A stretch of DNA of 64,000 bases. It comes from an uncultured Chloroflexia bacterium. Lineage in GTDB: Bacteria > Chloroflexota > Limnocylindria > Limnocylindrales > CSP1-4. Positions 1 through 64,000 of the stretch are shown piece after piece. The notes below the pieces were generated by a model. The model saw only the letters and a list, made by a program, of their open reading frames with translations, was not told where the DNA came from and searched no databases. Position numbers and translations under genes: made by a program. The stretch spans positions 1,248,001 through 1,312,000 of the forward strand of contig OY970218.1 of the NCBI GenBank assembly GCA_963713975.1, given 5' to 3'. The stretch's first letter is position 1, and every line of letters starts with the position of its first letter.

Positions 1-429
1 GAAGTGGTGGACGCCACGCGGCAGCCCCGGGACGTCGTAGGTGACGATGTCGGGGCCGCTGAAGATCTCGCCCCGGAACAGCGCCGGGCCATCGGCGTCG
101 GAGTCGTAGATCGCCACGTTGTGCGGGATCTTCACGTCGCGGTGATCGAACTCGATCTGGAACGGCGTGTCGGCGGGGACCGAGAATCCCGCGAGATCGA
201 ACGCGAAGTTCTCGGCGACGATCCTGATGAGCAGGCCGGCCGCGGGACGCCCTGCGGCAGACGATCCCGTTGGGCGAGGCGGCAGCGATCCGGCGGGCGG
301 AGCGAAGGTCCAGCTCGGGGCGCGGGGGGCGGCGCAGGCCGCCATCACCAGGCTGAGACCCACGAGCACCGACGCTCCAAGGAGGTCTCGCCGGCTGACG
401 GGCGGGGCCGGCGAGCCGGACGCCGTCAC
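1..429 (-). CDS. Cupredoxin-domain lipoprotein (3' end outside window)
   Basis: GTG at 429 overlaps the arsR stop. My translation shows SRRDLL (Tat-like), lipobox MAAC, a PHNV motif and GVHHF, the strand that normally precedes the C-x2-H copper ligands. Confidence 0.75.
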   Translation of the reverse strand, partial: MTASGSPAPPVSRRDLLGASVLVGLSLVMAACAAPRAPSWTFAPPAGSLPPRPTGSSAAGRPAAGLLIRIVAENFAFDLAGFSVPADTPFQIEFDHRDVKIPHNVAIYDSDADGPALFRGEIFSGPDIVTYDVPGLPRGVHHF

Positions 430-812
430 TGGCGCTCGGCGACGTGGGTCGCGGCGCCGACAACGAGGTCGCGAAGGTGGTCGTCGACGAGGCGGTACCA
501 GGCGACGCGGCCGACCTTGCGGCGCTCCACGGCGCCCCGCTCGCGCAGGAATCGGAGCTGGTGCGAGAGCGCGGACACGCTCATCCCGATGACGAGCGCC
601 ATGTCGCACACGCACAGCTCTCCGTCGGTGATCGCGAGCAGGTGCAGGATCCGGGCGCGTGACGGGTCCGCGAGCGTCCCGAAGAGCTCCGCGACCTCGC
701 GTGCGCCGTGCGCCCCGAGCGACCGCCCGAGGAGCGGTTCGATGACCGCGGGATGGCGGCAGTCGGTCGAGCAGGCCTCGGCATCGATGTCGGATTCAAA
801 CACTTGAGCCAT
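426..812 (-). CDS. ArsR/SmtB family metalloregulator
   Basis: LADPSRARIL, ELCVCDMA, SALSHQLRFLR and RRKVGRVAWY winged-HTH signature; N-terminal Cys residues. Confidence 0.93.
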   Translation of the reverse strand: MAQVFESDIDAEACSTDCRHPAVIEPLLGRSLGAHGAREVAELFGTLADPSRARILHLLAITDGELCVCDMALVIGMSVSALSHQLRFLRERGAVERRKVGRVAWYRLVDDHLRDLVVGAATHVAERQ

Positions 813-821
813 GCCTCAAGT
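802..821. promoter_or_regulatory. Palindrome ACTTGAG-N6-CTCAAGT over the arsR start (probable ArsR operator)
   Basis: Inverted repeat overlapping the ATG and the CATACT -10 box. A second TTGAG-N6-CTCAA copy is at 4131-4146. Confidence 0.6.
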
Positions 822-843
822 ATGAACCCGGACCCGCGGATCG

Positions 844-883
844 CGCCATGTGCCAGACGATACACGACACCCCTGTCGTAAGA
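844..883. repeat. 40-bp duplicated regulatory segment, copy 1, containing ACGACA-N4-TGTCGT
   Basis: 39/40 identical to 4077-4116. Confidence 0.9.
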
Positions 884-888
884 AGCCC

Positions 889-1950
889 TCAGCGCAACCC
901 GTCGACGTCCACCAGGCCGTCGTGGCGGCTGCCGCCGAAGATCATGGTCGGGATCTTGCGCGTGCCGATGGTCTCACGAACAACCACCTGGTTGGCCTCG
1001 ATGATCGAGGCCACGCGCTCCGAATCCGCCTCCGCCACGATCGCCTCGATGGCAGCTTCGTCGAGCCCGAACTCGACGAGCCAGCCCCGCAGAAGCCCGG
1101 TGGCTTCCCGTGGTGTCGCCCGGTTGACGACGGCCTGCCACGCCTCGCCTGAAGGGTCGGTTCCGGACAGGATCAGCTCCAGGAGCTGCCAGTCCAGTGG
1201 CACCTCGGCTCCGGCGACCGGGTGGAGTCGCAGTGCCTCGAGGTAGCGCACGACCATTCCCGAGTTCGGGAACTTGGTGCCGGTCAGGTCCGGGATCGGG
1301 TAGGCGATGTATCCCAGGTTGTAGCGGTCGGCGAACCCGGCCTCGCGGATGTTCGCGGCGAGCTGCGCGCAGACCGAGCAGCCGGGATCGATGATCTCGA
1401 GGGCCGTGGGCCGGGCAGGGTCGAAGCCCGTCCGCCACGAGACGTTCGGGGGCAGATACTCGGCCGCGTCCCACGTCCGCAGCCTGTCAGGGATCGCGCC
1501 GATGGTCTCGGCGACGTCGGAGACCTCGCCGCCGATCGCGTCCACGAAGTCCAGCGCCACAACCTTGTCGAGAAATGTGGCCTCGAGCGCACCGATCGAG
1601 CACGCCTGGGCGCCCAGCGCGCAGCCCTGCGCGTTTGCCTTGTCGCAGGTCCCGTACACCCACAGGTTGAGGGCGCCCTTGGCCACCACGTAGGCGCTGA
1701 GGATCGTGGTGACGATGATCAGCAACGCCGCGACCTCGATGGCGATGGCCGCCGGGCGGACGAGGCCGAGCCGCCGGGCGGCGACGGGTGCCAACAGGTG
1801 GTCCTTGATGTCCTGACTAAACGAGGTGTCGCAGGGCCGGAACGTGACCCGACGCACCGTGCAGCTCCACGCGCGGCGAAGGTACCCGCGATAGCGAGCG
1901 GAGAAGGCGCCCAGGACGAGCAGGACGAGGAAGGCGGCAATGCAGAACAC
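889..1950 (-). CDS. Membrane protein with C-terminal DsbA/thioredoxin-fold domain
   Basis: Two N-terminal hydrophobic segments, DPGCSVC CxxC motif, KIPTMIF cis-Pro loop. Confidence 0.75.
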   Translation of the reverse strand: MFCIAAFLVLLVLGAFSARYRGYLRRAWSCTVRRVTFRPCDTSFSQDIKDHLLAPVAARRLGLVRPAAIAIEVAALLIIVTTILSAYVVAKGALNLWVYGTCDKANAQGCALGAQACSIGALEATFLDKVVALDFVDAIGGEVSDVAETIGAIPDRLRTWDAAEYLPPNVSWRTGFDPARPTALEIIDPGCSVCAQLAANIREAGFADRYNLGYIAYPIPDLTGTKFPNSGMVVRYLEALRLHPVAGAEVPLDWQLLELILSGTDPSGEAWQAVVNRATPREATGLLRGWLVEFGLDEAAIEAIVAEADSERVASIIEANQVVVRETIGTRKIPTMIFGGSRHDGLVDVDGLR

Positions 1951-1960
1951 GGGTGATCCT

Positions 1961-3181
1961 CTAGCCCAGGCCCCGGACGAGCCGGTCCAGCGCGCCGACC
2001 GCGGCGTCGACGTCGGCGGTGGTGTTGTGGAGGCCCACCGAGAAGCGGAGCAGCGGCGGGAGCGCGAGACGCTCGCGCAGCCAGTGGTGGGCGCAGAAGT
2101 AGCCGCTGCGGACCATGATCCGCTGCTTCGACAGGAACACCGCGAGCCGATGGGCGTCCTGCCGCTGCACGTACAGGCTGACGATGGGGCTCGGCCCGGC
2201 GTTGAGGAGGGTGACCCCGGGGATCGCCGCCAGGCCCACGAACAGGCGCGCGCCGAGCATGTCCACGTGCTCTGATGGTGAGCGGCCGTCGATCCGCAGC
2301 CCGCCCAGCCAGCCGAGGGCGGCGCGCAGGCCGACGATCTCGCCCCAGGCCTGGAGCCCGGGCTCGAGGCGCGTCCACGGCTCGTCGGCCAGGAGGTCGT
2401 AGTCGTCCTCCCTCACCTCGGACACCATGCCGCCGCCGATGAAACCTACCTCGAGGCGGGTGAGGAGATCCTGGCGCGCCACGACCACGCCGAGCGTCGG
2501 CGCGTAGGCCTTGTGCCCGGAGAAGCAGATCGCGTCGGCACCGGTGCTGTGGAGGAGATCCACCTTGTGCGGCACGGCCTGGGCCGCGTCGAGGAGCACG
2601 ACGCCGCCCCGCTCGTGGGCGTCTCGCACCAGCTCAGCGAGGTTGCCGAGTCGCGAGCCGTCGACGTTGGAGACCGCGTTGACGACGACCACGGCGCGCT
2701 CGAGCTGGGCGGGCCCGTAGGCGAGGGTGCCGTCCGTCGACCGGTCCAGCACGAGGCGTTCGACGCCCAGCCGACGTGCGGCGGTCATCGTCGACAGGAA
2801 CACCGAGTTGTGCTCGGTGTGGCTGGTCACAACACGTTCGAACGTCGCCGACGGCAGCTGCCCGAGCAGGAGGTTGAGCCCGTACGTCGTGTTGAGCGTG
2901 AACGACACCGCGTGCGACCGGCGGGACAGGCCGAGGAGCGCGAGGACCGCGTTGCGGGCGCCATCCACCTCCAGGTCCACCCGGCTGCCCCAGGCGTACT
3001 TCACCCGGCCCCCGCAGGCGCCGAAGGCCGTGTAGTACTCGGTGAGCGCGTCGATGACGGGTCGCGGGCGCAGGCTCTGGCACGCGGCGTCGAGATAGAC
3101 CTCGCGGGCGTCGAGCCAGGCGAAGCCGTCGGGGCGATTGCTTGTCTCGAGCTCGGGGGACTGGCTCCGTCTGAACCGCAT
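1961..3181 (-). CDS. Class V PLP aminotransferase, cysteine desulfurase (SufS-like)
   Basis: YLDAA, EHNS, DAAQ, SGHK (PLP Lys) and RSGYFCAH (catalytic Cys). ATG at 3181 overlaps the upstream TGA. Confidence 0.88.
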   Translation of the reverse strand: MRFRRSQSPELETSNRPDGFAWLDAREVYLDAACQSLRPRPVIDALTEYYTAFGACGGRVKYAWGSRVDLEVDGARNAVLALLGLSRRSHAVSFTLNTTYGLNLLLGQLPSATFERVVTSHTEHNSVFLSTMTAARRLGVERLVLDRSTDGTLAYGPAQLERAVVVVNAVSNVDGSRLGNLAELVRDAHERGGVVLLDAAQAVPHKVDLLHSTGADAICFSGHKAYAPTLGVVVARQDLLTRLEVGFIGGGMVSEVREDDYDLLADEPWTRLEPGLQAWGEIVGLRAALGWLGGLRIDGRSPSEHVDMLGARLFVGLAAIPGVTLLNAGPSPIVSLYVQRQDAHRLAVFLSKQRIMVRSGYFCAHHWLRERLALPPLLRFSVGLHNTTADVDAAVGALDRLVRGLG

Positions 3182-3868
3182 CAGCGGCCCAGGGCGGCGT
3201 CGATCGCGGCGCGCAGCCCGTCGGGTGAGCGGTCTGTGACCATGACGCCGTTCACGAAGAACTCCGGCGTGCCTTCGACGCCCGCCTTTCGCGCATCCGC
3301 GAGGTCTCGATCCAGGATCGTCGTGTCGCCCGCGATCATCGCCGCCTCGATCGCCGCGGTGTCGAGCCCGACGTCCGCTGCCGCATCGAGGAACGCCTGC
3401 GTTTGCGGGTCCTGCCGCTCGCCCCACTCCGGCTGGCGCTCGTACAGAAGATCCAGCAGTGCCCAGTACCCATCGTCGCTCTGCTTTCGCGCTGCTTCGA
3501 GCGCGAGCACGGCGAGCGTCGAGTTCGCGTGGCCTGGGACGTAGCGGACGACGAGGCGGACCTGGTCGCCGTACTCGCCAACGATCTGCTTGGTGAAGGG
3601 ATTGAAGGCGCGACACGACTCGCACTCGGGGTCGAAGAACTCGACGATCGTGACGGGCGCATCGGGGCGACCAAGCGTCGGGCTGTCCGCGCGGACCAGG
3701 ATTCCATCCGCAGGCTTCGAGCCGCCGAGCGCGGCGGCCGCGACCAGGACCAGCAGCACGAGGGCCGGGATGCCGATGAGCACCAGGCGAGGGATGCGAC
3801 CGCGCGACGCGCCACCGGTCCGTGCGGTCGCGGGGCGCTTCGACGTGGATGTGGACCGGTTAGGCATG
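3181..3868 (-). CDS. DsbA family (thioredoxin-fold) membrane-anchored protein
   Basis: TM anchor, VTIVEFFDPECESC, GVEGTPEFFVNG. GGAG precedes the ATG at 3868. Confidence 0.9.
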
Positions 3869-4045
3869 GGGGCTACTCCAGCGGTGAGCAAGACGGAGGG
3901 CCGTGAGCGTCGAGGCCGCAGCCCTCACCTCACCTGGCCGGCGCGGGGTCGAACGCAGGCGCGTGTCGTGTCGGCCGCAAGGCGGCCGGCGCGCAGGTCG
4001 TTGGCACACCTCGCCTTCGATCTCGGATCCGAACACGTGAGCCAC
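3860..4045 (-). pseudogene. Decayed duplicate of the arsR 5' end
   Basis: MAHVFGSEIEGEVC resembles MAQVFESDIDAEAC of 426-812. Upstream DNA is also duplicated; no HTH follows. Confidence 0.65.
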
Positions 4046-4076
4046 AGGTCAAGTATGTCCGCCGATGGCCTGGACC

Positions 4077-4116
4077 CGCCATGTGTCAGACGATACACGA
4101 CACCCCTGTCGTAAGA
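4077..4116. repeat. 40-bp duplicated regulatory segment, copy 2
   Basis: 39/40 identical to 844-883. Confidence 0.9.
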
Positions 4117-4130
4117 CGGATGGCGAATCG

Positions 4131-4146
4131 TTGAGCCGCGGCTCAA
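4131..4146. promoter_or_regulatory. Perfect palindrome TTGAGCCGCGGCTCAA (probable ArsR operator)
   Basis: Same TTGAG-N6-CTCAA consensus as 804-819; lies upstream of the PCYCGC gene. Confidence 0.55.
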
Positions 4147-4210
4147 GAATGAACAGCGAACCGGCGAACCACGTTCCCGCTGATCGCCGCACCGGTAAGG
4201 AACACGAACG

Positions 4211-4750
4211 ATGCGTCTCATGCTCTCCCGGCGAACCACGGCGCCGGCGCTCCTCGCCTTCACCATGCTGCTTGGTGGCACGACCGCTGCCTGTTCGGGC
4301 ACGGCCCCCAGCGACGCGACCATCGCCGGCGATGGGGCCGCGGCGGTCGAGGCCATCGTCCCGTCGGGCAACGTCGTCATCCCGACCGATGCTGAGATCG
4401 CCGCCGCCTGGGACCGCCGGCCCGAGTACGTGCGGGCGCTGCCCGAGGACTGGCAGGCCGCCTACAAGTTCGCCCTGGCGCGACCGGATGTCATCGGCTG
4501 GATGCCCTGCAACTGCGGCTGCGGCGCTGACGGCCACCGCAGCAATCTCGACTGCTTCTTCGACCGCCGCGAGAGCGGGGAGATCACTTTCCAGGAGCAC
4601 GGCTCCTTCTGCGATATCTGCGTCGAGACGTCCAACCTCGCAGCCAAGCTCCTCGACGAGGGCAAGTCGATGGCCGAGATTCGGGCCGCGGTCGACGCCA
4701 CGTTCGGCGGTGGCGGGCACAGCACCGACACGCCCCTGCCGCCGGCCTGA
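4211..4750 (+). CDS. PCYCGC-motif lipoprotein
   Basis: Lipobox TAAC, PCNCGC, HRSNLDCF, HGSFCDIC. Confidence 0.88.
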   Translation: MRLMLSRRTTAPALLAFTMLLGGTTAACSGTAPSDATIAGDGAAAVEAIVPSGNVVIPTDAEIAAAWDRRPEYVRALPEDWQAAYKFALARPDVIGWMPCNCGCGADGHRSNLDCFFDRRESGEITFQEHGSFCDICVETSNLAAKLLDEGKSMAEIRAAVDATFGGGGHSTDTPLPPA

Positions 4751-4869
4751 GCGTCCCATCTACTGCCGGCCCGCGCGTCCCCCGGGCCGGCCGTCCCGCA
4801 CCCGCGAGTCCCGCGCGAAGGTGTCCGCGCGGCACTCGCGTGGTGCGGGCCTACCAGAAGGAGGAAAGC

Positions 4870-5466
4870 ATGGGCCTCGTGACGAACACCGTCCGTTCTG
4901 GGCGCTCGACGGCAGGCCGCCTCCAGACGATCGTCGTGGCGGCCATCGCCGTCGTCGTGATCGCGGTCCTCGCCTGGTCCGCCATGGGCGGGTCCGGCGA
5001 CGGCTTCACCAAGGTCGAGATCGCGCCCGACACGGGTGTCACGGCGCCGGAGGTCGGGCGTCCGCCGACGCCCTTCTCGGGGCTCACCTACGACGGCAAG
5101 CCGGCCTCGCTCGCGGACTACGCGGGCAAGCCCTTGTGGCTGACCTTCGGCGGCTCCTGGTGCAGCGACTGCCGGGTCGAGATGCCCGAGCTCGTCGAGA
5201 CCTACAACCGCTACAGCGCCGAAGGCCTCAGTGTCCTGGGCGTCTTCATCAATGAGCCGGCATCCGACACCGGCACCTATGCGCAGCGGGTCGGCATCCC
5301 CTTCCCGATCATCAGCGACGCGAGCGGCAAGATCGCGAGCGCCTACCGGCTGATGGGCGTGCCCACGCACGTGTTCATCGGTCGCGACGGCCTGATCAAG
5401 GACATCAAGATCGGCGCCCTCGCGAAGAACGAGATGGAGGCGGCGGTCCAGGCGATTCTTCGGTAG
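4870..5466 (+). CDS. TlpA/ResA family thiol-disulfide oxidoreductase
   Basis: TM anchor, SWCSDCRVEMP, GVPTHVFIGRDG; AGGAGG RBS. Confidence 0.92.
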   Translation: MGLVTNTVRSGRSTAGRLQTIVVAAIAVVVIAVLAWSAMGGSGDGFTKVEIAPDTGVTAPEVGRPPTPFSGLTYDGKPASLADYAGKPLWLTFGGSWCSDCRVEMPELVETYNRYSAEGLSVLGVFINEPASDTGTYAQRVGIPFPIISDASGKIASAYRLMGVPTHVFIGRDGLIKDIKIGALAKNEMEAAVQAILR

Positions 5467-5490
5467 GGCGGGGCGACGAGCATGTCTCGG

Positions 5491-5790
5491 TCAGGACCGG
5501 CGGTCTGCGTCGTCCGGCCTCTGCTGTCCACGAGTCACGCGCACGTACACCGCGGTGCTGATTGCCGAAACTGCGCCGATGGCGATGACCATGACGATCG
5601 CCATTCCCGGGTCACCCGCGAACCCGGGGCCCTCCCCCACGCTTCGAGGATCCCCGATCGGCTCGGGCGTCGCAGCGCGAGCGACCGCGGCTCCCAGGTG
5701 CCACGCCAGGCCGAGTGCTCCCGCAGAGATGGAGCTGATGCGGTTCAGCAGCCGGCCGGCACTCAGCGAGAGGAGCACTCGAGATGACAT
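5491..5790 (-). CDS. Small membrane protein of unknown function
   Basis: 99 aa, signal-like N-terminus, GDPRSVGEGPGFAGDP then a C-terminal TM; GGGAG before the ATG. Confidence 0.55.
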   Translation of the reverse strand: MSSRVLLSLSAGRLLNRISSISAGALGLAWHLGAAVARAATPEPIGDPRSVGEGPGFAGDPGMAIVMVIAIGAVSAISTAVYVRVTRGQQRPDDADRRS

Positions 5791-5973
5791 GTAGCTGCTC
5801 CCGCCTGGGCGGCGTCGCGTGGGGAATGGTGTGGGGCGGGGGGCGGCCCGCCCCGCGCCGACACCTTGGACGCGGGGCGGGCTCGACGATGAGGCGCCGT
5901 GATGGCGAAGGCGGGTGCCACCACGGGGGGGGACGCGGTGACACCCGCCTGCGGGAGGAGATCCCGGCCATTC

Positions 5974-5991
5974 TACGACAGCAGTGTCGTA
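5974..5991. promoter_or_regulatory. Palindrome TACGACA-N4-TGTCGTA (probable BlaI/CopY-family operator)
   Basis: Perfect 7-bp arms covering the spacer of a leftward TTGTTG-N17-TAGAAT promoter, just upstream of the blaI-like gene. Related copies at 864-879 and 4097-4112. Confidence 0.7.
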
Positions 5992-6032
5992 TCAACAAGG
6001 ATGCGCTTGCTGATGCCGGGTAGAGTCATCAC

Positions 6033-6443
6033 ATGACAGGCATTGATCCGGTCCGCAAGTCGACGGTCGAGGATGTCCTGGGACCGCTCGGGGCTGCCGT
6101 AATGCGTGTGGTGTGGGAGCAGGGCGAGGCGACGGTCGGGTCCGTCGCCACAACGCTCGCCGAGGAACATGACAACACCTCGGCCTACACCACGATCATG
6201 ACCATCATGGGCCGACTCCATGATCGCGGGCTGCTCGCTCGCGAGAAGCACGGGCGACAATTCGTGTACCACGCCGTGGCCGATGAGGATGCCCTGATCG
6301 AACGCCTCAGCGAGGATGCCCTCGATCAGCTCATTGCCCGCTTCGGAGCGACCGCCTATCGGCAGTTCGCCGTCCGACTGACAGACCTGGACCCCGCGCT
6401 CCGCCAGCGCCTCCTCGATCTCGCGGCCGGTGGCGACGAGTGA
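6033..6443 (+). CDS. BlaI/MecI/CopY family transcriptional repressor
   Basis: LGPLGAAVMRVVW, AYTTIMTIMGRLHDRGLLAREKHGRQFVY; leaderless TAGAGT-N6-ATG. Confidence 0.93.
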   Translation: MTGIDPVRKSTVEDVLGPLGAAVMRVVWEQGEATVGSVATTLAEEHDNTSAYTTIMTIMGRLHDRGLLAREKHGRQFVYHAVADEDALIERLSEDALDQLIARFGATAYRQFAVRLTDLDPALRQRLLDLAAGGDE

Positions 6444-7156
6444 CGTCGATCCGGGCCACGATCCTGTTGATGCTCGGCGCCGGAAGCGGATGCTTTCTGG
6501 TCTCGTTTGCCAGCCAGGCAGATCCGCTCTTCGCCATTGAGGCTGCCGGGGCGCTCGTTCTCTGTATCTGGGGCGCGACGGCCATCGCGCTGGCGCTCGG
6601 CTCGACGGCCCTCGCGCGGGGGTCGTCGGCCAGGAGCCGCGCCGACGACATCGCCGGGGTGCCATGCCAGGTAATCCAGGATCGCAGCCGCCAGGCGTTC
6701 GCCGCCGGCAGCTTGCGACCCACGGTGTACGTGACAACTGGTGCCATCGATGTGCTGACCGACGACGAGCTGCGCGCGGTATTGCTGCACGAGAGCCATC
6801 ACGCCCGCACTCGCGCACCGTTGCGGGCCGCGTTTGTCGAGGCCTGGTTCCGCATCGTGCGGCTGGCTCCGCCGATTCGGCGGCGCCTGGTGTCGAGGTT
6901 GGCCACGCTTGAGACCACAGCCGACCGCTTCGCCCTGGAGGCGGGGGCCACTCGCCGACAACTGGCGTCCGCCCTGGTGAAGCTCGACTCGTCGCCTGGC
7001 GTGAGCTTCTCGGGTCACGCAGACGCTCGCGTTGTCGCGCTCGTCGGTGGGAGCATCCCGGAGTCGGCGGGCGCACCGCTCGAGTGGGTCCCCCTGCTCC
7101 TCATCCTGGCGCTGGCTGCGGGCTGCCGCCTTGCTGGAACGGCCATGCCGGTATGA
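6440..7156 (+). CDS. M56/M48 family membrane zinc metallopeptidase (BlaR-like)
   Basis: ELRAVLLHESHH (HExxH) and ETTAD; translationally coupled to blaI. Confidence 0.87.
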   Translation: MTSIRATILLMLGAGSGCFLVSFASQADPLFAIEAAGALVLCIWGATAIALALGSTALARGSSARSRADDIAGVPCQVIQDRSRQAFAAGSLRPTVYVTTGAIDVLTDDELRAVLLHESHHARTRAPLRAAFVEAWFRIVRLAPPIRRRLVSRLATLETTADRFALEAGATRRQLASALVKLDSSPGVSFSGHADARVVALVGGSIPESAGAPLEWVPLLLILALAAGCRLAGTAMPV

Positions 7157-7735
7157 GTCATCGCGCAGCCCCGGGCTGCAGGCGCAAGCAGACTCCTGAT
7201 TGCCGAAGGGCGCAGCTGGTTTTCGCGACGCGCCCGGTCCGCCCGAGCGCCCCGGGGCGACGATCCGACTGACGGAGCCTCGGCTCTCTATCGCGGCCCA
7301 TCGTCCGGCCGAGTCACAGCCTTGTCGGAACCTTGACGGTCTCCTGACGGCCACTGGATGGACGCCCGATCGACCTCCGCCGACGATCGATGCCACGGCC
7401 GCCCCGCGTCCCCGGGCCCGGCCGCGTGGGGCTCGACGCCAACGATGACGAGGGCGCCTCAGGCTGGCCGCTGGACGGCCTCAAGATCGGCTCAAGTTGT
7501 GGGTGGACCTGCGGTCACCGGTCGGGTCTGAGGGCCTTCCTCGCCGGCTCGGACTCCTGCGCAGTGATCTCTCCGCGCGCGAACCGTTCGCCGAGGATCT
7601 GGCTCGGCTTTGGTCCCGACGAGCCTTGTAATGCTGGCCCACCGGCTCGTGAGGACGTCGTGACCAGCCGGAGGACGTGTCATGACTGGCCGTAACGTGG
7701 TCGACTCAGCTCCGCGCGGCTTGGCCAAATCACCT

Positions 7736-7785
7736 GTACACAATCTGGCTTGTCCAGCGACCACCCGCGGCCGATAGTGCGGGTA
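7736..7785 (+). promoter_or_regulatory. Leaderless promoter of the transfer operon with GTACAC box
   Basis: GTACAC(7736)-N8-TTGTCC-N17-GATAGT-N6-ATG. Confidence 0.6.
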
Positions 7786-10022
7786 TGCGCACCATCATCT
7801 CGGCACCACTCGCCGACTCCAGCCGGCTGACCATCCGGCGGCCTCAGGTCCGGCCGCCAGCACCGGCACCGCAGGGTCCGATTGCAGGTGTCACGGATGG
7901 CCAATTCCGGATCGATGGCCGGTATGTCGCTGGGTTCGAGCTCGGCCCGGTCAATCTCGAGCTCATGGCCGAGGCGGAGCGGGACGCGGCCCTCCAGTCC
8001 CTCGCCGCCTTCTACGACACGATCGCACGACCGTTCCAGCTCGTCTCGATCCCCGCCGAGCGGAGCCCGGACGACCACCTGGCGGCGATGGAGGCGCGGG
8101 CTGAGGGCAAGCGGATCGTACGGGCGTTCGCCGCGTATGCCGCGCTGTACCGCGAGATCGCCGCCGCGCCCCGGCGGCCCCTGCGACGGACGTACCTGCT
8201 GCTCGACGCGGCGAGCGAGCCCGAGCTGCGGCGGATGATGACGAGCCTTGCCCGCACGGCCGAGGAGCGGGGCGTGACCGCGCGCGAGGTCGAACCCGCG
8301 GAGCTCGGCGCGTTGTGGGCCACCGTCGGCCGGGCGGGGATCGAGCACCGGATCGGCGCGTCGGTGATCACTGGCGAGCGACTGCTGACGGCCCTCGTGC
8401 CGACCCGCCGCTGGCCGGCGGAGGTCGAGCCCGGCTGGCTGACCGAACTCCTCGCAGTCCAGGGGGTTGGCCCGGTCGCAATCCGCATCCGGCCGCTCGG
8501 GCGCGCCGAGGCGATGGCGTTCATGACGACGAGGCTCCGCCAGGTCCGGGCCGCCGACCGGCTGGCCGCTGAGCGGGGCGAGCTCGGCGACGTGGAGCGC
8601 GAACGGGTGGGCGACACGGCGACCGCTGCGAGGCGTTCGGTCCAGGCGGGCCGCGGCCGGATCTACCTCGCCGATGTGGTCCTGCTCCTCGAGGCGGATG
8701 ACCGCGCGAGCATGAACGAGCGGATCGAGTCGCTGCGGCTCGAGGGCCGGGGCACAGGGCTCGAGCTCGAGGTCGCCACGTTCCGGCTCGCCGACGCCTG
8801 GCGGGCGGCCCTGCCGGGTCCGGCACCGCGGCCGCTCGCCGAGCGCAACCTCGACTCAGGCTCGCTCGCCGCGTCGCTCCTCCACGCAGCGTCGGATCTG
8901 TACGAGCCGACGGGGCACCTGTACGGGCGGACCAAGACCAGCGGCGCGCCGATCGTGCTCGACCGGTTTGCCCACGCGAGCCACAACGCGATCGTGCTCG
9001 GCCAGACCGGGACCGGCAAGACGATGTTCACGGGCGCCGAGATGAGCCGCTGTCTCATCCGCGGGATCCGGGTGCTCGCGGTGGATCCGCTGGGCGACTA
9101 CCGCCGGCTGGCGGACGAGCTCGGTGGCACGTACCTCGATCTCGGCGCACCCGGCGTGGGCCTCAACCCGTTCGCGTTCACCGGTCCCGCGACCGATGGC
9201 GCGCTCACCGCCAAGATCGCTGCCCTCACGCGGCTCGCCGCCGCGATGGCCGGTGGCCTCTCCCGCGACGAGCGTCCTGCCCTCGACCGGGCCCTGCGCA
9301 CGACCTATGACGATGCAGGCATCGGCCCCGATCCGGCGTCGCTCGATCGGGAGCCGCCGACCCTCGCCCACCTCGTCGAGCGGCTCTCGGGGTTCGCCGA
9401 CGGTGCCCCGCTCGCGCACCGTCTCGAGCGCTGGGCGGCAGGGTCGCTCGCGCACCTGTTCGCCGGCGGTGCGGCGCTCCCGCTCGACCGGCGAATGCTC
9501 GTCATCGGCCTCGCCGCTCTCTCGGACCCCGAGGTGCGCTCGGTCGCCCAGCTGGCCGCGCTGGGGCTGCTGTGGGATGCCGTGCGGCGCGACCTTGCGC
9601 CCAAGCTCGTCGTCGTCGACGAGGCGTGGAAGGTGATGCGCCAGCCCGCGGGCGCCGAGTTCATCGAGGAGCTGGCCCGTTCGGCCCGCCACTACCACGC
9701 GGGGCTCCAGCTCGCGACCCAGGACATCGTCGAGTTCCTGCGCAGTGACTTCGGCGAGTCGATCGTCAAGCAGTCCGACCTGCGGGTCCTGCTGGGGCAG
9801 ACGCCCGAGGGCGCCGACGCACTCACCCGCTACTTCGACCTGACGCCCGCCGAGCGGCGCTCGCTCGTCCACGCCAGCCCGGGCGAGGGGCTGCTGTTCG
9901 TGGGGCGGAGCCACGTGGCCTTCGAGGCCTCGGTCTCTCGCCGCGAGTACGCGATGCTCACCACGCGACCAGCCGATCTGCTGGCAGACCCACACAGGTA
10001 CGCGCCACCCGATACCGGGTGA
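7785..10022 (+). CDS. VirB4-like type IV secretion ATPase
   Basis: Walker A GQTGTGKT, VDPLGDY, LNPF, Walker B VVVDEAW, ARSARHY, LATQ, PGEGLL. Confidence 0.92.
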   Translation: MRTIISAPLADSSRLTIRRPQVRPPAPAPQGPIAGVTDGQFRIDGRYVAGFELGPVNLELMAEAERDAALQSLAAFYDTIARPFQLVSIPAERSPDDHLAAMEARAEGKRIVRAFAAYAALYREIAAAPRRPLRRTYLLLDAASEPELRRMMTSLARTAEERGVTAREVEPAELGALWATVGRAGIEHRIGASVITGERLLTALVPTRRWPAEVEPGWLTELLAVQGVGPVAIRIRPLGRAEAMAFMTTRLRQVRAADRLAAERGELGDVERERVGDTATAARRSVQAGRGRIYLADVVLLLEADDRASMNERIESLRLEGRGTGLELEVATFRLADAWRAALPGPAPRPLAERNLDSGSLAASLLHAASDLYEPTGHLYGRTKTSGAPIVLDRFAHASHNAIVLGQTGTGKTMFTGAEMSRCLIRGIRVLAVDPLGDYRRLADELGGTYLDLGAPGVGLNPFAFTGPATDGALTAKIAALTRLAAAMAGGLSRDERPALDRALRTTYDDAGIGPDPASLDREPPTLAHLVERLSGFADGAPLAHRLERWAAGSLAHLFAGGAALPLDRRMLVIGLAALSDPEVRSVAQLAALGLLWDAVRRDLAPKLVVVDEAWKVMRQPAGAEFIEELARSARHYHAGLQLATQDIVEFLRSDFGESIVKQSDLRVLLGQTPEGADALTRYFDLTPAERRSLVHASPGEGLLFVGRSHVAFEASVSRREYAMLTTRPADLLADPHRYAPPDTG

Positions 10023-10972
10023 CCGCGCGGAGTGGCAGCGGTGCGGGCTGCGCCCTGGGCTGTGGCTGCGGCGGCCTGGTCATGGTCCTCGTTGCCGTCA
10101 TGGTCATGGGTGTCGCGGGCGCCCTCGCCGGCAGCTGGGCGGCGATGGCTGCTCCCTCGCCCGCCCGATCCGGCGATGCCGCCGCCATCCCGCCCGCGTA
10201 TCTCGCCCTCTACCAGGACGCGGCGGCCCGCTTCGAGCTCGACTGGGAGGTGCTGGCGGCGGTCGGGCGGGTCGAGACCAACCACGGGCGCAACCGCAAC
10301 GGGTGCGCGCCGAACTTTGCAGGCGCCCAGGGCCCGATGCAGTTCCTGCCGGCGACCTTCGCCCACGCTGCCAAGCTCGCCCACATCGCCGACCCCGACA
10401 TCTGCGATCCGGTCGACGCGATCCCGGCGGCCGCAGCGTACCTGCAGTCCAACGGCGCGCCGAAGCGCTGGGACCACGCCCTGTACCGGTACAACCCGGC
10501 CGACTGGTACCCGCCCCTCGTCATGGGCTGGGCCGTCCGCTACGGGTACGGCGCCTCGGTGGTGTGGCCCGCCGACGGGCGGATCTCCCAGCGCTTCGGC
10601 CCGACGAAGTTCACGGGCGAGCCGCCCCTCTGCTACGAGGGCACCTGCTACGCCCACTTCCACGACGGGCTCGACATCGCGGCACCGACAGGCACGCCAG
10701 TCCTCGCGATGGCGGCGGGGCGGGTCATCCTCGCGGGACGGGTGGCGGACGGCGCGGTCGTGGTGATGATCGACCACGGCGCGGGTGTCGAGACGCTGTA
10801 CGGCCACCTCGAGCCCGCGCTCGCGGTCAGCAAGGGCGACCAGGTCGCTGCGGGCCAGCTGCTCGGAACGGTGGGGCTCACCGGGCGTACGACCGGGCCG
10901 CACCTGCACTTCGAGCTGTGGCACGGGGCGAAGCCGATCGATCCGCTCACCATGCTCCCGGTGCGCCCGTGA
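10019..10972 (+). CDS. Lytic transglycosylase-M23 peptidase fusion (VirB1-like wall hydrolase)
   Basis: TM anchor; VETNHG, GAQGPMQF, ALYRYN; M23 motifs HDGLD, YGHL, TGPHLHFE. Confidence 0.92.
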   Translation: MTARSGSGAGCALGCGCGGLVMVLVAVMVMGVAGALAGSWAAMAAPSPARSGDAAAIPPAYLALYQDAAARFELDWEVLAAVGRVETNHGRNRNGCAPNFAGAQGPMQFLPATFAHAAKLAHIADPDICDPVDAIPAAAAYLQSNGAPKRWDHALYRYNPADWYPPLVMGWAVRYGYGASVVWPADGRISQRFGPTKFTGEPPLCYEGTCYAHFHDGLDIAAPTGTPVLAMAAGRVILAGRVADGAVVVMIDHGAGVETLYGHLEPALAVSKGDQVAAGQLLGTVGLTGRTTGPHLHFELWHGAKPIDPLTMLPVRP

Positions 10973-13341
10973 TCGTCGATCTCGGGTGGGTCGCAGGCTC
11001 GCTCGCATCGCTCGTGCCACTCGCCGCGGCGTTCGTGGGGCTCGCGCTCCTCTTCGTCCTCGTCCTGCGTCTCGTGCCCGTCGCGCGCCAGCGCGCCTAC
11101 GACCGGGTGTCGGCGCGGGAGACGGTCAGGCTCGTCGTCGCGCTGCCGGCGCGGGCCGCCGCCGACGCTGGGCTCGGGGTCGAGCTCATCCGGGCGCTCC
11201 ACCCCCGAGCACGTCGCGGCTTCGATGCCTGGCGCGTCGGCTGGCCGCGCATCGAGCTCCGGCTCGTCTGGCGCGATGGCTCCCTGGCCTTCGAGATCGA
11301 GACCAACAGCCAGGTCGCCGCCGTCGCCATGGCGCAGCTGCGCGCCCTGTATCCCGGGGTGGCCATCGAGACGACCGACGGTCGCGACCAACCCCCGGCC
11401 GCGACCGCGATCGGGCGGCTGGACGGCCCCCGGGGCTGGCCGCTGCGGGAGGTGGCGGCTCCCGAGGCCCGCATCCCCCGTGCCCTCGCCGCGGCGCTCG
11501 AGCATGCCCCCGCCGGTGCCGAGGTGCGGCTGCGGTGCGTCGCACGACCCGTGCCGCCCGAGGCCTGGCGGCGCGACCTCGGCGCCCCGGAGGATGCGAG
11601 CCCCGGATCGCTTCGATCCCTCATCGGGCGCGCGATCGTCGACGCCATCCTGCTCCGGCCGACCGCCGCGACCACGACTCAGTCTCCTGTCCGGACCTCG
11701 CCGGCAGAGCGTGAGGCCCAGGCCCGCAGACGCCGTGGCGTCGTCGGGTTCGACGTCGGCCTCCGCCTCGAGGTCGCGGGGATCGCAGGCCCGGCCGCCG
11801 AGGCGCTGCTGTGGCGGCTGGTCCATGTCACCGCCGAGCTCGACGACGGCCGCCAGGCGATCCGCTGGCAGATCCGGCGTGGCAGCGCCGGGGGAGCGCC
11901 CGCGGCGAGGCTCGCGGACTGGGAGCTCGCCCAGCTGTGGTCCCTGCCCGACGCGTCCTTCGACGAGGCCGGGTTCACTCGCGCGCGCCCGCTCGGGGCC
12001 GCGCCGCCGGCGTCGCCCGACGGCCTCGGGCTCGTGCTCGGCGAGAGCCGCGGTCGAGCGCTGGTGCTGCCCGCCGACGCCCTCGCCCGTCATCTGGCGG
12101 TGTTCGGCTCGACGGGATCGGGCAAGAGCACGCTCTTGCTCAACCTCGTGCTCGCACTGGCGGAATCGCCGATCGGGGCCACGGTCATCGATCCCCATGG
12201 CGACCTGACGACCGACATCCTCGAGCGGCTGCCCGAGAATGCGGCATCCAGGGTCCACGTCCTGCGGCTGGCCGATCGCGACCACCCGCGCGGGTTCAAC
12301 TTCCTCGAGCGCGCGTCGCCCGACGAGGCCCAGCTCGTGACGAGCGAGTTCGTCGAGCTGTTCGAGGACCTGTGGCCGAGGTTTTGCGGCCCCAAGATGC
12401 AGCACTACCTGCGGCACGCGCTCCTGACCCTGCTGGCTGCTCCTGAACCCGGGACGATCATCGAGCTCACCCGCATCCTGACCGACGACGCCTTCCGCGA
12501 GCCGTTGGTCGCCAAGGTCACCGACCCGCTCGTCGCCGCGTTCTGGCGGACCGAGTGGCCGGGGCCCAAGGAGCGCGAGCGCGACAGCTCGATCAAGGCG
12601 GTCCTCAACAAGCTCGGCGCCTTTGTGACCTATGCCTCGATCCGGAACGTGGTGGGGCAGGGGGTCTCGACGATCCGGCCGCGGGCGCTCATGGACCGGG
12701 GCGAGATCCTGCTCGTCGACCTCTCGGGCGTGGGCGGCGACAACGCGAACCTGTTCGGCGCGATGCTGATCAGCCGCTACCTGATCGACGCCACCGGGCG
12801 CCAGGGCACCCCGCGCGACCAGCGGCGCCAGCACGTGCTCGTGGTCGACGAGGCCCAGCGGTTCGACACGCGGGCGATGGGCAAGATCGCCGTGGAGGGT
12901 CGCAAGTTCGGCCTGGCCCTGGCGATCGCCTCGCAGTCGATGGGCGGCCTGGGGGAGCGGCTGCGCGAAACGGTCCTCACCAACGCCGCGTGCCTCGCGC
13001 TCCTCGCCCCGGGCGCCGACGACCTGCGCGGCCTCGGGCGCCTGGTGGCGCCGGTGTCGGTCGACGAGCTCAGCCGCATGCGCCGGTTCGAGGTGCTGCT
13101 CCGGATGCCCGGGCCCGACGGGCGCCCGGGTGTGTACGGCGGAACGGTCAGTGCACCTGGTCCGTCTGACCCTGCCACCGCGGCGGCGATCGTCGCACGG
13201 AGCGACGCGCGCGATGCGCGGCCGGTCGATGGGGTCCGCGCGGAGGTCCTCCGGCGGGCCGGCGGCGACGACGCGGTGCCCAGCAAGGCCGATGTCGCAA
13301 GCGCCGCACCGTCCGAGCAGCAACGCGGCCACCAGTCATGA
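10969..13341 (+). CDS. VirD4/TraD-like type IV coupling protein
   Basis: N-terminal TM, HLAVFGSTGSGKS, IDPHGDL, VVDEAQRF, EGRKFGL, ASQ. GTG overlaps the upstream stop. Confidence 0.9.
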   Translation: MIVDLGWVAGSLASLVPLAAAFVGLALLFVLVLRLVPVARQRAYDRVSARETVRLVVALPARAAADAGLGVELIRALHPRARRGFDAWRVGWPRIELRLVWRDGSLAFEIETNSQVAAVAMAQLRALYPGVAIETTDGRDQPPAATAIGRLDGPRGWPLREVAAPEARIPRALAAALEHAPAGAEVRLRCVARPVPPEAWRRDLGAPEDASPGSLRSLIGRAIVDAILLRPTAATTTQSPVRTSPAEREAQARRRRGVVGFDVGLRLEVAGIAGPAAEALLWRLVHVTAELDDGRQAIRWQIRRGSAGGAPAARLADWELAQLWSLPDASFDEAGFTRARPLGAAPPASPDGLGLVLGESRGRALVLPADALARHLAVFGSTGSGKSTLLLNLVLALAESPIGATVIDPHGDLTTDILERLPENAASRVHVLRLADRDHPRGFNFLERASPDEAQLVTSEFVELFEDLWPRFCGPKMQHYLRHALLTLLAAPEPGTIIELTRILTDDAFREPLVAKVTDPLVAAFWRTEWPGPKERERDSSIKAVLNKLGAFVTYASIRNVVGQGVSTIRPRALMDRGEILLVDLSGVGGDNANLFGAMLISRYLIDATGRQGTPRDQRRQHVLVVDEAQRFDTRAMGKIAVEGRKFGLALAIASQSMGGLGERLRETVLTNAACLALLAPGADDLRGLGRLVAPVSVDELSRMRRFEVLLRMPGPDGRPGVYGGTVSAPGPSDPATAAAIVARSDARDARPVDGVRAEVLRRAGGDDAVPSKADVASAAPSEQQRGHQS

Positions 13342-13356
13342 TCGGCCCGCTGACCG

Positions 13357-13410
13357 GGTGCGCCAGATGGGGCGCCAGATGGGGCGCCGAGACGCCCCTA
13401 TGGGCGCACC
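13357..13410. repeat. Tandem GCGCCAGATGGG repeats overlapping an imperfect inverted repeat (candidate nick region)
   Basis: 12-bp unit twice (13360-13383); arms GGTGCGCC-n4-GGGGCG and CGCCCC-n4-GGCGCACC. Function is inferred. Confidence 0.55.
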
Positions 13411-13453
13411 GATTCCGTGCTCGGGACGCGGGGTCACGGCGAAGGGACCTCAC

Positions 13454-14341
13454 GTGAGCGGACGCCGTGGACAGCCGGCCGCTGGCTCACGCACGCTCGG
13501 GGTCGACCTCGATGCCCTCCCGATCGCGGACAAGGCCGCCCTGCGCCTCCTCATCCGCGCCGATGCCGCCACCGCCTCACAGCTTGCCCGCCTCATCTAC
13601 CGCCGCGAGCGAACCGCCCAGGACCGGCTCCTCGAGCTCTGGCGCACAGGCGCGCTCGAACGATCCACCGACCCCCGCTCCGGCCGAGGAACCGCCACCC
13701 TGGCATACCGCACAAGCCAGATGACCCGAGCACACCTCGGCATTCGCGAGCCGCGTGCCAGCAGTTTGTACCTCCGCCACACCCTCGACATCGTCGAAGC
13801 CGTGTGCGCGCTCGCCGCTCCCGATCCGGCGGACGCACCTCGCGCGGTCCAGGCCTGGCTCACCGAGCGGATGAGCGCAGACCTGCCGGGTCCCGGGATC
13901 AGACCCGACAGCGTCGTCGCCCTGCAGGTGGGTGCACGCTCCGCCGTCCTGTGCCTCGAGATGGACGAGGGGACCCAGCACGCCCCGGTCATCCGGGCCC
14001 GCCTTGCCGCCTACGGCCGTTGGCTGCCCACGCGCGCCGGCTGGCACCTGCTGTTCGTCGTCCAGAGCGAGCAACGCACCCGCTGGTTGCGCCGCCTGGG
14101 GTCCTGGCATGGCCCGGCGTCGCTCGAAGGCCGGTCATGGGTCGTGCGGCTGGCCGACGTCCGCTCCGATGGACTCGACGCGCTGGCGGTGCCCATCGTC
14201 GGCGTGGAGTCAGCCGTGCCGGTCAGTGGCCTCACCCGGGATCCCGCCTCCCGTGAGTCCGCTGCGCCCGTAGGGTCGAACGCCTGGATCGAGCTCCTGG
14301 GCCAAGGCGGCGGTGAGGACCTCAGCCACGCGCTCCGATGA
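13454..14341 (+). CDS. Replication-relaxation (Replic_Relax) family protein
   Basis: N-terminal wHTH-like region, LRHTLD, IRPDSVV, LEMDEGT (PD-(D/E)xK-like core); follows the coupling protein gene. Confidence 0.82.
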   Translation: MSGRRGQPAAGSRTLGVDLDALPIADKAALRLLIRADAATASQLARLIYRRERTAQDRLLELWRTGALERSTDPRSGRGTATLAYRTSQMTRAHLGIREPRASSLYLRHTLDIVEAVCALAAPDPADAPRAVQAWLTERMSADLPGPGIRPDSVVALQVGARSAVLCLEMDEGTQHAPVIRARLAAYGRWLPTRAGWHLLFVVQSEQRTRWLRRLGSWHGPASLEGRSWVVRLADVRSDGLDALAVPIVGVESAVPVSGLTRDPASRESAAPVGSNAWIELLGQGGGEDLSHALR

Positions 14342-14457
14342 CGCAGGGGAGCCCATGTGCTCGACGGGAACCTCGAGACCGGCGGAATGCCCTCTGGACG
14401 GCCGGCTCGGACAACCGTTCTCAAGACCGGACATCGGTTACAGCTCTTGCTGGCCTC

Positions 14458-16107
14458 TCATGGTCTCGCAGTGCCATGTACCGAGGCCTCGCGGATCAAG
14501 TCAGCCTCCGCCTGCTCGTCGGACAGGGGCTCGTAGGCCATCGCCTTGCAATACTCGTCGAAGCTCCAGCGGGCGAAGCTCGCGGCGAGGTAAGGGAACT
14601 GCTCGCTCGACTCCTCTGCGTACTCGGTGCGCGGGATCGCGTGCTGGTCGTGCAGCGGGTGGCGACAGCGCACGACGACGTAGTCCCCCAGAGCCGCCCA
14701 GTCGCCGTGCAGCGCGGAGCCCGCCGGGATCATGACCGAGTGGTACATGTCCTCCAGCCCAACCTCACGCGACATGTCAAGAAGTCCCTTGTCAGCGGCA
14801 AAGGTGCCCGCGGTGCTGATGTCCTGGAAGTCCTCGGAGACGCCGCGATTCACGTCCGCGCGCAGCTTCGGCAGGAGCCGCTCGAGGATCGCGTGCGGCT
14901 CCCCCTCGGTCCGACCGATAACCTCCTCCGTGTGGAGCATCAAGGCCTTGGTCCGCCCGCGACCGAAATTCTTGAACTCGTCCCAGATCGCCGGCCGCGA
15001 GCTCTCCACCGACAACATCCACTTCAGCTGCACGTAAGCTTCGAAGAGCGACCGGACGGACGGATAGCCGTGCTCCTCGGACCAGAGGGCCGGATGTGAC
15101 ACGAGATGGGCTGCGACCCTCAGAGCGCGCCAGACCACTCCCGTGAGGACGTCGTAGCGATCGTGGTTCCAGATGTCCGGGTCGATGTCGGCCGCCGCCC
15201 GCAGGAATTGGTAGTGCAGCCGGTACAGACGGGCAGCTCCCTGCGCGAGATGGTCCTGATCAGGGGGTGAAGCCTCGCCAGCCGGGACAGTGAGGCAGCG
15301 GAACAGGCGCCCGTTGGCGCGCCAGAACCGCTCGCACCACGCGCCGCCCGCTAGTGAGCCCTCGAGTTCTGCGGCCTGGAAGGAGAGGAACGACGCCCGG
15401 AGTGTCGTCTCGGCGAGCTTCCGCTCACCTTCGCTCACAGGGTTCTCGTAGTTGCGAAGCGCCTTGAAGCCGGGGTCGTCAGGGTGGAAGGAGATCCGCT
15501 GCGTCATGACCATGCCGCGGAGCCAAAGGTAGATGGCGTCGGTCGCGAGTTCCTGGTGCGAGTCGCCGCCGAGGCGCATCGTTTCCCAGAGGTGTTCCTC
15601 TGCTTCGACCAGGTCCGGCACGAGTCCGGCGTCGAAGTGGGGTTGGGCGAGCCATCGACCCGGCGCGTCGTCGTACGCGGCCAGGACGTGGGCGAGCGGC
15701 TCGGGCGAGATGGCGTCATAGATGCCAAGCCGCCTGAACTCGTCCACCAACTCGTTGCGCTCCCGGTCCGGGACACGCTCCCAGTCGGTCAGAAGGCCGT
15801 GGAAGACCGGCTCGCGGTCGCCGCCAAGCGCACCGCGTTCGTGGGCCCTATGGAAGGCGGCTTGCCCTGCATCCAGCGCCTGCGTCGTAGCGCCGCGGGC
15901 GAGGGGCCGGAGGCGAAGCATGGTCAGGAGCCACAGGAAGTCCGGAAAGGCAACCTTCCGGAATGGCCGCAAGGTGGGCGGGATCGGCAGATTGAGCATC
16001 GGCGGGACATGTCGCGTACCCAGCCGGTAGTGGCCGCGGAACGGAGACGGCCGGGATCCGCGATTCGACTTGCGCGAGTCCGCGTCCATCCCATCCATTT
16101 GGAACAT
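14458..16107 (-). CDS. DUF5677-like protein (start may be 15999)
   Basis: C-terminal RSLFEAYVQLKWM and Y...SALHGDW pattern; long ORF. Confidence 0.65.
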   Translation of the reverse strand: MFQMDGMDADSRKSNRGSRPSPFRGHYRLGTRHVPPMLNLPIPPTLRPFRKVAFPDFLWLLTMLRLRPLARGATTQALDAGQAAFHRAHERGALGGDREPVFHGLLTDWERVPDRERNELVDEFRRLGIYDAISPEPLAHVLAAYDDAPGRWLAQPHFDAGLVPDLVEAEEHLWETMRLGGDSHQELATDAIYLWLRGMVMTQRISFHPDDPGFKALRNYENPVSEGERKLAETTLRASFLSFQAAELEGSLAGGAWCERFWRANGRLFRCLTVPAGEASPPDQDHLAQGAARLYRLHYQFLRAAADIDPDIWNHDRYDVLTGVVWRALRVAAHLVSHPALWSEEHGYPSVRSLFEAYVQLKWMLSVESSRPAIWDEFKNFGRGRTKALMLHTEEVIGRTEGEPHAILERLLPKLRADVNRGVSEDFQDISTAGTFAADKGLLDMSREVGLEDMYHSVMIPAGSALHGDWAALGDYVVVRCRHPLHDQHAIPRTEYAEESSEQFPYLAASFARWSFDEYCKAMAYEPLSDEQAEADLIREASVHGTARP

Positions 16108-16409
16108 GATGCCGTACGGGCCACCAAGGGCGAACGCGGGTGCCAGAGATCAGCGCAGCCGTGGCAAGGACGGCCATTGGCTGCTTGACGACCGCGAACA
16201 GCATGCCAGTAGTGCCGACGCACGCGAGTGCTTTGACAATGATCCAGAGGTATCCGATCAGGACCTACTTGTCCGTTGCGGCGCATCGTCAATCCAGCGA
16301 GGGTGGGTCAGCGCGGGCTCGGGCAGGGGGCGTTCAACTCGTACACCCAGGGTGACCCGGTGAGGCTCGTTGGCCAAAGGTGCCCCTCGTCCATCGGGAC
16401 TCTGCAAGG

Positions 16410-16470
16410 GTACACAAACACGTACACATATAGCATTGACCATGCTGCAGACCGAGCGCATCGTGCCCTT
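16410..16470 (+). promoter_or_regulatory. Promoter of the structured leader/Ubl operon with GTACAC-N6-GTACAC
   Basis: GTACAC(16410)-N6-GTACAC-N8-TTGACC-N17-CATCGT-N6; predicted +1 at 16471. Confidence 0.65.
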
Positions 16471-17090
16471 GGGCGACTGAGGCCAGTGGATGCGTACCTG
16501 AGTGCTTCAGTCGCCCGCCACGTTCGATGGTCGAACGGGCAGCGGGCTCCCCGGCACGAGCTCCCACGGCGGTTGCCGTGACCAGGCCAGCGCCGGCGTC
16601 GGGATCCTCTGGGATCTGCGGCGACTGAAGCACCTTACCAACCACATAGCGCTGCCAATCGCGCGCTCTTCGATGCGTGCGATCGCGCGAGGCGTGCCCG
16701 CCACCAGGGCGTGGGCGGAGTCCGACCGGGGGTCGGTCGTCGCGAGGAATTCTCCTCGACGATCCGCAACTCGGTCGTGTTCCGTCCTCGTTGGGCGCGG
16801 CACGACCGGTTTCGGTTCGTTCGGGCGTTGCTCGTCGACGGCTCGTCGTTCCTGGTCGGGACTCTCTCTCACGTTCGGGTGGCGGACGACATCCGCGCCG
16901 GAATGGAGGTGATGCCCCGAAGGGGTTCGATGACGTCGGCGGCCTGCGCGCCCGCCGGTGTTCGCAACTGTTGCGCACCAAAGGACAGGGGCCGATCCTC
17001 GCCGATCGCATCAAGACGGCAGGACGCCGCGCCTGCCTTCGTCTGCCCCGGTCCGCTTGTCATGCGGCGTTCGTTCCACATGGAGGTTTC
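16471..17090 (+). ncRNA. Putative ~620-nt structured leader RNA or ssDNA structure; family not recognised
   Basis: No convincing ORF. About a dozen consecutive hairpins; competing 13-bp and 14-bp helices; the first helix starts at the predicted +1. Confidence 0.5.
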
Positions 17091-17093
17091 ACC

Positions 17094-17333
17094 GTGCAGA
17101 CGATGCAAGACGCCGAGACGACGAGGGTCGTGTACGGCGTCAACGAGCTCGAACTCGACCTGGCCGGCAAGACGGTCCACGGGATCTGGAAGGCCCTCGA
17201 ACAGGTCTTCAATATCCCGCGCGACGCGGTCATCACGGTCAACGGATCCCGGACCGACGACGAGTACGTCGTGCGCCCGGGCGACGAGATCGAATTCCAG
17301 AAGGCAGCCGGCGTGAAGGGCCAGGCGGTCTGA
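17094..17333 (+). CDS. Ubiquitin-like (beta-grasp, ThiS/MoaD-like) protein
   Basis: 79 aa after a GGAGG RBS; VITVNG, VVRPGDEIEFQKAAGVKG then QAV. Confidence 0.88.
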   Translation: MQTMQDAETTRVVYGVNELELDLAGKTVHGIWKALEQVFNIPRDAVITVNGSRTDDEYVVRPGDEIEFQKAAGVKGQAV

Positions 17334-17357
17334 CACGCGGGCTTCGGCCACACCTGC

Positions 17358-17409
17358 AGGGACTCCTGGGTCCGGCGACGCCCAAGCGGCGTGCCGGGCC
17401 CGGGGCCCT
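17358..17409 (+). other. Long G-U-rich stem-loop between the Ubl and E2 genes
   Basis: 13-bp stem with three G-U pairs plus inner and outer helices; preceded by a GGC-TTCG-GCC tetraloop. Confidence 0.6.
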
Positions 17410-17448
17410 TTGGGTCACCGAAACGCCTCAGAAAGGAGCTCACGCAAC

Positions 17449-18219
17449 ATGCAGTCGCGCACGTACCTGCGCATCGAAGGCGATCTGGTGAGCCTGATCA
17501 GCGAGGTCATCGACCGTGAGGTCGCGCTTCCGGATCTCCTGGCCGAGCTCACCACCAACCAAGTTCAGCTGAGCCCGAGGCTGCCAACCGGCTGCCGCTT
17601 CTGGTTCCGTGCCGGGTCGACGGGCCGTACGGTCTTCGTCACCGAGCAGGCCCCGATGCGGCGGACGATCGAGTACCAGACGAGCCGGCGACCGGCGGGC
17701 GAGCCGATCACGTATCGGATCGCCCTGCCGTACGTCGTGTTCGTGGTCTCGACCTATGGCGAGCAGATCGAGGGCCTCGCGACCTACTTCCGACCGGCGC
17801 CCCTGCGCTCGATCGACGATGGGCTGTGCTGCTCGACCCTGCCGAACACGGACGACGATGGGACCGTCTGTCTCGGCTCGGTCAGGGTCAGCGGCGCCAC
17901 CGTTGGCGAACGCGTGGACGCCCTCGTCGGTGCGTTCTGGGCGAGTCGCTTCAATCAGGACCTGCGACGCCATCCGCTCTCGTTCCCCGGTGGCTTCCGG
18001 GCCTGGGCGGCTCGTTCGCGACGGGATCCCCTCGCGGCCCTCTCGATGGCCTACGACCCCTATTGGCGGACCCTCCGCCAGGTCACAGCGCAGATGGCCG
18101 GCGTGGCTCCCACGGACCTGCCGGCGGTCACGCCGATCCCCAGCGAGGCGCCCGAGACCGACGTCCGGACGCCAGACCCGGTGGTCGAGGGAGGTGAGGC
18201 AGATGACCTCGCTGCCTGA
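17449..18219 (+). CDS. Prokaryotic E2-like protein (Prok-E2 family D / PRTRC protein B-like)
   Basis: IALPYVVF, LPNTDDDGTVCLG with putative catalytic Cys, FWASRFN; AAGGAG RBS. Confidence 0.8.
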   Translation: MQSRTYLRIEGDLVSLISEVIDREVALPDLLAELTTNQVQLSPRLPTGCRFWFRAGSTGRTVFVTEQAPMRRTIEYQTSRRPAGEPITYRIALPYVVFVVSTYGEQIEGLATYFRPAPLRSIDDGLCCSTLPNTDDDGTVCLGSVRVSGATVGERVDALVGAFWASRFNQDLRRHPLSFPGGFRAWAARSRRDPLAALSMAYDPYWRTLRQVTAQMAGVAPTDLPAVTPIPSEAPETDVRTPDPVVEGGEADDLAA

Positions 18220-18466
18220 CACCATCCGGGGACTGCCGGTCGCCCGACCGAGCGATCTCGGGAGCCTGCTGGCGCCGCATCTCAGGGTCGCCGATCCTGA
18301 GAACCCGCTCGTCGGGCTCGAAGCGTCGGCCCTGGCGATCGCGGTGGCGATCCTCAAGGCATCCGGACGAGTCCTGCGCGAGGAGCTGACCCGCGAGCGA
18401 TCGCGGTCCCGCGAACTCGAGCACCTCGTCTACCGCCTGCCGGTGGCCGAGCGGGAGGGGGACTGA
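18203..18466 (+). CDS. Hypothetical 87-aa protein within the Ubl operon
   Basis: GGAGG RBS; overlaps the E2 stop and ends 1 nt before the JAB ATG. Confidence 0.7.
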   Translation: MTSLPDTIRGLPVARPSDLGSLLAPHLRVADPENPLVGLEASALAIAVAILKASGRVLREELTRERSRSRELEHLVYRLPVAEREGD

Positions 18467-18467
18467 C

Positions 18468-19301
18468 ATGTTCCCGATCCTTCCTGCGGGCTCACCGGCG
18501 GCGGCCGACACCTCGCTGCCGGCCTTCCTCGTCGCCCATGACGGGCTGTATCTGCGCAAGCGGAGCCTGCTCGGTGTGAGCCAGACGAGGGTCAATGGGG
18601 CCGAGCATCTGCCCCCTGCGACGGAGTACGTCGAGTACGCGCTGCCGAGGATCTCAGCGGACCAGATGGCCCGCGTCGTCGGCTTCTTCCGCTCCATCTA
18701 CCGGGCGCAGCGGACCGAGGCGCTCGTCCTCCTGCTCTGGGCGGGCGAGGGCTTCGAGCTGTTCGTCCCGGACCAGAAGGTGAGCCCCGCCTCGGTGAGC
18801 CACACGCTCGACGCGGCGAGACTGCCGGCCGGATCCCGCGTCGTCGGGTCGATCCACTCTCACGGTGCCTTCGGCGCCCCGGCGAGTGCGATCGACGAAG
18901 ACGACGAGGCGGAGTTCGACGGGCTGCACATCGTCGTCGGGCGCTTCGATCGGCGTCCGTCCTATTCGGCGGCCATCGCCGTCGACGGACGCCGCTTCCG
19001 TATTCCAGTGGCCGATGTCCTGGAACGGCCCCGGAGGCTCGTCGAGCCGCCGGAGGAGTGGTGTCAGCGAGTGACACTCCTGCCGCCGCCGCGGCCGTCG
19101 AAGGACAAGGGCCACCGACCCTCGTCCACCGGCGCTCCGGTGCCGCTCCCTCATCGAGGGGCCCACCGGGTCAGCCGCGTCGATCTCGACGTGGCGCTCG
19201 CCCGGGCGGATGGCCTGGCCTCACAGCTTGGGCTCCACCTCAGCTTCTCGCTCGCCCCGGTCTCCGGGTCGGGTCGGAAGGTGGGTGGCGCCGATGCCTG
19301 A
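18468..19301 (+). CDS. JAB/JAMM (MPN) metallo-isopeptidase
   Basis: TEAL...GSIHSHGAFGAPASAID matches E-xn-HSH-x7-S-x2-D. Confidence 0.9.
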   Translation: MFPILPAGSPAAADTSLPAFLVAHDGLYLRKRSLLGVSQTRVNGAEHLPPATEYVEYALPRISADQMARVVGFFRSIYRAQRTEALVLLLWAGEGFELFVPDQKVSPASVSHTLDAARLPAGSRVVGSIHSHGAFGAPASAIDEDDEAEFDGLHIVVGRFDRRPSYSAAIAVDGRRFRIPVADVLERPRRLVEPPEEWCQRVTLLPPPRPSKDKGHRPSSTGAPVPLPHRGAHRVSRVDLDVALARADGLASQLGLHLSFSLAPVSGSGRKVGGADA

Positions 19302-19995
19302 CCGGGTCGTGCTCATCGGCCTCGGCGGCATCGGGAGCCAGCTCGCACCCTCGCTCGTCCGATACCTCTCATTCCGCCCGGAGCCGCGCCCGCTCCTGGT
19401 CCTCGTCGACGGTGACGCCTACGAGATCTCGAACCGGTCGCGGCAACTCTTCCCCGATGACGCCCTGGGCACGAACAAGGCCGAGGCCTTGGCCCAGGTG
19501 TTCCGCGGGGGTGGGCTTGCGGTCCAGGCGATCGCCGGGTACGTGAGCGCCGACAACGTCGGGCTCGTCGTCCGCGAAGGGGACGTCTGTCTCCTCGCGG
19601 TCGACAACCACCCGACGCGGGCGCTCGTCGACCGGCACATCGCCGCTCTTTCGGACGTGACGCTCATCAGCGGTGGCAACGACGAGACGGACGGCAACGT
19701 CCAGCTCGTCCGTCGCCGCGACGGGTACAGCGTCGATGGCCACCTGGTCGAGATCCACCCGGAGATCGGCCAGGCGGCAGGTGCAGACGTCATGCCGGGT
19801 ACCGGCTGTGCGGCCCTCGCGCCCATTCGGCCCCAGCTCGTCGTGACCAATCTGATGGTCGCAAGCGCGATGCTCAACTGCCTCTGGGCGGTCACCGAGC
19901 AGGGCAGCGTCCCCTACAGCGAGGTCTACCTCGACGTGGTCCATAACGCGGCGCGTAGCCGCAGCTGGCTCCGCGTCCAGGACGGCGCGCAGTAG
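19294..19995 (+). CDS. ThiF/E1-like adenylyltransferase
   Basis: IGLGGIGS, VDGD, SNRSRQ, NKAEAL, AVDN, GCAAL...QLVVTN; no Zn-binding CxxC pairs. Confidence 0.92.
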   Translation: MPDRVVLIGLGGIGSQLAPSLVRYLSFRPEPRPLLVLVDGDAYEISNRSRQLFPDDALGTNKAEALAQVFRGGGLAVQAIAGYVSADNVGLVVREGDVCLLAVDNHPTRALVDRHIAALSDVTLISGGNDETDGNVQLVRRRDGYSVDGHLVEIHPEIGQAAGADVMPGTGCAALAPIRPQLVVTNLMVASAMLNCLWAVTEQGSVPYSEVYLDVVHNAARSRSWLRVQDGAQ

Positions 19996-20239
19996 GGGAA
20001 TGTGGAGTCAACAGGTGCAATAGCCTGCCGGGGATGCGCCATGCGGCGCTCCCCGGCCGAACCATCTCTGCGGCTCGAAGTGCTGGAGCTGTGGTCAGGG
20101 CGTCTATGTGCGATCCGGCCCCGACGGCCTCCGCTACCTCCTCCAGGAGGTCGACCTGCCAGTCATCGAGGCTGCCTGGGCGGAGTCCAACGCCCGGGAC
20201 TAGACGCGCACCCACTCAGGCGCAGCTGACACTCCCGCC

Positions 20240-20764
20240 ATGACAGCGGCGACCATGTTCACGATCGGCTACCAGGGCTCGTCCCTAGAACACCTGATCG
20301 ACGCGCTCGCGGCCGCGGACGTCTCGGTGCTCGTGGACACCCGCGAGACGCCGATGAGCCGGCGGGCCGAGTTCCGACCCAAGATGCTCCAGGCGGCGCT
20401 CGCCGAGGCTGGCATTGAGTACCGCTCCATCCGAGCGCTCGGTGCGCCGAAGGCGCTGCGGGCTCTGGCGACGGACGACTGGGTCAGGTTCGCTGACGGC
20501 TACCGCGAGCGCCTACTCCTCGCCCGGGAAGAGCTCCATGACCTGGTGCCCCTGATCGAGACCGAGCGCGTCTGCCTGCTCTGCTTCGAGGCCGACCCCG
20601 AAGCCTGCCACCGGTCGCTGCTCGCCCATGAGATCCAGGGACTCCTGGACGAAGCCGCCGTCCATCACCTTCGGCCGGGGCGGCCGGACGAGGCCGATGA
20701 TCTCGAACGTGCGGCGCCGCTTGGCGAGGTTGCCAACCACGAAGTGCAGGTCGCGGGCCGGTAG
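20240..20764 (+). CDS. DUF488 family protein
   Basis: FTIGYQG, LVDTRETPMSR, CLLCFE, CHRS. Confidence 0.9.
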   Translation: MTAATMFTIGYQGSSLEHLIDALAAADVSVLVDTRETPMSRRAEFRPKMLQAALAEAGIEYRSIRALGAPKALRALATDDWVRFADGYRERLLLAREELHDLVPLIETERVCLLCFEADPEACHRSLLAHEIQGLLDEAAVHHLRPGRPDEADDLERAAPLGEVANHEVQVAGR

Positions 20765-21448
20765 CTCGATCTCGTACCGCTCGCGAAGCTTCTCCTCCCA
20801 GCGGTCACCGTACTCGCGCACCCACCGGCGGTACGACTCGCCGATCTCCCAGTCGAGGATCCCGATCTCGTGGCCACGACAGCGGTCGTCGTTGCAGGTG
20901 AACTCGTAGGCGAACGACCACGGGATCTGCTCGAGGTCGGCGAGCTCGGCCAGCTCGGTCTCGCCCAGGCCAAGGCGTTGCTGGAGCAGCGCCGCGCGCT
21001 GGCGCTCACTCCACGGCTTCGCCTTCCGCTTCACGAGACGCGTGATCTCCTTTGGCCGGAACATGCCGAGGCTGGTCCCGTCTCGGCGCTGCGCTTCCTG
21101 GATCGCCTCGAGCGAGCGTGCCGGGGGCGGCAGCAGGGCCATCCGCCTTCGCCAGCCGCGGTCGCCAGCGGGCATCGGCCCGTCGAGGAGTGCGATCGTG
21201 TCTTGGTCGACATGGAGGCTCTCCGGGCGGTTGTCGCCGCGGGGTCGGCCGACGACACAGGTGATGACCTGGTACTTCGCGAACCTCTTGTCCGCGAGCC
21301 GGCGGAATGTGACCGGGTACATCCGCACCCACGACCGGGAGTCGAGGTCGACGCCAGCGCAGCAGACGGTCTCGACGTACGACTGGCTGGGGTTGGGATA
21401 CGTCTTGACAACGACCAGGATCCGCCGCTTCGGTGCCCCTGGAATCAC
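20513..21448 (-). CDS. Conserved hypothetical protein (KTYP...ETVCxAG family, possibly OB-fold)
   Basis: VKTYPNPS..YVETVCCAG, WVRMYP, DNRPES, LDWEIG, FEIIGL; AGGAGG RBS before GTG 21448. Confidence 0.78.
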   Translation of the reverse strand: MIPGAPKRRILVVVKTYPNPSQSYVETVCCAGVDLDSRSWVRMYPVTFRRLADKRFAKYQVITCVVGRPRGDNRPESLHVDQDTIALLDGPMPAGDRGWRRRMALLPPPARSLEAIQEAQRRDGTSLGMFRPKEITRLVKRKAKPWSERQRAALLQQRLGLGETELAELADLEQIPWSFAYEFTCNDDRCRGHEIGILDWEIGESYRRWVREYGDRWEEKLRERYEIELPARDLHFVVGNLAKRRRTFEIIGLVRPPRPKVMDGGFVQESLDLMGEQRPVAGFGVGLEAEQADALGLDQGHQVMELFPGEE

Positions 21449-22143
21449 GCCCACCTCCTATCGACGGTGCGAGCCACCATGGGCTCCAGAGTAGGGCCGC
21501 CGGCGGCCGCTCTGCCTCGAGATCGATCCAGCGAGCACCTTCGCTCGGAACTGGTCGTCGCGTCGAAGACGCTTGATGAAGCAACGGCCGCGACGTGCTC
21601 GGCAAGTTGCCGCCGTCGATCCGCCAGGATGGCGTCCGCCTGAGCTGATCCAGCCTGGGGATCGTCGCGCAGATGTACAGGCACAGGCGCGAACATGCGA
21701 TCCATGATCAGCCCGCCGCGCTCGGCGTCCGCTCCTGACGCCGGCCCATTGTGCTCCTCGGCCATGCTGAAGTTGGACGCGCCCGCAGGTGCTGCGCAGG
21801 TTCTCCATCGCAGTGGAATCTCCTGCGATGTGGTCGATTTCGGGCGCGGGATCTCCGCAGATCACGCACCTGTGCTCGTCCCGGCTGAAGACCTGTTCCC
21901 GGATCGTTGCAGGCCCCGGCGCTGGGTCTCGTGGTAGCCGCCGGCGAGGATGTGGGCGAGCCTCCTCCGCCAGGCATCCTCGATCCTCGGATCCGCTAGC
22001 CAGCGGCCGTCGGCGATGGTGGCGCGCGCATAGCGAATCAGCTTGACCGTCTGGCGGCACGCGGGCGAGCAGTAGAGCTTGGCCCGGCCCGTGAGCTCGA
22101 TCGGCGCACCGCACTCGACGCACTCGACGACGACCGGTCGCAT
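21445..22143 (-). pseudogene. Frameshifted zinc-binding HNH endonuclease
   Basis: Split over three frames: CVECG...YCSPAC, then VFSRDEHRCVICG...EIDHI...ENLRSTC, then a C-terminal piece. Confidence 0.7.
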
Positions 22144-22474
22144 GAGGTCGTCCACGACCGTGATCACTCGAGCGTCGAGTCCTGGTTCCACGTGCTCATA
22201 GTCGCGGACCACGGACGAGGCGGAAAGGGCGCGGAAGTACCAACGCGCCGACGGCGCCGGAGAGACATCCCGCAGAGGCACGGCGCGGAAGCGCGCGCAA
22301 TCTTCCTCACCTCCTGCCCCCTGTCAAGGGACAGGTGAATCTGGACGGAGACGGTCACGAGATCTGGACGCTGGCGGACGCCGGAGCTGGACGCTGGCGG
22401 CCATGAGAACTGGACACCGTCCGTTCTCTCTCCCTCGGTGACGCTGAGTGGAGTCGCGCTGCGTCCAGCGGGCG

Positions 22475-23365
22475 TCAGCCGCCCTCGCCCGCGGACAGGG
22501 CCTGGACCCCGCGCCCGTCGAGCGCCTCGGCGAGGCGATGTGACCGGCCCTCGGTGACGATGACGTGGGCGTGGTGGAGCAGCCGGTCGACCGCTGCGGT
22601 GGCCAGGCCCTTGGGGAAGATGGTGTCGAAGCGGGCCGGGTGGAGGTTCGAGGTCAGGATCAGCGAGCGCTTCTCGTACGCCGCGTCGACGAGACGGTAG
22701 AGGGCCTCGGCCTCGTCCGCCCCGGCGGGCAGGAGGCCGATGTCATCGATCACGACCAGCTCCGAGCGCACGATCCGCTCGACGACCTTGCCGGTGGTGG
22801 CGTCGATCCGCGACCGGGCGATGGTGGCGGTCAGGGTCTCGAGGCTGAACCAGCTGACCCGCAGGTCGCGGTCGATCGCGGCATGGGCGATCGCCTCGGC
22901 GAAGTGGCTCTTGCCGGTCCCTGACGGTCCGACCAGGACGAGGTTTTCGGCGCGCCCGATCCAGTCGAGGCTCCGGAGCGCCCATTGGGCGTCGCCCGGG
23001 ATCGCCGAGGCCGCAGGATCCCAGGCATCGAACGTCTTGCCCGAGGGCAGCCTCGCTGCCTTGCGGTGGAGCTCCCGGGTCGACCGGTCGCGGCCGGCCG
23101 CCTCCTCCGCGAGCAGGACCTTGAGCACCCGGGCATGGTCCCAGCCCTCGTCGCGCGCCCGGGCCAGGACCGCGGGTCCCGCCAGCCGGACGTAGCGCAG
23201 GCGGAGCCTGTGGAGCAGCCGTGCGATATCGGGCGGCAGCGGCGGTGGCGCGACCGGCTGCAGGCGGGGTGGCAGCTCGCGCCATTGGGCGAACTCGTCG
23301 GCGGCCTCGGCGCCCTGGAGCCGGCTGCGGGTCTCGTAGGCATCGTGCGACGGGCCGCCGGTCAC
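22475..23365 (-). CDS. istB: IS21 helper ATPase IstB
   Basis: GPSGTGKSH, LVVIDDIG, LTSN, AAVDRLLHH, GRSHR. Confidence 0.95.
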   Translation of the reverse strand: MTGGPSHDAYETRSRLQGAEAADEFAQWRELPPRLQPVAPPPLPPDIARLLHRLRLRYVRLAGPAVLARARDEGWDHARVLKVLLAEEAAGRDRSTRELHRKAARLPSGKTFDAWDPAASAIPGDAQWALRSLDWIGRAENLVLVGPSGTGKSHFAEAIAHAAIDRDLRVSWFSLETLTATIARSRIDATTGKVVERIVRSELVVIDDIGLLPAGADEAEALYRLVDAAYEKRSLILTSNLHPARFDTIFPKGLATAAVDRLLHHAHVIVTEGRSHRLAEALDGRGVQALSAGEGG

Positions 23366-24858
23366 CGGCCCAGGTCCTCCCAAGCGCCCGTGCCCGGTTG
23401 GAGCGTGTCATCGGCGTCACCCGATCCGAGGCGCTCGCCCGCCCGGTCGCCCATGAGCCGGCGGTGGTCGAGGATCGACTCGAGGTCGCCCTCGGCGAAG
23501 CGGCCCGCCTCGGCCGCGAGGGCCAGGGCCTCGTCGACCGGGACGGCACCGACGAGGGCGGCAAGCTCGGTCGCCCGGCGCATCTTGGTCCGGATCCGCT
23601 CGGTGCCCGAGGCGGCGGCGAGGATCAGCCAGCGCTCGGCACCCTCGCCGAGCCCGAGGAACGCGGTCTCCTCGGGGCTCACGGCCCGCGGCCGCGGGTT
23701 GAGCGGATCGGTCGTGCGCTCGGGATAGTGGGCCGGATCGATCCGGGGGTTGCCGGGCGTCGTGAGCGGGTGGCGGGCGACCTCGCGGGCTCCCGGCGGT
23801 CCCTGGTGGACGACGACGAGCTCGTCGCCGTCGACCCGCACCCAGACCCGCTCGCCGACGAGCTTGTGCGGCACCGAGTAGCGGGCGGAGCCGTGGCGGA
23901 CCGTCGACTCGTCGTCGACGACCCGGGTCAGCCCGAAGGCGACCGTGTACGGCTCGACGGGGACGGGGTGGAGCCGCCGGCGCTCGTCGGCGAGCAGCTC
24001 GAGGGGTGGCCGCCGGGTCTCGCGATGGGGGCGCTCGTTGACTTGCGTGCAGAACGCGGCGCAGGCGACCCGGAGGGCCGTGAACGAGGGGTAGGCCTCG
24101 AGCAGGTTCGCGTCGGTCGGGACCAGATCGGCCTTGGCGATCTTGACCGTGCTCTCCGAGCCGCCCTTGGACGCCGGGTCGGCCGGCACGCAGGCGTGGA
24201 TGACGAGCCCGTAGTGGCGGGCGGCGGCGACGAGGATCGGGTGCTTCACCGCGATCCCGGCCACCCGGTCGACCGTGACCGTCCGCTCGTTGTCGGTGAG
24301 GGCGTACGTGGGGGCACCGCCGAACCGGCGGAGGGTCTCGTCGAGACAGGCGATCACGGTCGGCAGCGTCCGGTCCCAGGTCGGGATGATCACCCGGTAC
24401 CGGCTCCAGGCGAGCCAGGCGCACCACAGCAGCGTGTCGCGGCCGGCGATCACGGGACCCTTGCCCCAGTCGAACTGGAACCACATGCCGGGCTCGGGGA
24501 TCCAGGGTCGGAAGACGCGCCGGTGGCCCGCCGCATACGCGTGCTTGATGTCGGCGACTGCCCGTCGGGTGGTCCGCTCGGAGCCGTCGAAGCCGAGCGC
24601 GAGCAGCTTCTCGTGGGCGATGTCGGCGCGGACCCGGCCATGGCTGCGCTCGACCCACTCCTCGAGCTTGGCGAGGTACGGATCGACGATCTGGTCACGA
24701 CGCACCGGGTCAGGGGCGACCTGGCCTCGCTCGCGCAGTCGGACATAGCGGGCAACCGTCATCGGCGAGCAGCCGGTGAGGCGTGCCGCCTCGCGCAGGC
24801 TGCCCGTCAGGTCGAACGCCTCGAGGATCTCCACCACGTCTCCGGCATGCTTCACCAC
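23362..24858 (-). CDS. istA: IS21 DDE transposase IstA
   Basis: PGMWFQFDW, LTDN, PASKGGSE, HRET, YSVP. Confidence 0.95.
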   Translation of the reverse strand: MVKHAGDVVEILEAFDLTGSLREAARLTGCSPMTVARYVRLRERGQVAPDPVRRDQIVDPYLAKLEEWVERSHGRVRADIAHEKLLALGFDGSERTTRRAVADIKHAYAAGHRRVFRPWIPEPGMWFQFDWGKGPVIAGRDTLLWCAWLAWSRYRVIIPTWDRTLPTVIACLDETLRRFGGAPTYALTDNERTVTVDRVAGIAVKHPILVAAARHYGLVIHACVPADPASKGGSESTVKIAKADLVPTDANLLEAYPSFTALRVACAAFCTQVNERPHRETRRPPLELLADERRRLHPVPVEPYTVAFGLTRVVDDESTVRHGSARYSVPHKLVGERVWVRVDGDELVVVHQGPPGAREVARHPLTTPGNPRIDPAHYPERTTDPLNPRPRAVSPEETAFLGLGEGAERWLILAAASGTERIRTKMRRATELAALVGAVPVDEALALAAEAGRFAEGDLESILDHRRLMGDRAGERLGSGDADDTLQPGTGAWEDLGR

Positions 24859-25843
24859 GTCCCTCCTCTGCTCACCCTGGGTTGTCTCAGCAACCCCCAG
24901 CGTGCGTGGGGAGGGACGCTTGATGTTCACGGTGTCCGTGAGGGGACCGTGGGGCGGGCTGTCCAGATCGCGTGGCCGGCGGCGTTCAGATCTCGTGGCC
25001 GCCGGCGTCCAGCTTCCTGTCCGCCTGCGTCCAGATTCCCATGGCCGCTGTCACCCCCGGCCACCGTCGGTCGAGATCCCGAGCGCGATCCAGCTGTGGG
25101 ACCGAGCTCTCGATTGGATGTACACGAATACGTACGCGCCCCGAAGGGGCCGCTGAGCCTCGTCTTCCCCGGCAACTCCTAGTCACAACCTATTCAATCT
25201 CCAGGAGATTCATCTGGGGGGCTACAGGGAACGCCGCAGCCTCTCGCGGTAGCTGGTGCTCGACCGGGCCCACAGGGACAACGGCGAGCCACTCGGTCAC
25301 AGGCTGTAGCTGGGTCAGGGCGGCCAGGACGCGGTGCAAGTCGTAGGTCCGGCCTGCCGACCGCGGGCGCCGCGGTCACCGGAAGCTCCCGATGACACGA
25401 GGCTTGGGCGGCGGGGGTGGTTCGAGCATGGCCATGGCGATCGCGCGGACCATCGCGCCCGCCGCGGTGTTCAGTTCGACCCGCGACGAGCCGGCACCTG
25501 TCTGTGCGCGACCGTTGGGGTCAACTTCCTCGTCACGCCGGCGACGCTCCTGCACGCGCGGATTGGCGCGGTCAGCGGTATGGGGCCGTCGGTCGTGAAC
25601 GCCGTGGCTCCGTCAGCATCCGCGTGACGGCTCGGGCCGAGCGCTGGGGGCAAGGTCCCCGCCGCTGCGGACGGAAGCGCATGCGCTTCCCGATCGGGGA
25701 CCCGTCGGAGCGTGGGCAACCGACGGCGCACCTGCTCTGGGAGCTGGCGGCCCCGTGCGGGCAGGGCCGCGACCCTGAGCGTTGGACGTCCAGCGGTGCG
25801 GGCGTCGACGATCGTGCGCTTCGGAGCACACGAGTGTCCTGCA

Positions 25844-26578
25844 TCAAGAGGTGACGGAGGCCGCCGGCTGGGACCGGAGTTCAAGCCCGTCAAGCATCAG
25901 GTCGAGCCCGAATGCGAATTGCTCGTCGCTGGCGTGGAGGCCATCGTTCGCAAAGCGCAGGAGGAACGCCGTGTTGGCGGCGACTCGCGGGACGAGTTCC
26001 GGCGTGATGCCGCCCAGCGGGTCCGCGACGGCCCCGTCGTTGGGATGGAGGTCGTAGTCGGTCTCCGCCATCGAGTAGCCGAGCGTGTAGTTGGCCAGCG
26101 CATGAGCGAACCGGATCCCGGTCTCGTCCGGCAGGCCGACATCGCGGAGCGCGGCGATGATCGCGTCCGTCACGGGGATGACGGCCGGGAACACCGACGA
26201 GCGGTGGGCAAAGCACAGGGCGGCTGCGTGCGGGTGGGCGCGCAGCACACGGCGGAGCTCGAAGCCGGCGTGGCGGAGTCGCGCTCGCGGGGGCCAGTCA
26301 CCATCGGGCAGCGCCATCTCGGAGAGCACCACCTGGGCGACTCCGCGAAGCAGGTTGTCCTTGTCGGCAACATGCCGGTACAGGGCACGCGGCGTCACGC
26401 CGAGCCGCGTCGCCAGGGCCTGCATCGTGCACGCCCTGATCCCCTGTTCGTCGATGAGCTCGATTGCGGTCGCGAAGATCAGCGGCCGCCCAATCGCACG
26501 TCGGCGCACGCGCCGGTCATCCGTCGCGAGCAGGTCCCTGACATGGGTCACATGGGGCTTGACGACCGTGGCAGGCAT
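25844..26578 (-). CDS. TetR family regulator with TetR_C domain
   Basis: TMQALATRLGVTPRALYRHVADK, FAFGLDLMLDGL; leaderless TATAGT-N6-ATG. Confidence 0.92.
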   Translation of the reverse strand: MPATVVKPHVTHVRDLLATDDRRVRRRAIGRPLIFATAIELIDEQGIRACTMQALATRLGVTPRALYRHVADKDNLLRGVAQVVLSEMALPDGDWPPRARLRHAGFELRRVLRAHPHAAALCFAHRSSVFPAVIPVTDAIIAALRDVGLPDETGIRFAHALANYTLGYSMAETDYDLHPNDGAVADPLGGITPELVPRVAANTAFLLRFANDGLHASDEQFAFGLDLMLDGLELRSQPAASVTS

Positions 26579-26673
26579 GTGGCAACTATACGGCGGTCCG
26601 TGCTAAGTCCATCCGAGTGACTTAGCGGGATCACCCATTCGGGCAGGAATCGGGCAGGGAAGGAGTCGCGGGC

Positions 26674-27798
26674 GTGGACTCACAGGAGCGGATCGACCGG
26701 GCCGTAGCCCTCAAGCCGGCGGCACCGGGCGAGACCCCCGTCGCCCCGCTGCTCATCCACTACACGGCGAAGCTCGCGGGCGTGAAGCAGGCCGACATCT
26801 TCGGCAGCGTCGGCGGGTGGCGGGACGCGGTCGATCGGGCCGCGGACCGCATCCCGTTCGACATGAGTTTCGCCCTGTGGCCCACGGACGTCGCGTTCTC
26901 CGAGGGTCTCAAGCACAGGCTCCCGGGGCGCGAGCTCGGCGACGACGAGATGTTCCAGATGCTCGAGGAGGAGGTGATGACCACCGACGACTACGAGCTC
27001 CTGGTCCAGCAGGGCTACAGCCGGTGGTTCATGGACTACATGGTCCGGGTGCAGCCCCAGCTCCGGCCCGGTCGACTCTCCCGTGTCCGCACGACGGCCC
27101 ACTTCATCCAGCTCGGCTGGCGGATCCGGGGCAACGCGAGACGGCTCGAGAAGCGGGGCATCGTGCCCGCGTTCTATGCCGCCGGCTACCCGCCGTTCGA
27201 CTTCTTCAGCCTGGCCCGCACCTTCGCCAAGTTCTCCGAGGACCTGTATGACATCCCGGACCTGATCGCCAAGGCGTGCGATGCCAGCGTCGAGCCGATC
27301 ATCGCGACCATACTCCAGCCGCTGATGATGAGTCGGGGCAAGCGGGTGGAGATCTACCCGATGCGCTGCAGCACCACCTTCATCTCGCCCAGGATGTTCG
27401 AGGAGCGGGCGCTCAAGCACCTGGTCCAGATGGTCGAGGCCTTCGTCGCCAAGGGCATCACGCCCGCGCTCCATTGCGATGCCAACTGGACGCCGCTGCT
27501 CGGGTACTTCCGGGAGATGCCGCAGGGCAAGTGCATCCTCGAGCTCGACCAGGACACCGACATCTACCGGGCCAAGGAGATCCTGGGCGACTGGATGTCC
27601 ATCCGCGGCAACGTCTCGCCGACCCTGCTGGCGTTCGGCGAGGCCGCCGAGGTCGAGGCCGAGTGCGAGCGCCTCATCCGCGAGGTGGGCCATGAGGGCG
27701 GCTTCATCCTCGGCTCCGGCTGCGAGGTGCCCCTGAACGCCAAGCTCGAGAACGTCGAGGCGATGTACCGCGTCGCGCGTGCTGCGGCGCCCGCATGA
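26674..27798 (+). CDS. Uroporphyrinogen decarboxylase-family (MtbA/CmuA-like) methyltransferase
   Basis: FISPRMFEE, LHCD, IRGNV, GGFILGSGCEVP. Confidence 0.87.
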   Translation: MDSQERIDRAVALKPAAPGETPVAPLLIHYTAKLAGVKQADIFGSVGGWRDAVDRAADRIPFDMSFALWPTDVAFSEGLKHRLPGRELGDDEMFQMLEEEVMTTDDYELLVQQGYSRWFMDYMVRVQPQLRPGRLSRVRTTAHFIQLGWRIRGNARRLEKRGIVPAFYAAGYPPFDFFSLARTFAKFSEDLYDIPDLIAKACDASVEPIIATILQPLMMSRGKRVEIYPMRCSTTFISPRMFEERALKHLVQMVEAFVAKGITPALHCDANWTPLLGYFREMPQGKCILELDQDTDIYRAKEILGDWMSIRGNVSPTLLAFGEAAEVEAECERLIREVGHEGGFILGSGCEVPLNAKLENVEAMYRVARAAAPA

Positions 27799-27824
27799 CC
27801 AGCGATCACATGAGGAGACAGCCC

Positions 27825-28451
27825 ATGGCCAACCTGGCCGCCCTCACCGCCGCCGTCGAGGAAGGCAACCGCAAGGATGCCGCGGCTCTGACCCAGGCCG
27901 CCCTCGACGAAGGCGTGGACCCCAAGACGGTGCTCGACGCCATGACCGCTGCCATGGACGTGGTGGGCCGCAAGTTCCAGGAGGGCGAGCTGTACGTGCC
28001 CGAGATGCTGATCGCCGCCCGGGCGATGAAGGCAGGCACCGAGATCCTGGAGCCCGTGCTCGCGGCCGCGGGCGTGGTGCCCGAGTTCCGCGCGGTGGTG
28101 GGCACGGTCGAGGGCGACCTCCACGACATCGGCAAGAACCTCGTGGGCATGATGTGGAAGGGCGGCGGGATCGAGGTCATCGATCTTGGGGTCAACGTGG
28201 CCCCGGCCGCATTTGTCGAGGCCGCCCGCGAGCACGATGCGCACCTGATCGGCGTGTCCGCGCTCCTGACCACGACCATGCCCAACATGCGCGCCGTGGT
28301 GGAGGCCGTGCGGGCCGCCGGGCTCTCGACCAGGGTGGTCATCGGCGGGGCTCCGGTCACCCCCGAGTATGCCGCCCAGATCGGCGCCGATGGCTACGCC
28401 CCCGACGCCGGGTCCGCTGTGGACCTGGCCCGCGGCCTGCTGGCCGGCTGA
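27825..28451 (+). CDS. Corrinoid (B12-binding) protein, MtbC/MttC-like
   Basis: YVPEMLIAARAM, GDLHDIGKNLV, SALLTTTM, IGGAP, IGADGY. Confidence 0.95.
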   Translation: MANLAALTAAVEEGNRKDAAALTQAALDEGVDPKTVLDAMTAAMDVVGRKFQEGELYVPEMLIAARAMKAGTEILEPVLAAAGVVPEFRAVVGTVEGDLHDIGKNLVGMMWKGGGIEVIDLGVNVAPAAFVEAAREHDAHLIGVSALLTTTMPNMRAVVEAVRAAGLSTRVVIGGAPVTPEYAAQIGADGYAPDAGSAVDLARGLLAG

Positions 28452-28479
28452 GCCGGAACTGGTCCGCGGGGGCGAGGCG

Positions 28480-28639
28480 GGCGGACTGGGCGCACCGCCT
28501 CGGCCTGTCCCGCTCGGCCGCCAAGCACCACCTGGCGCACGCGCGGTCCAAGGTCGGTGTGGCGATGACGGCGCCGCTCGTGTGGATCCTGACGGAGCAG
28601 CTGCCGGAGCCGGCACGCACAGCGAAGCCGGAGGAGTAG
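28480..28639 (+). pseudogene. 5'-truncated LuxR-type HTH remnant
   Basis: AHRLGLSRSAAKHHLAHARSKVG resembles a LuxR recognition helix; no start codon of its own. Confidence 0.55.
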
Positions 28640-28728
28640 GCCGCAGTTCTGGAGTTGCTGACAGCCCGTGTTGACGTGCCGCCGCCGAAACCGCCAGCGC
28701 AGCGAGACCGGAGGGACACAATGGGAGG

Positions 28729-29262
28729 ATGCACGAAGACCCCACCCGCGCGGAACACCTCGCACAGCTCGATGCAATCCTGGAGGAGTTCCTCGCCGTC
28801 GTTGAACGGGCACCCTCGCCCACCCAGTTGGTCGATGGGGAGTGGAACGTGCACGACGTCGTCGGCCACATCGGGTTCTGGCAGGCGAGCTTCGCCCGCA
28901 ACGTCGACGACCTGGTCGGCGGCCAGCAGCCGCGTCCGCTTCGCGGCCGGCTCGCGGACCTCAACGAGCGCGGCGTCGCCGAAGCACGGCCGCTCCCCTT
29001 CAACCGCGTCGTGGCCGAGCTGCGCGCGTCGCAGGCCGTGATCCGGAGTCGCATCCTTCAGCCGTCGCTCGGTCCGATCCCCTACCGCGTGGGCTCGCGG
29101 GCGTACCTCCCTGATGAGCACCTCGATATCGTGCGCGACCACGTTCGGGGGCACCTGCGGCTCGTCGAGCGCGCGCTTGACGGGGCAGCACGGCAGGAGA
29201 GGGGCGGCGTTCCGCGGCTTCTAGTTGGCCGATTCGGCCCCAGGCGCCCGACCGCATTGTGA
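28729..29262 (+). CDS. DinB superfamily protein
   Basis: WNVHDVVGHIGFW and DHVRGH; GGGAGG RBS. Confidence 0.75.
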   Translation: MHEDPTRAEHLAQLDAILEEFLAVVERAPSPTQLVDGEWNVHDVVGHIGFWQASFARNVDDLVGGQQPRPLRGRLADLNERGVAEARPLPFNRVVAELRASQAVIRSRILQPSLGPIPYRVGSRAYLPDEHLDIVRDHVRGHLRLVERALDGAARQERGGVPRLLVGRFGPRRPTAL

Positions 29263-29303
29263 TACGCTCCTGCATCGTAATCAGATGCAGGAGAAGACCA
29301 CAC

Positions 29304-29810
29304 GTGGCGGAGTCGGGCAAGGCATTCACCGAGACGCGCCAGTTCAAACTCATGCGGACCGTCATCGGCGCGGGGAACCCGCTCATGCGGCACCTGCTCG
29401 ACTCACGGTTCGCGGGGCCGATGGGCAAGAACCTCCTGCTCCTGCGGTACCGCGGCCGGAAGTCGGGTCGGACGATCACCACCCCGGTCGGCTACGTCCG
29501 CGACGGTGACCGCGTCGTCATGGTCACCTCGCCCACCTACCGCTGGTGGCCCAACTTCGTGGGCGGAGCCGAGGCGGAGCTGCGCCTGCCGGAGGGCTGG
29601 CGGACGGGGCTGGTCGAGATCGTGATGCCCGACGACCCGCGCTACGACGAGGTCGTCGCCTTCCAGGTCGCCCGCCGCGGTCCGGGCATGCTCCGCGGCT
29701 TTGGCCTTGAGATCGACGACGAGGGACGTGTCGGGCCCGAGACGAAGGCGACCGCGACCACCAAGGCACACCTCGTCCTCGTCACGCTGGCGCCCACGGA
29801 CACCCAATGA
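29304..29810 (+). CDS. Deazaflavin-dependent nitroreductase-like (split barrel) protein
   Basis: LLLLRYRGRKSGRTITTPV and WWPNF. Confidence 0.75.
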   Translation: MAESGKAFTETRQFKLMRTVIGAGNPLMRHLLDSRFAGPMGKNLLLLRYRGRKSGRTITTPVGYVRDGDRVVMVTSPTYRWWPNFVGGAEAELRLPEGWRTGLVEIVMPDDPRYDEVVAFQVARRGPGMLRGFGLEIDDEGRVGPETKATATTKAHLVLVTLAPTDTQ

Positions 29811-30421
29811 GCGCAGGTGCGGCCGCGACGCCCGAGTCCCGCGGCCGGCCCCGGGACGCCCGGATCGACGAGGCCATCCTGGGTGCGACCCTCCGCCTCC
29901 TTGACGAGCACGGCTACCAGCGGATGTCGATCGCCGCGGTCGCCGAGGCGGCGGGTGTCGGCCGACCCGCCCTGTACCGCCGGTACGCCTCGAAGGCCGA
30001 TCTCGTGGTGGACGCCATCTCGCACATGGCACCGGGTCCCGAGCCTTCGCTCCCGGACGACAGCCGCGATGCCGTCGGCCGGCTGCTCACCGCGGCGGGC
30101 GGCGTGTTCGCGTCACCGGGCGGGGCAGCAATCCTCGGCTCGCTCCTCGCGGAGCTGCGCCGCGACCCCGAGCTGCTGGCAGCCTTCCGGGCGCGGATCT
30201 TCGAGCCTCGCCGGGCGGCCGTCCACCGGGTGCTTGAGCGCGGGGTGGCCCGCGGTGACGTCGCTGCCGACGTCGACCGAGAGGCTGTCGACGGTCTTCT
30301 CTTCGGCGGGTTGCTCGCCCGGGCGATCCTCGGCGAGACCGTCGACACCGATTGGATCGACCGGACCCTCGACCAGGTGTGGCGCGGCATCGCGGCACAG
30401 CCCCAGGACATCGCACGATGA
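29807..30421 (+). CDS. TetR/AcrR family regulator
   Basis: RGRPRD, SIAAVAEAAGVGRPALYRRYASK. Confidence 0.93.
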   Translation: MSAGAAATPESRGRPRDARIDEAILGATLRLLDEHGYQRMSIAAVAEAAGVGRPALYRRYASKADLVVDAISHMAPGPEPSLPDDSRDAVGRLLTAAGGVFASPGGAAILGSLLAELRRDPELLAAFRARIFEPRRAAVHRVLERGVARGDVAADVDREAVDGLLFGGLLARAILGETVDTDWIDRTLDQVWRGIAAQPQDIAR

Positions 30422-31296
30422 CCGCCCCCGTCCTCGTCACCGGCGCCCCGGGCAACGTCGGCACGCCACTCGTCGAGGAGCTCCTGCGCCTCGGCGCGGA
30501 TGTCCGCGTCGCAGCCTGGGACGTTGACGTCGCCGGGAATGCCTTCGGCGACGCCGTCGAGGTCGTCCCCTTCGACTTCACGCGTCCCGAGTCATTTGGC
30601 CCCGCGTTCCGGGACGTGGAGCGGGTGTTCCTCCTGCGCCCGCCCCAGATCGCGGATGTGGACGGCGTCATCGTGCCCGCGCTCGAGGCCGCCCGCGCAG
30701 CCGGCATCCGGCACGTCGTGTTCCTCTCGATCCAGGGGGCTGACAAGAACCGCCTCGTCCCGCACCGCAAGATCGAGGACCGCCTGCGGGCGTCGGGCAT
30801 GGCCTGGACGTTCGTCCGGGCCGCGTACTTCATGCAGAACCTCTCGACCACCCACGCACTCGAGGTCCGCGAGCGCGACGAGATCTGGGTGCCGGCGGGA
30901 CGCCGCTCGCGGACGGCCCACGTGGACGCCCGGGACGTCGCGGCGATCGCTGCTCGGGCGCTGACCGAGGACGGGCACGAGGGGCAGGCCTACACGCCGA
31001 CGGGTCCGGCCGCGCTCACCTACGATGAGATCGCCGAGATGCTGACCGACGAGCTTGGGCGACCCATCCGCTACGCGAACCCCAACCTGCTCGCCTACTG
31101 GCGCCGGATGCGCTGGCGCGGGATGCCTCGAGCGATGGTCGGGGTGACGCTCGGCATCTACACGGCCGCGCGGTTCGGCTTGGCCAACGGCCTGACTGAC
31201 GACGTCAAGCGGATCACCGGGCGCCCACCGATCCCGATGCGCCAGTTCGTCCACGCTGCGCGCGATGCATGGCTGGCGCCAGCTGGGGGCCACTGA
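30418..31296 (+). CDS. NmrA-like / atypical SDR oxidoreductase
   Basis: VLVTGAPGNVG, FMQN, VDARDVA, TGPAALT. Confidence 0.9.
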   Translation: MTAPVLVTGAPGNVGTPLVEELLRLGADVRVAAWDVDVAGNAFGDAVEVVPFDFTRPESFGPAFRDVERVFLLRPPQIADVDGVIVPALEAARAAGIRHVVFLSIQGADKNRLVPHRKIEDRLRASGMAWTFVRAAYFMQNLSTTHALEVRERDEIWVPAGRRSRTAHVDARDVAAIAARALTEDGHEGQAYTPTGPAALTYDEIAEMLTDELGRPIRYANPNLLAYWRRMRWRGMPRAMVGVTLGIYTAARFGLANGLTDDVKRITGRPPIPMRQFVHAARDAWLAPAGGH

Positions 31297-31390
31297 GCGG
31301 TTCTGCCGACACGAGTTTCCCTCGCCGGCTAGCGTTCCGCAGGTCCCGGGTTGGGGACCGATGTCTCCCGCGGGCAGGCGGCCCGAGCGC

Positions 31391-31798
31391 CTACGCTTCC
31401 TCCAGGGCCTGTGCACGACGTGCGGCGGCCTGGATGAGCCCCTTCTCGAAGGCGTCCTCGATCGCGCCGTCGCCGAAGCGCTCGGCGCGGATGACCGCTA
31501 TCAGGACCCGCGAGACCTCCTCGCCCGTGGCGTCCGCGAGCGCGTCCGGGTCGGTGAGCAGCTCGTGCCCGCGCGGCGTCTCGGCCCACTGCATCCAGTC
31601 GAAGGACTGGACCATCTTGACGCGGTACATGTCCGCCACGAACGCGTCGAGCCGCTCGGTGTAGGTCACGTAGGGCATCTGGATCACGCCGTCGGCGTCG
31701 GGCGTGCCACCCTCCCACGTCGCGGTCGCGAAGCCGGGCTCGCTGATCTCGTCGGCCCAGCCGGCCAGAGCGACGAGCGGCGCACGGGCGACCCTCAC
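31391..31798 (-). CDS. DUF6508-like protein
   Basis: FDWMQW and IRAERFGDG; GTG overlaps the upstream stop. Confidence 0.7.
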   Translation of the reverse strand: MRVARAPLVALAGWADEISEPGFATATWEGGTPDADGVIQMPYVTYTERLDAFVADMYRVKMVQSFDWMQWAETPRGHELLTDPDALADATGEEVSRVLIAVIRAERFGDGAIEDAFEKGLIQAAARRAQALEEA

Positions 31799-32370
31799 CG
31801 CAGGGCCTCCAGCATCCCGTCGGACCACGCCGCGAGCTCGTCGAGGCGAGCGGCCCACGCCGGGTCCTGCCAGGCGCGCAGGTCGTCGAGCATCTCCTCG
31901 AGCGAGAGGATGTCGTGGAACCCGAAGGCCTGGCGCACCTCGTCGCGCCGGTCGGGGTCGACCGCGCCCCAGACGAGGATGGCGCCGTCGACCGTGACCG
32001 CCTTGCTGCCGACCTTCACCGCGTGCCGGGCTGGATCGGCCGCGACCTCGAGGAACCAGTCGAAGGCGGGCTTGCCGCGGTGGTGGTCGAGCTGGCCAGG
32101 ATTGTCCAGGCGCAGGTAGGCGTAGCTCATCCATGCGAGCTCGCTCTTCTGCTCGGCCACGAAGGAGTGACCGTCGGGGTCGCGGAACAGGTGGTCGATG
32201 GTGGCCCAGCCGGTGCCCTCGTAGAGCGTGGGGCGCCCGGCCCATGCGTAGGGCGCCTTCGGGTTCTGGCCCCAGATCGGCGGGATGTCCTCGCTGAACA
32301 TGCCGAACAGCCGCGAGCGGAAGTTGTCCGCCCGCGTGTCGCCGGTCCGGAAGATCCCCTCGAACTGCAC
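31795..32370 (-). CDS. Putative PD-(D/E)xK nuclease-fold protein
   Basis: TIDHLF...FVAEQKSE; AGGAGG RBS. Confidence 0.55.
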   Translation of the reverse strand: MQFEGIFRTGDTRADNFRSRLFGMFSEDIPPIWGQNPKAPYAWAGRPTLYEGTGWATIDHLFRDPDGHSFVAEQKSELAWMSYAYLRLDNPGQLDHHRGKPAFDWFLEVAADPARHAVKVGSKAVTVDGAILVWGAVDPDRRDEVRQAFGFHDILSLEEMLDDLRAWQDPAWAARLDELAAWSDGMLEALR

Positions 32371-32384
32371 CGATCCTCCTCGCG

Positions 32385-32600
32385 CTACCGACCTGCGTTC
32401 TCCGCCGCCGTGCAGACCTGGTTCGCCTTCGCCTCGAGGCCCTTGCCCTGCTTCACGTAGCCCCTGGCGGTCTTGAGGCCGGCGCTGTAACGGCCCTGCG
32501 CGGCCTTCCTCGCGTCCGAGGCCTTATCGAGGAGCGATGCGATCTCGCTGTCCGCGGTCGCCGAGTCCGAGCCAGCCGGGTAGGCCGCGACCGCCGACCT
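32385..32600 (-). pseudogene. 3' remnant of an unknown gene
   Basis: Open frame ending ...KGLEAKANQVCTAAENAGR-stop directly before the next RBS; no start codon found. Confidence 0.4.
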
Positions 32601-32795
32601 GGTGGGCGCTCCTCCGCCTCGCTACGGTTGCGCCTTGACAATCAGACTTCTGCCCGGATAATAGCAAAGGTTGTGAGCTTCTGGTCAGACTATGATCATG
32701 GACGGTCATCACTGAAATGGACGTTCATCACTGAATTCGCCGGACGAGTCCTGATGGGTCGCTTGATCACTGACATGGATGATGCGGAGGTCCAC

Positions 32796-33929
32796 ATGGG
32801 CGCAGGCGCGCTGACGAGAGCTCACGAGCTTGGTGTATCGGTCTCGCTCGACTACATCAGCCGCCGACTCCTTGCCGGGGGCGGCCTCCAGCGTCTGGTC
32901 GACGAGGACCACGTGGTTGGCGTGACGTCCAATCCGATCATCTTCGGCAAGGCCATCAGCCAGGACCCGCTGTATGAGTCGCAACTTAGGCAGGTTGATC
33001 CCGATCTGGACGTGGAGCAGGTGGCGCTTGCGCTGATGATCCGCGACATCCAGGATGCCGCCGACATCCTGAGCCCTGTCTACAAAGCGACGGGTCACCG
33101 GGACGGATTTGTCAGTATCGAGGTGTCGCCCCACCTGGCGCACTCGTACGCGGGCACGGTCGCCGCGGCGAAGGCTCTCTGGGCTCGAGTAGATCGGCCT
33201 AATGTCCTCATCAAGATGCCGGCTACGGCCGAGGGGATCGCCGCCTTCGAGGATTGCGTCGCGGGCGGCATCGCCGTGAACATCACGGTCATCTTCTCCT
33301 CCGCGACGTACGAATCGGTTGTCAACGCCTACGTACGCGCCATGAACCTGCGCCACGAGGCCGGCCTCTCGCTCGATGTCGCAACCTACGCGTCCGTCTT
33401 CGTCGGCCGTCTCGATCCGCCGATCGACGCGCTCCTCGATGATCGGATCGCTGCCTCGACATCCCCGGACCAGCGCCGGAGACTCGAGTCCCTTCGCGGG
33501 CGGGGCGCCCTCGCCAACGCCGAGCTCGTGTACAAGCGGTCGGCGGAACTCCGGGCAGCCCTTGGGTCGGACCTCGCCGCGATTGGCGCTCGGTTCCAGC
33601 CGATCATCTGGGCGAGCGTCGGCGTCCGCGGCGACACGCCCCCCACCAAGTATGTGAATGGGCTCCTTGCGCTCGGCTCGACCCTCACGATGCCAGAGGC
33701 CACCTTGGATGCCTTCCGCGCCGATGGCGACACGAGCCGCCCGATGGGGACGAGCCTCGAGGAGTCGCGTGCGGTGTGGGCAGCCCTGACCGCAGAGGGA
33801 ATCAACCCTGATCGCATCACGCATGCCATGGAGGAGGAGATCCTGCGGCTCTTCTCCGAAGCGTATGACGGCATGTGTGCCGAGGTGGCATCGAAGCTCG
33901 CCCAGCTCCGCCCCGTCGCGGCGGGCTGA
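32796..33929 (+). CDS. Transaldolase family protein (divergent)
   Basis: GVTSNP, VSIEVSP, NVLIKMPAT (Schiff-base Lys), VNITVIFS, WAS; GGAGG RBS. Confidence 0.88.
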   Translation: MGAGALTRAHELGVSVSLDYISRRLLAGGGLQRLVDEDHVVGVTSNPIIFGKAISQDPLYESQLRQVDPDLDVEQVALALMIRDIQDAADILSPVYKATGHRDGFVSIEVSPHLAHSYAGTVAAAKALWARVDRPNVLIKMPATAEGIAAFEDCVAGGIAVNITVIFSSATYESVVNAYVRAMNLRHEAGLSLDVATYASVFVGRLDPPIDALLDDRIAASTSPDQRRRLESLRGRGALANAELVYKRSAELRAALGSDLAAIGARFQPIIWASVGVRGDTPPTKYVNGLLALGSTLTMPEATLDAFRADGDTSRPMGTSLEESRAVWAALTAEGINPDRITHAMEEEILRLFSEAYDGMCAEVASKLAQLRPVAAG

Positions 33930-33983
33930 CACCACGCCGAGCAGGCGGCATCACGCAGCCGGATCACCCAGAAAGGGAACGTC

Positions 33984-35060
33984 GTGAGCACGTATCGCAT
34001 CGCCGTTATTCCCGGCGACGGAGTCGGTGTCGAGGTGATCCCCGAGGGCCTCAAGGTGCTGAGGCGGGTCGGCGAGGTCACGGGCAGCTTCAGCATCGAG
34101 ACGACCGAGTTCCTATGGTCGTGCGAGTACTACCTCGCCCACGGCGAGATGATGCCGAAGGACGGCGTGGACCAGCTCCGCGACTCGGACGCGATCTACC
34201 TCGGCGCCGTCGGATTTCCGGGCGTCGCTGACCACGTCTCGCTGTGGGGCCTGCTCCTGCCGATCCGCAAGGAGTTCGACCAGTACGTCAACCTCCGGCC
34301 CATCCAGATGTTCGAAGGCATTCCCGGTCCGCTCCGAGACAAGGGCCCCAAGGACATCGACATCCTATGCGTACGGGAGAACACCGAAGGCGAGTACGTC
34401 GGGATGGGAGGCCGCTTTAAGGAGGGCACGCCCGACGAGTCGGCCGTCCAGGTATCGCTTTTCACCCGCAAGGGCGTGGAGCGGATCGCCCGCTACGCGT
34501 TCGGACTCGCCCAGAATCGTCGGAGGATCCTCGCGAGCGCGACGAAGTCCAACGCCCTCAACTACACGGCCGTGATGTGGGACGAGATCGTCGCCGAGAT
34601 CGGGGCCCGCGAGTTCCCTGAGGTGGAGATCACGAGTTACCACGTCGATGCGCTGTCGGCGCGGTTCGTGACGGCACCGGAAACGCTTGACGTGGTGGTT
34701 GCCAGCAACCTGTTCGGCGACATCATCACGGATCTCGGCGGGGCTCTCCAGGGGTCCATGGGGCTGCCCGCCGGCGCGAACCTCAATCCTGAGCGCAAGT
34801 ATCCCTCCATGTTCGAGCCGATCCACGGCTCCGCGCCGCGCCGCGCCGGCCAGGGGATCGGCAACCCGATGGCGACCGTCTGGGCCGGAGCGATGATGCT
34901 GGAGCACCTTGGCGAGACCGAGGCCGCGGGCCTCGTGATGGATGCACTCCGCCATGTCGCCCTGCACGGGCCGCGCACCAAGGATCTCGGCGGGACTACG
35001 CGGACAACCGAGATGGGTGACGCGATCGCCGCCGCGCTCGGCACCGCCGCCCCTCACTGA
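33984..35060 (+). CDS. Tartrate/D-malate dehydrogenase (isocitrate/isopropylmalate dehydrogenase family)
   Basis: IPGDGVGVEV, RENTEGEY, KSNA, NLFGDI, FEPIHGSAP. Confidence 0.92.
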   Translation: MSTYRIAVIPGDGVGVEVIPEGLKVLRRVGEVTGSFSIETTEFLWSCEYYLAHGEMMPKDGVDQLRDSDAIYLGAVGFPGVADHVSLWGLLLPIRKEFDQYVNLRPIQMFEGIPGPLRDKGPKDIDILCVRENTEGEYVGMGGRFKEGTPDESAVQVSLFTRKGVERIARYAFGLAQNRRRILASATKSNALNYTAVMWDEIVAEIGAREFPEVEITSYHVDALSARFVTAPETLDVVVASNLFGDIITDLGGALQGSMGLPAGANLNPERKYPSMFEPIHGSAPRRAGQGIGNPMATVWAGAMMLEHLGETEAAGLVMDALRHVALHGPRTKDLGGTTRTTEMGDAIAAALGTAAPH

Positions 35061-35132
35061 CAACGTTCCCATTGGCACCGCGGGGCACCTCCTCCGCCCC
35101 GCGGCGCCACTACTAATCCGAAGGAGCTGTTC

Positions 35133-36152
35133 ATGAGCAACCCGCGCGTTCTCGTTGTCGGCTACGGGGTCATTGGCCAGCGCCTCGCCGACGGTGTGGC
35201 CCGCCAGGCCGACATGGACCTCGTCGGCGTGGTCGACGTCGAGCCGACCCTGTCCACGCGCGCCCTCTTCGAGAGCGGCATGCCCTTCCGCCTGTTCGTC
35301 GCGGCATCCGAGCAGAAGGCGGCCTTCGACGCCATCGGGATACCGGTCGCCGGGACGCTCGATGAGGCGCTCGACGAGACGGACATCGTCCTTGACTCCA
35401 CGCCGGGCGGCGTCGGCCGCAAGAACAAGGAGATCTACCAGGCGCGTGGCGTCAAGGCGATCTTCCAGGGCGGCGAGAAGAGCGACATCGTCGACGTCTT
35501 CTTCCACGGCTACGCCAACTACGAGAAGGGCGTCGGCAAGGACTACCTCAAGCTCACGAGCTGCAACACGACGGGTCTCATCCGGGCGGTTGACTGCCTC
35601 GACCGGGCCGTCGGCGTGGAGCGGGTCATGGTGACGATCATCCGTCGGGTGGCCGATCCGGGCGACACCCATCGCGGGCTCGTGGACGTGGCCCAGGTGG
35701 AGCCGGTGCCGAACCACCAGGCCGTGGACCTCATGACGATCATGCCCCACGTGGAGGCTACCGGGCTACTGGTGCACGTCCCCACGACGCACGGCCACAT
35801 TGTGAACGTGATCGCAACGCTCAAGAACCCGCTCGACAAGGCGGGGGCGATCGAGCTGTTCAACGCCCATCCGCGGATCCGCGTCGTCAAGATCGTCGAC
35901 GGGTTCAACTCCAACACCGCCCTCTTCCGCTACGCGCGCGACTTGGGCCACAAGCGCGCCGACATGTACGAGATCGCGGTGTTCGACGAGACCGTGGCGG
36001 TGAGCGGGCGCGAACTGATGTTCGCGATCAACATCCCGCAGGAGGCCGTCGTCACGCCCGAGACGATGGACGCCATCCGTGCCGCGCTGGAGATGCAGAC
36101 CGACCGCCTCGAGGCCGTCGGTCTGACGAACCAGTACCTCGGCATGAAGTAG
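35133..36152 (+). CDS. Type II (archaeal-like) glyceraldehyde-3-phosphate dehydrogenase
   Basis: GYGVIGQRLAD, AIFQGGEK, SCNTTG, RRVADP, VPTTHGH, QEAVVTPETMDAIRA. Confidence 0.88.
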   Translation: MSNPRVLVVGYGVIGQRLADGVARQADMDLVGVVDVEPTLSTRALFESGMPFRLFVAASEQKAAFDAIGIPVAGTLDEALDETDIVLDSTPGGVGRKNKEIYQARGVKAIFQGGEKSDIVDVFFHGYANYEKGVGKDYLKLTSCNTTGLIRAVDCLDRAVGVERVMVTIIRRVADPGDTHRGLVDVAQVEPVPNHQAVDLMTIMPHVEATGLLVHVPTTHGHIVNVIATLKNPLDKAGAIELFNAHPRIRVVKIVDGFNSNTALFRYARDLGHKRADMYEIAVFDETVAVSGRELMFAINIPQEAVVTPETMDAIRAALEMQTDRLEAVGLTNQYLGMK

Positions 36153-36165
36153 CGGAGCCGGCTTC

Positions 36166-37422
36166 GTGCGGTACGGCATCAGGACGCTCGACGACGTGGA
36201 GGTGCCCGGCAGGACCGTCCTGTGCCGGGTTGACATCAACTCGCCTCTCGACCCGACGACGGGCGGCCTGGCGGACACGACACGCATTCGTGCGTGCGTG
36301 CCCACCGTCCGCGAGTTGTCCGACGCCGGCGCGCGGGTCGTGCTCCTCGCTCACCAGGGCGGAGACCTCGAGTACGAGAACTACGCGTCCACCGAGCCAC
36401 ACGCGGCAATTCTATCGTCGCTCCTCGAGCGGCCGGTCGCGTTCGTCGACGACGTGTGCGGACCCGCAGCCCGCGCCGCGATCGCGGGGCTGGCGGACGG
36501 CGATGTCCTGCTGCTGGACAACGTCCGCTTCGTCGCCGAGGAGATGACGATCTTCGAGACGAAGCTCAACCTTACGCCCGCGCAACAAGCCAAGACGCTG
36601 GTTGTGCGCAAGCTCGCGCCGCTTGCTGACCTGTACGTGTGTGACGCCTTCGCGGCCGTCCATCGCTCCCAGCCATCGCTCGTGGGCTTCGAAGAGGTGC
36701 TGCCCTCGGCGATGGGCCGGCTCTTCGAACTCGAGTACGCATCCCTGAGTCACCTGCGCGAGGATCCGGCCCGCCCCTTCGTCTTCGTGCTGGGCGGGAC
36801 CAAGGTGGACGACGCCTTCCTGATGATGCGCTCGGTGCTCGACGACGGGATCGCCGACATGGTGCTCACCGGCGGGCTCGTGGGCCAGATCATGCTGATC
36901 GCCGCTGGCGTGGACCTGGGTCGGCCGTCCACGGACTTCATCCGGGCCCGCAAGCTCTGGGGCTGGGTCGAGGAGTCGCGCGGGCTGCTCGAGCGCCACG
37001 GCACGAAGATCCTGATGCCCGCGGACGTGGCGTCTGTCCCCAGCGGGGTTCGCCGCGAGGTCGATGTCGGCAACCTCCCGATCGACGAGGTGATCCTCGA
37101 CATCGGGCACAACACGGCCGCGACCTACGCCGAGGCGATCTCGCGCGCGGGGACCGTCTTCGTGAACGGCCCGGTCGGCGTCTTCGAGCAGCCCGAGACC
37201 GCGGCAGGGACGCGCGCGGTTTGGGAGGCCATGGCCGCCGCGCCAGGCCACACGGCTCTCGGGGGAGGGGACAGCATCGCAGCGATGAACCGGTTCGGGC
37301 TTTCCGACCGCTTCGACTACGTATGTACCGCGGGGGGCGGGATGGTGCGCTTCCTGAGTGGCGAGGAGCTCCCGGTGGTAGCAGCGCTCAAGGCCGCTGC
37401 CGGCAGGCCCGCAAGGTCGTGA
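36166..37422 (+). CDS. pgk: Phosphoglycerate kinase, archaeal-like
   Basis: RVDINSP, LAHQG, DAFAAVHRSQPSLVGF, GGTK, NGPVGVFE, GGGD. Confidence 0.9.
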   Translation: MRYGIRTLDDVEVPGRTVLCRVDINSPLDPTTGGLADTTRIRACVPTVRELSDAGARVVLLAHQGGDLEYENYASTEPHAAILSSLLERPVAFVDDVCGPAARAAIAGLADGDVLLLDNVRFVAEEMTIFETKLNLTPAQQAKTLVVRKLAPLADLYVCDAFAAVHRSQPSLVGFEEVLPSAMGRLFELEYASLSHLREDPARPFVFVLGGTKVDDAFLMMRSVLDDGIADMVLTGGLVGQIMLIAAGVDLGRPSTDFIRARKLWGWVEESRGLLERHGTKILMPADVASVPSGVRREVDVGNLPIDEVILDIGHNTAATYAEAISRAGTVFVNGPVGVFEQPETAAGTRAVWEAMAAAPGHTALGGGDSIAAMNRFGLSDRFDYVCTAGGGMVRFLSGEELPVVAALKAAAGRPARS

Positions 37423-37467
37423 CGATGCGTCCGGGTTGCGAAGAGAATCCCGTCCCGATTGCGGGAA

Positions 37468-37501
37468 GATGTTTGACATCGGGCGAAAGATGTGCTATCG
37501 T
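37468..37501 (+). promoter_or_regulatory. Sigma70-type promoter with a palindrome over -35
   Basis: TTGACA(37473)-N17-TATCGT with an extended TG; GATGT-N3-ACATC palindrome. Confidence 0.7.
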
Positions 37502-37671
37502 CCACATTCAGGTGTTAGATTTGCACACAAGTCGTATCTTGAGCGACGCCATGAGGCCTCGAACGAGCCGCTCCGACATCACCGGCCAGGGGGCGGCCCG
37601 GGAGACCGATTCAATGCCGGGTGGCAGGTCCAGCGCAACCTCGAATGTGGTCTCCTTCCTGGAGCCGTGAT

Positions 37672-38403
37672 GTGAGCCAACTCGAAACCCTCTCCGGCCT
37701 TGTCCGCGGCGCAACCGTCGTCGACCTGGCCCCGACGATCGAGAACGGGATGCCGCTGTGGCCGACGCATCCGCCCCTCGTGGTCCATGCGACGCGGACG
37801 CACGAGCGGGACGGCTACTTCTGCCAGACCGTGTTCATGGCCGAGCACACCGGCGCTCACATCGACGTGCCTTCGCACATCCACCCCTCGATGATGGACC
37901 ACACCGTGGACGTGATCCCGGTGGACACCCTCGTGGCCCCGGCCAGTGTCTTCGACCTCAAGCCGCTGGCGCTCCAGCCGGGCGATCTCGTTGATGCATC
38001 CGAACTCGCGCGGGTCGATGCCGCCAATCCAGCCCCGCTCGGTGGGGGCGACATCGCGCTGCTCGACTACGGCTGGCAGCCGCGCTTCAAGGTAGGAGCG
38101 GGCTGGCGGGAGTTCTCTGAGAACTCGCCCGGCCTGACCGAGGATGCGGTGCTCTGGCTCAAAGACCGCGGTGTCCGGGCCGTCGGCGCCGACACGGTCG
38201 CGTGCGACCAGCCGATCAAGGACGGGAAGGTCACGCAGAAGTCGTACGGCCACGACGACCACTGGCTCCCCAACGGGATCTTCATCCTGGAGAACCTGGT
38301 CAACCTCGACAAGCTCCCCGGTCGCGTCTACTTCATCGCACTGCCCCTCAAGATCAAGGGTGGCTCGGGTTCGCCCCTGCGACCGATCGCCCTGGTCCTG
38401 TGA
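37672..38403 (+). CDS. Cyclase (kynurenine formamidase-like) family metal hydrolase
   Basis: EHTGAHIDVPSH, ILENLVNL, GSGSPLR. Confidence 0.92.
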   Translation: MSQLETLSGLVRGATVVDLAPTIENGMPLWPTHPPLVVHATRTHERDGYFCQTVFMAEHTGAHIDVPSHIHPSMMDHTVDVIPVDTLVAPASVFDLKPLALQPGDLVDASELARVDAANPAPLGGGDIALLDYGWQPRFKVGAGWREFSENSPGLTEDAVLWLKDRGVRAVGADTVACDQPIKDGKVTQKSYGHDDHWLPNGIFILENLVNLDKLPGRVYFIALPLKIKGGSGSPLRPIALVL

Positions 38404-38488
38404 GCAGGCCCGTGGGAAGCAGCCGAACCATCCCGCACGTCATGCTGGCCACGCTCGTGGTCTGTGCTGGGCAACAGCAGGTGAACCG

Positions 38489-39505
38489 GTGAAAGCACTC
38501 CGGTTCCACGGCCCAAACGACCTCCGCCTAGAGGAACTTCCGCTCCCGGTGCCGGGTCCCGGCGAGGTCCGGATCCGACCTGCGGCCGTCGGCATCTGCG
38601 GAACGGACGTGCACATCCTGGACGGCACGTTCGCGTCGCGCCCGCCGATGACCCTGGGCCACGAGGTTGCGGGCTTCGTCGACGCCGTTGGCGTAGGTGT
38701 CCGCAACACCCGTGAGGGCGACCTCATCACCGTCGAGCCGCACCGCTATTGCGGCGTCTGCCGCTACTGCCGGCTGGGTCGTGAGCACCTGTGCCTGAAC
38801 AAGGAAGCGTACGGCGTCCACCTCGACGGCGGCATGGCCGAATGCCAGGTGATCCCGGAGCGCATCGCCTATCGCCTGCCTGACGGCATGGATCCGAAAG
38901 TCGGCGCACTGGCCGAGCCCCTCTCGTGCGTCGTGCATGCGATGGATCGTCTCCATGCCACCTCGGGGACGTCTGTGGTCATCTTCGGGGCCGGACCGGC
39001 GGGGCTCATTCTCGTGACGCTCTGTCGCCTCGCTGGTCTCGTGCCGATCGTGGTCGTCGAGCCAGACGCGGCTCGGCGCGCCGCAGCCATCGCCTTCGGA
39101 GCACATGGCACGGTTGATCCGAGTACTGACAGCTGGGTGGAGGACGCCCAGAGCCTCGTTGGCGGGGCGGGCTTCGACTCAGTGATCGAGGCCGTTGGAT
39201 CACCGCGAGTCCTGGAGTCCGCGATCCCCCTCGCTGCGCGCGGCGGGACCGTCCTGGTCTTCGGCGTGGCGAACCCCGATGCCACCGCGGTGATCAAGCC
39301 ACAGGAGGTGTTCGCGAAGGAGCTGACCATTCTGGGGACCGTCATCAACCCGTACACCCATCACCGCGCCGTAGAGCTGCTTCCCGGGCTGGGGCTTGAC
39401 CGATTAGGGATCAGGTCGTTCCCGCTGGACGCGCACGCCGAGGCGTTCGAGGCGCATCACAAGCGAGTCGCCGGCAAGGTGCAGTTCGCGCCCCAGGGCT
39501 CGTAA
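38489..39505 (+). CDS. Zinc-dependent alcohol/polyol dehydrogenase
   Basis: GICGTDVH, LGHE, CGVCRYC...C, GAGPAG. Confidence 0.93.
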   Translation: MKALRFHGPNDLRLEELPLPVPGPGEVRIRPAAVGICGTDVHILDGTFASRPPMTLGHEVAGFVDAVGVGVRNTREGDLITVEPHRYCGVCRYCRLGREHLCLNKEAYGVHLDGGMAECQVIPERIAYRLPDGMDPKVGALAEPLSCVVHAMDRLHATSGTSVVIFGAGPAGLILVTLCRLAGLVPIVVVEPDAARRAAAIAFGAHGTVDPSTDSWVEDAQSLVGGAGFDSVIEAVGSPRVLESAIPLAARGGTVLVFGVANPDATAVIKPQEVFAKELTILGTVINPYTHHRAVELLPGLGLDRLGIRSFPLDAHAEAFEAHHKRVAGKVQFAPQGS

Positions 39506-39558
39506 GGCCGCGGGCTACCCCGCTGGACAACCCAAGTCTGCGAACAATGGAGGAGATC

Positions 39559-40560
39559 ATGACGTTCATCCAGAGCCGGACACGGGTCATCGGACTCGTG
39601 GCGGCCAGTGCCATTCTGCTGTCGGCCTGCGGCAGTGCCGCGTCCAGCCCGGCAGCCTCCGCCGCCCCGGCATCGGCGGCCGCGAAGGCCTTCAACGTCG
39701 GCATCGTCGCGTTCGACAGCACCTCGCCGATCGACGCGATCTTCGCGAACAGCACCAAGGCCAAGCTCGAGGCGCTTGGCAACACGACGCTGATGCAGGA
39801 TCCGAAGGGCGATCCGGGCCAGGCCAACACGATCTGCACCCAGTACGTCACCGCCAAGGTCGACGCGATCATCGTGACCGTCTTTGCGCAGGACCAGATG
39901 GCCCAGTGCAATGCCGGGGCCAAGGAAGCCGGTATCCCGGTGTTCTACCTCGGCACGCCGCTTCTCGACGGCATGGCGGGCGCCGTGTCGTTCGTGTCCG
40001 CAAAGCCGGTCAACGACGTCTTCATCAAGTACGTCGTCGACAATAAGGTCACCGACATCCTCGCCCTCGACTACTCGCCGGGCACTCCGTGCCGCCTCCG
40101 GGCGGAGTACCGCACCGAGCTCCTCGCTGCGCAGGCACCGGACGTCAAGGTCAGCAAGCACGAGTTCCCGATCCCGGGCCAGACCGTCGACGCGCAGAAC
40201 GCGACGGCGGCGTGGCTGGCCGCACACCCCGAAGGCGCTGGCAAGTACGCCATCTGGGCCTGCTTCGCCGACCCGACCGCAGGAGCCGGCGCGGCACTGA
40301 ATCAGGTCGGCCGGACAGACGTGCCGATCTTCACCTGGGACTTCAACAAGACGATCATGCCCGCCATCCAGTCGGGCCAGATCGCTGCTGACGCTTACCT
40401 CAACGCGACCGAGGTCGGTAACACGGGCGCCCAGATGGTCCAGGACTACCTGAACGGCGACAAGACCCCCAAGGGCGTGGACGCGCCGACCGTCATCCTC
40501 GACAAGACCAATGTCGACCAGTTCGTCAAGGATCATCCCGAGGCCCTCGGGACCGAGTAG
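39559..40560 (+). CDS. Sugar ABC transporter substrate-binding lipoprotein
   Basis: Lipobox LSAC, Ala/Ser linker, RbsB-like pattern; precedes the ATPase and permease genes. Confidence 0.88.
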   Translation: MTFIQSRTRVIGLVAASAILLSACGSAASSPAASAAPASAAAKAFNVGIVAFDSTSPIDAIFANSTKAKLEALGNTTLMQDPKGDPGQANTICTQYVTAKVDAIIVTVFAQDQMAQCNAGAKEAGIPVFYLGTPLLDGMAGAVSFVSAKPVNDVFIKYVVDNKVTDILALDYSPGTPCRLRAEYRTELLAAQAPDVKVSKHEFPIPGQTVDAQNATAAWLAAHPEGAGKYAIWACFADPTAGAGAALNQVGRTDVPIFTWDFNKTIMPAIQSGQIAADAYLNATEVGNTGAQMVQDYLNGDKTPKGVDAPTVILDKTNVDQFVKDHPEALGTE

Positions 40561-40586
40561 CCCGTTCACTCGCCTCTGGTGAGACA

Positions 40587-40620
40587 CTCGGCCCGGTCGG
40601 CGTGAGCCGGCCGGGTCGAG
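40587..40620 (+). other. 15-bp stem-loop with GTGA loop after the SBP gene
   Basis: CTCGGCCCGGTCGGC-GTGA-GCCGGCCGGGTCGAG, no U-tract; likely an mRNA stability or attenuation hairpin. Confidence 0.6.
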
Positions 40621-40675
40621 CCCTCAGTCGACCCCCCACATCGTCGGCAGGTAGTGGCTGAAGCAGAGGACAACC

Positions 40676-42253
40676 GTGGATCTGACCGCAACCGCCACAG
40701 GACAGCCCGCCGCGTCATCAGTCGCTTCCGTCCCGACCCTGATCGAGGCGCGTGACATCTGTCGATCATTCGGCGCGCTGAAGGCGCTGACGGACGTCTC
40801 CTTGACCTTCGCGCGTGGGGAGGTTCATGGCCTCGTCGGTCCCAACGGGGCTGGCAAGTCGACCTTCCTCAACATCGTCGGTGGAATCATCGAGCCGACG
40901 AGTGGCACGATCCTCGTCGACGGCGCCGCAACGGAGATACGAGGCCCGGCAGCCGCGACCGCGCTCGGATTCTCCTTCATCCCTCAGGAACTGTCGCTCG
41001 TTCCTGCCTTCTCGGCGATCGACAACATCACGCTCGGCCTTCGGTCGGTCTCGAAGGCCGGCTTCGTCGACAGAGCGAGTCGTGACCGCATCGCCCGTCG
41101 TGCCGCTGAGCGCGTGGGGATCACCTTCGACCTCCGCAGGCCTGTCCGCGACTTGAGTCCCGCCGAGCGCGGCCTCGTTGCGATCGGGCACGCGCTTGCG
41201 CACGACATGCGCTTCATCTCGATGGACGAGCCCACAGCGTCCTTGTCCGACGTCGAATGCCAGCGGCTCTTCCAGGTTGTCCGGGAGCTTGCTCGCGACG
41301 GCGTGACGGTCGCCTATGTCAGTCATCGCCTCGCGGAAATCGAGGAACTGTGCGATCGCGTCACCGTGTTCCGCGATGGTCGCGTGGTCGGCCGCTTCGA
41401 CCGCGGTGCCTACACACGCGCCGATCTCCTGAAAGGCATCACGGGCAATGAGGCCGGACTGCAGCAGCTCGAGTCGTCGATGCCCGCCGTTGCGGCAACG
41501 AGCCAGGTGCTGTTCTCCGCCGACAAGCTCTCGGACGGCAAGCGCGTCAAGGACGTCTCCTTCGACTGCCGGGCAGGCGAGATCGTCGGGCTCGGCGGCC
41601 TTGTGGGGTCCGGGCGGACCGAAGTGCTCAAGCTCGTCTTCGGGGAAGTGAAGCTGGCGGCCGGGTCGATGACACTCGAGGGGCACGAGCACAGGCCCCA
41701 GAGTGTCGAGGCCGCCGTCGACGCAGGGATCGCTCTCGTTCCTGAGGAGCGCCGATCACAGGGGCTCCTCATGGAGGACTCCATTGCCAACAACATGACG
41801 CTCGGCAACTGGGGCTCGATGCGCTCGCGTCCGCCCTTGCCCATCATCTCGGAGGGTCGGCCGCGCAATGTCGCACGCCACATGATCGAGACGCTCAGCA
41901 TCAAGACCAAGGGAGTCGACGAGCCGGTGCGTCGGCTGTCGGGCGGCAACCAGCAGAAGGTGGTCTTCGGCCGCTGGCTCTCACGCAACTCCCGGCTCCT
42001 CCTCCTCGATGAGCCGACCCGTGGTGTCGATGTTGGGGCCAGACAGCAGATCTGGGCAACCGTCGAGAAGCTGGCGGCAGATGGCAAGGGCGTCGTGGTG
42101 GTGAGTTCTGAACTCAGCGAGCTCGCCCTCTGCCATCGCGTCTTCGTGATGGTTGAAGGCCGAACGGTGGCCGAACTCCAGGGCCCCGGCGTCACCGAGG
42201 AGCAGGTCCTCGCCGTGACCTATCGCAACCTGCAGCAGCAAGAGGCCGAGTAA
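40676..42253 (+). CDS. Sugar ABC transporter ATP-binding protein (RbsA-like)
   Basis: GPNGAGKST, DEPT, LSGGNQQK, DEPTRGVDVGA. Confidence 0.95.
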   Translation: MDLTATATGQPAASSVASVPTLIEARDICRSFGALKALTDVSLTFARGEVHGLVGPNGAGKSTFLNIVGGIIEPTSGTILVDGAATEIRGPAAATALGFSFIPQELSLVPAFSAIDNITLGLRSVSKAGFVDRASRDRIARRAAERVGITFDLRRPVRDLSPAERGLVAIGHALAHDMRFISMDEPTASLSDVECQRLFQVVRELARDGVTVAYVSHRLAEIEELCDRVTVFRDGRVVGRFDRGAYTRADLLKGITGNEAGLQQLESSMPAVAATSQVLFSADKLSDGKRVKDVSFDCRAGEIVGLGGLVGSGRTEVLKLVFGEVKLAAGSMTLEGHEHRPQSVEAAVDAGIALVPEERRSQGLLMEDSIANNMTLGNWGSMRSRPPLPIISEGRPRNVARHMIETLSIKTKGVDEPVRRLSGGNQQKVVFGRWLSRNSRLLLLDEPTRGVDVGARQQIWATVEKLAADGKGVVVVSSELSELALCHRVFVMVEGRTVAELQGPGVTEEQVLAVTYRNLQQQEAE

Positions 42254-43260
42254 TGCAGTCCGCAGCGCCGAGCAACCCGGCCCGGGAGGAGTCCACGCCG
42301 AGGACGCTGACCCGAACCGTGACGGTCATCGTCGGCAAGTACGGCTCGTTGATCGTCCTCGGGCTCCTCTTCACATACTTCTCCCTCACGGCCAACTACT
42401 TCCTGACCTGGGGCAACTTCGTCCAGATCTTCAACCAGGCCGCCCTCACCGCCATCATCGCCTGCGGTCTCACGATGGTCCTTGCGGCCGGCCAATTCGA
42501 CCTGAGCATCGGCAACAACGCCAGCATGTGCGGGATCGTCGTGTCGGTCTTGATGATCAACGGCTTCCCGATCCCGGTGGCGATCGCGGTGGCGATCGTC
42601 GTGGGCATCGCGATTGGCCTGTGCAATGCGTTCCTCGTGACGAAGATCGGCGTGAACGCCCTCGTCGCGACGCTCGGCGTCGGGAGCGCCGTCGTCGGCA
42701 TCAACTACTTCATTTCCGGCGGCTCAGCACAGCCCTTCGGGTCCGTGGCCCCCGAGTACTCAATGATCTCGGTTGGCAACTGGCTCAGCGTGCCCCGCAA
42801 CGTGTACTACATGGCGGGCGTCGCGATCGTCCTTTGGATTGTCCTCAACCGCACGGTCCTCGGCCGGAACATCCAGGCGGTCGGCGGCAATGCCGAGGCG
42901 GCACGCCTCGCGGGTGTCAACGTCAACCGCGTCACCAGTGCGTCATTCGTTCTCGCTGGCATCTGTGCGTCGATCACCGGGATCCTGCTTGCCGCCGTTG
43001 TGGGAAGCGGTCAGCCGGTGGGGGGTGACGGGTTCACGCTGCAGGCGTTCGCTGCCGCCTTCCTCGGCACGGCCGTGATGAAGGAGGGACAGTTCCACAT
43101 CATCGGCACGATCGTCGGTGTCCTAACGGTGACGGTCGGGTTCAATGGCCTCGCCCTGACGGGCGTGCCCTCGTACTTCCAGTTCTTCTTCCAGGGCGTC
43201 CTTCTCATTGCCGCCGTCTCGTTCAGCACGCTTGCCCAGAAGCGCTCGAAGGCGAGCTGA
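42253..43260 (+). CDS. Sugar ABC transporter permease (RbsC-like)
   Basis: FDLSIG, AVGGNAEAARLAGV, multiple TM segments. Confidence 0.95.
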   Translation: MQSAAPSNPAREESTPRTLTRTVTVIVGKYGSLIVLGLLFTYFSLTANYFLTWGNFVQIFNQAALTAIIACGLTMVLAAGQFDLSIGNNASMCGIVVSVLMINGFPIPVAIAVAIVVGIAIGLCNAFLVTKIGVNALVATLGVGSAVVGINYFISGGSAQPFGSVAPEYSMISVGNWLSVPRNVYYMAGVAIVLWIVLNRTVLGRNIQAVGGNAEAARLAGVNVNRVTSASFVLAGICASITGILLAAVVGSGQPVGGDGFTLQAFAAAFLGTAVMKEGQFHIIGTIVGVLTVTVGFNGLALTGVPSYFQFFFQGVLLIAAVSFSTLAQKRSKAS

Positions 43261-43290
43261 GCACACGCCCCAGGAGAGGAAGTCATCGCC

Positions 43291-44265
43291 ATGACCGACG
43301 CGCCGCGCCCGACGACGATTGCCGAGCTGTTCGGACCGAATCCACCGTCGAACTGGGGGAAGTGGGGCCCTGACGATGAGGTCGGGAGTCTCAACTACCT
43401 GGATGCTGCCCAGGTCGTCCGGGGCGTCGGCGCCGTCCACACCGGCGAGGTCTTCACCCTCCAGGTGCAGATCGGGTCGGAGCGCTCCGCGACCGATCCT
43501 GTCTGGCCAAACCGCACATCGGCTGTGCGCACCCCGGTCATGGACGAGGGCTACTTCCAGCGGGGCGAGGTCCCTGAGCCGCGTGGTGGCCACCACTACG
43601 CAGACGACAGGATCGACATGTTCCTCCAGGGATCGACGCAGTACGACGCGCTCGGCCACCTCTGGTACGACGGCAAGATCTGGAACGGCTACGACGCCGC
43701 GACAACCATCGGAAGCCTCAAGAAGGCATCGGTGCTGCCGCTCGCGGAGCGCGGCATCGTCGGGCGCGGGATCCTGATCGACGTCGCCCGCCATCGCGGG
43801 AAGCGATGGCTGGATCGAGCCGAGCCGTTCACGCACCTGGACCTCCTTGACGCCGCCCGCGCCCAGGGCTGCGAGATCGAGAAGCGCGACATCCTCCTCG
43901 TGCGAACCGGCTGGATGGGACGGTTCTACGAGGTGTCGGCGAGCGAGTTCTACGAGGACTGGAACGAGCCGGGCCTCGCCTACAGCCGGGAGCTCGTGGA
44001 GTGGTTCCAGGCCATGGAGATCCCGAACCTCGTGACCGACACGGTCGCCAATGAGCAGAGCTTCGATCCCGAGACGGGCATCGAGATGCGTCTGCACTGC
44101 GCGTTGATGCGGAACCTCGGCATCGCGATGACCGAGGTCTGCTGGCTCGATGATCTCGCCGAAGCGTGTGCCCGGGACGGGCGGTGGACGTTCCTTTACA
44201 CCGCGGCGCCCCTCAAGGTCGTCGGGGCGAGCGGCTCGCCCGTGAACCCCGTCGTGATCCGGTGA
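43291..44265 (+). CDS. Cyclase family protein (QxSTQxD variant)
   Basis: NWGKWGPDDEVGSLN, QGSTQYDALGH, GSPVNP. Confidence 0.88.
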   Translation: MTDAPRPTTIAELFGPNPPSNWGKWGPDDEVGSLNYLDAAQVVRGVGAVHTGEVFTLQVQIGSERSATDPVWPNRTSAVRTPVMDEGYFQRGEVPEPRGGHHYADDRIDMFLQGSTQYDALGHLWYDGKIWNGYDAATTIGSLKKASVLPLAERGIVGRGILIDVARHRGKRWLDRAEPFTHLDLLDAARAQGCEIEKRDILLVRTGWMGRFYEVSASEFYEDWNEPGLAYSRELVEWFQAMEIPNLVTDTVANEQSFDPETGIEMRLHCALMRNLGIAMTEVCWLDDLAEACARDGRWTFLYTAAPLKVVGASGSPVNPVVIR

Positions 44266-44302
44266 CGGGTCCGTCAACACGCCGCGCCGGCGGCCCATCT
44301 CG

Positions 44303-45412
44303 ATGAGCGTCCCCCGGAGGCGAGTCCTGGTGCTCGGCGCGACCGGTGGTGTGGGCCAGGAGGCCACGGACCGGTTCCTCCGCGACGAGGCATTCGACGT
44401 CGTCGCCGTGTCGCGTCGGCGCCCCGAGGTGCAGGGGCGCGAGGGCTACGCGCACGCGAGCGTGGATCTCCGCGACGGCGACGCCGTCCGGACCGCGATC
44501 CGCGACGCCGGTCCCATCAGCCACGTCGTCTACGCCGCCCTGTTCGAGAAGGATGACCTCATCGCGGGCTGGGTTGATGAGGAGCAGATCGGCACCAACC
44601 GGCTGATGTTCGCCAACGTCCTCGACGCCCTCATCGCCTCTAGGCAACCGGTACGGCACTTCTCGATCCTGCAGGGCACGAAGGCATACGGCTACCACCT
44701 CGGACGGATGCGGATCCCCGGGAAGGAGTCGCAGCCGCGGGTCGACCACGGCAACTTCTACTGGGCGCAGGAGGACCTCCTGGTGGCGGCGGCGCGCTCG
44801 ATGGGCGCAGCCTTCACGATCTTCCGTCCCCAGTTCATATTCAGCGGTGCCCTCGGGGCGGCCATGAACCTGGTTCCCGCCATCGGCATCTACGGCGCCC
44901 TGTGCCGGGAGCTCGGGCGGCCGTTCTCGTTTACCGGCGGGGCGTCGTACGTCGCCGAGGCCGTCGACGCCCGGCTGCTCGCGAACGCGCTCCACTGGGC
45001 AGCCGACGCCACCGCCGCGGTCGATCAGACCTTCAATATCACCAACGGCGACGTGTTCGAGTGGCGCGACCTCTGGCCGTCGTTCGCCCGGGCCCTCGAC
45101 GTGGAGCCGGGTCCCGACCAGCCGATGTCGCTCGCGACCTGGCTGCCCCAACAGGATGCCGCTTGGGGTCGCATCGTCGATCGCCATGGACTCCGCCCGC
45201 TCGCCCTGATGCAGATCCTCGGGCTCGGGCACCACTATGCGGACGATGCCTTCGCCTTCACTGCAGACGGCTCGCCCCTCGAGAGTCGATCGCGTCCGGT
45301 CCTCCTGAGCACCGTCAAGCTACGCCAAGCCGGCTTCGGGGAATGCGTCGACACCGAGCAGATGTTCGCGAGCTGGTTCGCGCACTTCAAGACGGAGCGC
45401 GTCCTCCCCTGA
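44303..45412 (+). CDS. SDR oxidoreductase, PRISE/progesterone 5-beta-reductase-like
   Basis: GATGGVG, QGTKAYG, NFYWAQED, FNITNGD. Confidence 0.88.
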   Translation: MSVPRRRVLVLGATGGVGQEATDRFLRDEAFDVVAVSRRRPEVQGREGYAHASVDLRDGDAVRTAIRDAGPISHVVYAALFEKDDLIAGWVDEEQIGTNRLMFANVLDALIASRQPVRHFSILQGTKAYGYHLGRMRIPGKESQPRVDHGNFYWAQEDLLVAAARSMGAAFTIFRPQFIFSGALGAAMNLVPAIGIYGALCRELGRPFSFTGGASYVAEAVDARLLANALHWAADATAAVDQTFNITNGDVFEWRDLWPSFARALDVEPGPDQPMSLATWLPQQDAAWGRIVDRHGLRPLALMQILGLGHHYADDAFAFTADGSPLESRSRPVLLSTVKLRQAGFGECVDTEQMFASWFAHFKTERVLP

Positions 45413-45501
45413 CCACCACCACGCAGCCGCGCCGGGTCGCCCGCGGCCTGCCCGATCGTTCACGAACCGACAGCGGCCGGTTGGCCGCGACAAGGAGCAC
45501 C

Positions 45502-46632
45502 ATGTCTGAGAGCCTGCTGCGAGACCTCGCGGCCCTCGGCGTCGCCGTCAGCTACGACAACATCGGCCGGGACCTGATTCTCTCGGGGCGGCTCGCGCGC
45601 CTGATCCGTGAGGACGGCATCGCGGGCGAGACTGCGAACCCGATCATCTACGAGAAGGCTGTCTCGACGACCAGCGCCTACGACGCCGAGATCGCCGAGC
45701 TCGCCCTCGCCGGGCTGACGCCCGAGCAGATCGTGATGGAGCTATGGGCGCACGACGTCCAGATGGCGTGCGACGTCTTCCGGCCGGTCTGGGAGTCGAC
45801 CGACCACATCGACGGATACGTCAGCCTGGAGCTCCCGCCGCACCTCGCGCATGACGCCCACGGGACCATCGAGGCGGCCCGCACGGTCCGCCGAAGGGTC
45901 GACCGCCCCAACCTGGCCCTCAAGATCCCGTCCACCCCGGAGTCGTTTGTCGCCATCGAGGAGTGCGTCGTCGAGGGCGTGAACGTGAACGCAACCGTGA
46001 TCTTCTCGCTCGAGACCTATGAGCAGGTGATCCAGGCGTACCGCCGCGGTCTGGAGCGCCGCCATGCCGCCGGTCTATCGCTCGATCTCCAGTCGTTCGC
46101 GTCGGTGTTCCTCAGCCGCTACGACGCCCCGGTGGACGCCCTGCTCGTCGAGCGCATTCGTGCGTCGTCCAATCCCGCCGAGATCGCTCAGCTCAAGAGC
46201 GTGATGGGCGAGGTCAGCCTCGCGAACGCATGGATGGTCGTGCGCCGGTTCCGGGCGTTCTTCGACGGCCCGGAGTTTGCGACTTTGCGGGTCGCGGGGG
46301 CGCGCGTCCAGCGACCCTTGTGGGCCGGCGTCGTCGCCCGCAACAGCCGCTATGGCGACGTGAAGTACATGGAGGGCGTCGCGATCCCCGGCACCGCCAT
46401 CACGGCGTCGGATGCGCCGGTCGATGGCGTCCGCATGCATGGTGTCCCGCTGGCGGCAGAGGACGACGGGTCGGCTGACGTCGTGTTCGCGACCTGCGAG
46501 GTGCTCGGCATCGATATCGCTCGAATCGCCCTCGACATGGAGCAGGCGGTCGTCACGGCCTTCGTCACGGCCTTCGACGAGCTCGTCGAAGGCGTTGCCC
46601 GCAAGGCCGCCCAGACGCCAGCCGGGGTGTAG
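45502..46632 (+). CDS. Second transaldolase family protein (divergent)
   Basis: GETANP, VSLELPP, NLALKIPST, VNATVIFS, QRPLWAG; AAGGAG RBS. Confidence 0.85.
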   Translation: MSESLLRDLAALGVAVSYDNIGRDLILSGRLARLIREDGIAGETANPIIYEKAVSTTSAYDAEIAELALAGLTPEQIVMELWAHDVQMACDVFRPVWESTDHIDGYVSLELPPHLAHDAHGTIEAARTVRRRVDRPNLALKIPSTPESFVAIEECVVEGVNVNATVIFSLETYEQVIQAYRRGLERRHAAGLSLDLQSFASVFLSRYDAPVDALLVERIRASSNPAEIAQLKSVMGEVSLANAWMVVRRFRAFFDGPEFATLRVAGARVQRPLWAGVVARNSRYGDVKYMEGVAIPGTAITASDAPVDGVRMHGVPLAAEDDGSADVVFATCEVLGIDIARIALDMEQAVVTAFVTAFDELVEGVARKAAQTPAGV

Positions 46633-46694
46633 CGCTCAGGTCGCGCCTCGGTCGCTCCGGGTCGGCGCGGCGCATCGTCGGGACCGTCCGGGGG

Positions 46695-47522
46695 TCAGCC
46701 CACCACGTTGGAAGCATCCGCCAGCTCGTCCGGGTCGACCTGCGCGACCACAACGCGCACACCCTCGGCTTCCACGTCGGCCCGCTGCCGCTCGGTGATG
46801 CCGTCGTCCACGACAAGGATGTCGACGGCCGCGAGGGGCACGACGTTCGACATCGCGGTCGTCTCGAACTTCGACGAATTGGCGAGCAGGATGACCTCGT
46901 CCGCGATCCGGACGAGCTCGCGCTTGGTCTCTGCGTCCCAGGCGTTGCCGCACCACAGGGCACCGCGCCCGATGGCCGTTGCGGCGAGAAAGACCTGGTT
47001 GACACGCAAGTTGGACAGCGCGGTGAGCGTCGCGGGACCCGCGAATCCTTGGGACTCCGAGTGGAGGACGCCACCGAGGCCCACGACCTCCACCCCGGGC
47101 TTGTCGCGCAGAATGGCCATCACCGGCAGAGAGGGCGTGACGACCGACAGCCGCAGGGACGGGCCAAGCCGCGTCGCGAGCTCGACGCCCGTCGTGCCGT
47201 TGTCGATGGCGATGGAGGAATTGCTAGCGATGAGTGTCAGAGCGGCCCCGGCGATCGCCGCCTTGGCATCATGCCGCAGTGTGGAGCGGAGGCGGAAGTC
47301 CGTGCCGAAGGTGAGGCCGGCGTTGGGGGTCACCCCGCCGTGAACTGCCCGAACGAGCCCCTGATCCGCCAGCAGCCGGATGTCCCGGCGAATGGTCATC
47401 TCCGAGACGCCGAGCGATTCAGCCAGCTCGCTCGCGCCAAGGAAGCTCGATCCGCCCACCATGTCGACGATGCGGCGCCGACGGGCGGGTGCTGATCCAT
47501 ATCGGAGGCTATCGACGTCCAT
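46695..47522 (-). CDS. DeoR/GlpR family transcriptional regulator
   Basis: LGVSEMTIRRD, VHGG, IDNGTT, SSKF. Confidence 0.95.
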   Translation of the reverse strand: MDVDSLRYGSAPARRRRIVDMVGGSSFLGASELAESLGVSEMTIRRDIRLLADQGLVRAVHGGVTPNAGLTFGTDFRLRSTLRHDAKAAIAGAALTLIASNSSIAIDNGTTGVELATRLGPSLRLSVVTPSLPVMAILRDKPGVEVVGLGGVLHSESQGFAGPATLTALSNLRVNQVFLAATAIGRGALWCGNAWDAETKRELVRIADEVILLANSSKFETTAMSNVVPLAAVDILVVDDGITERQRADVEAEGVRVVVAQVDPDELADASNVVG

Positions 47523-47647
47523 CGGGTCCTCGAGACGGGTTGGCTATGGCATGCTGAGCCGGAGTCCCGTCGGCGTCACGCACGAGGTTGTTGTGCGTCC
47601 CGCCGAACGACACATCCAAAGAACAACATTCACACAAGAAACGATAG

Positions 47648-49564
47648 ATGTCAAACACTTCTCCCTTGGTGACGTGTATCGGAACGGCTACTCTCGACGC
47701 CGTCCTGGTCGCGGACGGGCCACTGCACGCGGACTCGCGGATCGCCGCCAAAGGAGGCCTGATCGCCGGCGGCGGGCCGGCCGCAACGGCCGCTGTCGCG
47801 GTCGCGCGCCAGGGTGTCAGTGCCGCTTTCATCGGGCAGGTCGGCGATGACGAGGCCGGCGCCACGATCAAGGAGGGCTTGGAGCGCGAAGGGATCGAGA
47901 CGAGCCTCCTGCAGGTCGTGCCGGGCGGCCGCACGGCCCTGAGCGCGGTCATCGTCGACTCGCGGGATGCCGGGCGCCTGATCGTGACCCACCCCGGCGC
48001 GCTGACGCCTATCACCCCCGACGGCGAGGCCCTCGCGCTGTGCGAGCGCTCACGCTGGGTCCACGTCGATCAGGCGGGCTGGCCGGCGGTCGCGGAGCTC
48101 CGCGACTGCGGCATGATGACGCCGATCTCGGTCGACGGGGGCAACCCAATCGAGGGTCTCGACGTATCGATCACGACGATCTACGCGCCATCCGAGGGCG
48201 GGCTCCTCGCCGCGTCGGGCAAGGCTGACCTGATCTCCGCCATGTGCTGGGCCCTGGATGCTGGGGCCCGACTCGTGGTCGTCACGCGCGGGGCTGCGGG
48301 CGCGATCGCGATGGGCGACTTCGACCTCGACGCGGGCGACGCCGATGCGACCTTGCGCGGCTCGCCGGTCACGCCCGCTCCGCGGATGACCGTCAGCGAG
48401 CCTGCACCGAGCGTCCCTGTCATAAGCACCCTCGGGGCGGGCGACGTCTTCCACGGGCTCCTGCTCGCGGCGCTGTGTCACGGCGCCTCGGTGAGGGACG
48501 CGATGAAGTCGGCGAACGTCGGCGCCGCAATGGCCTGCGCCGGTCTTGACGGCCGCTCGGCCATCCCCGACCGGGCGACTCTCGAGGTCGCGATCGCGAG
48601 AGGCTCGGCGCTGAGACCTCGAACGGCGACCGCGCGGGAGGGCCATCCGCACGCCGGAGCCGAGGACGTCGCCCGCGCGTTCGGAGCGATCACCCGCCCG
48701 TCGGGTGCGTTCGCCATGGTGGCCATCGACCAGCGCGAGTCGCTGCGGGCCATGCTCTCCCCGTCGAACCCCGCCGATGTCCCCGACGCCGAGCTGGTCG
48801 AGTTCAAGCACGAGGTCACGCTCGCCCTGTCGGGCTACGCATCGGCCATCCTCTTCGACCGGGGCTACGGCCTACCCGCGATCGAGGCGATCGGTACGCT
48901 GTCCCCGTCCTGCGGGCTCATCCTGGCGGCCGATGTGTTCGAACAGACGGCGGGTGGTCCGATCCGGTCCGTGTCGGTCGATCGGCAGGCAGGATCTGTC
49001 GCCCGTGCAGTCCGGGCGAGTGCCATGAAGCTGCTCGTCCCGTGGCGGACAGACCAGAGCCCGGCGAAGCGAGCGGATCTCGTGGACGAGTTCGTGGACC
49101 TGTGTCGAGAGTTCGGGATGCTCTCGCTGGTCGAGGCGGTTGTGCAGGATGACGGACGGCGGAAGCCAGACTGGTACGGCACGGACGGAATCCTCTGCGC
49201 GGCCGAGGAGATGGCCAGCCACGCATTCGACCTCTACAAAGCGCAGGTCCCGACTTTCGGGGCCGGTACCCCGGACGAGATCACCTCGATCAGCCGGCGA
49301 CTCACTGAGGCGATCGGCCGCCCGTGGGTCGTGCTGTCCAGCGGCGTCCCCCCGGAGCGGTTTGGTGCCGCTATGGAGGCTGCTTGCCGCGGCGGCGCAT
49401 CGGGCTTTCTTGCGGGCCGTGCGATCTGGACCTCGGCGCTCGCGGCCGACGATCGTGCGGCGCACCTCGTAGACGTCAGTGTTCCGCGGCTCAAGCGCCT
49501 GCTGAGCGTGGTAGACACCGTAGCCAGGCCCTGGCACTCGTCGTTGACCGGGGTTGTCTCCTGA
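47648..49564 (+). CDS. Fused PfkB kinase (YihV-like) and class I aldolase (YihT/LacD-like)
   Basis: N-half GGGPAATAAVA and GAGDVFHG. C-half ITRPSGAFAMVAIDQRE, DLYK, WVVLSSGV, GASGFLAGRAIW. One open frame; start may be slightly downstream. Confidence 0.88.
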   Translation: MSNTSPLVTCIGTATLDAVLVADGPLHADSRIAAKGGLIAGGGPAATAAVAVARQGVSAAFIGQVGDDEAGATIKEGLEREGIETSLLQVVPGGRTALSAVIVDSRDAGRLIVTHPGALTPITPDGEALALCERSRWVHVDQAGWPAVAELRDCGMMTPISVDGGNPIEGLDVSITTIYAPSEGGLLAASGKADLISAMCWALDAGARLVVVTRGAAGAIAMGDFDLDAGDADATLRGSPVTPAPRMTVSEPAPSVPVISTLGAGDVFHGLLLAALCHGASVRDAMKSANVGAAMACAGLDGRSAIPDRATLEVAIARGSALRPRTATAREGHPHAGAEDVARAFGAITRPSGAFAMVAIDQRESLRAMLSPSNPADVPDAELVEFKHEVTLALSGYASAILFDRGYGLPAIEAIGTLSPSCGLILAADVFEQTAGGPIRSVSVDRQAGSVARAVRASAMKLLVPWRTDQSPAKRADLVDEFVDLCREFGMLSLVEAVVQDDGRRKPDWYGTDGILCAAEEMASHAFDLYKAQVPTFGAGTPDEITSISRRLTEAIGRPWVVLSSGVPPERFGAAMEAACRGGASGFLAGRAIWTSALAADDRAAHLVDVSVPRLKRLLSVVDTVARPWHSSLTGVVS

Positions 49565-49772
49565 GACTGGTGCCGACAGGCGCGCCGGGCATCGCTTGAC
49601 CCGCACCCGGTCGGCCTGCGCCACCCGCCCGACCGACGGCGCAGGCGTATCCTCGATTCAGTAGCGACCGCCGCACCGGCACCTGTGCTCCGTGACCGCG
49701 GATGCCGTACCACCGGCGGTGCCTTCCATCGGGGATTGCTGCTCCCTGAGGCTGATTTGGAGGCAACCTCGC

Positions 49773-50825
49773 ATGGCCAGGGTGACGATCATCGGTGCCG
49801 GCATGATGGGCACCGCGATGTGCTGGCCGTCCGCCGACCGTGACCATGAGGTTCGCCTTGTCGGGACCCCGCTCGACGAGGACGCGATCCGCAGCATCCG
49901 CGAGACCCGCGTCCATCCCAATCTCGAACGCGAGGTCCCGGCGGGTGTGCGGGTCTATCCCGTCGCTCAGCTCGCCTCTGCCATCGACGGCGCCGACCTC
50001 ATCATCAACGGTGTCAGCAGCTTCGGGGTCGACTGGTTCGCCGAGGCGGTCGGACCGTACCTGCGACCGGACGTGCCCGTCCTCTCGGTGACGAAGGGCC
50101 TCGAGGGCGACGAGGACGGTACTCTCGTCACGCTTCCGGTGGCCCTCGATCGCAAGCTGCCGCCCGAGCAGCGCGGCTCCATCCGGTTCAACGCCATCGG
50201 CGGCCCCTGCATCGCGCACGAGCTGGCTGCTCGACGCCACACAGCCGTCGTCTTCACGGGCTCCGATGAGGCGACGCTTGCGACGCTTCGCGACATGCTC
50301 TCGACCTCCTACTACCACGTGTGGGTCTCGACCGATGTAACCGGCATCGAGGTGTGCGCCGCGATGAAGAACGCCTATGCGCTCGGGGTGGCCCTCGCCG
50401 TCGGACAGATGGAGGCGATGGGCCCGGACGGGCTCGCGAACGGGTACAACCCGCAAGCGGCGTTGGTGGCGCAGAGCTGCTTCGAGATGCGCCGACTGAT
50501 CGAGGTGCTTGGCGGCGACCCCGGCCAGGTGAGCTGGCTGCCGGGTGCCGGCGACCTGTACGTCACGGTCTTCGGCGGTCGCACGGTCCGCCTTGGCAAG
50601 ATGCTCGGCAAGGGGATGCCGTTCGCCAAGGCCCGCGAGGTGCTAGCCGGCGTCACGCTCGAGAGCGTGGAGATCACGACGCGTGTCGTGCGGGCATTGC
50701 CCAAGCTCGAGGAGCGTGGCACGGTGAAGGCGTCCGACTTCCCGTTGCTCCTCCATCTCGACCGGGTCCTGAACCACGCGGACCCCGTCGATATCCCCTG
50801 GGACGCCTTCTTTCCGTCGCGCTAA
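49773..50825 (+). CDS. NAD(P)H-dependent glycerol-3-phosphate dehydrogenase family protein
   Basis: IIGAGMMG, VTKGLE, GGPCIAHE, AAMKNAYA, GAGDLYVT. Confidence 0.85.
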   Translation: MARVTIIGAGMMGTAMCWPSADRDHEVRLVGTPLDEDAIRSIRETRVHPNLEREVPAGVRVYPVAQLASAIDGADLIINGVSSFGVDWFAEAVGPYLRPDVPVLSVTKGLEGDEDGTLVTLPVALDRKLPPEQRGSIRFNAIGGPCIAHELAARRHTAVVFTGSDEATLATLRDMLSTSYYHVWVSTDVTGIEVCAAMKNAYALGVALAVGQMEAMGPDGLANGYNPQAALVAQSCFEMRRLIEVLGGDPGQVSWLPGAGDLYVTVFGGRTVRLGKMLGKGMPFAKAREVLAGVTLESVEITTRVVRALPKLEERGTVKASDFPLLLHLDRVLNHADPVDIPWDAFFPSR

Positions 50826-50878
50826 CTCGGCGGCTCCCAAACACGTGTTGCACCTGCATCCGCTAGATGGGTGAATTG

Positions 50879-52396
50879 ATGAACGCGTACCTCTCGATCG
50901 ACGTCGGCACCTCGTCGACCAAGGTGTCCGCCTACGACGCGCAGGGCGCACTGCTTGTCGCCCACAGCGCTGGCTACGCGATCGAGGTACCGCAGGCGGG
51001 CTGGGCCGAGCAGGATCCCGACGAGTGGTGGCGGGCCGTGTGCAGCCTGACGCCGGAGGTCATGGCCGCGTTGGGAGCGCATCACGTGGCCACGATCTCG
51101 GTGAGCGGGCAAGCTCCCCTCTGCGTGCCCGTCGATGCCGACGGGAATCCGCTGCGCAAGGCCATCCTGTGGCTCGACCGGCGTGCGACGCCGCAGGTCG
51201 ACTGGCTGGTCGAGCACGTGGGTGAGGAGCGCTGCCTGCGGGTCGGGGCCAACCGCCTCGACAGCTACTTCGGCGGCATCAAATGGCTTTGGTATCGCCA
51301 GGTGGAGCCCGACCTCTTCGCCCGGACCTGGAAGATCATGCAGGCCAACGGGTTCGTTAGCTGGAAGCTGACGGGCGCCTCGGCGATCGATCCGACGCAG
51401 GCCGGCCTGTGCTCGCCGTGCTTCGACATCACCACCGGGCAGTGGGATGCGGCCATCTGCGAGGCCATGGGCCTGCCGATCGGGATGCTCCCGGAGATCA
51501 AGCCCTCGCAGGCGGTGATCGGGACCGTCCACGCCGACGCCGCCCGGGAGAGCGGGCTCCCCGTCGGGACGCCCGTGGTTTGCGGCGCCGGTGACTACGC
51601 CTGTGCCTGTCTCGGGGCCGGCGTCACCGGTCGCGGCACTGGTGCGCTGATGCTCGGCACGGCCGGCAACCTGCTCACGCCCGGGGCCGCCAACCCGGAT
51701 CCGCGCCTGCTGCACACCCACGACGTCGAGGGCAAGCCGCTGACGTTCGGGGGCGTCATGGCCGGAGGCAACCTCACCTGGTTCGCGGGGCTCTTCGAGG
51801 ACCTGTCGGGGCGCACGCCGTCTGACTTCTTCGAGGGTGCCGACCAGGAGGCCTCCCGCATTCCCGCGGGCAGCGAGGGCCTGCTCTACCTGCCCTACCT
51901 CATGGGGGAGCGGACCCCGATCTGGGACCCTGAGGCGCGTGGCGCCTTTGTGGGGCTGACAAGCCGCCACACTCGCGCCCACCTCTACCGTGCCGTGCTT
52001 GAGGGTGTCGCCTTCGCCTTCCGGCAGATCGTCGAGATCTCGGGGAGCGCGGGCCTCGAGTCGATCGTTGCCATTGACGGCGGCGCGCGGAGCATGTTGT
52101 GGCGCTCGATCTTCGCCTCGGTGCTGGGGCTCCCGATCCGATCAGGTGGCGTGGGTGCCGGAACCGGGCTCGGATCCGCCTTCCTTGCCGCGCTCGGGGC
52201 TGGCGAGTTCGCCGAGTTCGAAAGCATCTCGCGCTGGGTCCAAGCGGGCGACGAGATCCTGCCGGATCCCGCGGACCGTCGCCGCTACGACGAGCTGTAC
52301 CCGGTCTATGCCGGGCTGTACGAGAAGCTCCAGCCCGACTTCCGGGCCCTGGGGGATAGGGCGTCGTCGGTTGGACAGTGCTGCTCGGGGCGCTGA
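50879..52396 (+). CDS. FGGY family carbohydrate kinase (xylulokinase-like)
   Basis: IDVGTSSTK, AEQDP, ILWLDRR, LPYLMGERTP, RAVLEGVA. Confidence 0.93.
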   Translation: MNAYLSIDVGTSSTKVSAYDAQGALLVAHSAGYAIEVPQAGWAEQDPDEWWRAVCSLTPEVMAALGAHHVATISVSGQAPLCVPVDADGNPLRKAILWLDRRATPQVDWLVEHVGEERCLRVGANRLDSYFGGIKWLWYRQVEPDLFARTWKIMQANGFVSWKLTGASAIDPTQAGLCSPCFDITTGQWDAAICEAMGLPIGMLPEIKPSQAVIGTVHADAARESGLPVGTPVVCGAGDYACACLGAGVTGRGTGALMLGTAGNLLTPGAANPDPRLLHTHDVEGKPLTFGGVMAGGNLTWFAGLFEDLSGRTPSDFFEGADQEASRIPAGSEGLLYLPYLMGERTPIWDPEARGAFVGLTSRHTRAHLYRAVLEGVAFAFRQIVEISGSAGLESIVAIDGGARSMLWRSIFASVLGLPIRSGGVGAGTGLGSAFLAALGAGEFAEFESISRWVQAGDEILPDPADRRRYDELYPVYAGLYEKLQPDFRALGDRASSVGQCCSGR

Positions 52397-52885
52397 TCTC
52401 CAACCACGACGCCACTCGCCAAGCGTCCGCCCGCTGGCTTCGTCGAGCCTGATTTCCGGCTGCCCACCAGGTGCCGGTCAGGCAGTCGCGCCGTCGATCC
52501 ACCGCTCCGCCCCCGTCAGCGCGATCTCCAGCGGCAGTCGGACCGGGACATAAAGGTCGGTCGTGGAGGTTTGTCTCCTCTCGCCCCGACCAGATCGACC
52601 TTCGTTCGTGCTCAGAAATGCCCGTTTCGAGGCACGTGCCGGCCGGGCTCGGGGATTTGCCCCAACCAGCTTGACGCTCGAGCCGCAGGACGCCAGAGCC
52701 GAACGAGGCGTCCGCCCCGCGCCTTCGCGTGAGCCGTCAGTGTGGACGTGTAGTCAATCACCCCCAGGACGTCGATCCGCTCGAACAGGTGTGGGGTCAG
52801 GAACCTCGATTCGCGCTCGGATCGACATCGCGCAAACGATCGGCCGCCCGTTGCCCTGCCTGGTCGGCTGCTCTATGCTTGACTC

Positions 52886-53134
52886 ATGGCAGCAAGAGTC
52901 AAGCATCGTCGACGCGGCTATACCCGGGTCAGCGCGAAACACCAGGTGACGCTCCCGATGGAGGCCCTGGAGCGTGCCGGCATCCGGACCGGCGACACCC
53001 TGCGGGCCGAGGTCCGCGGCCCGGGCGAGGTCCTCCTGGTCCGCGAGGTGGATCCCGTGACCCAGTTCGCCGGTGCCCTCACCGGGGTCTACCTGCCTGG
53101 CGGGCTCGACAACCTGCGCGACGAATGGGACTGA
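52886..53134 (+). CDS. AbrB/MazE/SpoVT family antitoxin
   Basis: TRVSAKHQVTLP...GIRTGD; promoter TTGCCC-N17-TATGCT-N6-ATG. Confidence 0.87.
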   Translation: MAARVKHRRRGYTRVSAKHQVTLPMEALERAGIRTGDTLRAEVRGPGEVLLVREVDPVTQFAGALTGVYLPGGLDNLRDEWD

Positions 53135-53538
53135 CCGTCCTCGACGCGGGCGTCGTGATCGCGGTTCTCGACGCCGGCGATGTGCACCACGCGGTCGCCG
53201 CGATTGCGCTGACGGAAGCGCGCGATCGGGGCGACGAACTCGTCATCCCGGTGTCTGCCTACGCCGAGTGCCTCGTCTCCCCGAGCCGGGTTGGGCAAGC
53301 GGCCATCGCCACGGTGGACCGGTTCCTCGACGGCCTTCCCGCGCGCGTCGAGCCTGCAACCCGCGTCATCGGCGCCGCCGCCGCCTCCCTTCGGGGTGCG
53401 CACGGACCTTCGTTGCGCCTGCCGGACGCCCTGGTCGTCGCCACTGCCATCGTGCTCGACGCGGATCGAATCATCACGACGGACGCCCGCTGGCCGGCAC
53501 TCGCCGTCAGGGTCGAATTGCTCAGGAAGGACACCTAG
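53125..53538 (+). CDS. PIN-domain (VapC) toxin
   Basis: VLDAGVVIA, AYAEC, LRLPDALVVATA, ITTD; overlaps the antitoxin stop. Confidence 0.9.
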   Translation: MGLTVLDAGVVIAVLDAGDVHHAVAAIALTEARDRGDELVIPVSAYAECLVSPSRVGQAAIATVDRFLDGLPARVEPATRVIGAAAASLRGAHGPSLRLPDALVVATAIVLDADRIITTDARWPALAVRVELLRKDT

Positions 53539-53798
53539 AGCCCGGGCATCGATGAGGTCGGTGCTGCAGGGACGATTGGTCTTCTCGTCCGAACGGGCGG
53601 GATCTCACCAGGCGTCAGGAGCGCCGGGGTTCCATGATCGAAATCGTCGTCGCGACTCCTCTCGCCCCGCCCAATGCACCTCCTCGTCCCTGCGGGTTGT
53701 AGACGCCCGTACACGCTCTGCAACACGCCAAGGAGCCCAGGACACCGGGCCCTCCTCCACTCTGCCTCGAGGATGCCGGCAACACCGACGTCCCAGCT

Positions 53799-53852
53799 GT
53801 ACACGAACCAGTACACATAGGCATGGACCCAGGAGAGTCCGGCAAGCATGCT
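53799..53852 (+). promoter_or_regulatory. Promoter of the ATPase/recombinase operon with GTACAC-N6-GTACAC
   Basis: GTACAC(53799)-N6-GTACAC-N7-TGGACC-N17-CATGCT. Confidence 0.6.
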
Positions 53853-53913
53853 GTTGAGGCATGGCCAAGCGCTGGCCGTCTCCGGTGCCCGGCACGTGAG
53901 CTTGTTACAGGAC

Positions 53914-55068
53914 TTGAAACAATTGTCACAAACGCGATCGACGAACCCATTCCGACCCGGCAGCGGGATCCTCCCGCCGCTCCTGGCCGGGCGCGACCGC
54001 GAGACGGCCATCCTCGACGCGCGCGTCGCGCGGACCCGCCAGGGTCAGCCGCAACACACCGCGCTGCTCGGCGAATGGGCGATCGGCAAGACGACGTTGC
54101 TGATGCACTGGCGTCGACTTCGGCAACAGGCCGGCGACGTCGTCGTCCTCTCGATGGCCTACCCGCAGCCCGCCGAGGACTTCCTCGCCGGCCTGGTCAC
54201 GACGATCGAAGCTGAGCTGTCGACGGATTGGGGTCGGCGCGTGGAGGTGGAGATCGGGCTCGACATCGGTATCGCCGATGCTCGTGTCCGGCGGCCGTCA
54301 CGTGATCCGGAGCGCGACCTTCGCGCGGCCCTCCGACGCCTCGTCGAGCGTCGGGCAGGCGAGGAGCGGTCTGTCGTCGTCCTCCTCGACGATGTCGACC
54401 TGCTTCCCGACACCGGGGATGCGCTCCTGCGCCTGCGAGCATGTGCCCTCGAGCTGTACGCCGCCGACCTGCCTCTGGCATTCGTCATCGCCGCGTCGCC
54501 AGGTCTGTTCACGGAGGTTCGATCGGCTCATGAGCCGCTGGTTCGGTTCTTCGAGCCGCTGTCCGTCGGTCCGCTCGACGACACGGACACAGCTCGAGCC
54601 CTGACCGAGCCCCTCGGTGAGACGACCGTCCGTTTCGACGCTGATGTGGTCGCCGAGATCGTGGACCTTGCCGGCGGCCGACCGTACTACGTGCAGAAGC
54701 TCGGCTACTACGCGTTCGACGCCGCGGCCAATGGTCGGGTCACACGGGCAGAGTTCGCGGTCGCCTTCGAGCGCGCGTTCGCTTCGGTGAGCCAGGAGAT
54801 CTTCGCTGGGCGCTGGGCGAGGATGTCGCCGATCGACCGCCAGGTCGTGGCCGTCGTCGCCCGAAGCACCGAGCCGCGCTCCTCGGGCGACATCGAAGCC
54901 GAGGCGGCACGACGCGGAGTGAGGCCGGGAGCGGCCCGACAATCGCTGCGGCGTCTTGCCTCGAAGGGCCAGATCGACCGGCTCACCAACGGGCATCGAG
55001 GTCGTTACGCGGTTCGGGATCGGCTCTTCCGGCGGTACCTGGAACTGCAGGCTGGGACGACGTCTTGA
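53914..55068 (+). CDS. AAA/STAND-like ATPase with C-terminal winged helix (start uncertain, 53848-53923)
   Basis: NPFRPGSG..PP.LAGRDRE, GEWAIGKT, LLDDVD, GGRPYYVQ, C-terminal HTH-wing. Confidence 0.85.
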   Translation: MKQLSQTRSTNPFRPGSGILPPLLAGRDRETAILDARVARTRQGQPQHTALLGEWAIGKTTLLMHWRRLRQQAGDVVVLSMAYPQPAEDFLAGLVTTIEAELSTDWGRRVEVEIGLDIGIADARVRRPSRDPERDLRAALRRLVERRAGEERSVVVLLDDVDLLPDTGDALLRLRACALELYAADLPLAFVIAASPGLFTEVRSAHEPLVRFFEPLSVGPLDDTDTARALTEPLGETTVRFDADVVAEIVDLAGGRPYYVQKLGYYAFDAAANGRVTRAEFAVAFERAFASVSQEIFAGRWARMSPIDRQVVAVVARSTEPRSSGDIEAEAARRGVRPGAARQSLRRLASKGQIDRLTNGHRGRYAVRDRLFRRYLELQAGTTS

Positions 55069-55430
55069 CCACGAGCCAGCGCGTGGCCAACCGTCGCGCT
55101 CGCCCCGTGCCGCCGGATCAAGCCTCGGATGAGCGCACGTGGTCGAGGTCGCGTCGCCAGATCCGAGTGGTTCCATCGGCTGGGCACGCGGTGGCGAGCG
55201 GACGCAGCCGAGACCCGGTCAGGCGCGGAACCCGGAGCGCTCAGGGCCAACGGCTGCCTCGTGAACAGAACATCGTCGTCCTTGCGCTAGCACGCCTCGT
55301 TCGCGAAGCGATCGAAGCCGACGAGAGCGTCGACATGGGCGAGCCAGGGCCAGGGCGTAGAATCCCGGGTCCGGCCCACGATAACCGGGTCGCGCAGAGG
55401 CTCTTCGATGCGACTGACACGGCCCCGTAG
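55065..55430 (+). CDS. Hypothetical protein between the ATPase and the recombinase
   Basis: Overlaps both neighbours; helix VVLALARLVREAI; no family recognised. Confidence 0.35.
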   Translation: MTTSQRVANRRARPVPPDQASDERTWSRSRRQIRVVPSAGHAVASGRSRDPVRRGTRSAQGQRLPREQNIVVLALARLVREAIEADESVDMGEPGPGRRIPGPAHDNRVAQRLFDATDTAP

Positions 55431-56943
55431 GCTCCCTTCCTCCCTGGATGACCTCCGCGGTCTTCGGGCCGCCCGATGGGTGCGCGAGTCGACAGAGGGT
55501 CAGTACGACCGCTACGGGCCGGAATCGCAGCACGAGCAGATGGATCGGTTCGTCGAGCGCTACGGCCTCGTGGACACGAAGATCGCGTACTCGGTCGCGC
55601 AGAGCGGTCGCACCGTCTGGCGTTCCAGCACCATGGCGGACATGCTGGCCGCGGCAACGGCCGGGTCGTTCGACGTCCTCCTGACCGGCTACTTCGATCG
55701 GTGGCAGCGCAACCTGCGACGCACCCTCGAGCTCGTCGAGGACCGCCTCCATCCGTCTGGTGTTGCCTGGGTCATGTGCGATCGACGGCTGATGAGCTCG
55801 GATCCACGAGACTGGGACCAGATGGTGACCGAGGCGCACGAAGCCGAGCGGTACAGCCGGCGCCTCGGGGAGCGGATCACGGACGGGTACGCCGCGAAGT
55901 TCCGGCGTCTCGCCGATCCGGGCGGCCGCGCCCCCCTCGGATTTGTGCGGGTCCCCCCGGCATTCGTGCTGGCCATCGACCCGGACGCCATTGATGCGGC
56001 CGTGCGGATCTTCGAGCGGTATGCAGTCGGCACCCTATCGATCGAGGAGGTTTCCAGCGAGTTTGGCCTGAACGATCGGCGCGTCACCGAGATGCTGAAG
56101 AACCCGATCTACAACGGCTGGGTCGGGCGAAAGGGCGAGCGGACGCCAGCGCCTTGGCGAGCCACGCCACCGGTGTCGGACGAGTTGTGGGAGCGGGTCG
56201 CGACGCTGCGAGCCAGCCGGGCTCGTCACGGCGGCAGTCGTCCCCCGGTCCGGATCGACCTGCTGCGCGGTCTCCTCTACTGCGTCTGCGGTCAGCGGAT
56301 CCGCACCGACGGGACGATGGGGACTCCACCCCGGCAGCGGAAGCTCCATCCCAGGCACGATCAGTGCCCAGAGTGGGGTCCGAAGGCGAGCCACTCGTCC
56401 GGCGTCTATGAGCCGTGGGTCATCGGCCAGGTGACCGGGATCCGGGTCGACGAGTCGACTCTCGAACGAATCGTCCGGGTCCTGTCGACGCCGCAGACGC
56501 GACCCATCGACGTCAACCGGGCCCGTCTCGAACGGATGAAGCGCGACCTCGCGCTTGACCATGCCGCAGGCCGACTCGACGACAAGACCTACCTGGCGCA
56601 GATCGCCGTGCTGCGCGATGAAGCAACGGCGATCGACTCCGGCAAGCGTCAGGGCACGGGCATCGCGCCGGACCAGGTGGTCGCCAGGTTGCGGGCGCTA
56701 CCCGGGACCTGGGCCAGGGCGACTCCGGAGGGCAGGGCCGAGCTGCTGCACTCGATCTATGAACGGATCGTCGTTCGCGGCACGGAGTTCGTCGGCGCTC
56801 GACTCACGCCCGAGGCGTACTCGCTGGGCCTCGCGCTCGCGCTGCCCGAGCGCGTTCAGCCGGCGCAGGAGTGGGTACTGGCGCGCCCGACAGGATTCGA
56901 ACCTGCGACCTTCGGCTCCGGAGGCCGACGCTCTATCCACTGA
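55408..56943 (+). CDS. Large serine recombinase (integrase)
   Basis: RWVRESTEGQ (catalytic Ser), SG, DRWQRN, MLKNPIYNG, LLRGLLYCVCG zinc-ribbon start; adjacent to a tRNA. Confidence 0.93.
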   Translation: MRLTRPRRLPSSLDDLRGLRAARWVRESTEGQYDRYGPESQHEQMDRFVERYGLVDTKIAYSVAQSGRTVWRSSTMADMLAAATAGSFDVLLTGYFDRWQRNLRRTLELVEDRLHPSGVAWVMCDRRLMSSDPRDWDQMVTEAHEAERYSRRLGERITDGYAAKFRRLADPGGRAPLGFVRVPPAFVLAIDPDAIDAAVRIFERYAVGTLSIEEVSSEFGLNDRRVTEMLKNPIYNGWVGRKGERTPAPWRATPPVSDELWERVATLRASRARHGGSRPPVRIDLLRGLLYCVCGQRIRTDGTMGTPPRQRKLHPRHDQCPEWGPKASHSSGVYEPWVIGQVTGIRVDESTLERIVRVLSTPQTRPIDVNRARLERMKRDLALDHAAGRLDDKTYLAQIAVLRDEATAIDSGKRQGTGIAPDQVVARLRALPGTWARATPEGRAELLHSIYERIVVRGTEFVGARLTPEAYSLGLALALPERVQPAQEWVLARPTGFEPATFGSGGRRSIH

Positions 56944-56954
56944 GCTACAGGCGC
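56879..56954 (-). tRNA. tRNA-Arg (anticodon CCG)
   Basis: Full cloverleaf: GCGCCTG acceptor stem, TCGGC-CTCCGGA-GCCGA anticodon arm, GGTTCGAATCC, encoded CCA. Confidence 0.97.
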
Positions 56955-57051
56955 GCGTGGCGACGATGATAGCGGTCGGGCGTCGACAGGGCTTCGGCTC
57001 TTGGTTCGAGGGTCGATCCGCCAGGTATCGCCAGCACGGCCTGTCTGGCCA

Positions 57052-57162
57052 CAGCACGCCGCCCTGGCGATCGCGGAGGGATCGACGTGGGTCACCCGTG
57101 ACGCCGACTTCGCCCGATTCGAGGAGCATGGCCTCCGCTGGCAGAACCTGGCACTCGAATAG
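57052..57162 (+). pseudogene. C-terminal remnant of a VapC PIN toxin
   Basis: Frame reads QHAALAIAEGSTWVTRDADFARFEEHGLRWQNL, typical of a PIN C-terminus. Confidence 0.65.
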
Positions 57163-57247
57163 ATCGGCCCGATCGGCGCTGCGCCGAACCGGGAGCGAAC
57201 AACCCGCCCCGGTTGACCATGCGACACACATGCGACATGCTTCGCAC

Positions 57248-57484
57248 ATGTCGATGATCCAGGTACGGAACGTACCCGAGCGCCTGCACCGAGAGTTGGC
57301 AAAGCGAGCCAGGCGACGGGGCGTGACGCTGACGAGGTACATCCAGGACATCCTTGAGCGGGAGGTGGCGAGGCCGCCGGCTGACGAGGTGTTCGATCGC
57401 ATCGAGGCGAGCGGCCGCGTCACGCTGGGTCGACCGGCCGCCGATCTCGTCCGTGAGGAGCGCGCCGGCAGGGAGAGTCCCTGA
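57248..57484 (+). CDS. FitA-like ribbon-helix-helix antitoxin
   Basis: MSMIQVRNVPERLHRELAKRA; promoter TTGACC-N17-CATGCT-N6-ATG with CATGCGACA repeats. Confidence 0.87.
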   Translation: MSMIQVRNVPERLHRELAKRARRRGVTLTRYIQDILEREVARPPADEVFDRIEASGRVTLGRPAADLVREERAGRESP

Positions 57485-57489
57485 GGACC

Positions 57490-57882
57490 GTGGTCGCCGA
57501 TGCGTCGGCGCTGCTCGAGTACCTGCTGCAGACCGATCGATCGGCCCCCATCCGCGATGTCCTACGGCAGGCCGACCTGGATCTCAGGGTGCCCGCGTTG
57601 TGCGACATCGAGGTGACGGCAGGTCTCCGGCGGGCATTGCTCGGCGACCTCCTTCCGCACGAACGAGCCGCCCGGGCTCTCGAGCACTACCTGCTCATGC
57701 CGATCACCAGGCATGGTCACCAGGCGCTGCTGTCGCGCGTGCTGGCCCTTCGCTCGAACTTCAGCGCCTATGACGCCTGCTACGTCGCGCTCGCCGAGGC
57801 CCTGGGCGCCGATCTTCTGACGGCAGACGAGCGGCTATCCCGGGCGGTCCGAACCCACACCGCCGTCAACGTGCTGCCCTGA
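57490..57882 (+). CDS. VapC PIN-domain toxin
   Basis: VADASAL, DIEV, SAYDACYVALAE, LLTADERL. Confidence 0.92.
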   Translation: MVADASALLEYLLQTDRSAPIRDVLRQADLDLRVPALCDIEVTAGLRRALLGDLLPHERAARALEHYLLMPITRHGHQALLSRVLALRSNFSAYDACYVALAEALGADLLTADERLSRAVRTHTAVNVLP

Positions 57883-58001
57883 CGGACGGTCGCCAGGCTT
57901 CGTAGCGCTGCGTCAACGTGGCGCTGGAGCCGATCGAGCAAACCATCGACAATCCGACGATACCTCTGGATTCTGCCACTCAGAAGCCATATTGTCTGGG
58001 T

Positions 58002-58436
58002 ATGAAGGATTCGGAGACGCCGCGGGATGCACTCCTCCGGGTGGGTCAGGCGGCCGAGATGCTGCAGGTCTCGGTGGACACGCTCCGCCGTTGGGAGGCC
58101 GAGGGCCGCCTGCGCACGGAGCGGTCGGCCGGTGGCCAGCGGATGGTGCCCGTGGCCGAGGTGACGCGGCTCTTTGCGGAACGGCGCGCCAGCGCTCCCG
58201 ATCGGCCGACGGTTGGCGGCTCCGCCCGCAACCGGCTGCCCGGGATCGTCACCCGGATCGAGAAGGACCGGGTCGCCGCCGTCGTCGAGGTCATGGCCGG
58301 GCCGCACCGCATCGTGAGCCTGATGACCGCAGAGGCCGTCGATGACATGGGCATCCGGGTCGGGGACGAGGCGGTCTGCGTCGTGAAGGCCACCAACGTG
58401 ATCGTGGAGATCCCCGCGCGCAGGGAAGCACGCTGA
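58002..58436 (+). CDS. MerR-like HTH-TOBE molybdenum-responsive regulator
   Basis: AAEMLQVSVDTLRRW, SARNRLPG, VVKATNV; leaderless TATTGT-N6-ATG. Confidence 0.9.
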   Translation: MKDSETPRDALLRVGQAAEMLQVSVDTLRRWEAEGRLRTERSAGGQRMVPVAEVTRLFAERRASAPDRPTVGGSARNRLPGIVTRIEKDRVAAVVEVMAGPHRIVSLMTAEAVDDMGIRVGDEAVCVVKATNVIVEIPARREAR

Positions 58437-58438
58437 CC

Positions 58439-59248
58439 ATGCGCCGACTGTCTCCAGCGCTGCCGATCGTGGCCGCCCTGACCACGGCCGCCCTGCTGGC
58501 GGGCTGCGGAGGGTCCGCTGCGACGCCCAATGCGGACCCGGTCGAGCTGGTGGTGTTCGGGGCGGCATCGCTCAAGGGCGTCCTTGACCAGGCGAAGACG
58601 ACCTACGAGACGGCGCACCCAGACGTCGCCCTCACCATCTCCACGGACTCGTCCGCCGCGCTCGCGACGCAGATCGAGCAGGGTGCGCCCGCGGACGTGT
58701 TCCTGTCCGCGGACGCGAACAACCCGCAGCGGCTGGTGGACGGCGGGTTCGTCGCGGGAGGCCCCGTCGCCTTTGCCGCCAACGAGCTCGCGGTGATCGT
58801 GCCGGCCGACAACCCGGCCGGGCTGGTGTCGCCCGCAGACCTCGCGCGCTCCGGGATCAAGGTCATCGCCGCGGGCGACGCGGTGCCGATCACCCGCTAT
58901 GCCACCCAGTTGGTCGCCAACCTCGCGAGCCAGCCCGGCTACCCGGCGGGCTTCGAGGCCGCCTATGCCGCGAACGTGGTGTCGCGCGAGGACAACGTGA
59001 AGGCGGTCGTCGCCAAGATCGAGCTGGGTGAGGGCGACGCCGGGATCGTGTACGCGACCGACGTGGGTGGGTCGGGGGACGTCGAGTCGTTGGCCGTGCC
59101 CGCCGGTGCCAACGTCGCTGCAACGTACGCCGGCGCCGTGATCGCCGCGTCCCCTCATCGCGAGGCGGCAACGGCGTTCCTCGACTGGCTTGCCGGGCCT
59201 GATGGCGAGGCCATCCTGCGGGCTGCCGGCTTCCAGCCCGCGCCATGA
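58439..59248 (+). CDS. modA: Molybdate ABC transporter substrate-binding protein
   Basis: Lipobox LAGC, AASL, QIEQGAPADVFLSA, DAGIVYATD. Confidence 0.95.
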   Translation: MRRLSPALPIVAALTTAALLAGCGGSAATPNADPVELVVFGAASLKGVLDQAKTTYETAHPDVALTISTDSSAALATQIEQGAPADVFLSADANNPQRLVDGGFVAGGPVAFAANELAVIVPADNPAGLVSPADLARSGIKVIAAGDAVPITRYATQLVANLASQPGYPAGFEAAYAANVVSREDNVKAVVAKIELGEGDAGIVYATDVGGSGDVESLAVPAGANVAATYAGAVIAASPHREAATAFLDWLAGPDGEAILRAAGFQPAP

Positions 59249-60105
59249 CCGCTGTCGCGTCCTCCCGGCCCGCGGCCGCCGGCACCGGGGGCTGGGGAGA
59301 CCGCGCGCTCCTGACCCTGGCCGGCCTGTTCGTGCTGTTCCTGGGCCTGCCGGTGCTGGCGATCCTCGCGCGGGCGCTCCTGGGCGGGCTGCTGCGGGAC
59401 GTCGCCGGCTCCGAGACCGTGCTGGTCGCACTTGCCCTGAGTCTGGTCTCGACATCGATCAGCCTGGTGATCACGGTCGTGTTCGGTCTGCCACTGGCCA
59501 TCGTGCTCGCCCGCCGCACCTTCCGGGGCAAGTGGCTGGTGGAGGCGGTGACCGACCTGCCGATCGTGCTGCCGCCCGCCGTGGCCGGCCTGGCGCTGCT
59601 CCTGGTGTTCGGGCGACGCGGGCTGCTCGGCGGCCCGCTGGAGACCGCCGGCCTGGACGTCGCGTTCACGACCCTGGCGGTGATCCTGGCCCAGGTCTTC
59701 GTCTCGGCCCCGTTCTTCGTCCGCTCGGCACGGGCCGGGATCGCGGCCGTGGACCGCGACCTCGAGGACGCCGCCCGGGTGGACGGGGCCTCGGAGCGCC
59801 AGCTGTTCCGGAGCGTCACGGTGCCGCTCGCGGGGAGCGCGCTCGCGGCCGGTCTCGTCATGAGCTGGGCACGCTCTCTCGGCGAGTTCGGCGCCACGAT
59901 CATGTTCGCGGGGAACGTGCAGGGCAACACGCAGACGCTGCCGCTCGTCGTCTACGGGGAGTTCCAGGGTGGGGACCTGGACGCGTCCATCGCCGCGGCG
60001 GCAATCCTCGTCATGGCGGCGCTCGGGGTGCTGGTCGCGGTCCGCGTCCTGCACTGGGGCCGTGGGCTGGATGCGCGAGGGCTGGACGCGCGCGGCCTGG
60101 GCTGA
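59245..60105 (+). CDS. modB: Molybdate ABC transporter permease
   Basis: DLPIVLPPAVAG, ARSLGEFGATIMFAGN, TQTLPL. Confidence 0.95.
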   Translation: MTAVASSRPAAAGTGGWGDRALLTLAGLFVLFLGLPVLAILARALLGGLLRDVAGSETVLVALALSLVSTSISLVITVVFGLPLAIVLARRTFRGKWLVEAVTDLPIVLPPAVAGLALLLVFGRRGLLGGPLETAGLDVAFTTLAVILAQVFVSAPFFVRSARAGIAAVDRDLEDAARVDGASERQLFRSVTVPLAGSALAAGLVMSWARSLGEFGATIMFAGNVQGNTQTLPLVVYGEFQGGDLDASIAAAAILVMAALGVLVAVRVLHWGRGLDARGLDARGLG

Positions 60106-60426
60106 CCTCGAGGACCCGGGCTTAACGTTCGAGACGGCTCCCGGAGGAGCCGCCTCGATGCTGTCCCGGTGAAGGTGCCCACCCTTGCGGGGGGCACTTC
60201 TGCCATCGCCTCAGGATCATCTATCGCGTCGGCTGAACCGACTACCCTAACCCAACCTACCCATGATCCTGATGCTGGGGCAGCCCTGGCTGACTGGCAG
60301 CATCGATATCCTAGCGAGAAGGTGTGGATTAGGGAAGGGGTTTTTCCAGTCCTTGGGTGAAAATCTCTTAACAGTTCCCGATTTCGGCTAACGGTCGCCG
60401 TTGTCGGCGGGCCGGGGGACGGTGCC

Positions 60427-60915
60427 TTACGCCTCGTCGACGATGGTGACGCTGGTCATCGCGACCGGGGCGTCCGGCAGGTCGCGCGAGTTGCGCGCCG
60501 CGCCGGCAATGGCATCCACCACGTCGAGCCCCTTGGTCACGATGCCGAAGATCGTGTAGTTCTTGGGCAGGGCGTAGTCGGCGTGCATGATGAAGAACTG
60601 CGAGCCGTTGGTGTTGGGACCCGCGTTGGCCATCGCGAGCGTGCCCCGCGAGTAGCTGCCGGTGAAGGGCTCGTCGTCGAACTTGTAGCCGGGACCGCCG
60701 GTGCCGACGCGCCCGCCGTTGAGCGACGACTTCTTGCCGAACTGCCCGTCGCCGCCCTGGATCATGAAGCCCGGGATGACGCGGTGGAAGATGACGTCGT
60801 CGTAGAAGCCCTCCTTGGCGAGCTTCACAAAGTTGGCGGCGGCCTTGGGCGCGCCCTGGGTGAACAGGTCGGCCTCGATGGTGCCGGCTTCGGTGACGAT
60901 GATGGCGCGGGTCAT
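60427..60915 (-). CDS. Cyclophilin-type peptidyl-prolyl isomerase
   Basis: FHRVIPGFMIQGGD, LAMANAGPNTNGSQFFI. Confidence 0.96.
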   Translation of the reverse strand: MTRAIIVTEAGTIEADLFTQGAPKAAANFVKLAKEGFYDDVIFHRVIPGFMIQGGDGQFGKKSSLNGGRVGTGGPGYKFDDEPFTGSYSRGTLAMANAGPNTNGSQFFIMHADYALPKNYTIFGIVTKGLDVVDAIAGAARNSRDLPDAPVAMTSVTIVDEA

Positions 60916-60947
60916 GGGCAGTCTCCTCGTGCGGGGTCCGGGACAGG

Positions 60948-61673
60948 TTACGGGGTGGTGACGGTGACGCTGGTCATGGGCAGCGGGTCCAGGGCGGCGT
61001 TGTTGGGCTCCCCCGAGTTGGGCATCGCGACGATCGCGTCCACGACGTCCATGCCTGCGGTGACCTCGCCGATGATCTGGTAGGTGTTGGCCTTCGCGAG
61101 CGCAGCCTGCGCCGCGTCGTCCGTGACGATGAAGAACTGCGAGCCGACCGAGTCCGGGTCCGTCGTGCGGGCCATCGCGACGGTTCCCCGGTGGTACGTG
61201 GTCGTGACCGGCTCGTCCTTGATGGTGTAGGACGGACCGCCGCTGCCGACGAGCTCCGGGATCACGTCGGGGCTGCGGCCGAACTGCCCGTCACCGCCCT
61301 GGATGACGAAGCCCGGGACCAGGCGGTGGAAGACCACGTTGTCGTAGTATCCGCACTCGGCGAGCGTGACGAAGTTGCCGGCCGCGATCGGGGACAGGTC
61401 CGCCGAGATCTGGATGGCGATGTCTCCCTTGTCCGTACCCAGCGTGACCGTGCGGGTCTCGCCGGCGCCCAAGGCCGCGGGCTGCGCCGTGGGGCAGTCG
61501 GGCGGGTAGGTGGGACCGGGATGGGCCGGATCCGTTGGCACGACGGACGGCGCGATGGTCGGGGGTGGAACGGTCGGCAGGTCCTGTGCGCCACCGCTGC
61601 TGCACGCGGCCAGCAGGATCGGCACGGACAGGATGGCGCCGGCCAGGAGCCGGTTGATGGGTCGCTTGGTCAT
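60948..61673 (-). CDS. Cyclophilin-type peptidyl-prolyl isomerase, lipoprotein
   Basis: Lipobox LAAC, FHRLVPGFVIQGGD, VAMART, GSQFFI. Confidence 0.94.
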   Translation of the reverse strand: MTKRPINRLLAGAILSVPILLAACSSGGAQDLPTVPPPTIAPSVVPTDPAHPGPTYPPDCPTAQPAALGAGETRTVTLGTDKGDIAIQISADLSPIAAGNFVTLAECGYYDNVVFHRLVPGFVIQGGDGQFGRSPDVIPELVGSGGPSYTIKDEPVTTTYHRGTVAMARTTDPDSVGSQFFIVTDDAAQAALAKANTYQIIGEVTAGMDVVDAIVAMPNSGEPNNAALDPLPMTSVTVTTP

Positions 61674-62371
61674 GCGGCTGTCTCCAGGGCGCGTGGGAAG
61701 TCCAGGGTCCCGGAGAGGAGCGCCTCCCCGAGGATGAGGCCGGCCACCCCGGCGTCGCGCAGGCGTCGGATGGCATCGATGTCCGAGACGCCGCCCGCGA
61801 CCAGCAGGTCGACATCGTGGCGGCGCCCGAGGGCGGTCAGGAACGTGGTGTCCGGCGACGCACCGCCGTGGCTCAGCACGAGGCGGCGGACGCCCGCGGC
61901 GACCAGCTCCTCCACCAGCGTATCGAGGGTCGGCGGTTTCGTGCGTTGCCAGGGAAAGGCGGCCAGGCGTTCCGGGCGCGGGTCCAGGCCGACCGCGAGC
62001 CAGTCGCCGGCCACCGCGAGACAGTCGCGCAGGGCTTCCCGCCGTTCGGCGATCGCGAGCGACAGCACCACGCGCGTGGCCCCGGCCGCGAAGGCGAGGC
62101 GTACGTGATCGGCCTCCTCCAGGCCGCCCGCGAGCTGGAGCGGGACCCCGACCCTCGCGGCGACCGCGCCCACCGCCTCGAGATTGACGGGCCGTGCCTG
62201 CTGGGCTCCCTCGACGTCCACGAGGTGGATGATCCGCGCCCCCTGGGCCACGAACTGCTCCGCGATCCGCTCCGGGCGGTCGGTTGGCGTGCCGGTACCC
62301 GCCGCGGCCCCGGGCCAGTACACGACCCTCGACCGGCCCCCGCGGACATCGATGGCCGGGATGATGTCCAC
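61670..62371 (-). CDS. HisA/HisF-fold TIM-barrel protein (divergent HisA-like)
   Basis: IIPAID, IHLVD, QLAGGL, VAGGV, GEAL. Confidence 0.8.
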   Translation of the reverse strand: MDIIPAIDVRGGRSRVVYWPGAAAGTGTPTDRPERIAEQFVAQGARIIHLVDVEGAQQARPVNLEAVGAVAARVGVPLQLAGGLEEADHVRLAFAAGATRVVLSLAIAERREALRDCLAVAGDWLAVGLDPRPERLAAFPWQRTKPPTLDTLVEELVAAGVRRLVLSHGGASPDTTFLTALGRRHDVDLLVAGGVSDIDAIRRLRDAGVAGLILGEALLSGTLDFPRALETAA

Positions 62372-62377
62372 GCCGCC

Positions 62378-64000
62378 TCAGCCCTCGCCCAGGAACACGC
62401 GGCGGTGGAAGCTGATCGGCAGCGAGCCGTTGCGCAGCAGCGTGTCGTGGAAGGCTTTGAGCGAGAACCCGGAGCCGCGGCGGCGCCTCTCGTCCTCGCG
62501 CAGGCCAAGGATCAGGACCTTGCCCAGCAGGTAGCTCAGCTGGTAGCCAGGGGTGTAGGTGTAGCGGCGGACCTCGGCGCGGGCATTGGCCGTCTCGAAG
62601 GAGGTGTGCTCCACGAGGAAGTCCGTCGCCTCGTCGGGCGTCAGCTCGCCACGGTGCATCCGCACGTCGAGGATGATCCGGCAGGCCCGCCAGACGGCGT
62701 CGGTGTACATGGCCGTGCGGAACGACGGGCCGGCGTCGAAGCCCTCCTCGCGCATCATCTGCTCCGAGTACATGCCCCAGCCCTCGACGAACTCGGGGGC
62801 CTCGGCGAGCATCCGGGTCAGGCTGGGGTGCTTGGACGCGACCGCCAGCTGGAGGTGGTGGCCCGGGTACGCCTCGTGGATGCTGGTGTTGGAGATCGAG
62901 GCGTAGTAGTGCTCCAGCATCGCGTTGGGGTCGTCGTCCACGGCCGGCGTGACCACGTAGATTCCCCGCTGGTCGGCATCGAAGCGCGCCGGCGAGAAGT
63001 AGGCCGCGAACGGCATCACGCTGCGCAGGTACTCCGGCGTGGCGATGACCTCGATGACCTCGTCGTCCGGGATGGACACCAGGTCGTGCTCGAGCAGGTA
63101 GGCGCGGGCCCGGCGCATCGCGTCCTTGTAGCCGGTGAGCGCCTCGTCGAAGGTGGCCGGGTGATCCGCCTTGAGGCGCTCGATGACCGACGGCAGGTCG
63201 GCGTCCGGGTCGAGCTCGCGCGCGGCGGCCCGGCGGCCCTCGGTGTTCGTGCGCAACTGGTCCCAGCCGATCTCGAGGATCGCGTCGGCGTCCAGGTCGC
63301 CGAAGCCACGGAGGCGGACGAGCTCGTCGTACTGCTCGCGGCCCAGCGGCCAGTCGTCAGTCGCCGTGGCAAGCGTCGTGTCCAGCCACGCCACGTGGGA
63401 CTCGAGGGCACGGTCGGCGCCCACGATCGCACGGTCCAGGCGGGCGAGCTCGCCCAGCGGCAGCACGGGCTCCGCCGCCACGCGGACCTCGGCGAACAGG
63501 CCCGGGAGGTCCGTCGCGTAGCGGCGCTCCACGCCCTGCCACAGCGCCACCTGCGGGCCCGCCGCGCGACTGCGTGCCTCGGCCAGGTAGGCGGGCGCGG
63601 CCTCGAGCCGGTCGGCGATGCGTGCCAGGCGCTCGCCGAGCGGCGCCGCGCCGCGGGCGAACAGCGCGAAGACCGCGTCGCCGATGTCGCTGGCTGCCTG
63701 CGACCGGCGCTCCCAGCGGCGGACGTCGTCCGCCTCGAACAGCGAGAGTCGGAGGTTGTGGAGCTCCAGGTCCCGCTCGAAGCGCGCCGCCGGTGACAGG
63801 CCGGATGGATCGAGCGCCTCGACGGCGGCCAGGTGCGCCCTGTCGGCGGAGATCTCCCCGAGGACGGCGTCGCGCCCGGCGTCGCCCAGGCGATGGTCCT
63901 CGCTGTGGATCCCGAAGTAGGTCGCGGCGATCGGGTTGTCGGTGAACAGGCGGCGGACGCGGCTCTCGACCAGGTCGTAGAACCCGGTGTCGAGGGGCCC
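62378..64000 (-). CDS. DUF885 family protein (5' end outside window)
   Basis: HEAYPGHHLQ, FVEGWGMYSE, RACRIILD, PGYQLSY; frame open to the window edge. Confidence 0.92.
   Translation of the reverse strand, partial: GPLDTGFYDLVESRVRRLFTDNPIAATYFGIHSEDHRLGDAGRDAVLGEISADRAHLAAVEALDPSGLSPAARFERDLELHNLRLSLFEADDVRRWERRSQAASDIGDAVFALFARGAAPLGERLARIADRLEAAPAYLAEARSRAAGPQVALWQGVERRYATDLPGLFAEVRVAAEPVLPLGELARLDRAIVGADRALESHVAWLDTTLATATDDWPLGREQYDELVRLRGFGDLDADAILEIGWDQLRTNTEGRRAAARELDPDADLPSVIERLKADHPATFDEALTGYKDAMRRARAYLLEHDLVSIPDDEVIEVIATPEYLRSVMPFAAYFSPARFDADQRGIYVVTPAVDDDPNAMLEHYYASISNTSIHEAYPGHHLQLAVASKHPSLTRMLAEAPEFVEGWGMYSEQMMREEGFDAGPSFRTAMYTDAVWRACRIILDVRMHRGELTPDEATDFLVEHTSFETANARAEVRRYTYTPGYQLSYLLGKVLILGLREDERRRRGSGFSLKAFHDTLLRNGSLPISFHRRVFLGEG

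Follow-up and report, generated by a model that had tools for sequence, protein, structure and literature searches.

A candidate large leader RNA ahead of a Ubl conjugation operon on mobile elements of Chloroflexota

Conserved bacterial RNAs longer than 500 nt are rare and, to our knowledge, each class found to date has led to unexpected biology. GOLLD and ROOL occur in association with mobile DNA, and HEARO, the omega RNA of IscB, was first taken for a 5' element and was later shown to be the RNA partner of a protein. Single-strand origins and Frpo elements are strand-specific folded non-coding plasmid DNA located near relaxase or replication genes, and an mRNA stabiliser of the STAB-SD type was reportedly described by Agaisse and Lereclus in 1996, a paper cited in PMC7509114 and PMC11805744. 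OLE is an RNA of ~600 nt with an intricate structure (PMC9723947), and a principle related to STAB-SD appears in PMC5737220. Four-part Ubl/JAB/E1/E2 operons are described in row 6d of Iyer, Burroughs and Aravind (2006; PMC1779556) and, as type II Bil, in PMC11601603. The abstracts and passages searched describe no leader or other RNA component preceding Ubl, Bil, Bub or PRTRC operons.

The operon considered here lies on the plus strand of the 64-kb stretch of DNA that was analysed (the window), as do all features given below. It spans 17094-19995 and codes for Ubl (17094-17333), an E2-like protein (17410-18219), JAB (18468-19301) and E1/ThiF (19210-19995), with Pfam matches to ThiS, Prok-E2_D, Prok-JAB and ThiF, respectively. 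The row 6d operons, the PRTRC cassette and type II Bil have the same four-part gene composition and mobile-element location, but the PRTRC and Bil family models match this operon weakly and below threshold. Specifically, PADLOC matches E1 alone (BilD at 3.6e-8), the NCBIfam scores are 21.8 against a cut-off of 101.8 bits for PRTRC_A, 24 against 131.45 for PRTRC_B and 47.7 against 144.75 for PRTRC_ThiF, and the operon fails the type II Bil and PRTRC family-model cut-offs for Ubl, E2, JAB and E1.

Our leading explanation for the region directly ahead of this operon (16471-17093), which we hold at about even chances, is that it forms the 5' portion of the mRNA of the Ubl operon, a ~620-nt multi-helix leader RNA of a new family that acts in cis. 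It resembles OLE, GOLLD and ROOL in its length of ~600 nt or more, in its many helices among highly conserved nucleotides and in its narrow taxonomic range, and differs from them in having no Rfam match, in being the contiguous 5' leader of an mRNA, in its occurrence in Chloroflexota and in its tie to a Ubl cassette. Like HEARO/omega RNA it is a large structured RNA directly 5' of, and strictly linked to, a mobile-element protein gene, whereas here no Rfam model matches, a nuclease gene is absent and protein binding by the RNA is hypothetical. Riboswitch and T-box leaders are likewise conserved folded 5' leaders in cis to an operon with SD-like and anti-SD-like elements, and a conserved, co-varying aptamer-like fold directly upstream of the operon is present here also. 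However, this leader is three to six times larger and matches no Rfam family, and neither a terminator (a scan of 16100-17450 for intrinsic terminators gave 0 sites) nor a clearly conserved SD-sequestering helix was found.

The initial annotation of this DNA had suggested an unrecognised structured ncRNA, and the Rfam search bears this out. Using the 4227 models of Rfam 15, which include OLE, GOLLD, ROOL, HEARO, raiA, riboswitches, T-box and ribozymes, positions 15500-18500 gave just five chance-level microRNA or snoRNA matches at E<=10 (17.7-20.3 bits), and a gathering-threshold scan of the window and five homologous loci placed nothing in any leader. ARAGORN found no tRNA-like or tmRNA genes in 16300-17200.

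Promoter, operator and linkage to the Ubl cassette

Among relatives, the onset of sequence conservation coincides with a promoter at 16436-16464 that the initial annotation had already pointed out, composed of a -35 element TTGACC (16436-16441), a 17-nt spacer and a -10 element CATCGT (16459-16464). Its key bases are kept across 68 leaders (T16436, A16460 and T16464 in 68/68, T16437 in 65/68) and the spacer is without conservation. Note that a generic sigma-70 scan makes no call at 16436-16464, so the promoter call is based on comparative conservation only. At the genome loci compared, the 5'-neighbour gene is variable and often divergently oriented, indicating that the leader requires a promoter of its own. 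Transcription would start near 16471, right behind the conserved promoter. Immediately 5' of the -35 element is a putative direct-repeat operator, GTACAC-N6-GTACAC (16410-16427), whose TACAC cores are near-invariant among the 68 leaders (T67 A67 C68 A65 C58 and T67 A67 C68 A64 C57). The exact 18-mer pattern occurs at two sites in the 3.62-Mb genome, both inside the window (at 16410 and 53799), and with at most one mismatch the window holds six sites versus 0.33 expected. A different candidate, the 12-mer GGCGACTGARGC that is common to the two competing helices discussed further below, matches the genome 70 times versus 72 in a reversed control; this lack of genome-wide enrichment indicates that it is neither a dispersed repeat nor an operator.

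The leader is tightly linked to the operon. We collected 68 unique full-length and three divergent copies, which lie directly 5' of Ubl-E2-JAB-E1 except for a few decayed ones. The gene order is identical at all 45 genome loci with this Ubl as far as their DNA extends, and the leader is directly upstream at 40 of them, the other five contigs lacking upstream DNA. Among metagenome loci with an invariant 21-mer of the leader, 55/61 contain the leader, and the remaining six proved to be ordinary ribosome-binding sites. Ubl is adjacent in 40 of the 43 metagenome loci that have the 3' part of the leader and at least 250 nt downstream, and the copies without Ubl (L081, L112, L113, L115) are deletion or rearrangement remnants. 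This linkage of leader and cassette spans two families of one class. Nucleotide identities are 59-89% for the leader and amino acid identities ~53-78% for JAB. The leader is restricted, near-exclusively and with decayed copies as the exceptions, to mobile elements of Chloroflexota that carry this operon. A scan of viral contigs for the 21-mer gave 0 matches, and covariance-model R1 matches of at most 29.4 bits at 12 loci (L142, L146-L156), with Ubl absent nearby, were rejected as false positives.

Metatranscriptome contigs of relatives from four runs cover parts of the leader; these contigs are assembled and unstranded, and DNA carry-over is possible. One contig of 772 nt extends from 16797 through Ubl and into E2. 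Positions 16200-16481 are uncovered by the contigs of the four runs, and two whole contigs (X1 and X3) end at 16482, which is at most a weak hint of the 5' end since assembled contigs do not define transcript ends and their two runs are possibly one campaign.

Helices and covariation in the leader

The leader folds better than its controls, among them the shuffled sequences that the initial annotation had proposed for comparison. Its minimum free energy is -331.1 kcal/mol versus -298.5 +/- 7.7 in a set of 100 dinucleotide-shuffled sequences (z -4.26), with 0/100 equally low; a second shuffle set (n=20) gives z -3.86, and a GC-corrected comparison with 100 native tiles of the window (623 nt each) leaves a residual of -3.1 sd, with one tile lower. 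The reverse strand folds comparably (z -4.32), so energy alone gives no strand assignment. We assign the structure to the sense strand since G-U far exceeds A-C at paired positions, by 382 to 45 in one count and 1231 to 352 in a second.

Compensatory pairing at homologous Ubl loci, for which the initial annotation had proposed a test, rises above both types of control. A set of 37 sequences gives 95.7% pairing over 104 pairs, with 174 double-changed cells versus 65 +/- 6 when shuffled (0/500) and 11-43 with slid partners, and over 71 sequences the 5' domain exhibits 223 versus 85 +/- 9 (0/500) and 35-86, all of these being controls that ignore phylogeny. The consensus of the 68 sequences is 71% paired in three held-out leaders from another family (51% identity) versus 38-44% when shifted. 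Several mid-domain consensus helices are poorly kept in that family (4/15, 11/22 and 3/12 cells paired) and the global fold is therefore provisional. A brute-force helix scan and APC-corrected mutual information were used for single pairs only, because GC-rich chance pairings and the split into two major clades dominated both.

All helices and hairpins named in the initial annotation were found by direct reading and a repeat search, with the small hairpins at 16520-16536, 16565-16580, 16603-16616, 16743-16758, 16772-16779/16801-16808, 16915-16925 and 16957-16980. The 5'-terminal hairpin P1 (16471-16516) begins 0-2 nt past the inferred +1. Its arms, 16471-16483 and 16504-16516, form 13 bp including one G-U, with consensus pairs between 16472-16482 and 16505-16515. 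P1 is formed in 37/37 and 68/68 leaders, its cognate duplex has a predicted energy of -32.7 +/- 3.4 kcal/mol (68 leaders), and compensatory pairs occur at 6/10 positions; in its basal 7 bp, 92.8% of cells are paired and five positions carry double changes, and 29/30 cells are paired in the held-out family. A long-range helix between 16472-16476 and 16832-16836, which RNAalifold gave on a MAFFT alignment with P1 misaligned, is spurious and was superseded in the 68- and 71-sequence alignments.

Four further hairpins complete the series P1 to P5. P2 (16517-16540) holds CGTTCGA-TGG-TCGAACG and shows CG to UA and AU to CG exchanges in either direction, with 18/21 cells paired in the held-out family. 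P3 (16542-16564, GGGGCTC/GAGCTCC) has double changes at 6/7 positions and 93% of cells paired (20/21 held out), and P4 (16565-16580, CACGGC-GGTT-GCCGTG) is 98.8% paired with three double-change positions (18/18 held out). P5 (16597-16623, CGTC..GATCC-TCTG-GGATC..GGCG) comprises 10 bp that are 91.9% paired with five double-change positions (28/30 held out). Behind it lies a near-invariant block, GCACCTT..CAAC..CGCTGCCAATCGCGC (16630-16665), that includes invariant alignment columns. Its CACCTT (16631-16636) is complementary to GAGGTG at 16906-16911, a pairing found in 14/21 held-out cells that offers no covariation test because both strands are invariant. A long-range alternative pairs 16592-16596 with 16936-16940 (14/15 held out).

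The hairpin around CGAGGA-ATTC-TCCTCG (16736-16764) has an almost invariant core that is 97.7% paired, with exchanges in its flank (16736/16764 GC43/AU24; 16737/16762 CG42/UA15). The long hairpin with CGGTCGTG...CACGACCG (16770-16810) has 18 bp and seven compensatory positions across 68 sequences; its outer part is uncertain because the held-out family pairs 32/50 cells. The hairpin formed by GGCGGAC-loop-GTCCGC and its extension (16872-16905) is 99.1% paired in its core, and its apical pair is CG21/UA13/AU1 in 37 sequences and CG40/UA24 in the 68-sequence alignment. Next are the small hairpin CCCC-GAA-GGGG (16914-16926), with one pair as UA21/CG11, and the CCGGCGG/CCGCCGG helix with hairpin GGTG..CGCAAC-T-GTTGCG-CACC (16935-16986), with four double-change positions scored at columns 667-679/696-708 of alignment A2. 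The last hairpin, GGCAG..CTGCC (17018-17037), has pairs of the type GC50/UG11/UA5, and its loop GCCGC is complementary to GCGGC at 17064-17068 (A2 columns 754-760/813-819, 97.2% paired, two double-change positions), so that a pseudoknot is possible on alignment grounds; this pairing is lost in the three leaders of the divergent family.

Proposed roles as a cis-acting leader or a partner RNA of the Ubl proteins

A further invariant feature brings the leader close to STAB-SD elements. Within the invariant 21-mer CGCGCCGGAATGGAGGTGATG (16894-16914), the invariant GGAGGTGAT (16905-16913) is exactly complementary, over its 9 nt, to the 3' tail AUCACCUCC of the 16S rRNA of the host. An SD-like 16S complement thus stands in the 5' UTR with no conserved ORF behind it, and the host codes for an RNase J homologue (591.9 bits; cut-off 400). 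These two traits make the likeness to STAB-SD. However, STAB-SD is a short motif, and here the motif sits within a conserved structure of ~600 nt, which it would not account for. The ribosome-binding site of Ubl, GGAGG at 17082-17086 followed by the start codon GTG at 17094 (together 17082-17096), falls in the final ~40 nt ahead of the start, which are poorly conserved. Its predicted unpaired probability has a median of 0.27 (32 leaders), and the partner in the minimum-free-energy fold, mostly the equivalents of 17056-17061, is weakly conserved.

The leader probably controls stability or translation of the operon mRNA. A protein binding the GTACAC repeats would set transcription from the conserved promoter (-35 at 16436, -10 at 16459), and the resulting leader RNA would act in cis on its own message. 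The 5'-end hairpin and the ORF-less 9-nt 16S complement would shield the long message from 5'-end-dependent decay in this RNase J host, and the SD-like and anti-SD-like elements of the 3' domain would adjust access to the Ubl ribosome-binding site. Against this cis-acting model, no expression platform was found, and the Ubl SD, whose predicted pairing is only moderate, falls where conservation is lowest. In addition, ~25 helices and long invariant stretches in 620 nt are far more than mRNA stabilisation or simple translational switching would call for.

These same features are what give some weight to a less likely explanation, that the RNA works together with the Ubl machinery (as a stable ncRNA, a ribonucleoprotein scaffold or a substrate) and is produced from the 5' portion of the operon transcript. 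In size, helix number and long invariant single-stranded blocks it is closer to large ornate ncRNAs than to regulatory leaders, its conservation is on par with that of the proteins, its link to the cassette holds in two families of a class, the failure to find an expression platform fits as well, and there is a parallel with other large ornate RNAs that are encoded beside their partner proteins. What speaks against a partner RNA is the continuity of the transcript, with no terminator or conserved processing signal between the leader and Ubl and with one RNA contig running from leader to Ubl to E2. Furthermore, Pfam shows no RNA-binding domain in the operon proteins, and no free-standing copy was found, the Ubl-less copies being remnants. 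Somewhat more doubtful still is the combined version, in which the leader RNA would also be an RNA subunit (scaffold, specificity factor or substrate) of a bacterial Ubl conjugation system; if true, this would be the first Ubl pathway of ribonucleoprotein type.

Should the RNA control the operon, as the cis-acting model holds, it would show mobile elements gating a potentially costly protein-tagging system, and should it partner the enzymes, RNA would be added to bacterial Ubl pathways. The alignment of ~70 sequences, the promoter and operator, the 5' hairpin, the 16S-complementary 9-mer GGAGGUGAU and the CACCUU block provide handles for experiments.

Conformational switch, single-stranded DNA and coding explanations

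One suggestion of the initial annotation was a conformational switch, with 16502-16516 taken up either by 16471-16483 (P1) or by 16620-16633. Each of the two helices is present in the window and precludes the other, their predicted energies being nearly equal (-29.2 and -30.7 kcal/mol), and the alternative of 16502-16515 with 16620-16633 is 100% complementary over 14 bp. Among the 68 leaders, P1 is formed in all with co-varying arms, whereas the alternative reaches -25 kcal/mol or lower in only ten, and 16620-16633 serves as its 3' arm in the clade of the window. Energies of the alternative (-20.6 kcal/mol cognate, -19.2 non-cognate, -15.3 shuffled) show that a short GGCGRC/GYCGCC complementarity is general, with cognate pairing better than shuffled, but since the cognate energy is no better than the non-cognate one the alternative lacks covariation. 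The 3' strand of P5 also overlaps the arm 16620-16633, so that 16620-16623 already has a conserved, co-varying local partner. Since the 14-bp helix is clade-specific and P1 universal, the two-helix switch is unsupported, and we regard it as improbable.

Even less probable is the suggestion, made in the same annotation, of a DNA-level element acting as single-stranded DNA, such as a single-strand origin, an oriT-like site or an Frpo-type promoter. Folded non-coding sequence on a mobile element is indeed what such elements share with this leader; a Replic_Relax gene and HerA/FtsK/TraG-like ATPases lie just upstream on the element, both strands out-fold their shuffles, and G-T wobble would be tolerable in single-stranded DNA too. 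On the other hand, the fold starts exactly after an ordinary conserved duplex promoter and stops at the ribosome-binding site. An Frpo promoter has its -35 and -10 inside one long imperfect hairpin, whereas the hexamers here are 5' of the first helix, none lies within a hairpin, and the fold is longer and multi-domain, combining over 20 short helices with pairs at long range. RNA libraries also contain the region, joined to coding sequence, and the metatranscriptome coverage together with the position of the promoter in duplex DNA outside the fold disfavours the single-stranded DNA proposal.

It is hardly credible that the region holds a protein-coding gene, hidden or decayed, or extends Ubl at its N terminus through the in-frame ORF 16677-17333: both strands carry long open ORFs across the leader and tblastn with leader ORFs recovers the homologous loci, but these matches fall in all six frames at ~35-50% amino acid identity versus 70-86% for Ubl, leader ORFs have no Pfam match, third-position GC in the Ubl frame falls upstream of 17094, and compensatory changes preserve helices. 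Column diversity by position modulo 3 is flat in the leader (0.316/0.308/0.306) as compared with the codon positions of Ubl (0.096/0.080/0.214), and 142/184 gap runs have lengths other than multiples of three, so the leader has none of the marks of a coding gene (codon periodicity, indels in threes, one privileged frame). Judged by these comparisons, 16471-17093 is non-coding, and a conserved translated ORF, which the initial annotation had named as evidence against its proposal, was not found by substitution periodicity, indels or frames. The ATG within GGAGGTGATG was likewise rejected as a uORF start or an extended Ubl start for want of a conserved frame: its distance to Ubl modulo 3 divides 24 leaders 10/7/7, with stops after 2-18 codons in eight.

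Linkage of the leader to the Ubl operon

The leader (16471-17093) is within a 986-nt intergenic gap in a 3.62-Mb single-contig genome, where the GC content of the window is 69%, and lies between a DUF5677 gene (14458-16107, reverse strand) and the forward-strand Ubl operon. This operon begins with a ThiS-like Ubl gene (17094-17333, forward strand) that is followed by genes for a Prok-E2_D E2-like protein, a JAB peptidase and a ThiF-type E1. When the gap was compared by BLAST with 61 related genomes, ~16400-17093 was matched in six other genomes at 68-87% identity, with nothing matched further upstream than ~16400, and Ubl follows the leader in each of the six, one of which has several copies. 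A Ubl scan of 185,579 species genomes yielded 45 loci, with the leader directly upstream of Ubl in 40 and Ubl at a contig edge in the remaining five. The order Ubl-E2-JAB-E1 is retained in 45/45 as far as the DNA reaches. The neighbour upstream of the leader in these genome loci is variable and often divergent, with DUF5677 in 0/45 and Replic_Relax upstream in five.

Scanning metagenomes with an invariant 21-mer gave 61 loci, 55 of which have the leader; the other six are ordinary ribosome-binding sites. Ubl adjoins the leader in 40 of the 43 metagenome loci that contain the 3' part of the leader and at least 250 nt downstream, including two with a frameshifted Ubl (L086, L105) and one with Ubl truncated after ~24 residues (L106). 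The other three (L112, L113 and L115), and likewise the partial leader L081, lack Ubl and are deletion or rearrangement remnants. Specifically, L112, L113 and L081 have lost Ubl, E2 and JAB, so that the leader is joined straight to the C-terminal part of E1, and L115 has other sequence in place of the leader's 3' end. In total, 68 unique near full-length leaders were collected, with 59-89% identity to the window.

A covariance model built on 16866-16996 (R1) detects a single copy in the genome of the window; in 151 sampled genomes of the phylum it detects 7 true copies, all within one class. Among 151 genomes of that class, 10 have a copy with Ubl and E2 behind it; weaker matches lack Ubl and are taken as false positives. 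Four copies found with R1 come from another family, and the three analysed at full length (L138-L140) are only 51% identical to the window, whose arrangement from the operator through to Ubl they share.

Related loci are in MAGs labelled Chloroflexota, Chloroflexia, Limnocylindrales or Anaerolineaceae. Up to four diverged leader-plus-cassette modules occur per genome (L038/L041/L045/L049 in one MAG, L032/L054/L057/L058 in another), and a related genome, G036, has four to five matches. Leader and cassette are also present under MAG labels outside Chloroflexota, in a 1.9-kb contig of a Legionella bin (L030; a short contig that may be mis-binned) and in an Acidimicrobiia bin (L071).

A structured, non-coding RNA

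The leader does not encode a protein. Third-position GC in the Ubl frame is at background level upstream of 17094, a Pfam search of leader ORFs gave no match, and column diversity in a 37-leader alignment is equal across the three phases (0.316/0.308/0.306), as compared with 0.096/0.080/0.214 by codon position for Ubl of the same loci. Gap runs are not a multiple of three in 142 of 184 distinct runs. With tblastn, seven leader ORFs matched relatives in every frame at ~35-50% amino acid identity, versus 70-86% for Ubl. The ATG within the invariant GGAGGTGATG was rejected as a start, its frame relative to Ubl being 10/7/7 among 24 leaders with none fixed, and a stop follows after 2-18 codons in 8 of the 24. 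A conserved ORF, which would have spoken against an RNA, is not seen.

The initial annotation's view of an unrecognised ncRNA agrees with the lack of an Rfam family match to the leader, both in the window and in five homologous loci; ARAGORN also found nothing in the leader. The operon composition corresponds to row 6d of Iyer et al. 2006 and to type II Bil, and its likeness to the PRTRC cassette is only below curated cut-offs. No RNA ahead of Ubl-E2-JAB-E1-type operons was found in the literature searched.

All of the helices and hairpins that the initial annotation named are present at their assigned positions, including a 13-bp helix with one G-U pair (16471-16483 with 16504-16516) and a perfect 14-bp helix (16502-16515 with 16620-16633). 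Folding is also better than that of shuffled controls, with a leader MFE of -331.1 kcal/mol versus -298.5 ± 7.7 for 100 dinucleotide shuffles (z -4.26). Relative to 100 native window tiles of equal length (623 nt), the GC-corrected residual is -3.1 sd, with 1 of 100 tiles lower. The opposite strand folds likewise (z -4.32), so folding energy alone carries no strand information. Across homologues, G-U pairs far exceed A-C pairs (382 vs 45; 1231 vs 352), indicating that the structure is on the operon sense strand.

Covariation is observed, as measured against shuffle and slid-partner controls that ignore phylogeny. RNAalifold on 37 sequences gives 104 pairs (95.7% paired), with changes on both sides in 29 pairs and 174 cells versus 20.3 ± 2.1 pairs and 65 ± 6 cells in 500 shuffles, none of which was as high, and 11-43 double-changed cells with slid partners. 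In the 5' domain, the 43 pairs obtained from 71 sequences are 90% paired, with 223 double-changed cells versus 85 ± 9 shuffled (0/500) and 35-86 slid. A consensus from 68 main-clade sequences, when applied to the three held-out leaders of the divergent family, is 71% paired versus 38-44% with shifted partners. The five hairpins of the 5' domain hold well: P1 (16471-16516) 29/30, P2 (16517-16540) 18/21, P3 (16542-16564) 20/21, P4 (16565-16580) 18/18 and P5 (16597-16623) 28/30. Several mid-domain helices are weak in these leaders (4/15, 11/22, 3/12), and the global fold is therefore provisional.

In RNA data, 12-22% of sampled words of 16400-17400 are present in thirteen runs recorded as RNA. 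Contigs of four metatranscriptomes (freshwater sediment twice, soil, ice) match 16482-16746, 16531-16730, 16797-16958 and other parts at 80% likeness or more, and one contig of 772 nt spans 16797-17541, all of Ubl included; these contigs are from relatives and unstranded, with DNA carry-over possible.

Possible functions of the leader

We give an even chance to a cis-acting leader that sets operon stability and translation. GGAGGTGAT (16905-16913), within the most conserved block, is the exact complement of the host 16S rRNA tail AUCACCUCC; no conserved ORF starts there, and in the divergent family it is replaced by another strong SD-like sequence. STAB-SD elements are reportedly SD-like mRNA stabilisers of Bacillus messages. 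The host genome encodes an RNase J homologue. By analogy, P1 at the 5' end together with a ribosome docking at GGAGGTGAT could stabilise this long leader. For messages of Bacillus it is established that a 5'-terminal hairpin and a ribosome-docking SD-like element stabilise long leaders (PMC5737220). However, stabilisation covers only two features and leaves the other ~500 nt of conserved fold unaccounted for. CACCTT (16631-16636), within a second invariant block, can pair with GAGGTG (only 14/21 in the divergent family), a pairing beyond the covariation test because both sides are invariant. No terminator is predicted in the leader region, and the Ubl ribosome-binding site, within the least conserved 40 nt, is predicted to be only partly paired; thus a classical expression platform was not found. 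That the RNA instead works as a partner of the Ubl enzymes we regard as less likely.

Well below both the cis-acting and the RNA-partner readings stand an ssDNA element, a hidden ORF and the specific switch of the initial annotation, in which P1 and the 14-bp helix are mutually exclusive. P1 is in 68/68 leaders (-32.7 ± 3.4 kcal/mol, 64 different 5' arms), but only 10 of the 68 have an alternative helix of -25 kcal/mol or below. For this helix, cognate partners (-20.6) and partners from other leaders (-19.2) are equal in mean energy, both only modestly stronger than shuffled (-15.3), and the conserved partner with which its downstream arm co-varies is a local one, in P5. This indicates that the long form is a feature of the window's clade and not of the family.

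Promoter, operator and neighbourhood

The proposed promoter (TTGACC, 17 nt, CATCGT) is supported by T16436, A16460 and T16464, each in 68/68 leaders with a free spacer. P1 starts 7-8 nt past the -10, so the transcript would begin with a hairpin. Conservation among relatives begins at two forward-strand GTACAC repeats (16410-16415 and 16422-16427). Exact GTACAC-N6-GTACAC occurs in only two places in the genome, 16410 ahead of the leader and 53799. The latter (53799-53857) has the same -35/-10 layout ahead of an ORF (53848-55068) for an AAA_16/STAND-like ATPase with DUF7342, past which are a large serine recombinase (55291-56943) and a reverse-strand tRNA (56882-56954). A one-mismatch copy is at 25120-25137. 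The pair of exact sites suggests a common regulator, with a regulon of the mobile element.

The context is that of a mobile element, since HerA/FtsK/TraG-like ATPases and a Replic_Relax gene are located upstream of the leader. In other copies the slot from Replic_Relax to the leader has differing, often divergent genes and resembles a cargo hotspot. In the divergent-family locus L138, a SAM riboswitch (RF00162, 593-693, forward strand; 48.7 bits versus a gathering score of 44.4) lies between Replic_Relax and the leader promoter. Candidate defence genes are on both flanks of the Ubl operon: the DUF5677 gene matches PADLOC DitA (5e-27), and a DUF488 protein (20240-20764, forward strand) and its convergent neighbour (20513-21454, reverse strand) match PDC-M19A (1.8e-30) and PDC-M19B (2.7e-48). 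Finally, at the Ubl C-terminus (17326-17333 in the window, and in relatives) AGVKG is conserved and 1-3 variable residues (QAV, LA, R) come after it, which would be consistent with trimming of the C-terminus, for instance by JAB, that exposes the glycine.

Follow-up and report, generated by a model that had tools for sequence, protein, structure and literature searches.

What do genes for ubiquitin-like protein tagging do on mobile bacterial DNA? To our knowledge, all characterized bacterial systems of E1, E2, JAB and ubiquitin-like (Ubl) proteins (Bil, CBASS Cap2/Cap3) are antiviral, and experiments tie them to antiviral defense only. The tagging gene set considered here belongs to a mobile genomic island in a Chloroflexota bacterium from soil. 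The window, i.e., the whole stretch of DNA that was analyzed, is 64,000 nucleotides long, and the set comprises the following genes:

17094..17333, + strand: Ubl precursor, 79 aa, beta-grasp (Pfam, AF2 model, PDB matches)
17449..18219, + strand: E2-like conjugating enzyme, 256 aa (Pfam, alignments, AF2 model)
18203..18466, + strand: X, a fast-evolving 87-aa protein, predicted to be helical (ORF position, 32-sequence alignment)
18468..19301, + strand: JAB/JAMM metallopeptidase, 277 aa (profile matches, 30-sequence alignment)
19294..19995, + strand: E1-like adenylating enzyme, 233 aa, single ThiF-type domain (ThiF match, alignment)

All five ORFs are intact at these coordinates and have high third-position GC. 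An initial annotation had called the five genes tightly coupled. This holds for E2, X, JAB and E1, which overlap or abut (17 nt between E2 and X, 8 nt between JAB and E1, and X stopping at 18466 just before the JAB ATG at 18468), and not for the Ubl gene, which lies 115 nt before E2. X is predicted to be translationally coupled to E2 and JAB. The four core genes are all found in 48 of 59 related loci, the misses falling at locus ends. The same annotation considered the motifs of the Ubl, E2-like, JAMM and E1 proteins intact, and their catalytic residues are indeed invariant or highly conserved among relatives.

The Ubl gene has a GTG start 7 nt after GGAGG. Its product finds its best Pfam match in ThiS (E 2.6e-4; 21.9 bits versus a cut-off of 22.5), and the sole NCBIfam match at E<=0.1 is MoaD (0.055), PRTRC_C not being matched. 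A beta-grasp protein ending in GVKG-QAV had been proposed, and the AF2 model (pLDDT 75) has this fold, with the element order beta-beta-alpha-beta-beta and best PDB matches to NEDD8, Urm1, archaeal ubiquitin and MoaD (TM 0.6-0.68). The C-terminus reads AGVKG-QAV. An invariant AGVKG with a variable tail behind it is present in 61 of 64 related Ubl ORFs (3 aa in 55, 1 aa in 5, read-through in 1), and none of the 64 terminates at Gly.

In the E2-like protein, an N-terminal beta-hairpin/helix extension (residues 1-36) precedes a putative UBC-like core (about 40-205), which carries Cys141 and is followed by a disordered tail. Prok-E2_D (PF14460) matches the window protein at E 7.6e-5 and 22.9 bits versus a gathering cut-off of 25; the family is listed for relatives of 69-81% identity, and 6 of 20 more distant relatives score 25-30.4 bits. 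The active-site loop LPNTxDDGxVCLG, LPNTDDDGTVCLG, fits the pattern PN-x(4-5)-G-x-(I/V)-C-L, so that the annotated PNxxxxGxVCLG motif is found. P132, N133 and C141 are invariant in 14/14 relatives, and for N133 and C141 conservation is at least 90% over 53 sequences with identity down to 22%. H175 is likewise invariant in the 14 close relatives but falls short of 90% conservation in the 53-sequence alignment. When the AF2 model (pLDDT 84) was compared widely with VIA-align, 27 of the 28 best-ranked chains were E2, UEV or UBC-like, the one at rank 16 being Fts-Hook3-FHIP1B. These matches are weak in absolute terms (Z 3.8-4.9; rmsd mostly 4-5 A over 101-129 residues, within model residues 40-205), and weaker ones followed with Cap2, CdnG-associated E2 and BubCD (Z 3.1-3.5). 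Foldseek returned no match at E<=1e-3 with the model, and a profile search of PDB sequences with the protein matched none. PADLOC (2023 library) gave a chance-level 0.059 to PglX only.

The extra 87-aa gene noted earlier, X, recurs in 44 distinct versions, each an ORF with 85-92 aa that occupies the same position, besides 4 aberrant or fused ones. Relatives share 26-87% identity with the window copy, and in an alignment of 32 sequences M1, L4 and A43 are invariant and P25, R59, F69, L72 and P80 at least 90% conserved. No family model in Pfam, NCBIfam or PADLOC matches X, and the atlas yielded nothing above 0.85. In the JAB protein, an N-terminal domain (an extension of ~80 residues) precedes the JAMM core, and a variable linker leads from the core to a conserved C-terminal helix. 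The HSH-x7-S-x2-D peptidase motif had been recognized from the sequence; E84, H130-S-H132, S140 and D143 are invariant in 30/30 sequences, which makes the E ... H-x-H-x7-S-x2-D zinc site complete. Prok-JAB scores 22.1 bits, under its cut-off of 25, and the nearest solved sequences, AfJAMM and Rpn11, are reached at E about 0.1-0.5 only. PADLOC yielded zero matches at E<=0.1 for Ubl, X and JAB.

The E1 likely starts at 19294, not 19210. It matches ThiF (PF00899) at 2.8e-16 (59.8 bits versus a cut-off of 28.1), contains GxGxxG as GLGGIG, and keeps Cys172 in 45/45 sequences. Its best solved relative is MoeB (E 7e-4). A ThiF/E1 without Zn sites was claimed, in agreement with three Cys and zero CxxC, and no rhodanese domain is present. 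PADLOC detected a weak BilD match (3.6e-8) in the adenylation domain, as well as weak CBASS E1-E2 matches.

Upstream of the genes, the operon begins with two further elements:

16410..16464, + strand: promoter-like region with a GTACAC-N6-GTACAC direct repeat and hexamers
16471..17093, + strand: structured 5' leader RNA, ~620 nt (conservation, RNAalifold, covariation)

The long structured leader of the initial annotation is confirmed in length, and its fold is supported by covariation. The sequence is conserved in 54 loci without 3-base periodicity, the paired core extends from about 16512 to 17062, and RNAalifold predicted 113 pairs. Pairing is kept in 97.0% of cells, versus 34-44% with the partners slid, and pairs with double changes number 27, versus 2-8; none of 500 shuffles reached the observed values. 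The many G-U pairs put the fold on the + (sense) strand. There is one copy in the genome, and the leader ends at Ubl in 63 of 72 loci. Rfam covariance models run on both strands of 15800-20400 matched nowhere at E<=1. Contigs from the RNA libraries of four studies span 16471 to about 20034, RNA libraries being liable to hold DNA, and a single contig of 1225 nt joins leader, Ubl and E2. In three studies the contigs start at 16471, 16481 and 16482, positions which do not prove transcript ends.

The promoter-like region is composed of GTACAC-N6-GTACAC (16410-16427), TTGACC (16436-16441), a 17-nt spacer and CATCGT (16459-16464); a generic sigma-70 scan made no call there. The exact repeat with a TTGACC-like hexamer occurs in the window at 16410 and 53799. 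With up to one mismatch, the repeat was found 38 times in 1.14 Mb of related loci, 29 times within 900 nt upstream of Ubl and only once within 900 nt upstream of the ATPase gene described below. A promoter motif common to the transfer and integrase operons had been claimed. The copy at 53799 does precede the ATPase and recombinase genes, but it lies inside an insertion specific to the window, and VirB4 has one half-site only (7736).

Downstream of E1, the window departs from its relatives, and the relevant features are:

20028..20056, + strand: GC-rich hairpin after E1 (compensatory changes in relatives)
20069..53892, no strand: 33.8-kb insertion splitting the module (DNA homology breaks versus five related loci)
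53799..53860, + strand: operator/promoter-like motif, copy two, at the insertion's right end
53914..55068, + strand: AAA_16 ATPase with C-terminal wHTH (DUF7342; Pfam; likely TTG start at 53914)
55408..56943, + strand: large serine recombinase, putative integrase of the element (Resolvase domain; weak CcrB match)

Homology to five related loci ends at about 20057-20076 and resumes at 53893-53903. Inside the insertion are a PDC-M19A/B-like pair and IS21, together with regulators and genes of carbohydrate/polyol catabolism. Relatives have the ATPase start ~30-40 nt after the hairpin and about 90 nt after E1; because 33.8 kb separate the two here, the ATPase had been left unlinked to the cassette. 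It follows E1 in 41 of 59 loci, and a search starting from the ATPase found JAB-E1 directly upstream in 7/7 assessable AAA_16 loci, so that the linkage is reciprocal. The constant partners of the cassette are thus the leader RNA and, downstream, the gene for the AAA_16 ATPase-wHTH, and the spacing suggests co-transcription of the latter with the cassette. Among the 59 related loci, 10 contain a serine recombinase gene, which in five of them (L026, L041, L043, L050 and L056) stands right behind the ATPase.

The cassette was placed on an integrative conjugative element, in keeping with a relaxase on one side and the serine recombinase on the other. The transfer genes are:

7785..14341, + strand: transfer block of four components (Pfam/profile matches)
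7785-10022, + strand: VirB4-like ATPase, part of the block
10019-10972, + strand: SLT+M23 hydrolase, part of the block
about 11050-13341, + strand: FtsK/HerA-type coupling protein, part of the block
about 13400-14341, + strand: Replic_Relax relaxase, part of the block

Between this block and the module, on its upstream side, lies a DitA-like, defense-like gene (14458-16107), and the PDC-M19A/B-like pair (20240-21454) lies on the other side. Such defense-like neighbors differ at every locus. The cassette itself is patchy: of 400 other genomes sampled from the phylum, 10 have it, and of 3 in the same genus, none. Two MAGs carry four divergent loci each and another carries three, every copy being on its own island. 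The proposal that the operon is wired into the conjugative backbone did not survive a survey of 16 coupling-protein loci, where the coupling-protein/relaxase backbone occurs with the cassette in seven and without it in seven. In addition, a VirB4 query was unmatched in three of the five genomes that hold a cassette without a nearby transfer block. The module is therefore separable from the type IV secretion backbone and, since 7 of the 16 places have that backbone without it, not essential to this family of elements. For the same reasons, control of transfer is probably not its main task; it may play a part in excision, establishment or anti-defense.

The invariant catalytic motifs of E2, JAB and E1, a beta-grasp Ubl with AGVKG ahead of a variable tail, the prevalence of E2, UEV and UBC-like chains among the structural matches, the gene coupling and the completeness of most loci argue together for a conjugation module. 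We propose that a promoter with the GTACAC direct-repeat operator would drive an mRNA opening with the folded leader, which probably gates expression. The JAMM peptidase would cut off three residues after Gly76 of the Ubl precursor, and the single-domain E1, probably a homodimer like MoeB/ThiF, would adenylate Gly76 and take it up as a thioester on Cys172. The Ubl would then move to Cys141 of the E2-like protein and onto lysines of one or more targets, from which the JAMM peptidase might also remove it. X may be an accessory subunit, acting as either a specificity or a regulatory factor. As the operon of relatives would continue ~90 nt past E1 into the ATPase-wHTH gene, often with a serine recombinase gene behind it, tagging and the DNA-bound NTPase may act on the island's own life, i.e., its establishment, maintenance or recombination control. 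We infer each of these enzymatic steps, the targets and the biological purpose. That the module works in this manner as a separable accessory unit of Chloroflexota integrative (conjugative) elements is, in our judgment, an even bet, and it is the best explanation in view of the ATPase linkage, the several divergent copies per genome, the covarying leader and the RNA-library contigs. The weak E2 fold match, the backbones free of the module, the defense-like flanking cargo and the antiviral function of the characterized E1/E2/JAB systems known to us were counted against it. A bolder version, in which the leader represents a new class of large structured regulatory RNA gating a tagging that, with the AAA_16 ATPase, times the island recombinase, appears improbable.

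Other functions have to be weighed against this one. One is a sulfur-carrier pathway as known from ThiS/MoaD, CysO-Mec or QbsCDE, where thiocarboxylation would take the place of conjugation of the Ubl. The ThiS match of the Ubl and the affinity of E1 to ThiF and MoeB are compatible with it, and JAMM trimming of a tailed sulfur carrier has a precedent in QbsD/QbsE. Such a pathway is nevertheless highly improbable, since the operon includes an E2-like protein with an invariant Cys, the Ubl ends in VKG plus a tail instead of GG, and the E1 has neither a rhodanese domain nor a CxxC zinc site. Thiamine and Moco genes were said to be absent beside the module, and Pfam scans of 56 ORF translations of the window revealed no thiazole, molybdopterin or cysteine synthase genes in or beside it. 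Protein tagging rather than sulfur transfer, as first suggested, is thus a well-supported prediction from the motifs. A further reading, close to that of the initial annotation, is a module expressed early after transfer, which would tag proteins of the new host for establishment or anti-defense. The location just downstream of the relaxase gene, with one variable spot between, the operator-type promoter, and the occurrence of related class 6d/PRTRC cassettes on plasmids and conjugative elements, as stated in the sections of PMC1779556 on these cassettes, are in line with this proposal. It seems unlikely, given that the G-U pairs put the leader fold on the sense strand, so that the leader does not constitute a single-strand promoter on the transferred template strand, and given the cassette-holding genomes without a VirB4 match.

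Anti-phage or anti-plasmid defense is a stronger contender, though still a doubtful one: the module would be Bil-like cargo tagging an invader protein, with the AAA_16 (STAND/KAP-like) ATPase as sensor or partner. The E1 resembles BilD and CBASS E1-E2 models weakly, and type II Bil likewise has Ubl precursors in which a variable tail follows a conserved Gly, according to the relevant part of PMC10557695. Moreover, AAA_16, KAP_NTPase, BrxC_BrxD or nSTAND1 are found in the feature-based clusters nearest to the ATPase, defense-like genes flank the module on both sides, its distribution is patchy, and the transfer backbone occurs with and without it. Against defense, PADLOC leaves Ubl, X and JAB unmatched and the E2-like protein at chance level; the module sits at a fixed place beside the recombinase end and brings along a conserved operator and leader of its own, whereas its defense-like neighbors vary per locus; and a genome may carry as many as four divergent copies on separate islands, which is unusual for defense. 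Were the bolder version above true, ubiquitin-like signaling would for the first time be seen to control a bacterial mobile element's life cycle instead of serving antiviral defense.

The leader fold, the ATPase linkage split by the insertion, its reciprocity and the separability from the transfer backbone are the new points of this analysis. The clade offers a compact, well-conserved version, covered by RNA-library contigs, for the study of tagging on mobile DNA, and could show what protein tagging does for such DNA. As the Ubl ends in K-G, a single-Gly trypsin remnant is expected on its targets. Two further handles are the fixed DNA-binding NTPase partner and the large covariation-supported leader, which could add a new long structured RNA to the short list of such RNAs.

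HMM searches for each ORF and structure prediction for the Ubl and E2-like proteins, checks of the kind that had been suggested, gave no exact match to a characterized system, the E2-like core matching E2/UBC chains weakly (Z<5). CBASS Cap2/Cap3, Bub and 6A-MBL share E1, E2 and JAB-type chemistry with the set. They differ from it in fused E1-E2 proteins or other peptidases and in other partners (CD-NTase, MBL), none of which was present in profile scans of the five genes and the window. The BilABCD systems of types I and II (PMC10557695; Hoer et al., preprint 10.1101/2023.09.04.556158) resemble it, in the portions of these sources concerned with their organization, in the gene order Ubl-E2-(X)-JAB-E1, in the tailed precursor Ubl of type II and in an expected thioester relay from E1 to E2. 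BilD is described there as a two-domain E1 (IAD+AAD) with a mobile Cys domain, in contrast to the one domain found here, and the present system adds gene X, the leader RNA and the ATPase partner. Identity with BilABCD was rejected, BilD being the sole match in PADLOC, to a single-domain E1 of 233 aa, with BilA, BilB and BilC unmatched.

The set best fits class 6d, a predicted operon class of Iyer, Burroughs and Aravind (2006, Genome Biol 7:R60, PMC1779556). [quoted passage not shown] The 6d E2 lacks the His of HPN, which reads LPN here, and has a conserved His C-terminal to the catalytic Cys. The 6d JAB carries at its N-terminus an extra alpha+beta domain whose hallmarks are a conserved Arg and Trp, to which the invariant R30 and W91 are candidate counterparts only. 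Differences are also seen: in those sections, Chloroflexota are missing from the host list and neither a 620-nt structured leader nor an AAA_16-wHTH partner is described, and X has 87 aa only, with R59 as its sole charged residue at least 90% conserved. No experimental study of mobile-element class 6d/PRTRC was found in the literature searched.

PRTRC denotes the ParB-related ThiF-related cassette (NCBIfam TIGR03734-03742). The best NCBIfam matches of the E2-like protein and JAB are PRTRC_B (TIGR03737; 24.1 versus a cut-off of 131.45 bits) and PRTRC_A (TIGR03735; 21.8 versus 101.8 bits), and the second-best of E1 is PRTRC_ThiF (TIGR03736; 47.7 versus 144.75 bits); of the 25 nearest E2 relatives, none reaches the PRTRC_B cut-off. 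The absence of ParB nearby was noted from the outset, and the window (1.248-1.312 Mb) contains no ParB-related gene (TIGR03734) and no ParB domain in Pfam scans. The whole genome has two sub-threshold ParB-like matches (1.03 Mb and 3.37 Mb), both over 200 kb away from the module. With these sub-cut-off scores for E2, JAB and E1, no ParB and an unmatched Ubl, a canonical PRTRC cassette was rejected. The likeness is one of arrangement: in both, a Ubl tagging kit is tied to a DNA-binding NTPase on mobile DNA, the role of ParB being filled here by the AAA_16 ATPase. By this analogy, an element-centered role of the module would parallel that of the ParB-linked PRTRC cassettes of plasmids.

The cassette of a ubiquitin-like protein (Ubl), an E2-like protein, the short protein X, a JAB protein and an E1-like protein lies in DNA of 66-75% GC, in a source genome that consists of a single contig of 3.62 Mb. 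Its five genes run in one direction and have been picked out by ORF listing and third-position GC. The features of the region, in window positions, are the following.

7785-14341: transfer block upstream of the cassette, with a VirB4-like ATPase, an SLT+M23 hydrolase, an FtsK/HerA-type coupling protein and a Replic_Relax relaxase
14458-16107, minus strand: DitA-like DUF5677 gene
16410-16464, plus strand: promoter-like start of the conserved block (GTACAC-N6-GTACAC, TTGACC, 17-nt spacer, CATCGT)
16471-17093, plus strand: leader, a structured RNA of ~620 nt
17094-17333, plus strand: Ubl, GTG start with GGAGG 7 nt before it
17449-18219, plus strand: E2-like gene
18203-18466, plus strand: X
18468-19301, plus strand: JAB
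From ATG 19294, taken as the start, plus strand: E1-like gene, 233 aa
20028-20056, plus strand: GC-rich hairpin 3' of E1, with compensatory changes in relatives
20069-53892: 33.8-kb insertion, missing in relatives
53914-55068, plus strand: AAA_16 ATPase gene
55408-56943, plus strand: large serine recombinase gene

A gap of 115 nt separates Ubl from E2. The overlap is 17 nt between E2 and X and 8 nt between JAB and E1, and the stop of X lies 1 nt 5' of the JAB ATG. In Pfam, E1 matches ThiF at 59.8 bits (cut-off 28.1), while Ubl (ThiS, 21.9 against 22.5), E2 (Prok-E2_D, 22.9 against 25) and JAB (Prok-JAB, 22.1 against 25) score under the cut-offs, and X has no Pfam match. The best NCBIfam matches of E2 (PRTRC_B, 24.1 bits, cut-off 131) and JAB (PRTRC_A, 21.8 bits, cut-off 102) and the second-best of E1 (PRTRC_ThiF, 47.7 bits, cut-off 145) are all far under threshold. 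E1 is the only protein of the set with PADLOC matches, which are weak and fall on BilD (3.6e-8) and CBASS E1-E2 models. A PRTRC-type ParB is absent from the window, and the two sub-threshold ParB-like matches in the genome are both more than 200 kb away. Because the PRTRC scores fall below cut-off, PADLOC matches only E1 and no ParB is nearby, the cassette is, judged by sequence, kin to the ParB-related ThiF-related cassettes (PRTRC) yet outside them, and is not the antiviral BilABCD system (Bil). A C-terminal 'GG-x-AD' common to E2 and JAB was rejected as a motif, as it reflects the overlapping ribosome-binding site and start codon of the gene that follows.

The E2-like protein retains LPNTxDDGxVCLG, with P132, N133 and C141 invariant in 14 relatives of 58-90% identity; N133 and C141 are at least 90% conserved across 53 sequences with identities down to 22%. 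Its AF2 model (pLDDT 84) comprises an N-terminal beta-hairpin and helix (1-36) and a core of about residues 40-205. When this core was compared with 48,161 chains in an unbiased scan, 27 of the 28 best-ranked matches were E2, UEV or UBC-like, at Z of only 3.8-4.9 and rmsd mostly of 4-5 A over 101-129 residues. Foldseek with the model against the PDB returned nothing at E<=1e-3, and PDB sequences searched with a profile yielded zero matches. A divergent E2 fold is supported by the model comparisons but not proven. Many of the distant E2 relatives (P0153-P0260) are 350-860 aa long with a central or C-terminal E2-like part, and in one, P0163, the N-terminus shows a weak EI24/CysZ-like membrane domain.

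The Ubl model (pLDDT 75) has the order beta-beta-alpha-beta-beta and resembles NEDD8, Urm1, archaeal ubiquitin, ISG15 and MoaD at TM 0.6-0.68. Of 64 related ORFs, counted without de-duplication, 61 have an invariant AGVKG followed by a variable tail, the tail being three residues in 55, one residue in five and a read-through in one. None of the 61 terminates at the Gly, and the remaining three are masked or disrupted. As far as its sequence tells, the Ubl is a precursor. JAB retains E84, H130-S-H132, S140 and D143 in 30 of 30 sequences, and E1 keeps GLGGIG, with Cys172 in 45 of 45 sequences; CxxC is absent from E1, which has three Cys. These motifs lend good support to the chemistry of a Ubl conjugation cascade. 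The cassette might also be read as a sulfur-carrier system, with ThiS as the best Pfam match of the Ubl and MoeB as the best solved relative of E1 (E 7e-4); given the E2-like protein, the tail after VKG and the lack of CxxC in E1, this reading is unlikely. The sequence QLGLHL near the JAB C-terminus was considered as a sliding-clamp-binding motif and rejected, since relatives have LGYRLS and the Gln varies.

The fifth protein, X, occurs between E2 and JAB as an ORF of 85-92 aa in 44 distinct versions, and four further versions are frameshifted or read into JAB; the aberrant forms in the related loci L066 and L069 may be errors, because both MAGs come from one assembly series. X diverges much faster than the neighbouring genes (26-87% identity to the window X), with M1, L4 and A43 invariant and P25, R59, F69, L72 and P80 at least 90% conserved. 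It resembles the alpha-helical protein, quick to diverge, of the class 6d operons, as described in PMC1779556. Complex predictions of E2 and JAB with X as partner scored 0.00 in two runs and are uninformative on binding, as is an atlas search with X, whose top score was 0.85.

About 690 nt 5' of Ubl are conserved in 54 loci. Substitutions in the leader lack 3-base periodicity, by which a coding frame was rejected, and the conserved GGAGGTGATG is not read as a start site because it is paired within the leader fold. From 20 sequences, RNAalifold predicted 113 pairs in 23 helices, assigned to the plus (operon-sense) strand because G-U pairs are frequent. With the structure derived from the same alignment as the one counted, 97.0% of cells are paired, versus 34-44% after the partners are shifted by 1-3 columns, and 27 pairs are changed on both sides, versus 2-8 after the shift; the observed values were reached by 0 of 500 shuffles. 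The leader has zero matches in Rfam at E<=1. Its profile finds a single copy in the genome, where one is expected, and copies ending at Ubl in 63 of 72 loci. The nine loci without it are L011 (a distant E2 match), L019 and seven whose DNA starts at Ubl or E2 or within one of them. In L056 (8117-8643 and 9253-9668), L071 (4562-5081 and 5748-6008) and L051 (4440-4622), in positions of those loci, the first copy has another, partial or tandem one upstream of it. For the GTACAC repeat of the promoter-like region, with up to one mismatch allowed, 1.14 Mb of related loci contain 38 occurrences, 29 of them within 900 nt upstream of Ubl. In 5400-20400, a generic sigma-70 scan, of little use in this GC-rich DNA, found no promoter, and a terminator scan found one terminator-like site only, on the minus strand inside E1.

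Metatranscriptome contigs from four runs in four studies cover 16471 to about 20034 at 85% identity or more, one of them, of 1225 nt, spanning leader, Ubl and E2. In three of the studies a contig starts 7-18 nt past the -10-like hexamer, at 16471, 16481 and 16482. These contigs come from close relatives, and RNA libraries can contain DNA. Expression of the cassette thus has moderate support, and a transcription start at the contig-start positions weak support, as contigs are unable to fix transcript ends. The stretches 16200-16333 and 20086-20200 are uncovered, which is no evidence of 3' transcript ends because relatives diverge there.

On the 3' side of E1, a conserved box, GTGTGGA-N4-6-CAGGTGCACAAC (19996-20027), follows the E1 stop and precedes the hairpin in about 40 loci, most of the relatives. 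In relatives, the ATPase gene starts about 90 nt past the E1 stop, with the hairpin between them and some 30-40 nt left behind it, and we infer probable read-through from E1 into this gene. In the window the insertion begins exactly 12 nt past the hairpin. DNA homology to L016, L017, L019, L061 and L072 ends at about 20057-20076 and restarts at 53893-53903. The insertion point is a recurrent spot for cargo, because L014 and L030 hold other DNA from the same divergence point. A BLAST comparison of the insertion's right end with related loci gave no long match.

The insertion carries a PDC-M19A/B-like pair, IS21, regulators and genes of sugar and polyol catabolism. The pair (20240-21454) consists of convergent overlapping genes for a DUF488 protein and a 313-aa protein, and matches a PADLOC candidate defence pair (PDC-M19A, 1.8e-30; PDC-M19B, 2.7e-48). 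The IS21 istA/istB genes are flanked by imperfect inverted repeats of 39-56 nt (22322-22392 and 24961-25053), and more GTACAC/GTACGC-type repeats occur beside the IS21 end (25120-25137) and within the cargo (33314-33346). A second copy of the operator/promoter motif lies within the right end of the insertion (53799-53860); within 900 nt upstream of an ATPase gene, the motif occurs once only in the 1.14 Mb of related loci. As an operator, TTGAAACAATTGTCACAAAC at 53914 was rejected, being the first ATPase codons just 5' of the NPFRPG motif. Beyond the insertion stands the AAA_16 ATPase, whose C-terminal part is a wHTH (DUF7342), followed by the large serine recombinase. Atlas searches with the ATPase gave generic AAA_16/KAP/BrxC-BrxD/nSTAND clusters only, and a PDB sequence search zero matches.

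The 59 related loci are almost all from Chloroflexota MAGs (57), five of them from Limnocylindria or Limnocylindrales. The four core genes are all found in 48, the misses being at locus ends save for the Ubl missing from L019. The ATPase gene is found 3' of E1 in 41, a recombinase match in 10 and an upstream coupling-protein or relaxase match in 23; the other 36 comprise 19 with at least 9 kb of upstream DNA but no transfer match and 17 with short flanks. Since E2 had selected these loci, searches were also begun from the ATPase and the coupling protein. Among 400 genomes of the class, nine others match the ATPase, and JAB-E1 lies directly upstream in 7 of 7 assessable loci (of the other two, one runs to the end of its contig and one is fragmentary). 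The coupling protein matches 33 other genomes, among them three unpublished ones that were left aside after this count. From 20 places of at least 52% identity, four were dropped (one unpublished genome, three short contigs); the cassette is downstream on the same contig in 7 of the remaining 16 and missing across at least 15 kb in another 7, three of which have the relaxase followed directly by the recombinase, and two are too short for judgement. Of five genomes searched with VirB4 that carry the cassette but no transfer block close by, three gave no match and a fourth only a 40-residue remnant. The cassette is patchy, occurring in 10 of the 400 other genomes sampled from the phylum and in 0 of 3 from the same genus, with up to four divergent copies per MAG, and tblastn with E2 against 72,556 plasmid records gave zero matches. 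Promoter, leader, Ubl-E2-X-JAB-E1 and ATPase form a unit that is separable from the transfer genes and located at the recombinase end of integrative elements.

The VirB4-like ATPase of the window belongs to the CD1110 family (5.5e-56). Just 5' of its gene, 6033-7156 encodes a BlaI-type repressor and an M48 peptidase, a MecR1/BlaR1-like sensor pair that could be the element's regulator. The DitA-like gene (PADLOC DitA, 5.1e-27) occupies a variable spot between relaxase and leader and is found in 0 of 59 related loci. Directly past the recombinase (~57260-57882), a FitA-like RHH antitoxin domain and a PIN-domain gene may form a toxin-antitoxin pair at the element's end. Among direct repeats shared by 1-7800 and 56900-60500, which might mark the element's ends, the longest is only 15 nt.

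As the function of the cassette, defence in the manner of Bil is a serious rival reading. The window Ubl is like type II Bil Ubls, which, according to PMC10557695, show the same conserved Gly and variable tail, trimmed there by a JAB enzyme, and E1 has its weak match to BilD; on the other side stands the absence of Bil-like matches for the remaining cassette genes in PADLOC. We favour an element-centred role, which the cassette would play together with the DNA-binding NTPase. Supplements aside, no experimental work on PRTRC function or on this gene set was found among the papers listed in literature searches. A gene set of this kind was already predicted in 2006 (PMC1779556); neither the leader RNA nor the ATPase partner appears to have been described in print. 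The ATPase alongside the cassette parallels ParB in PRTRC.
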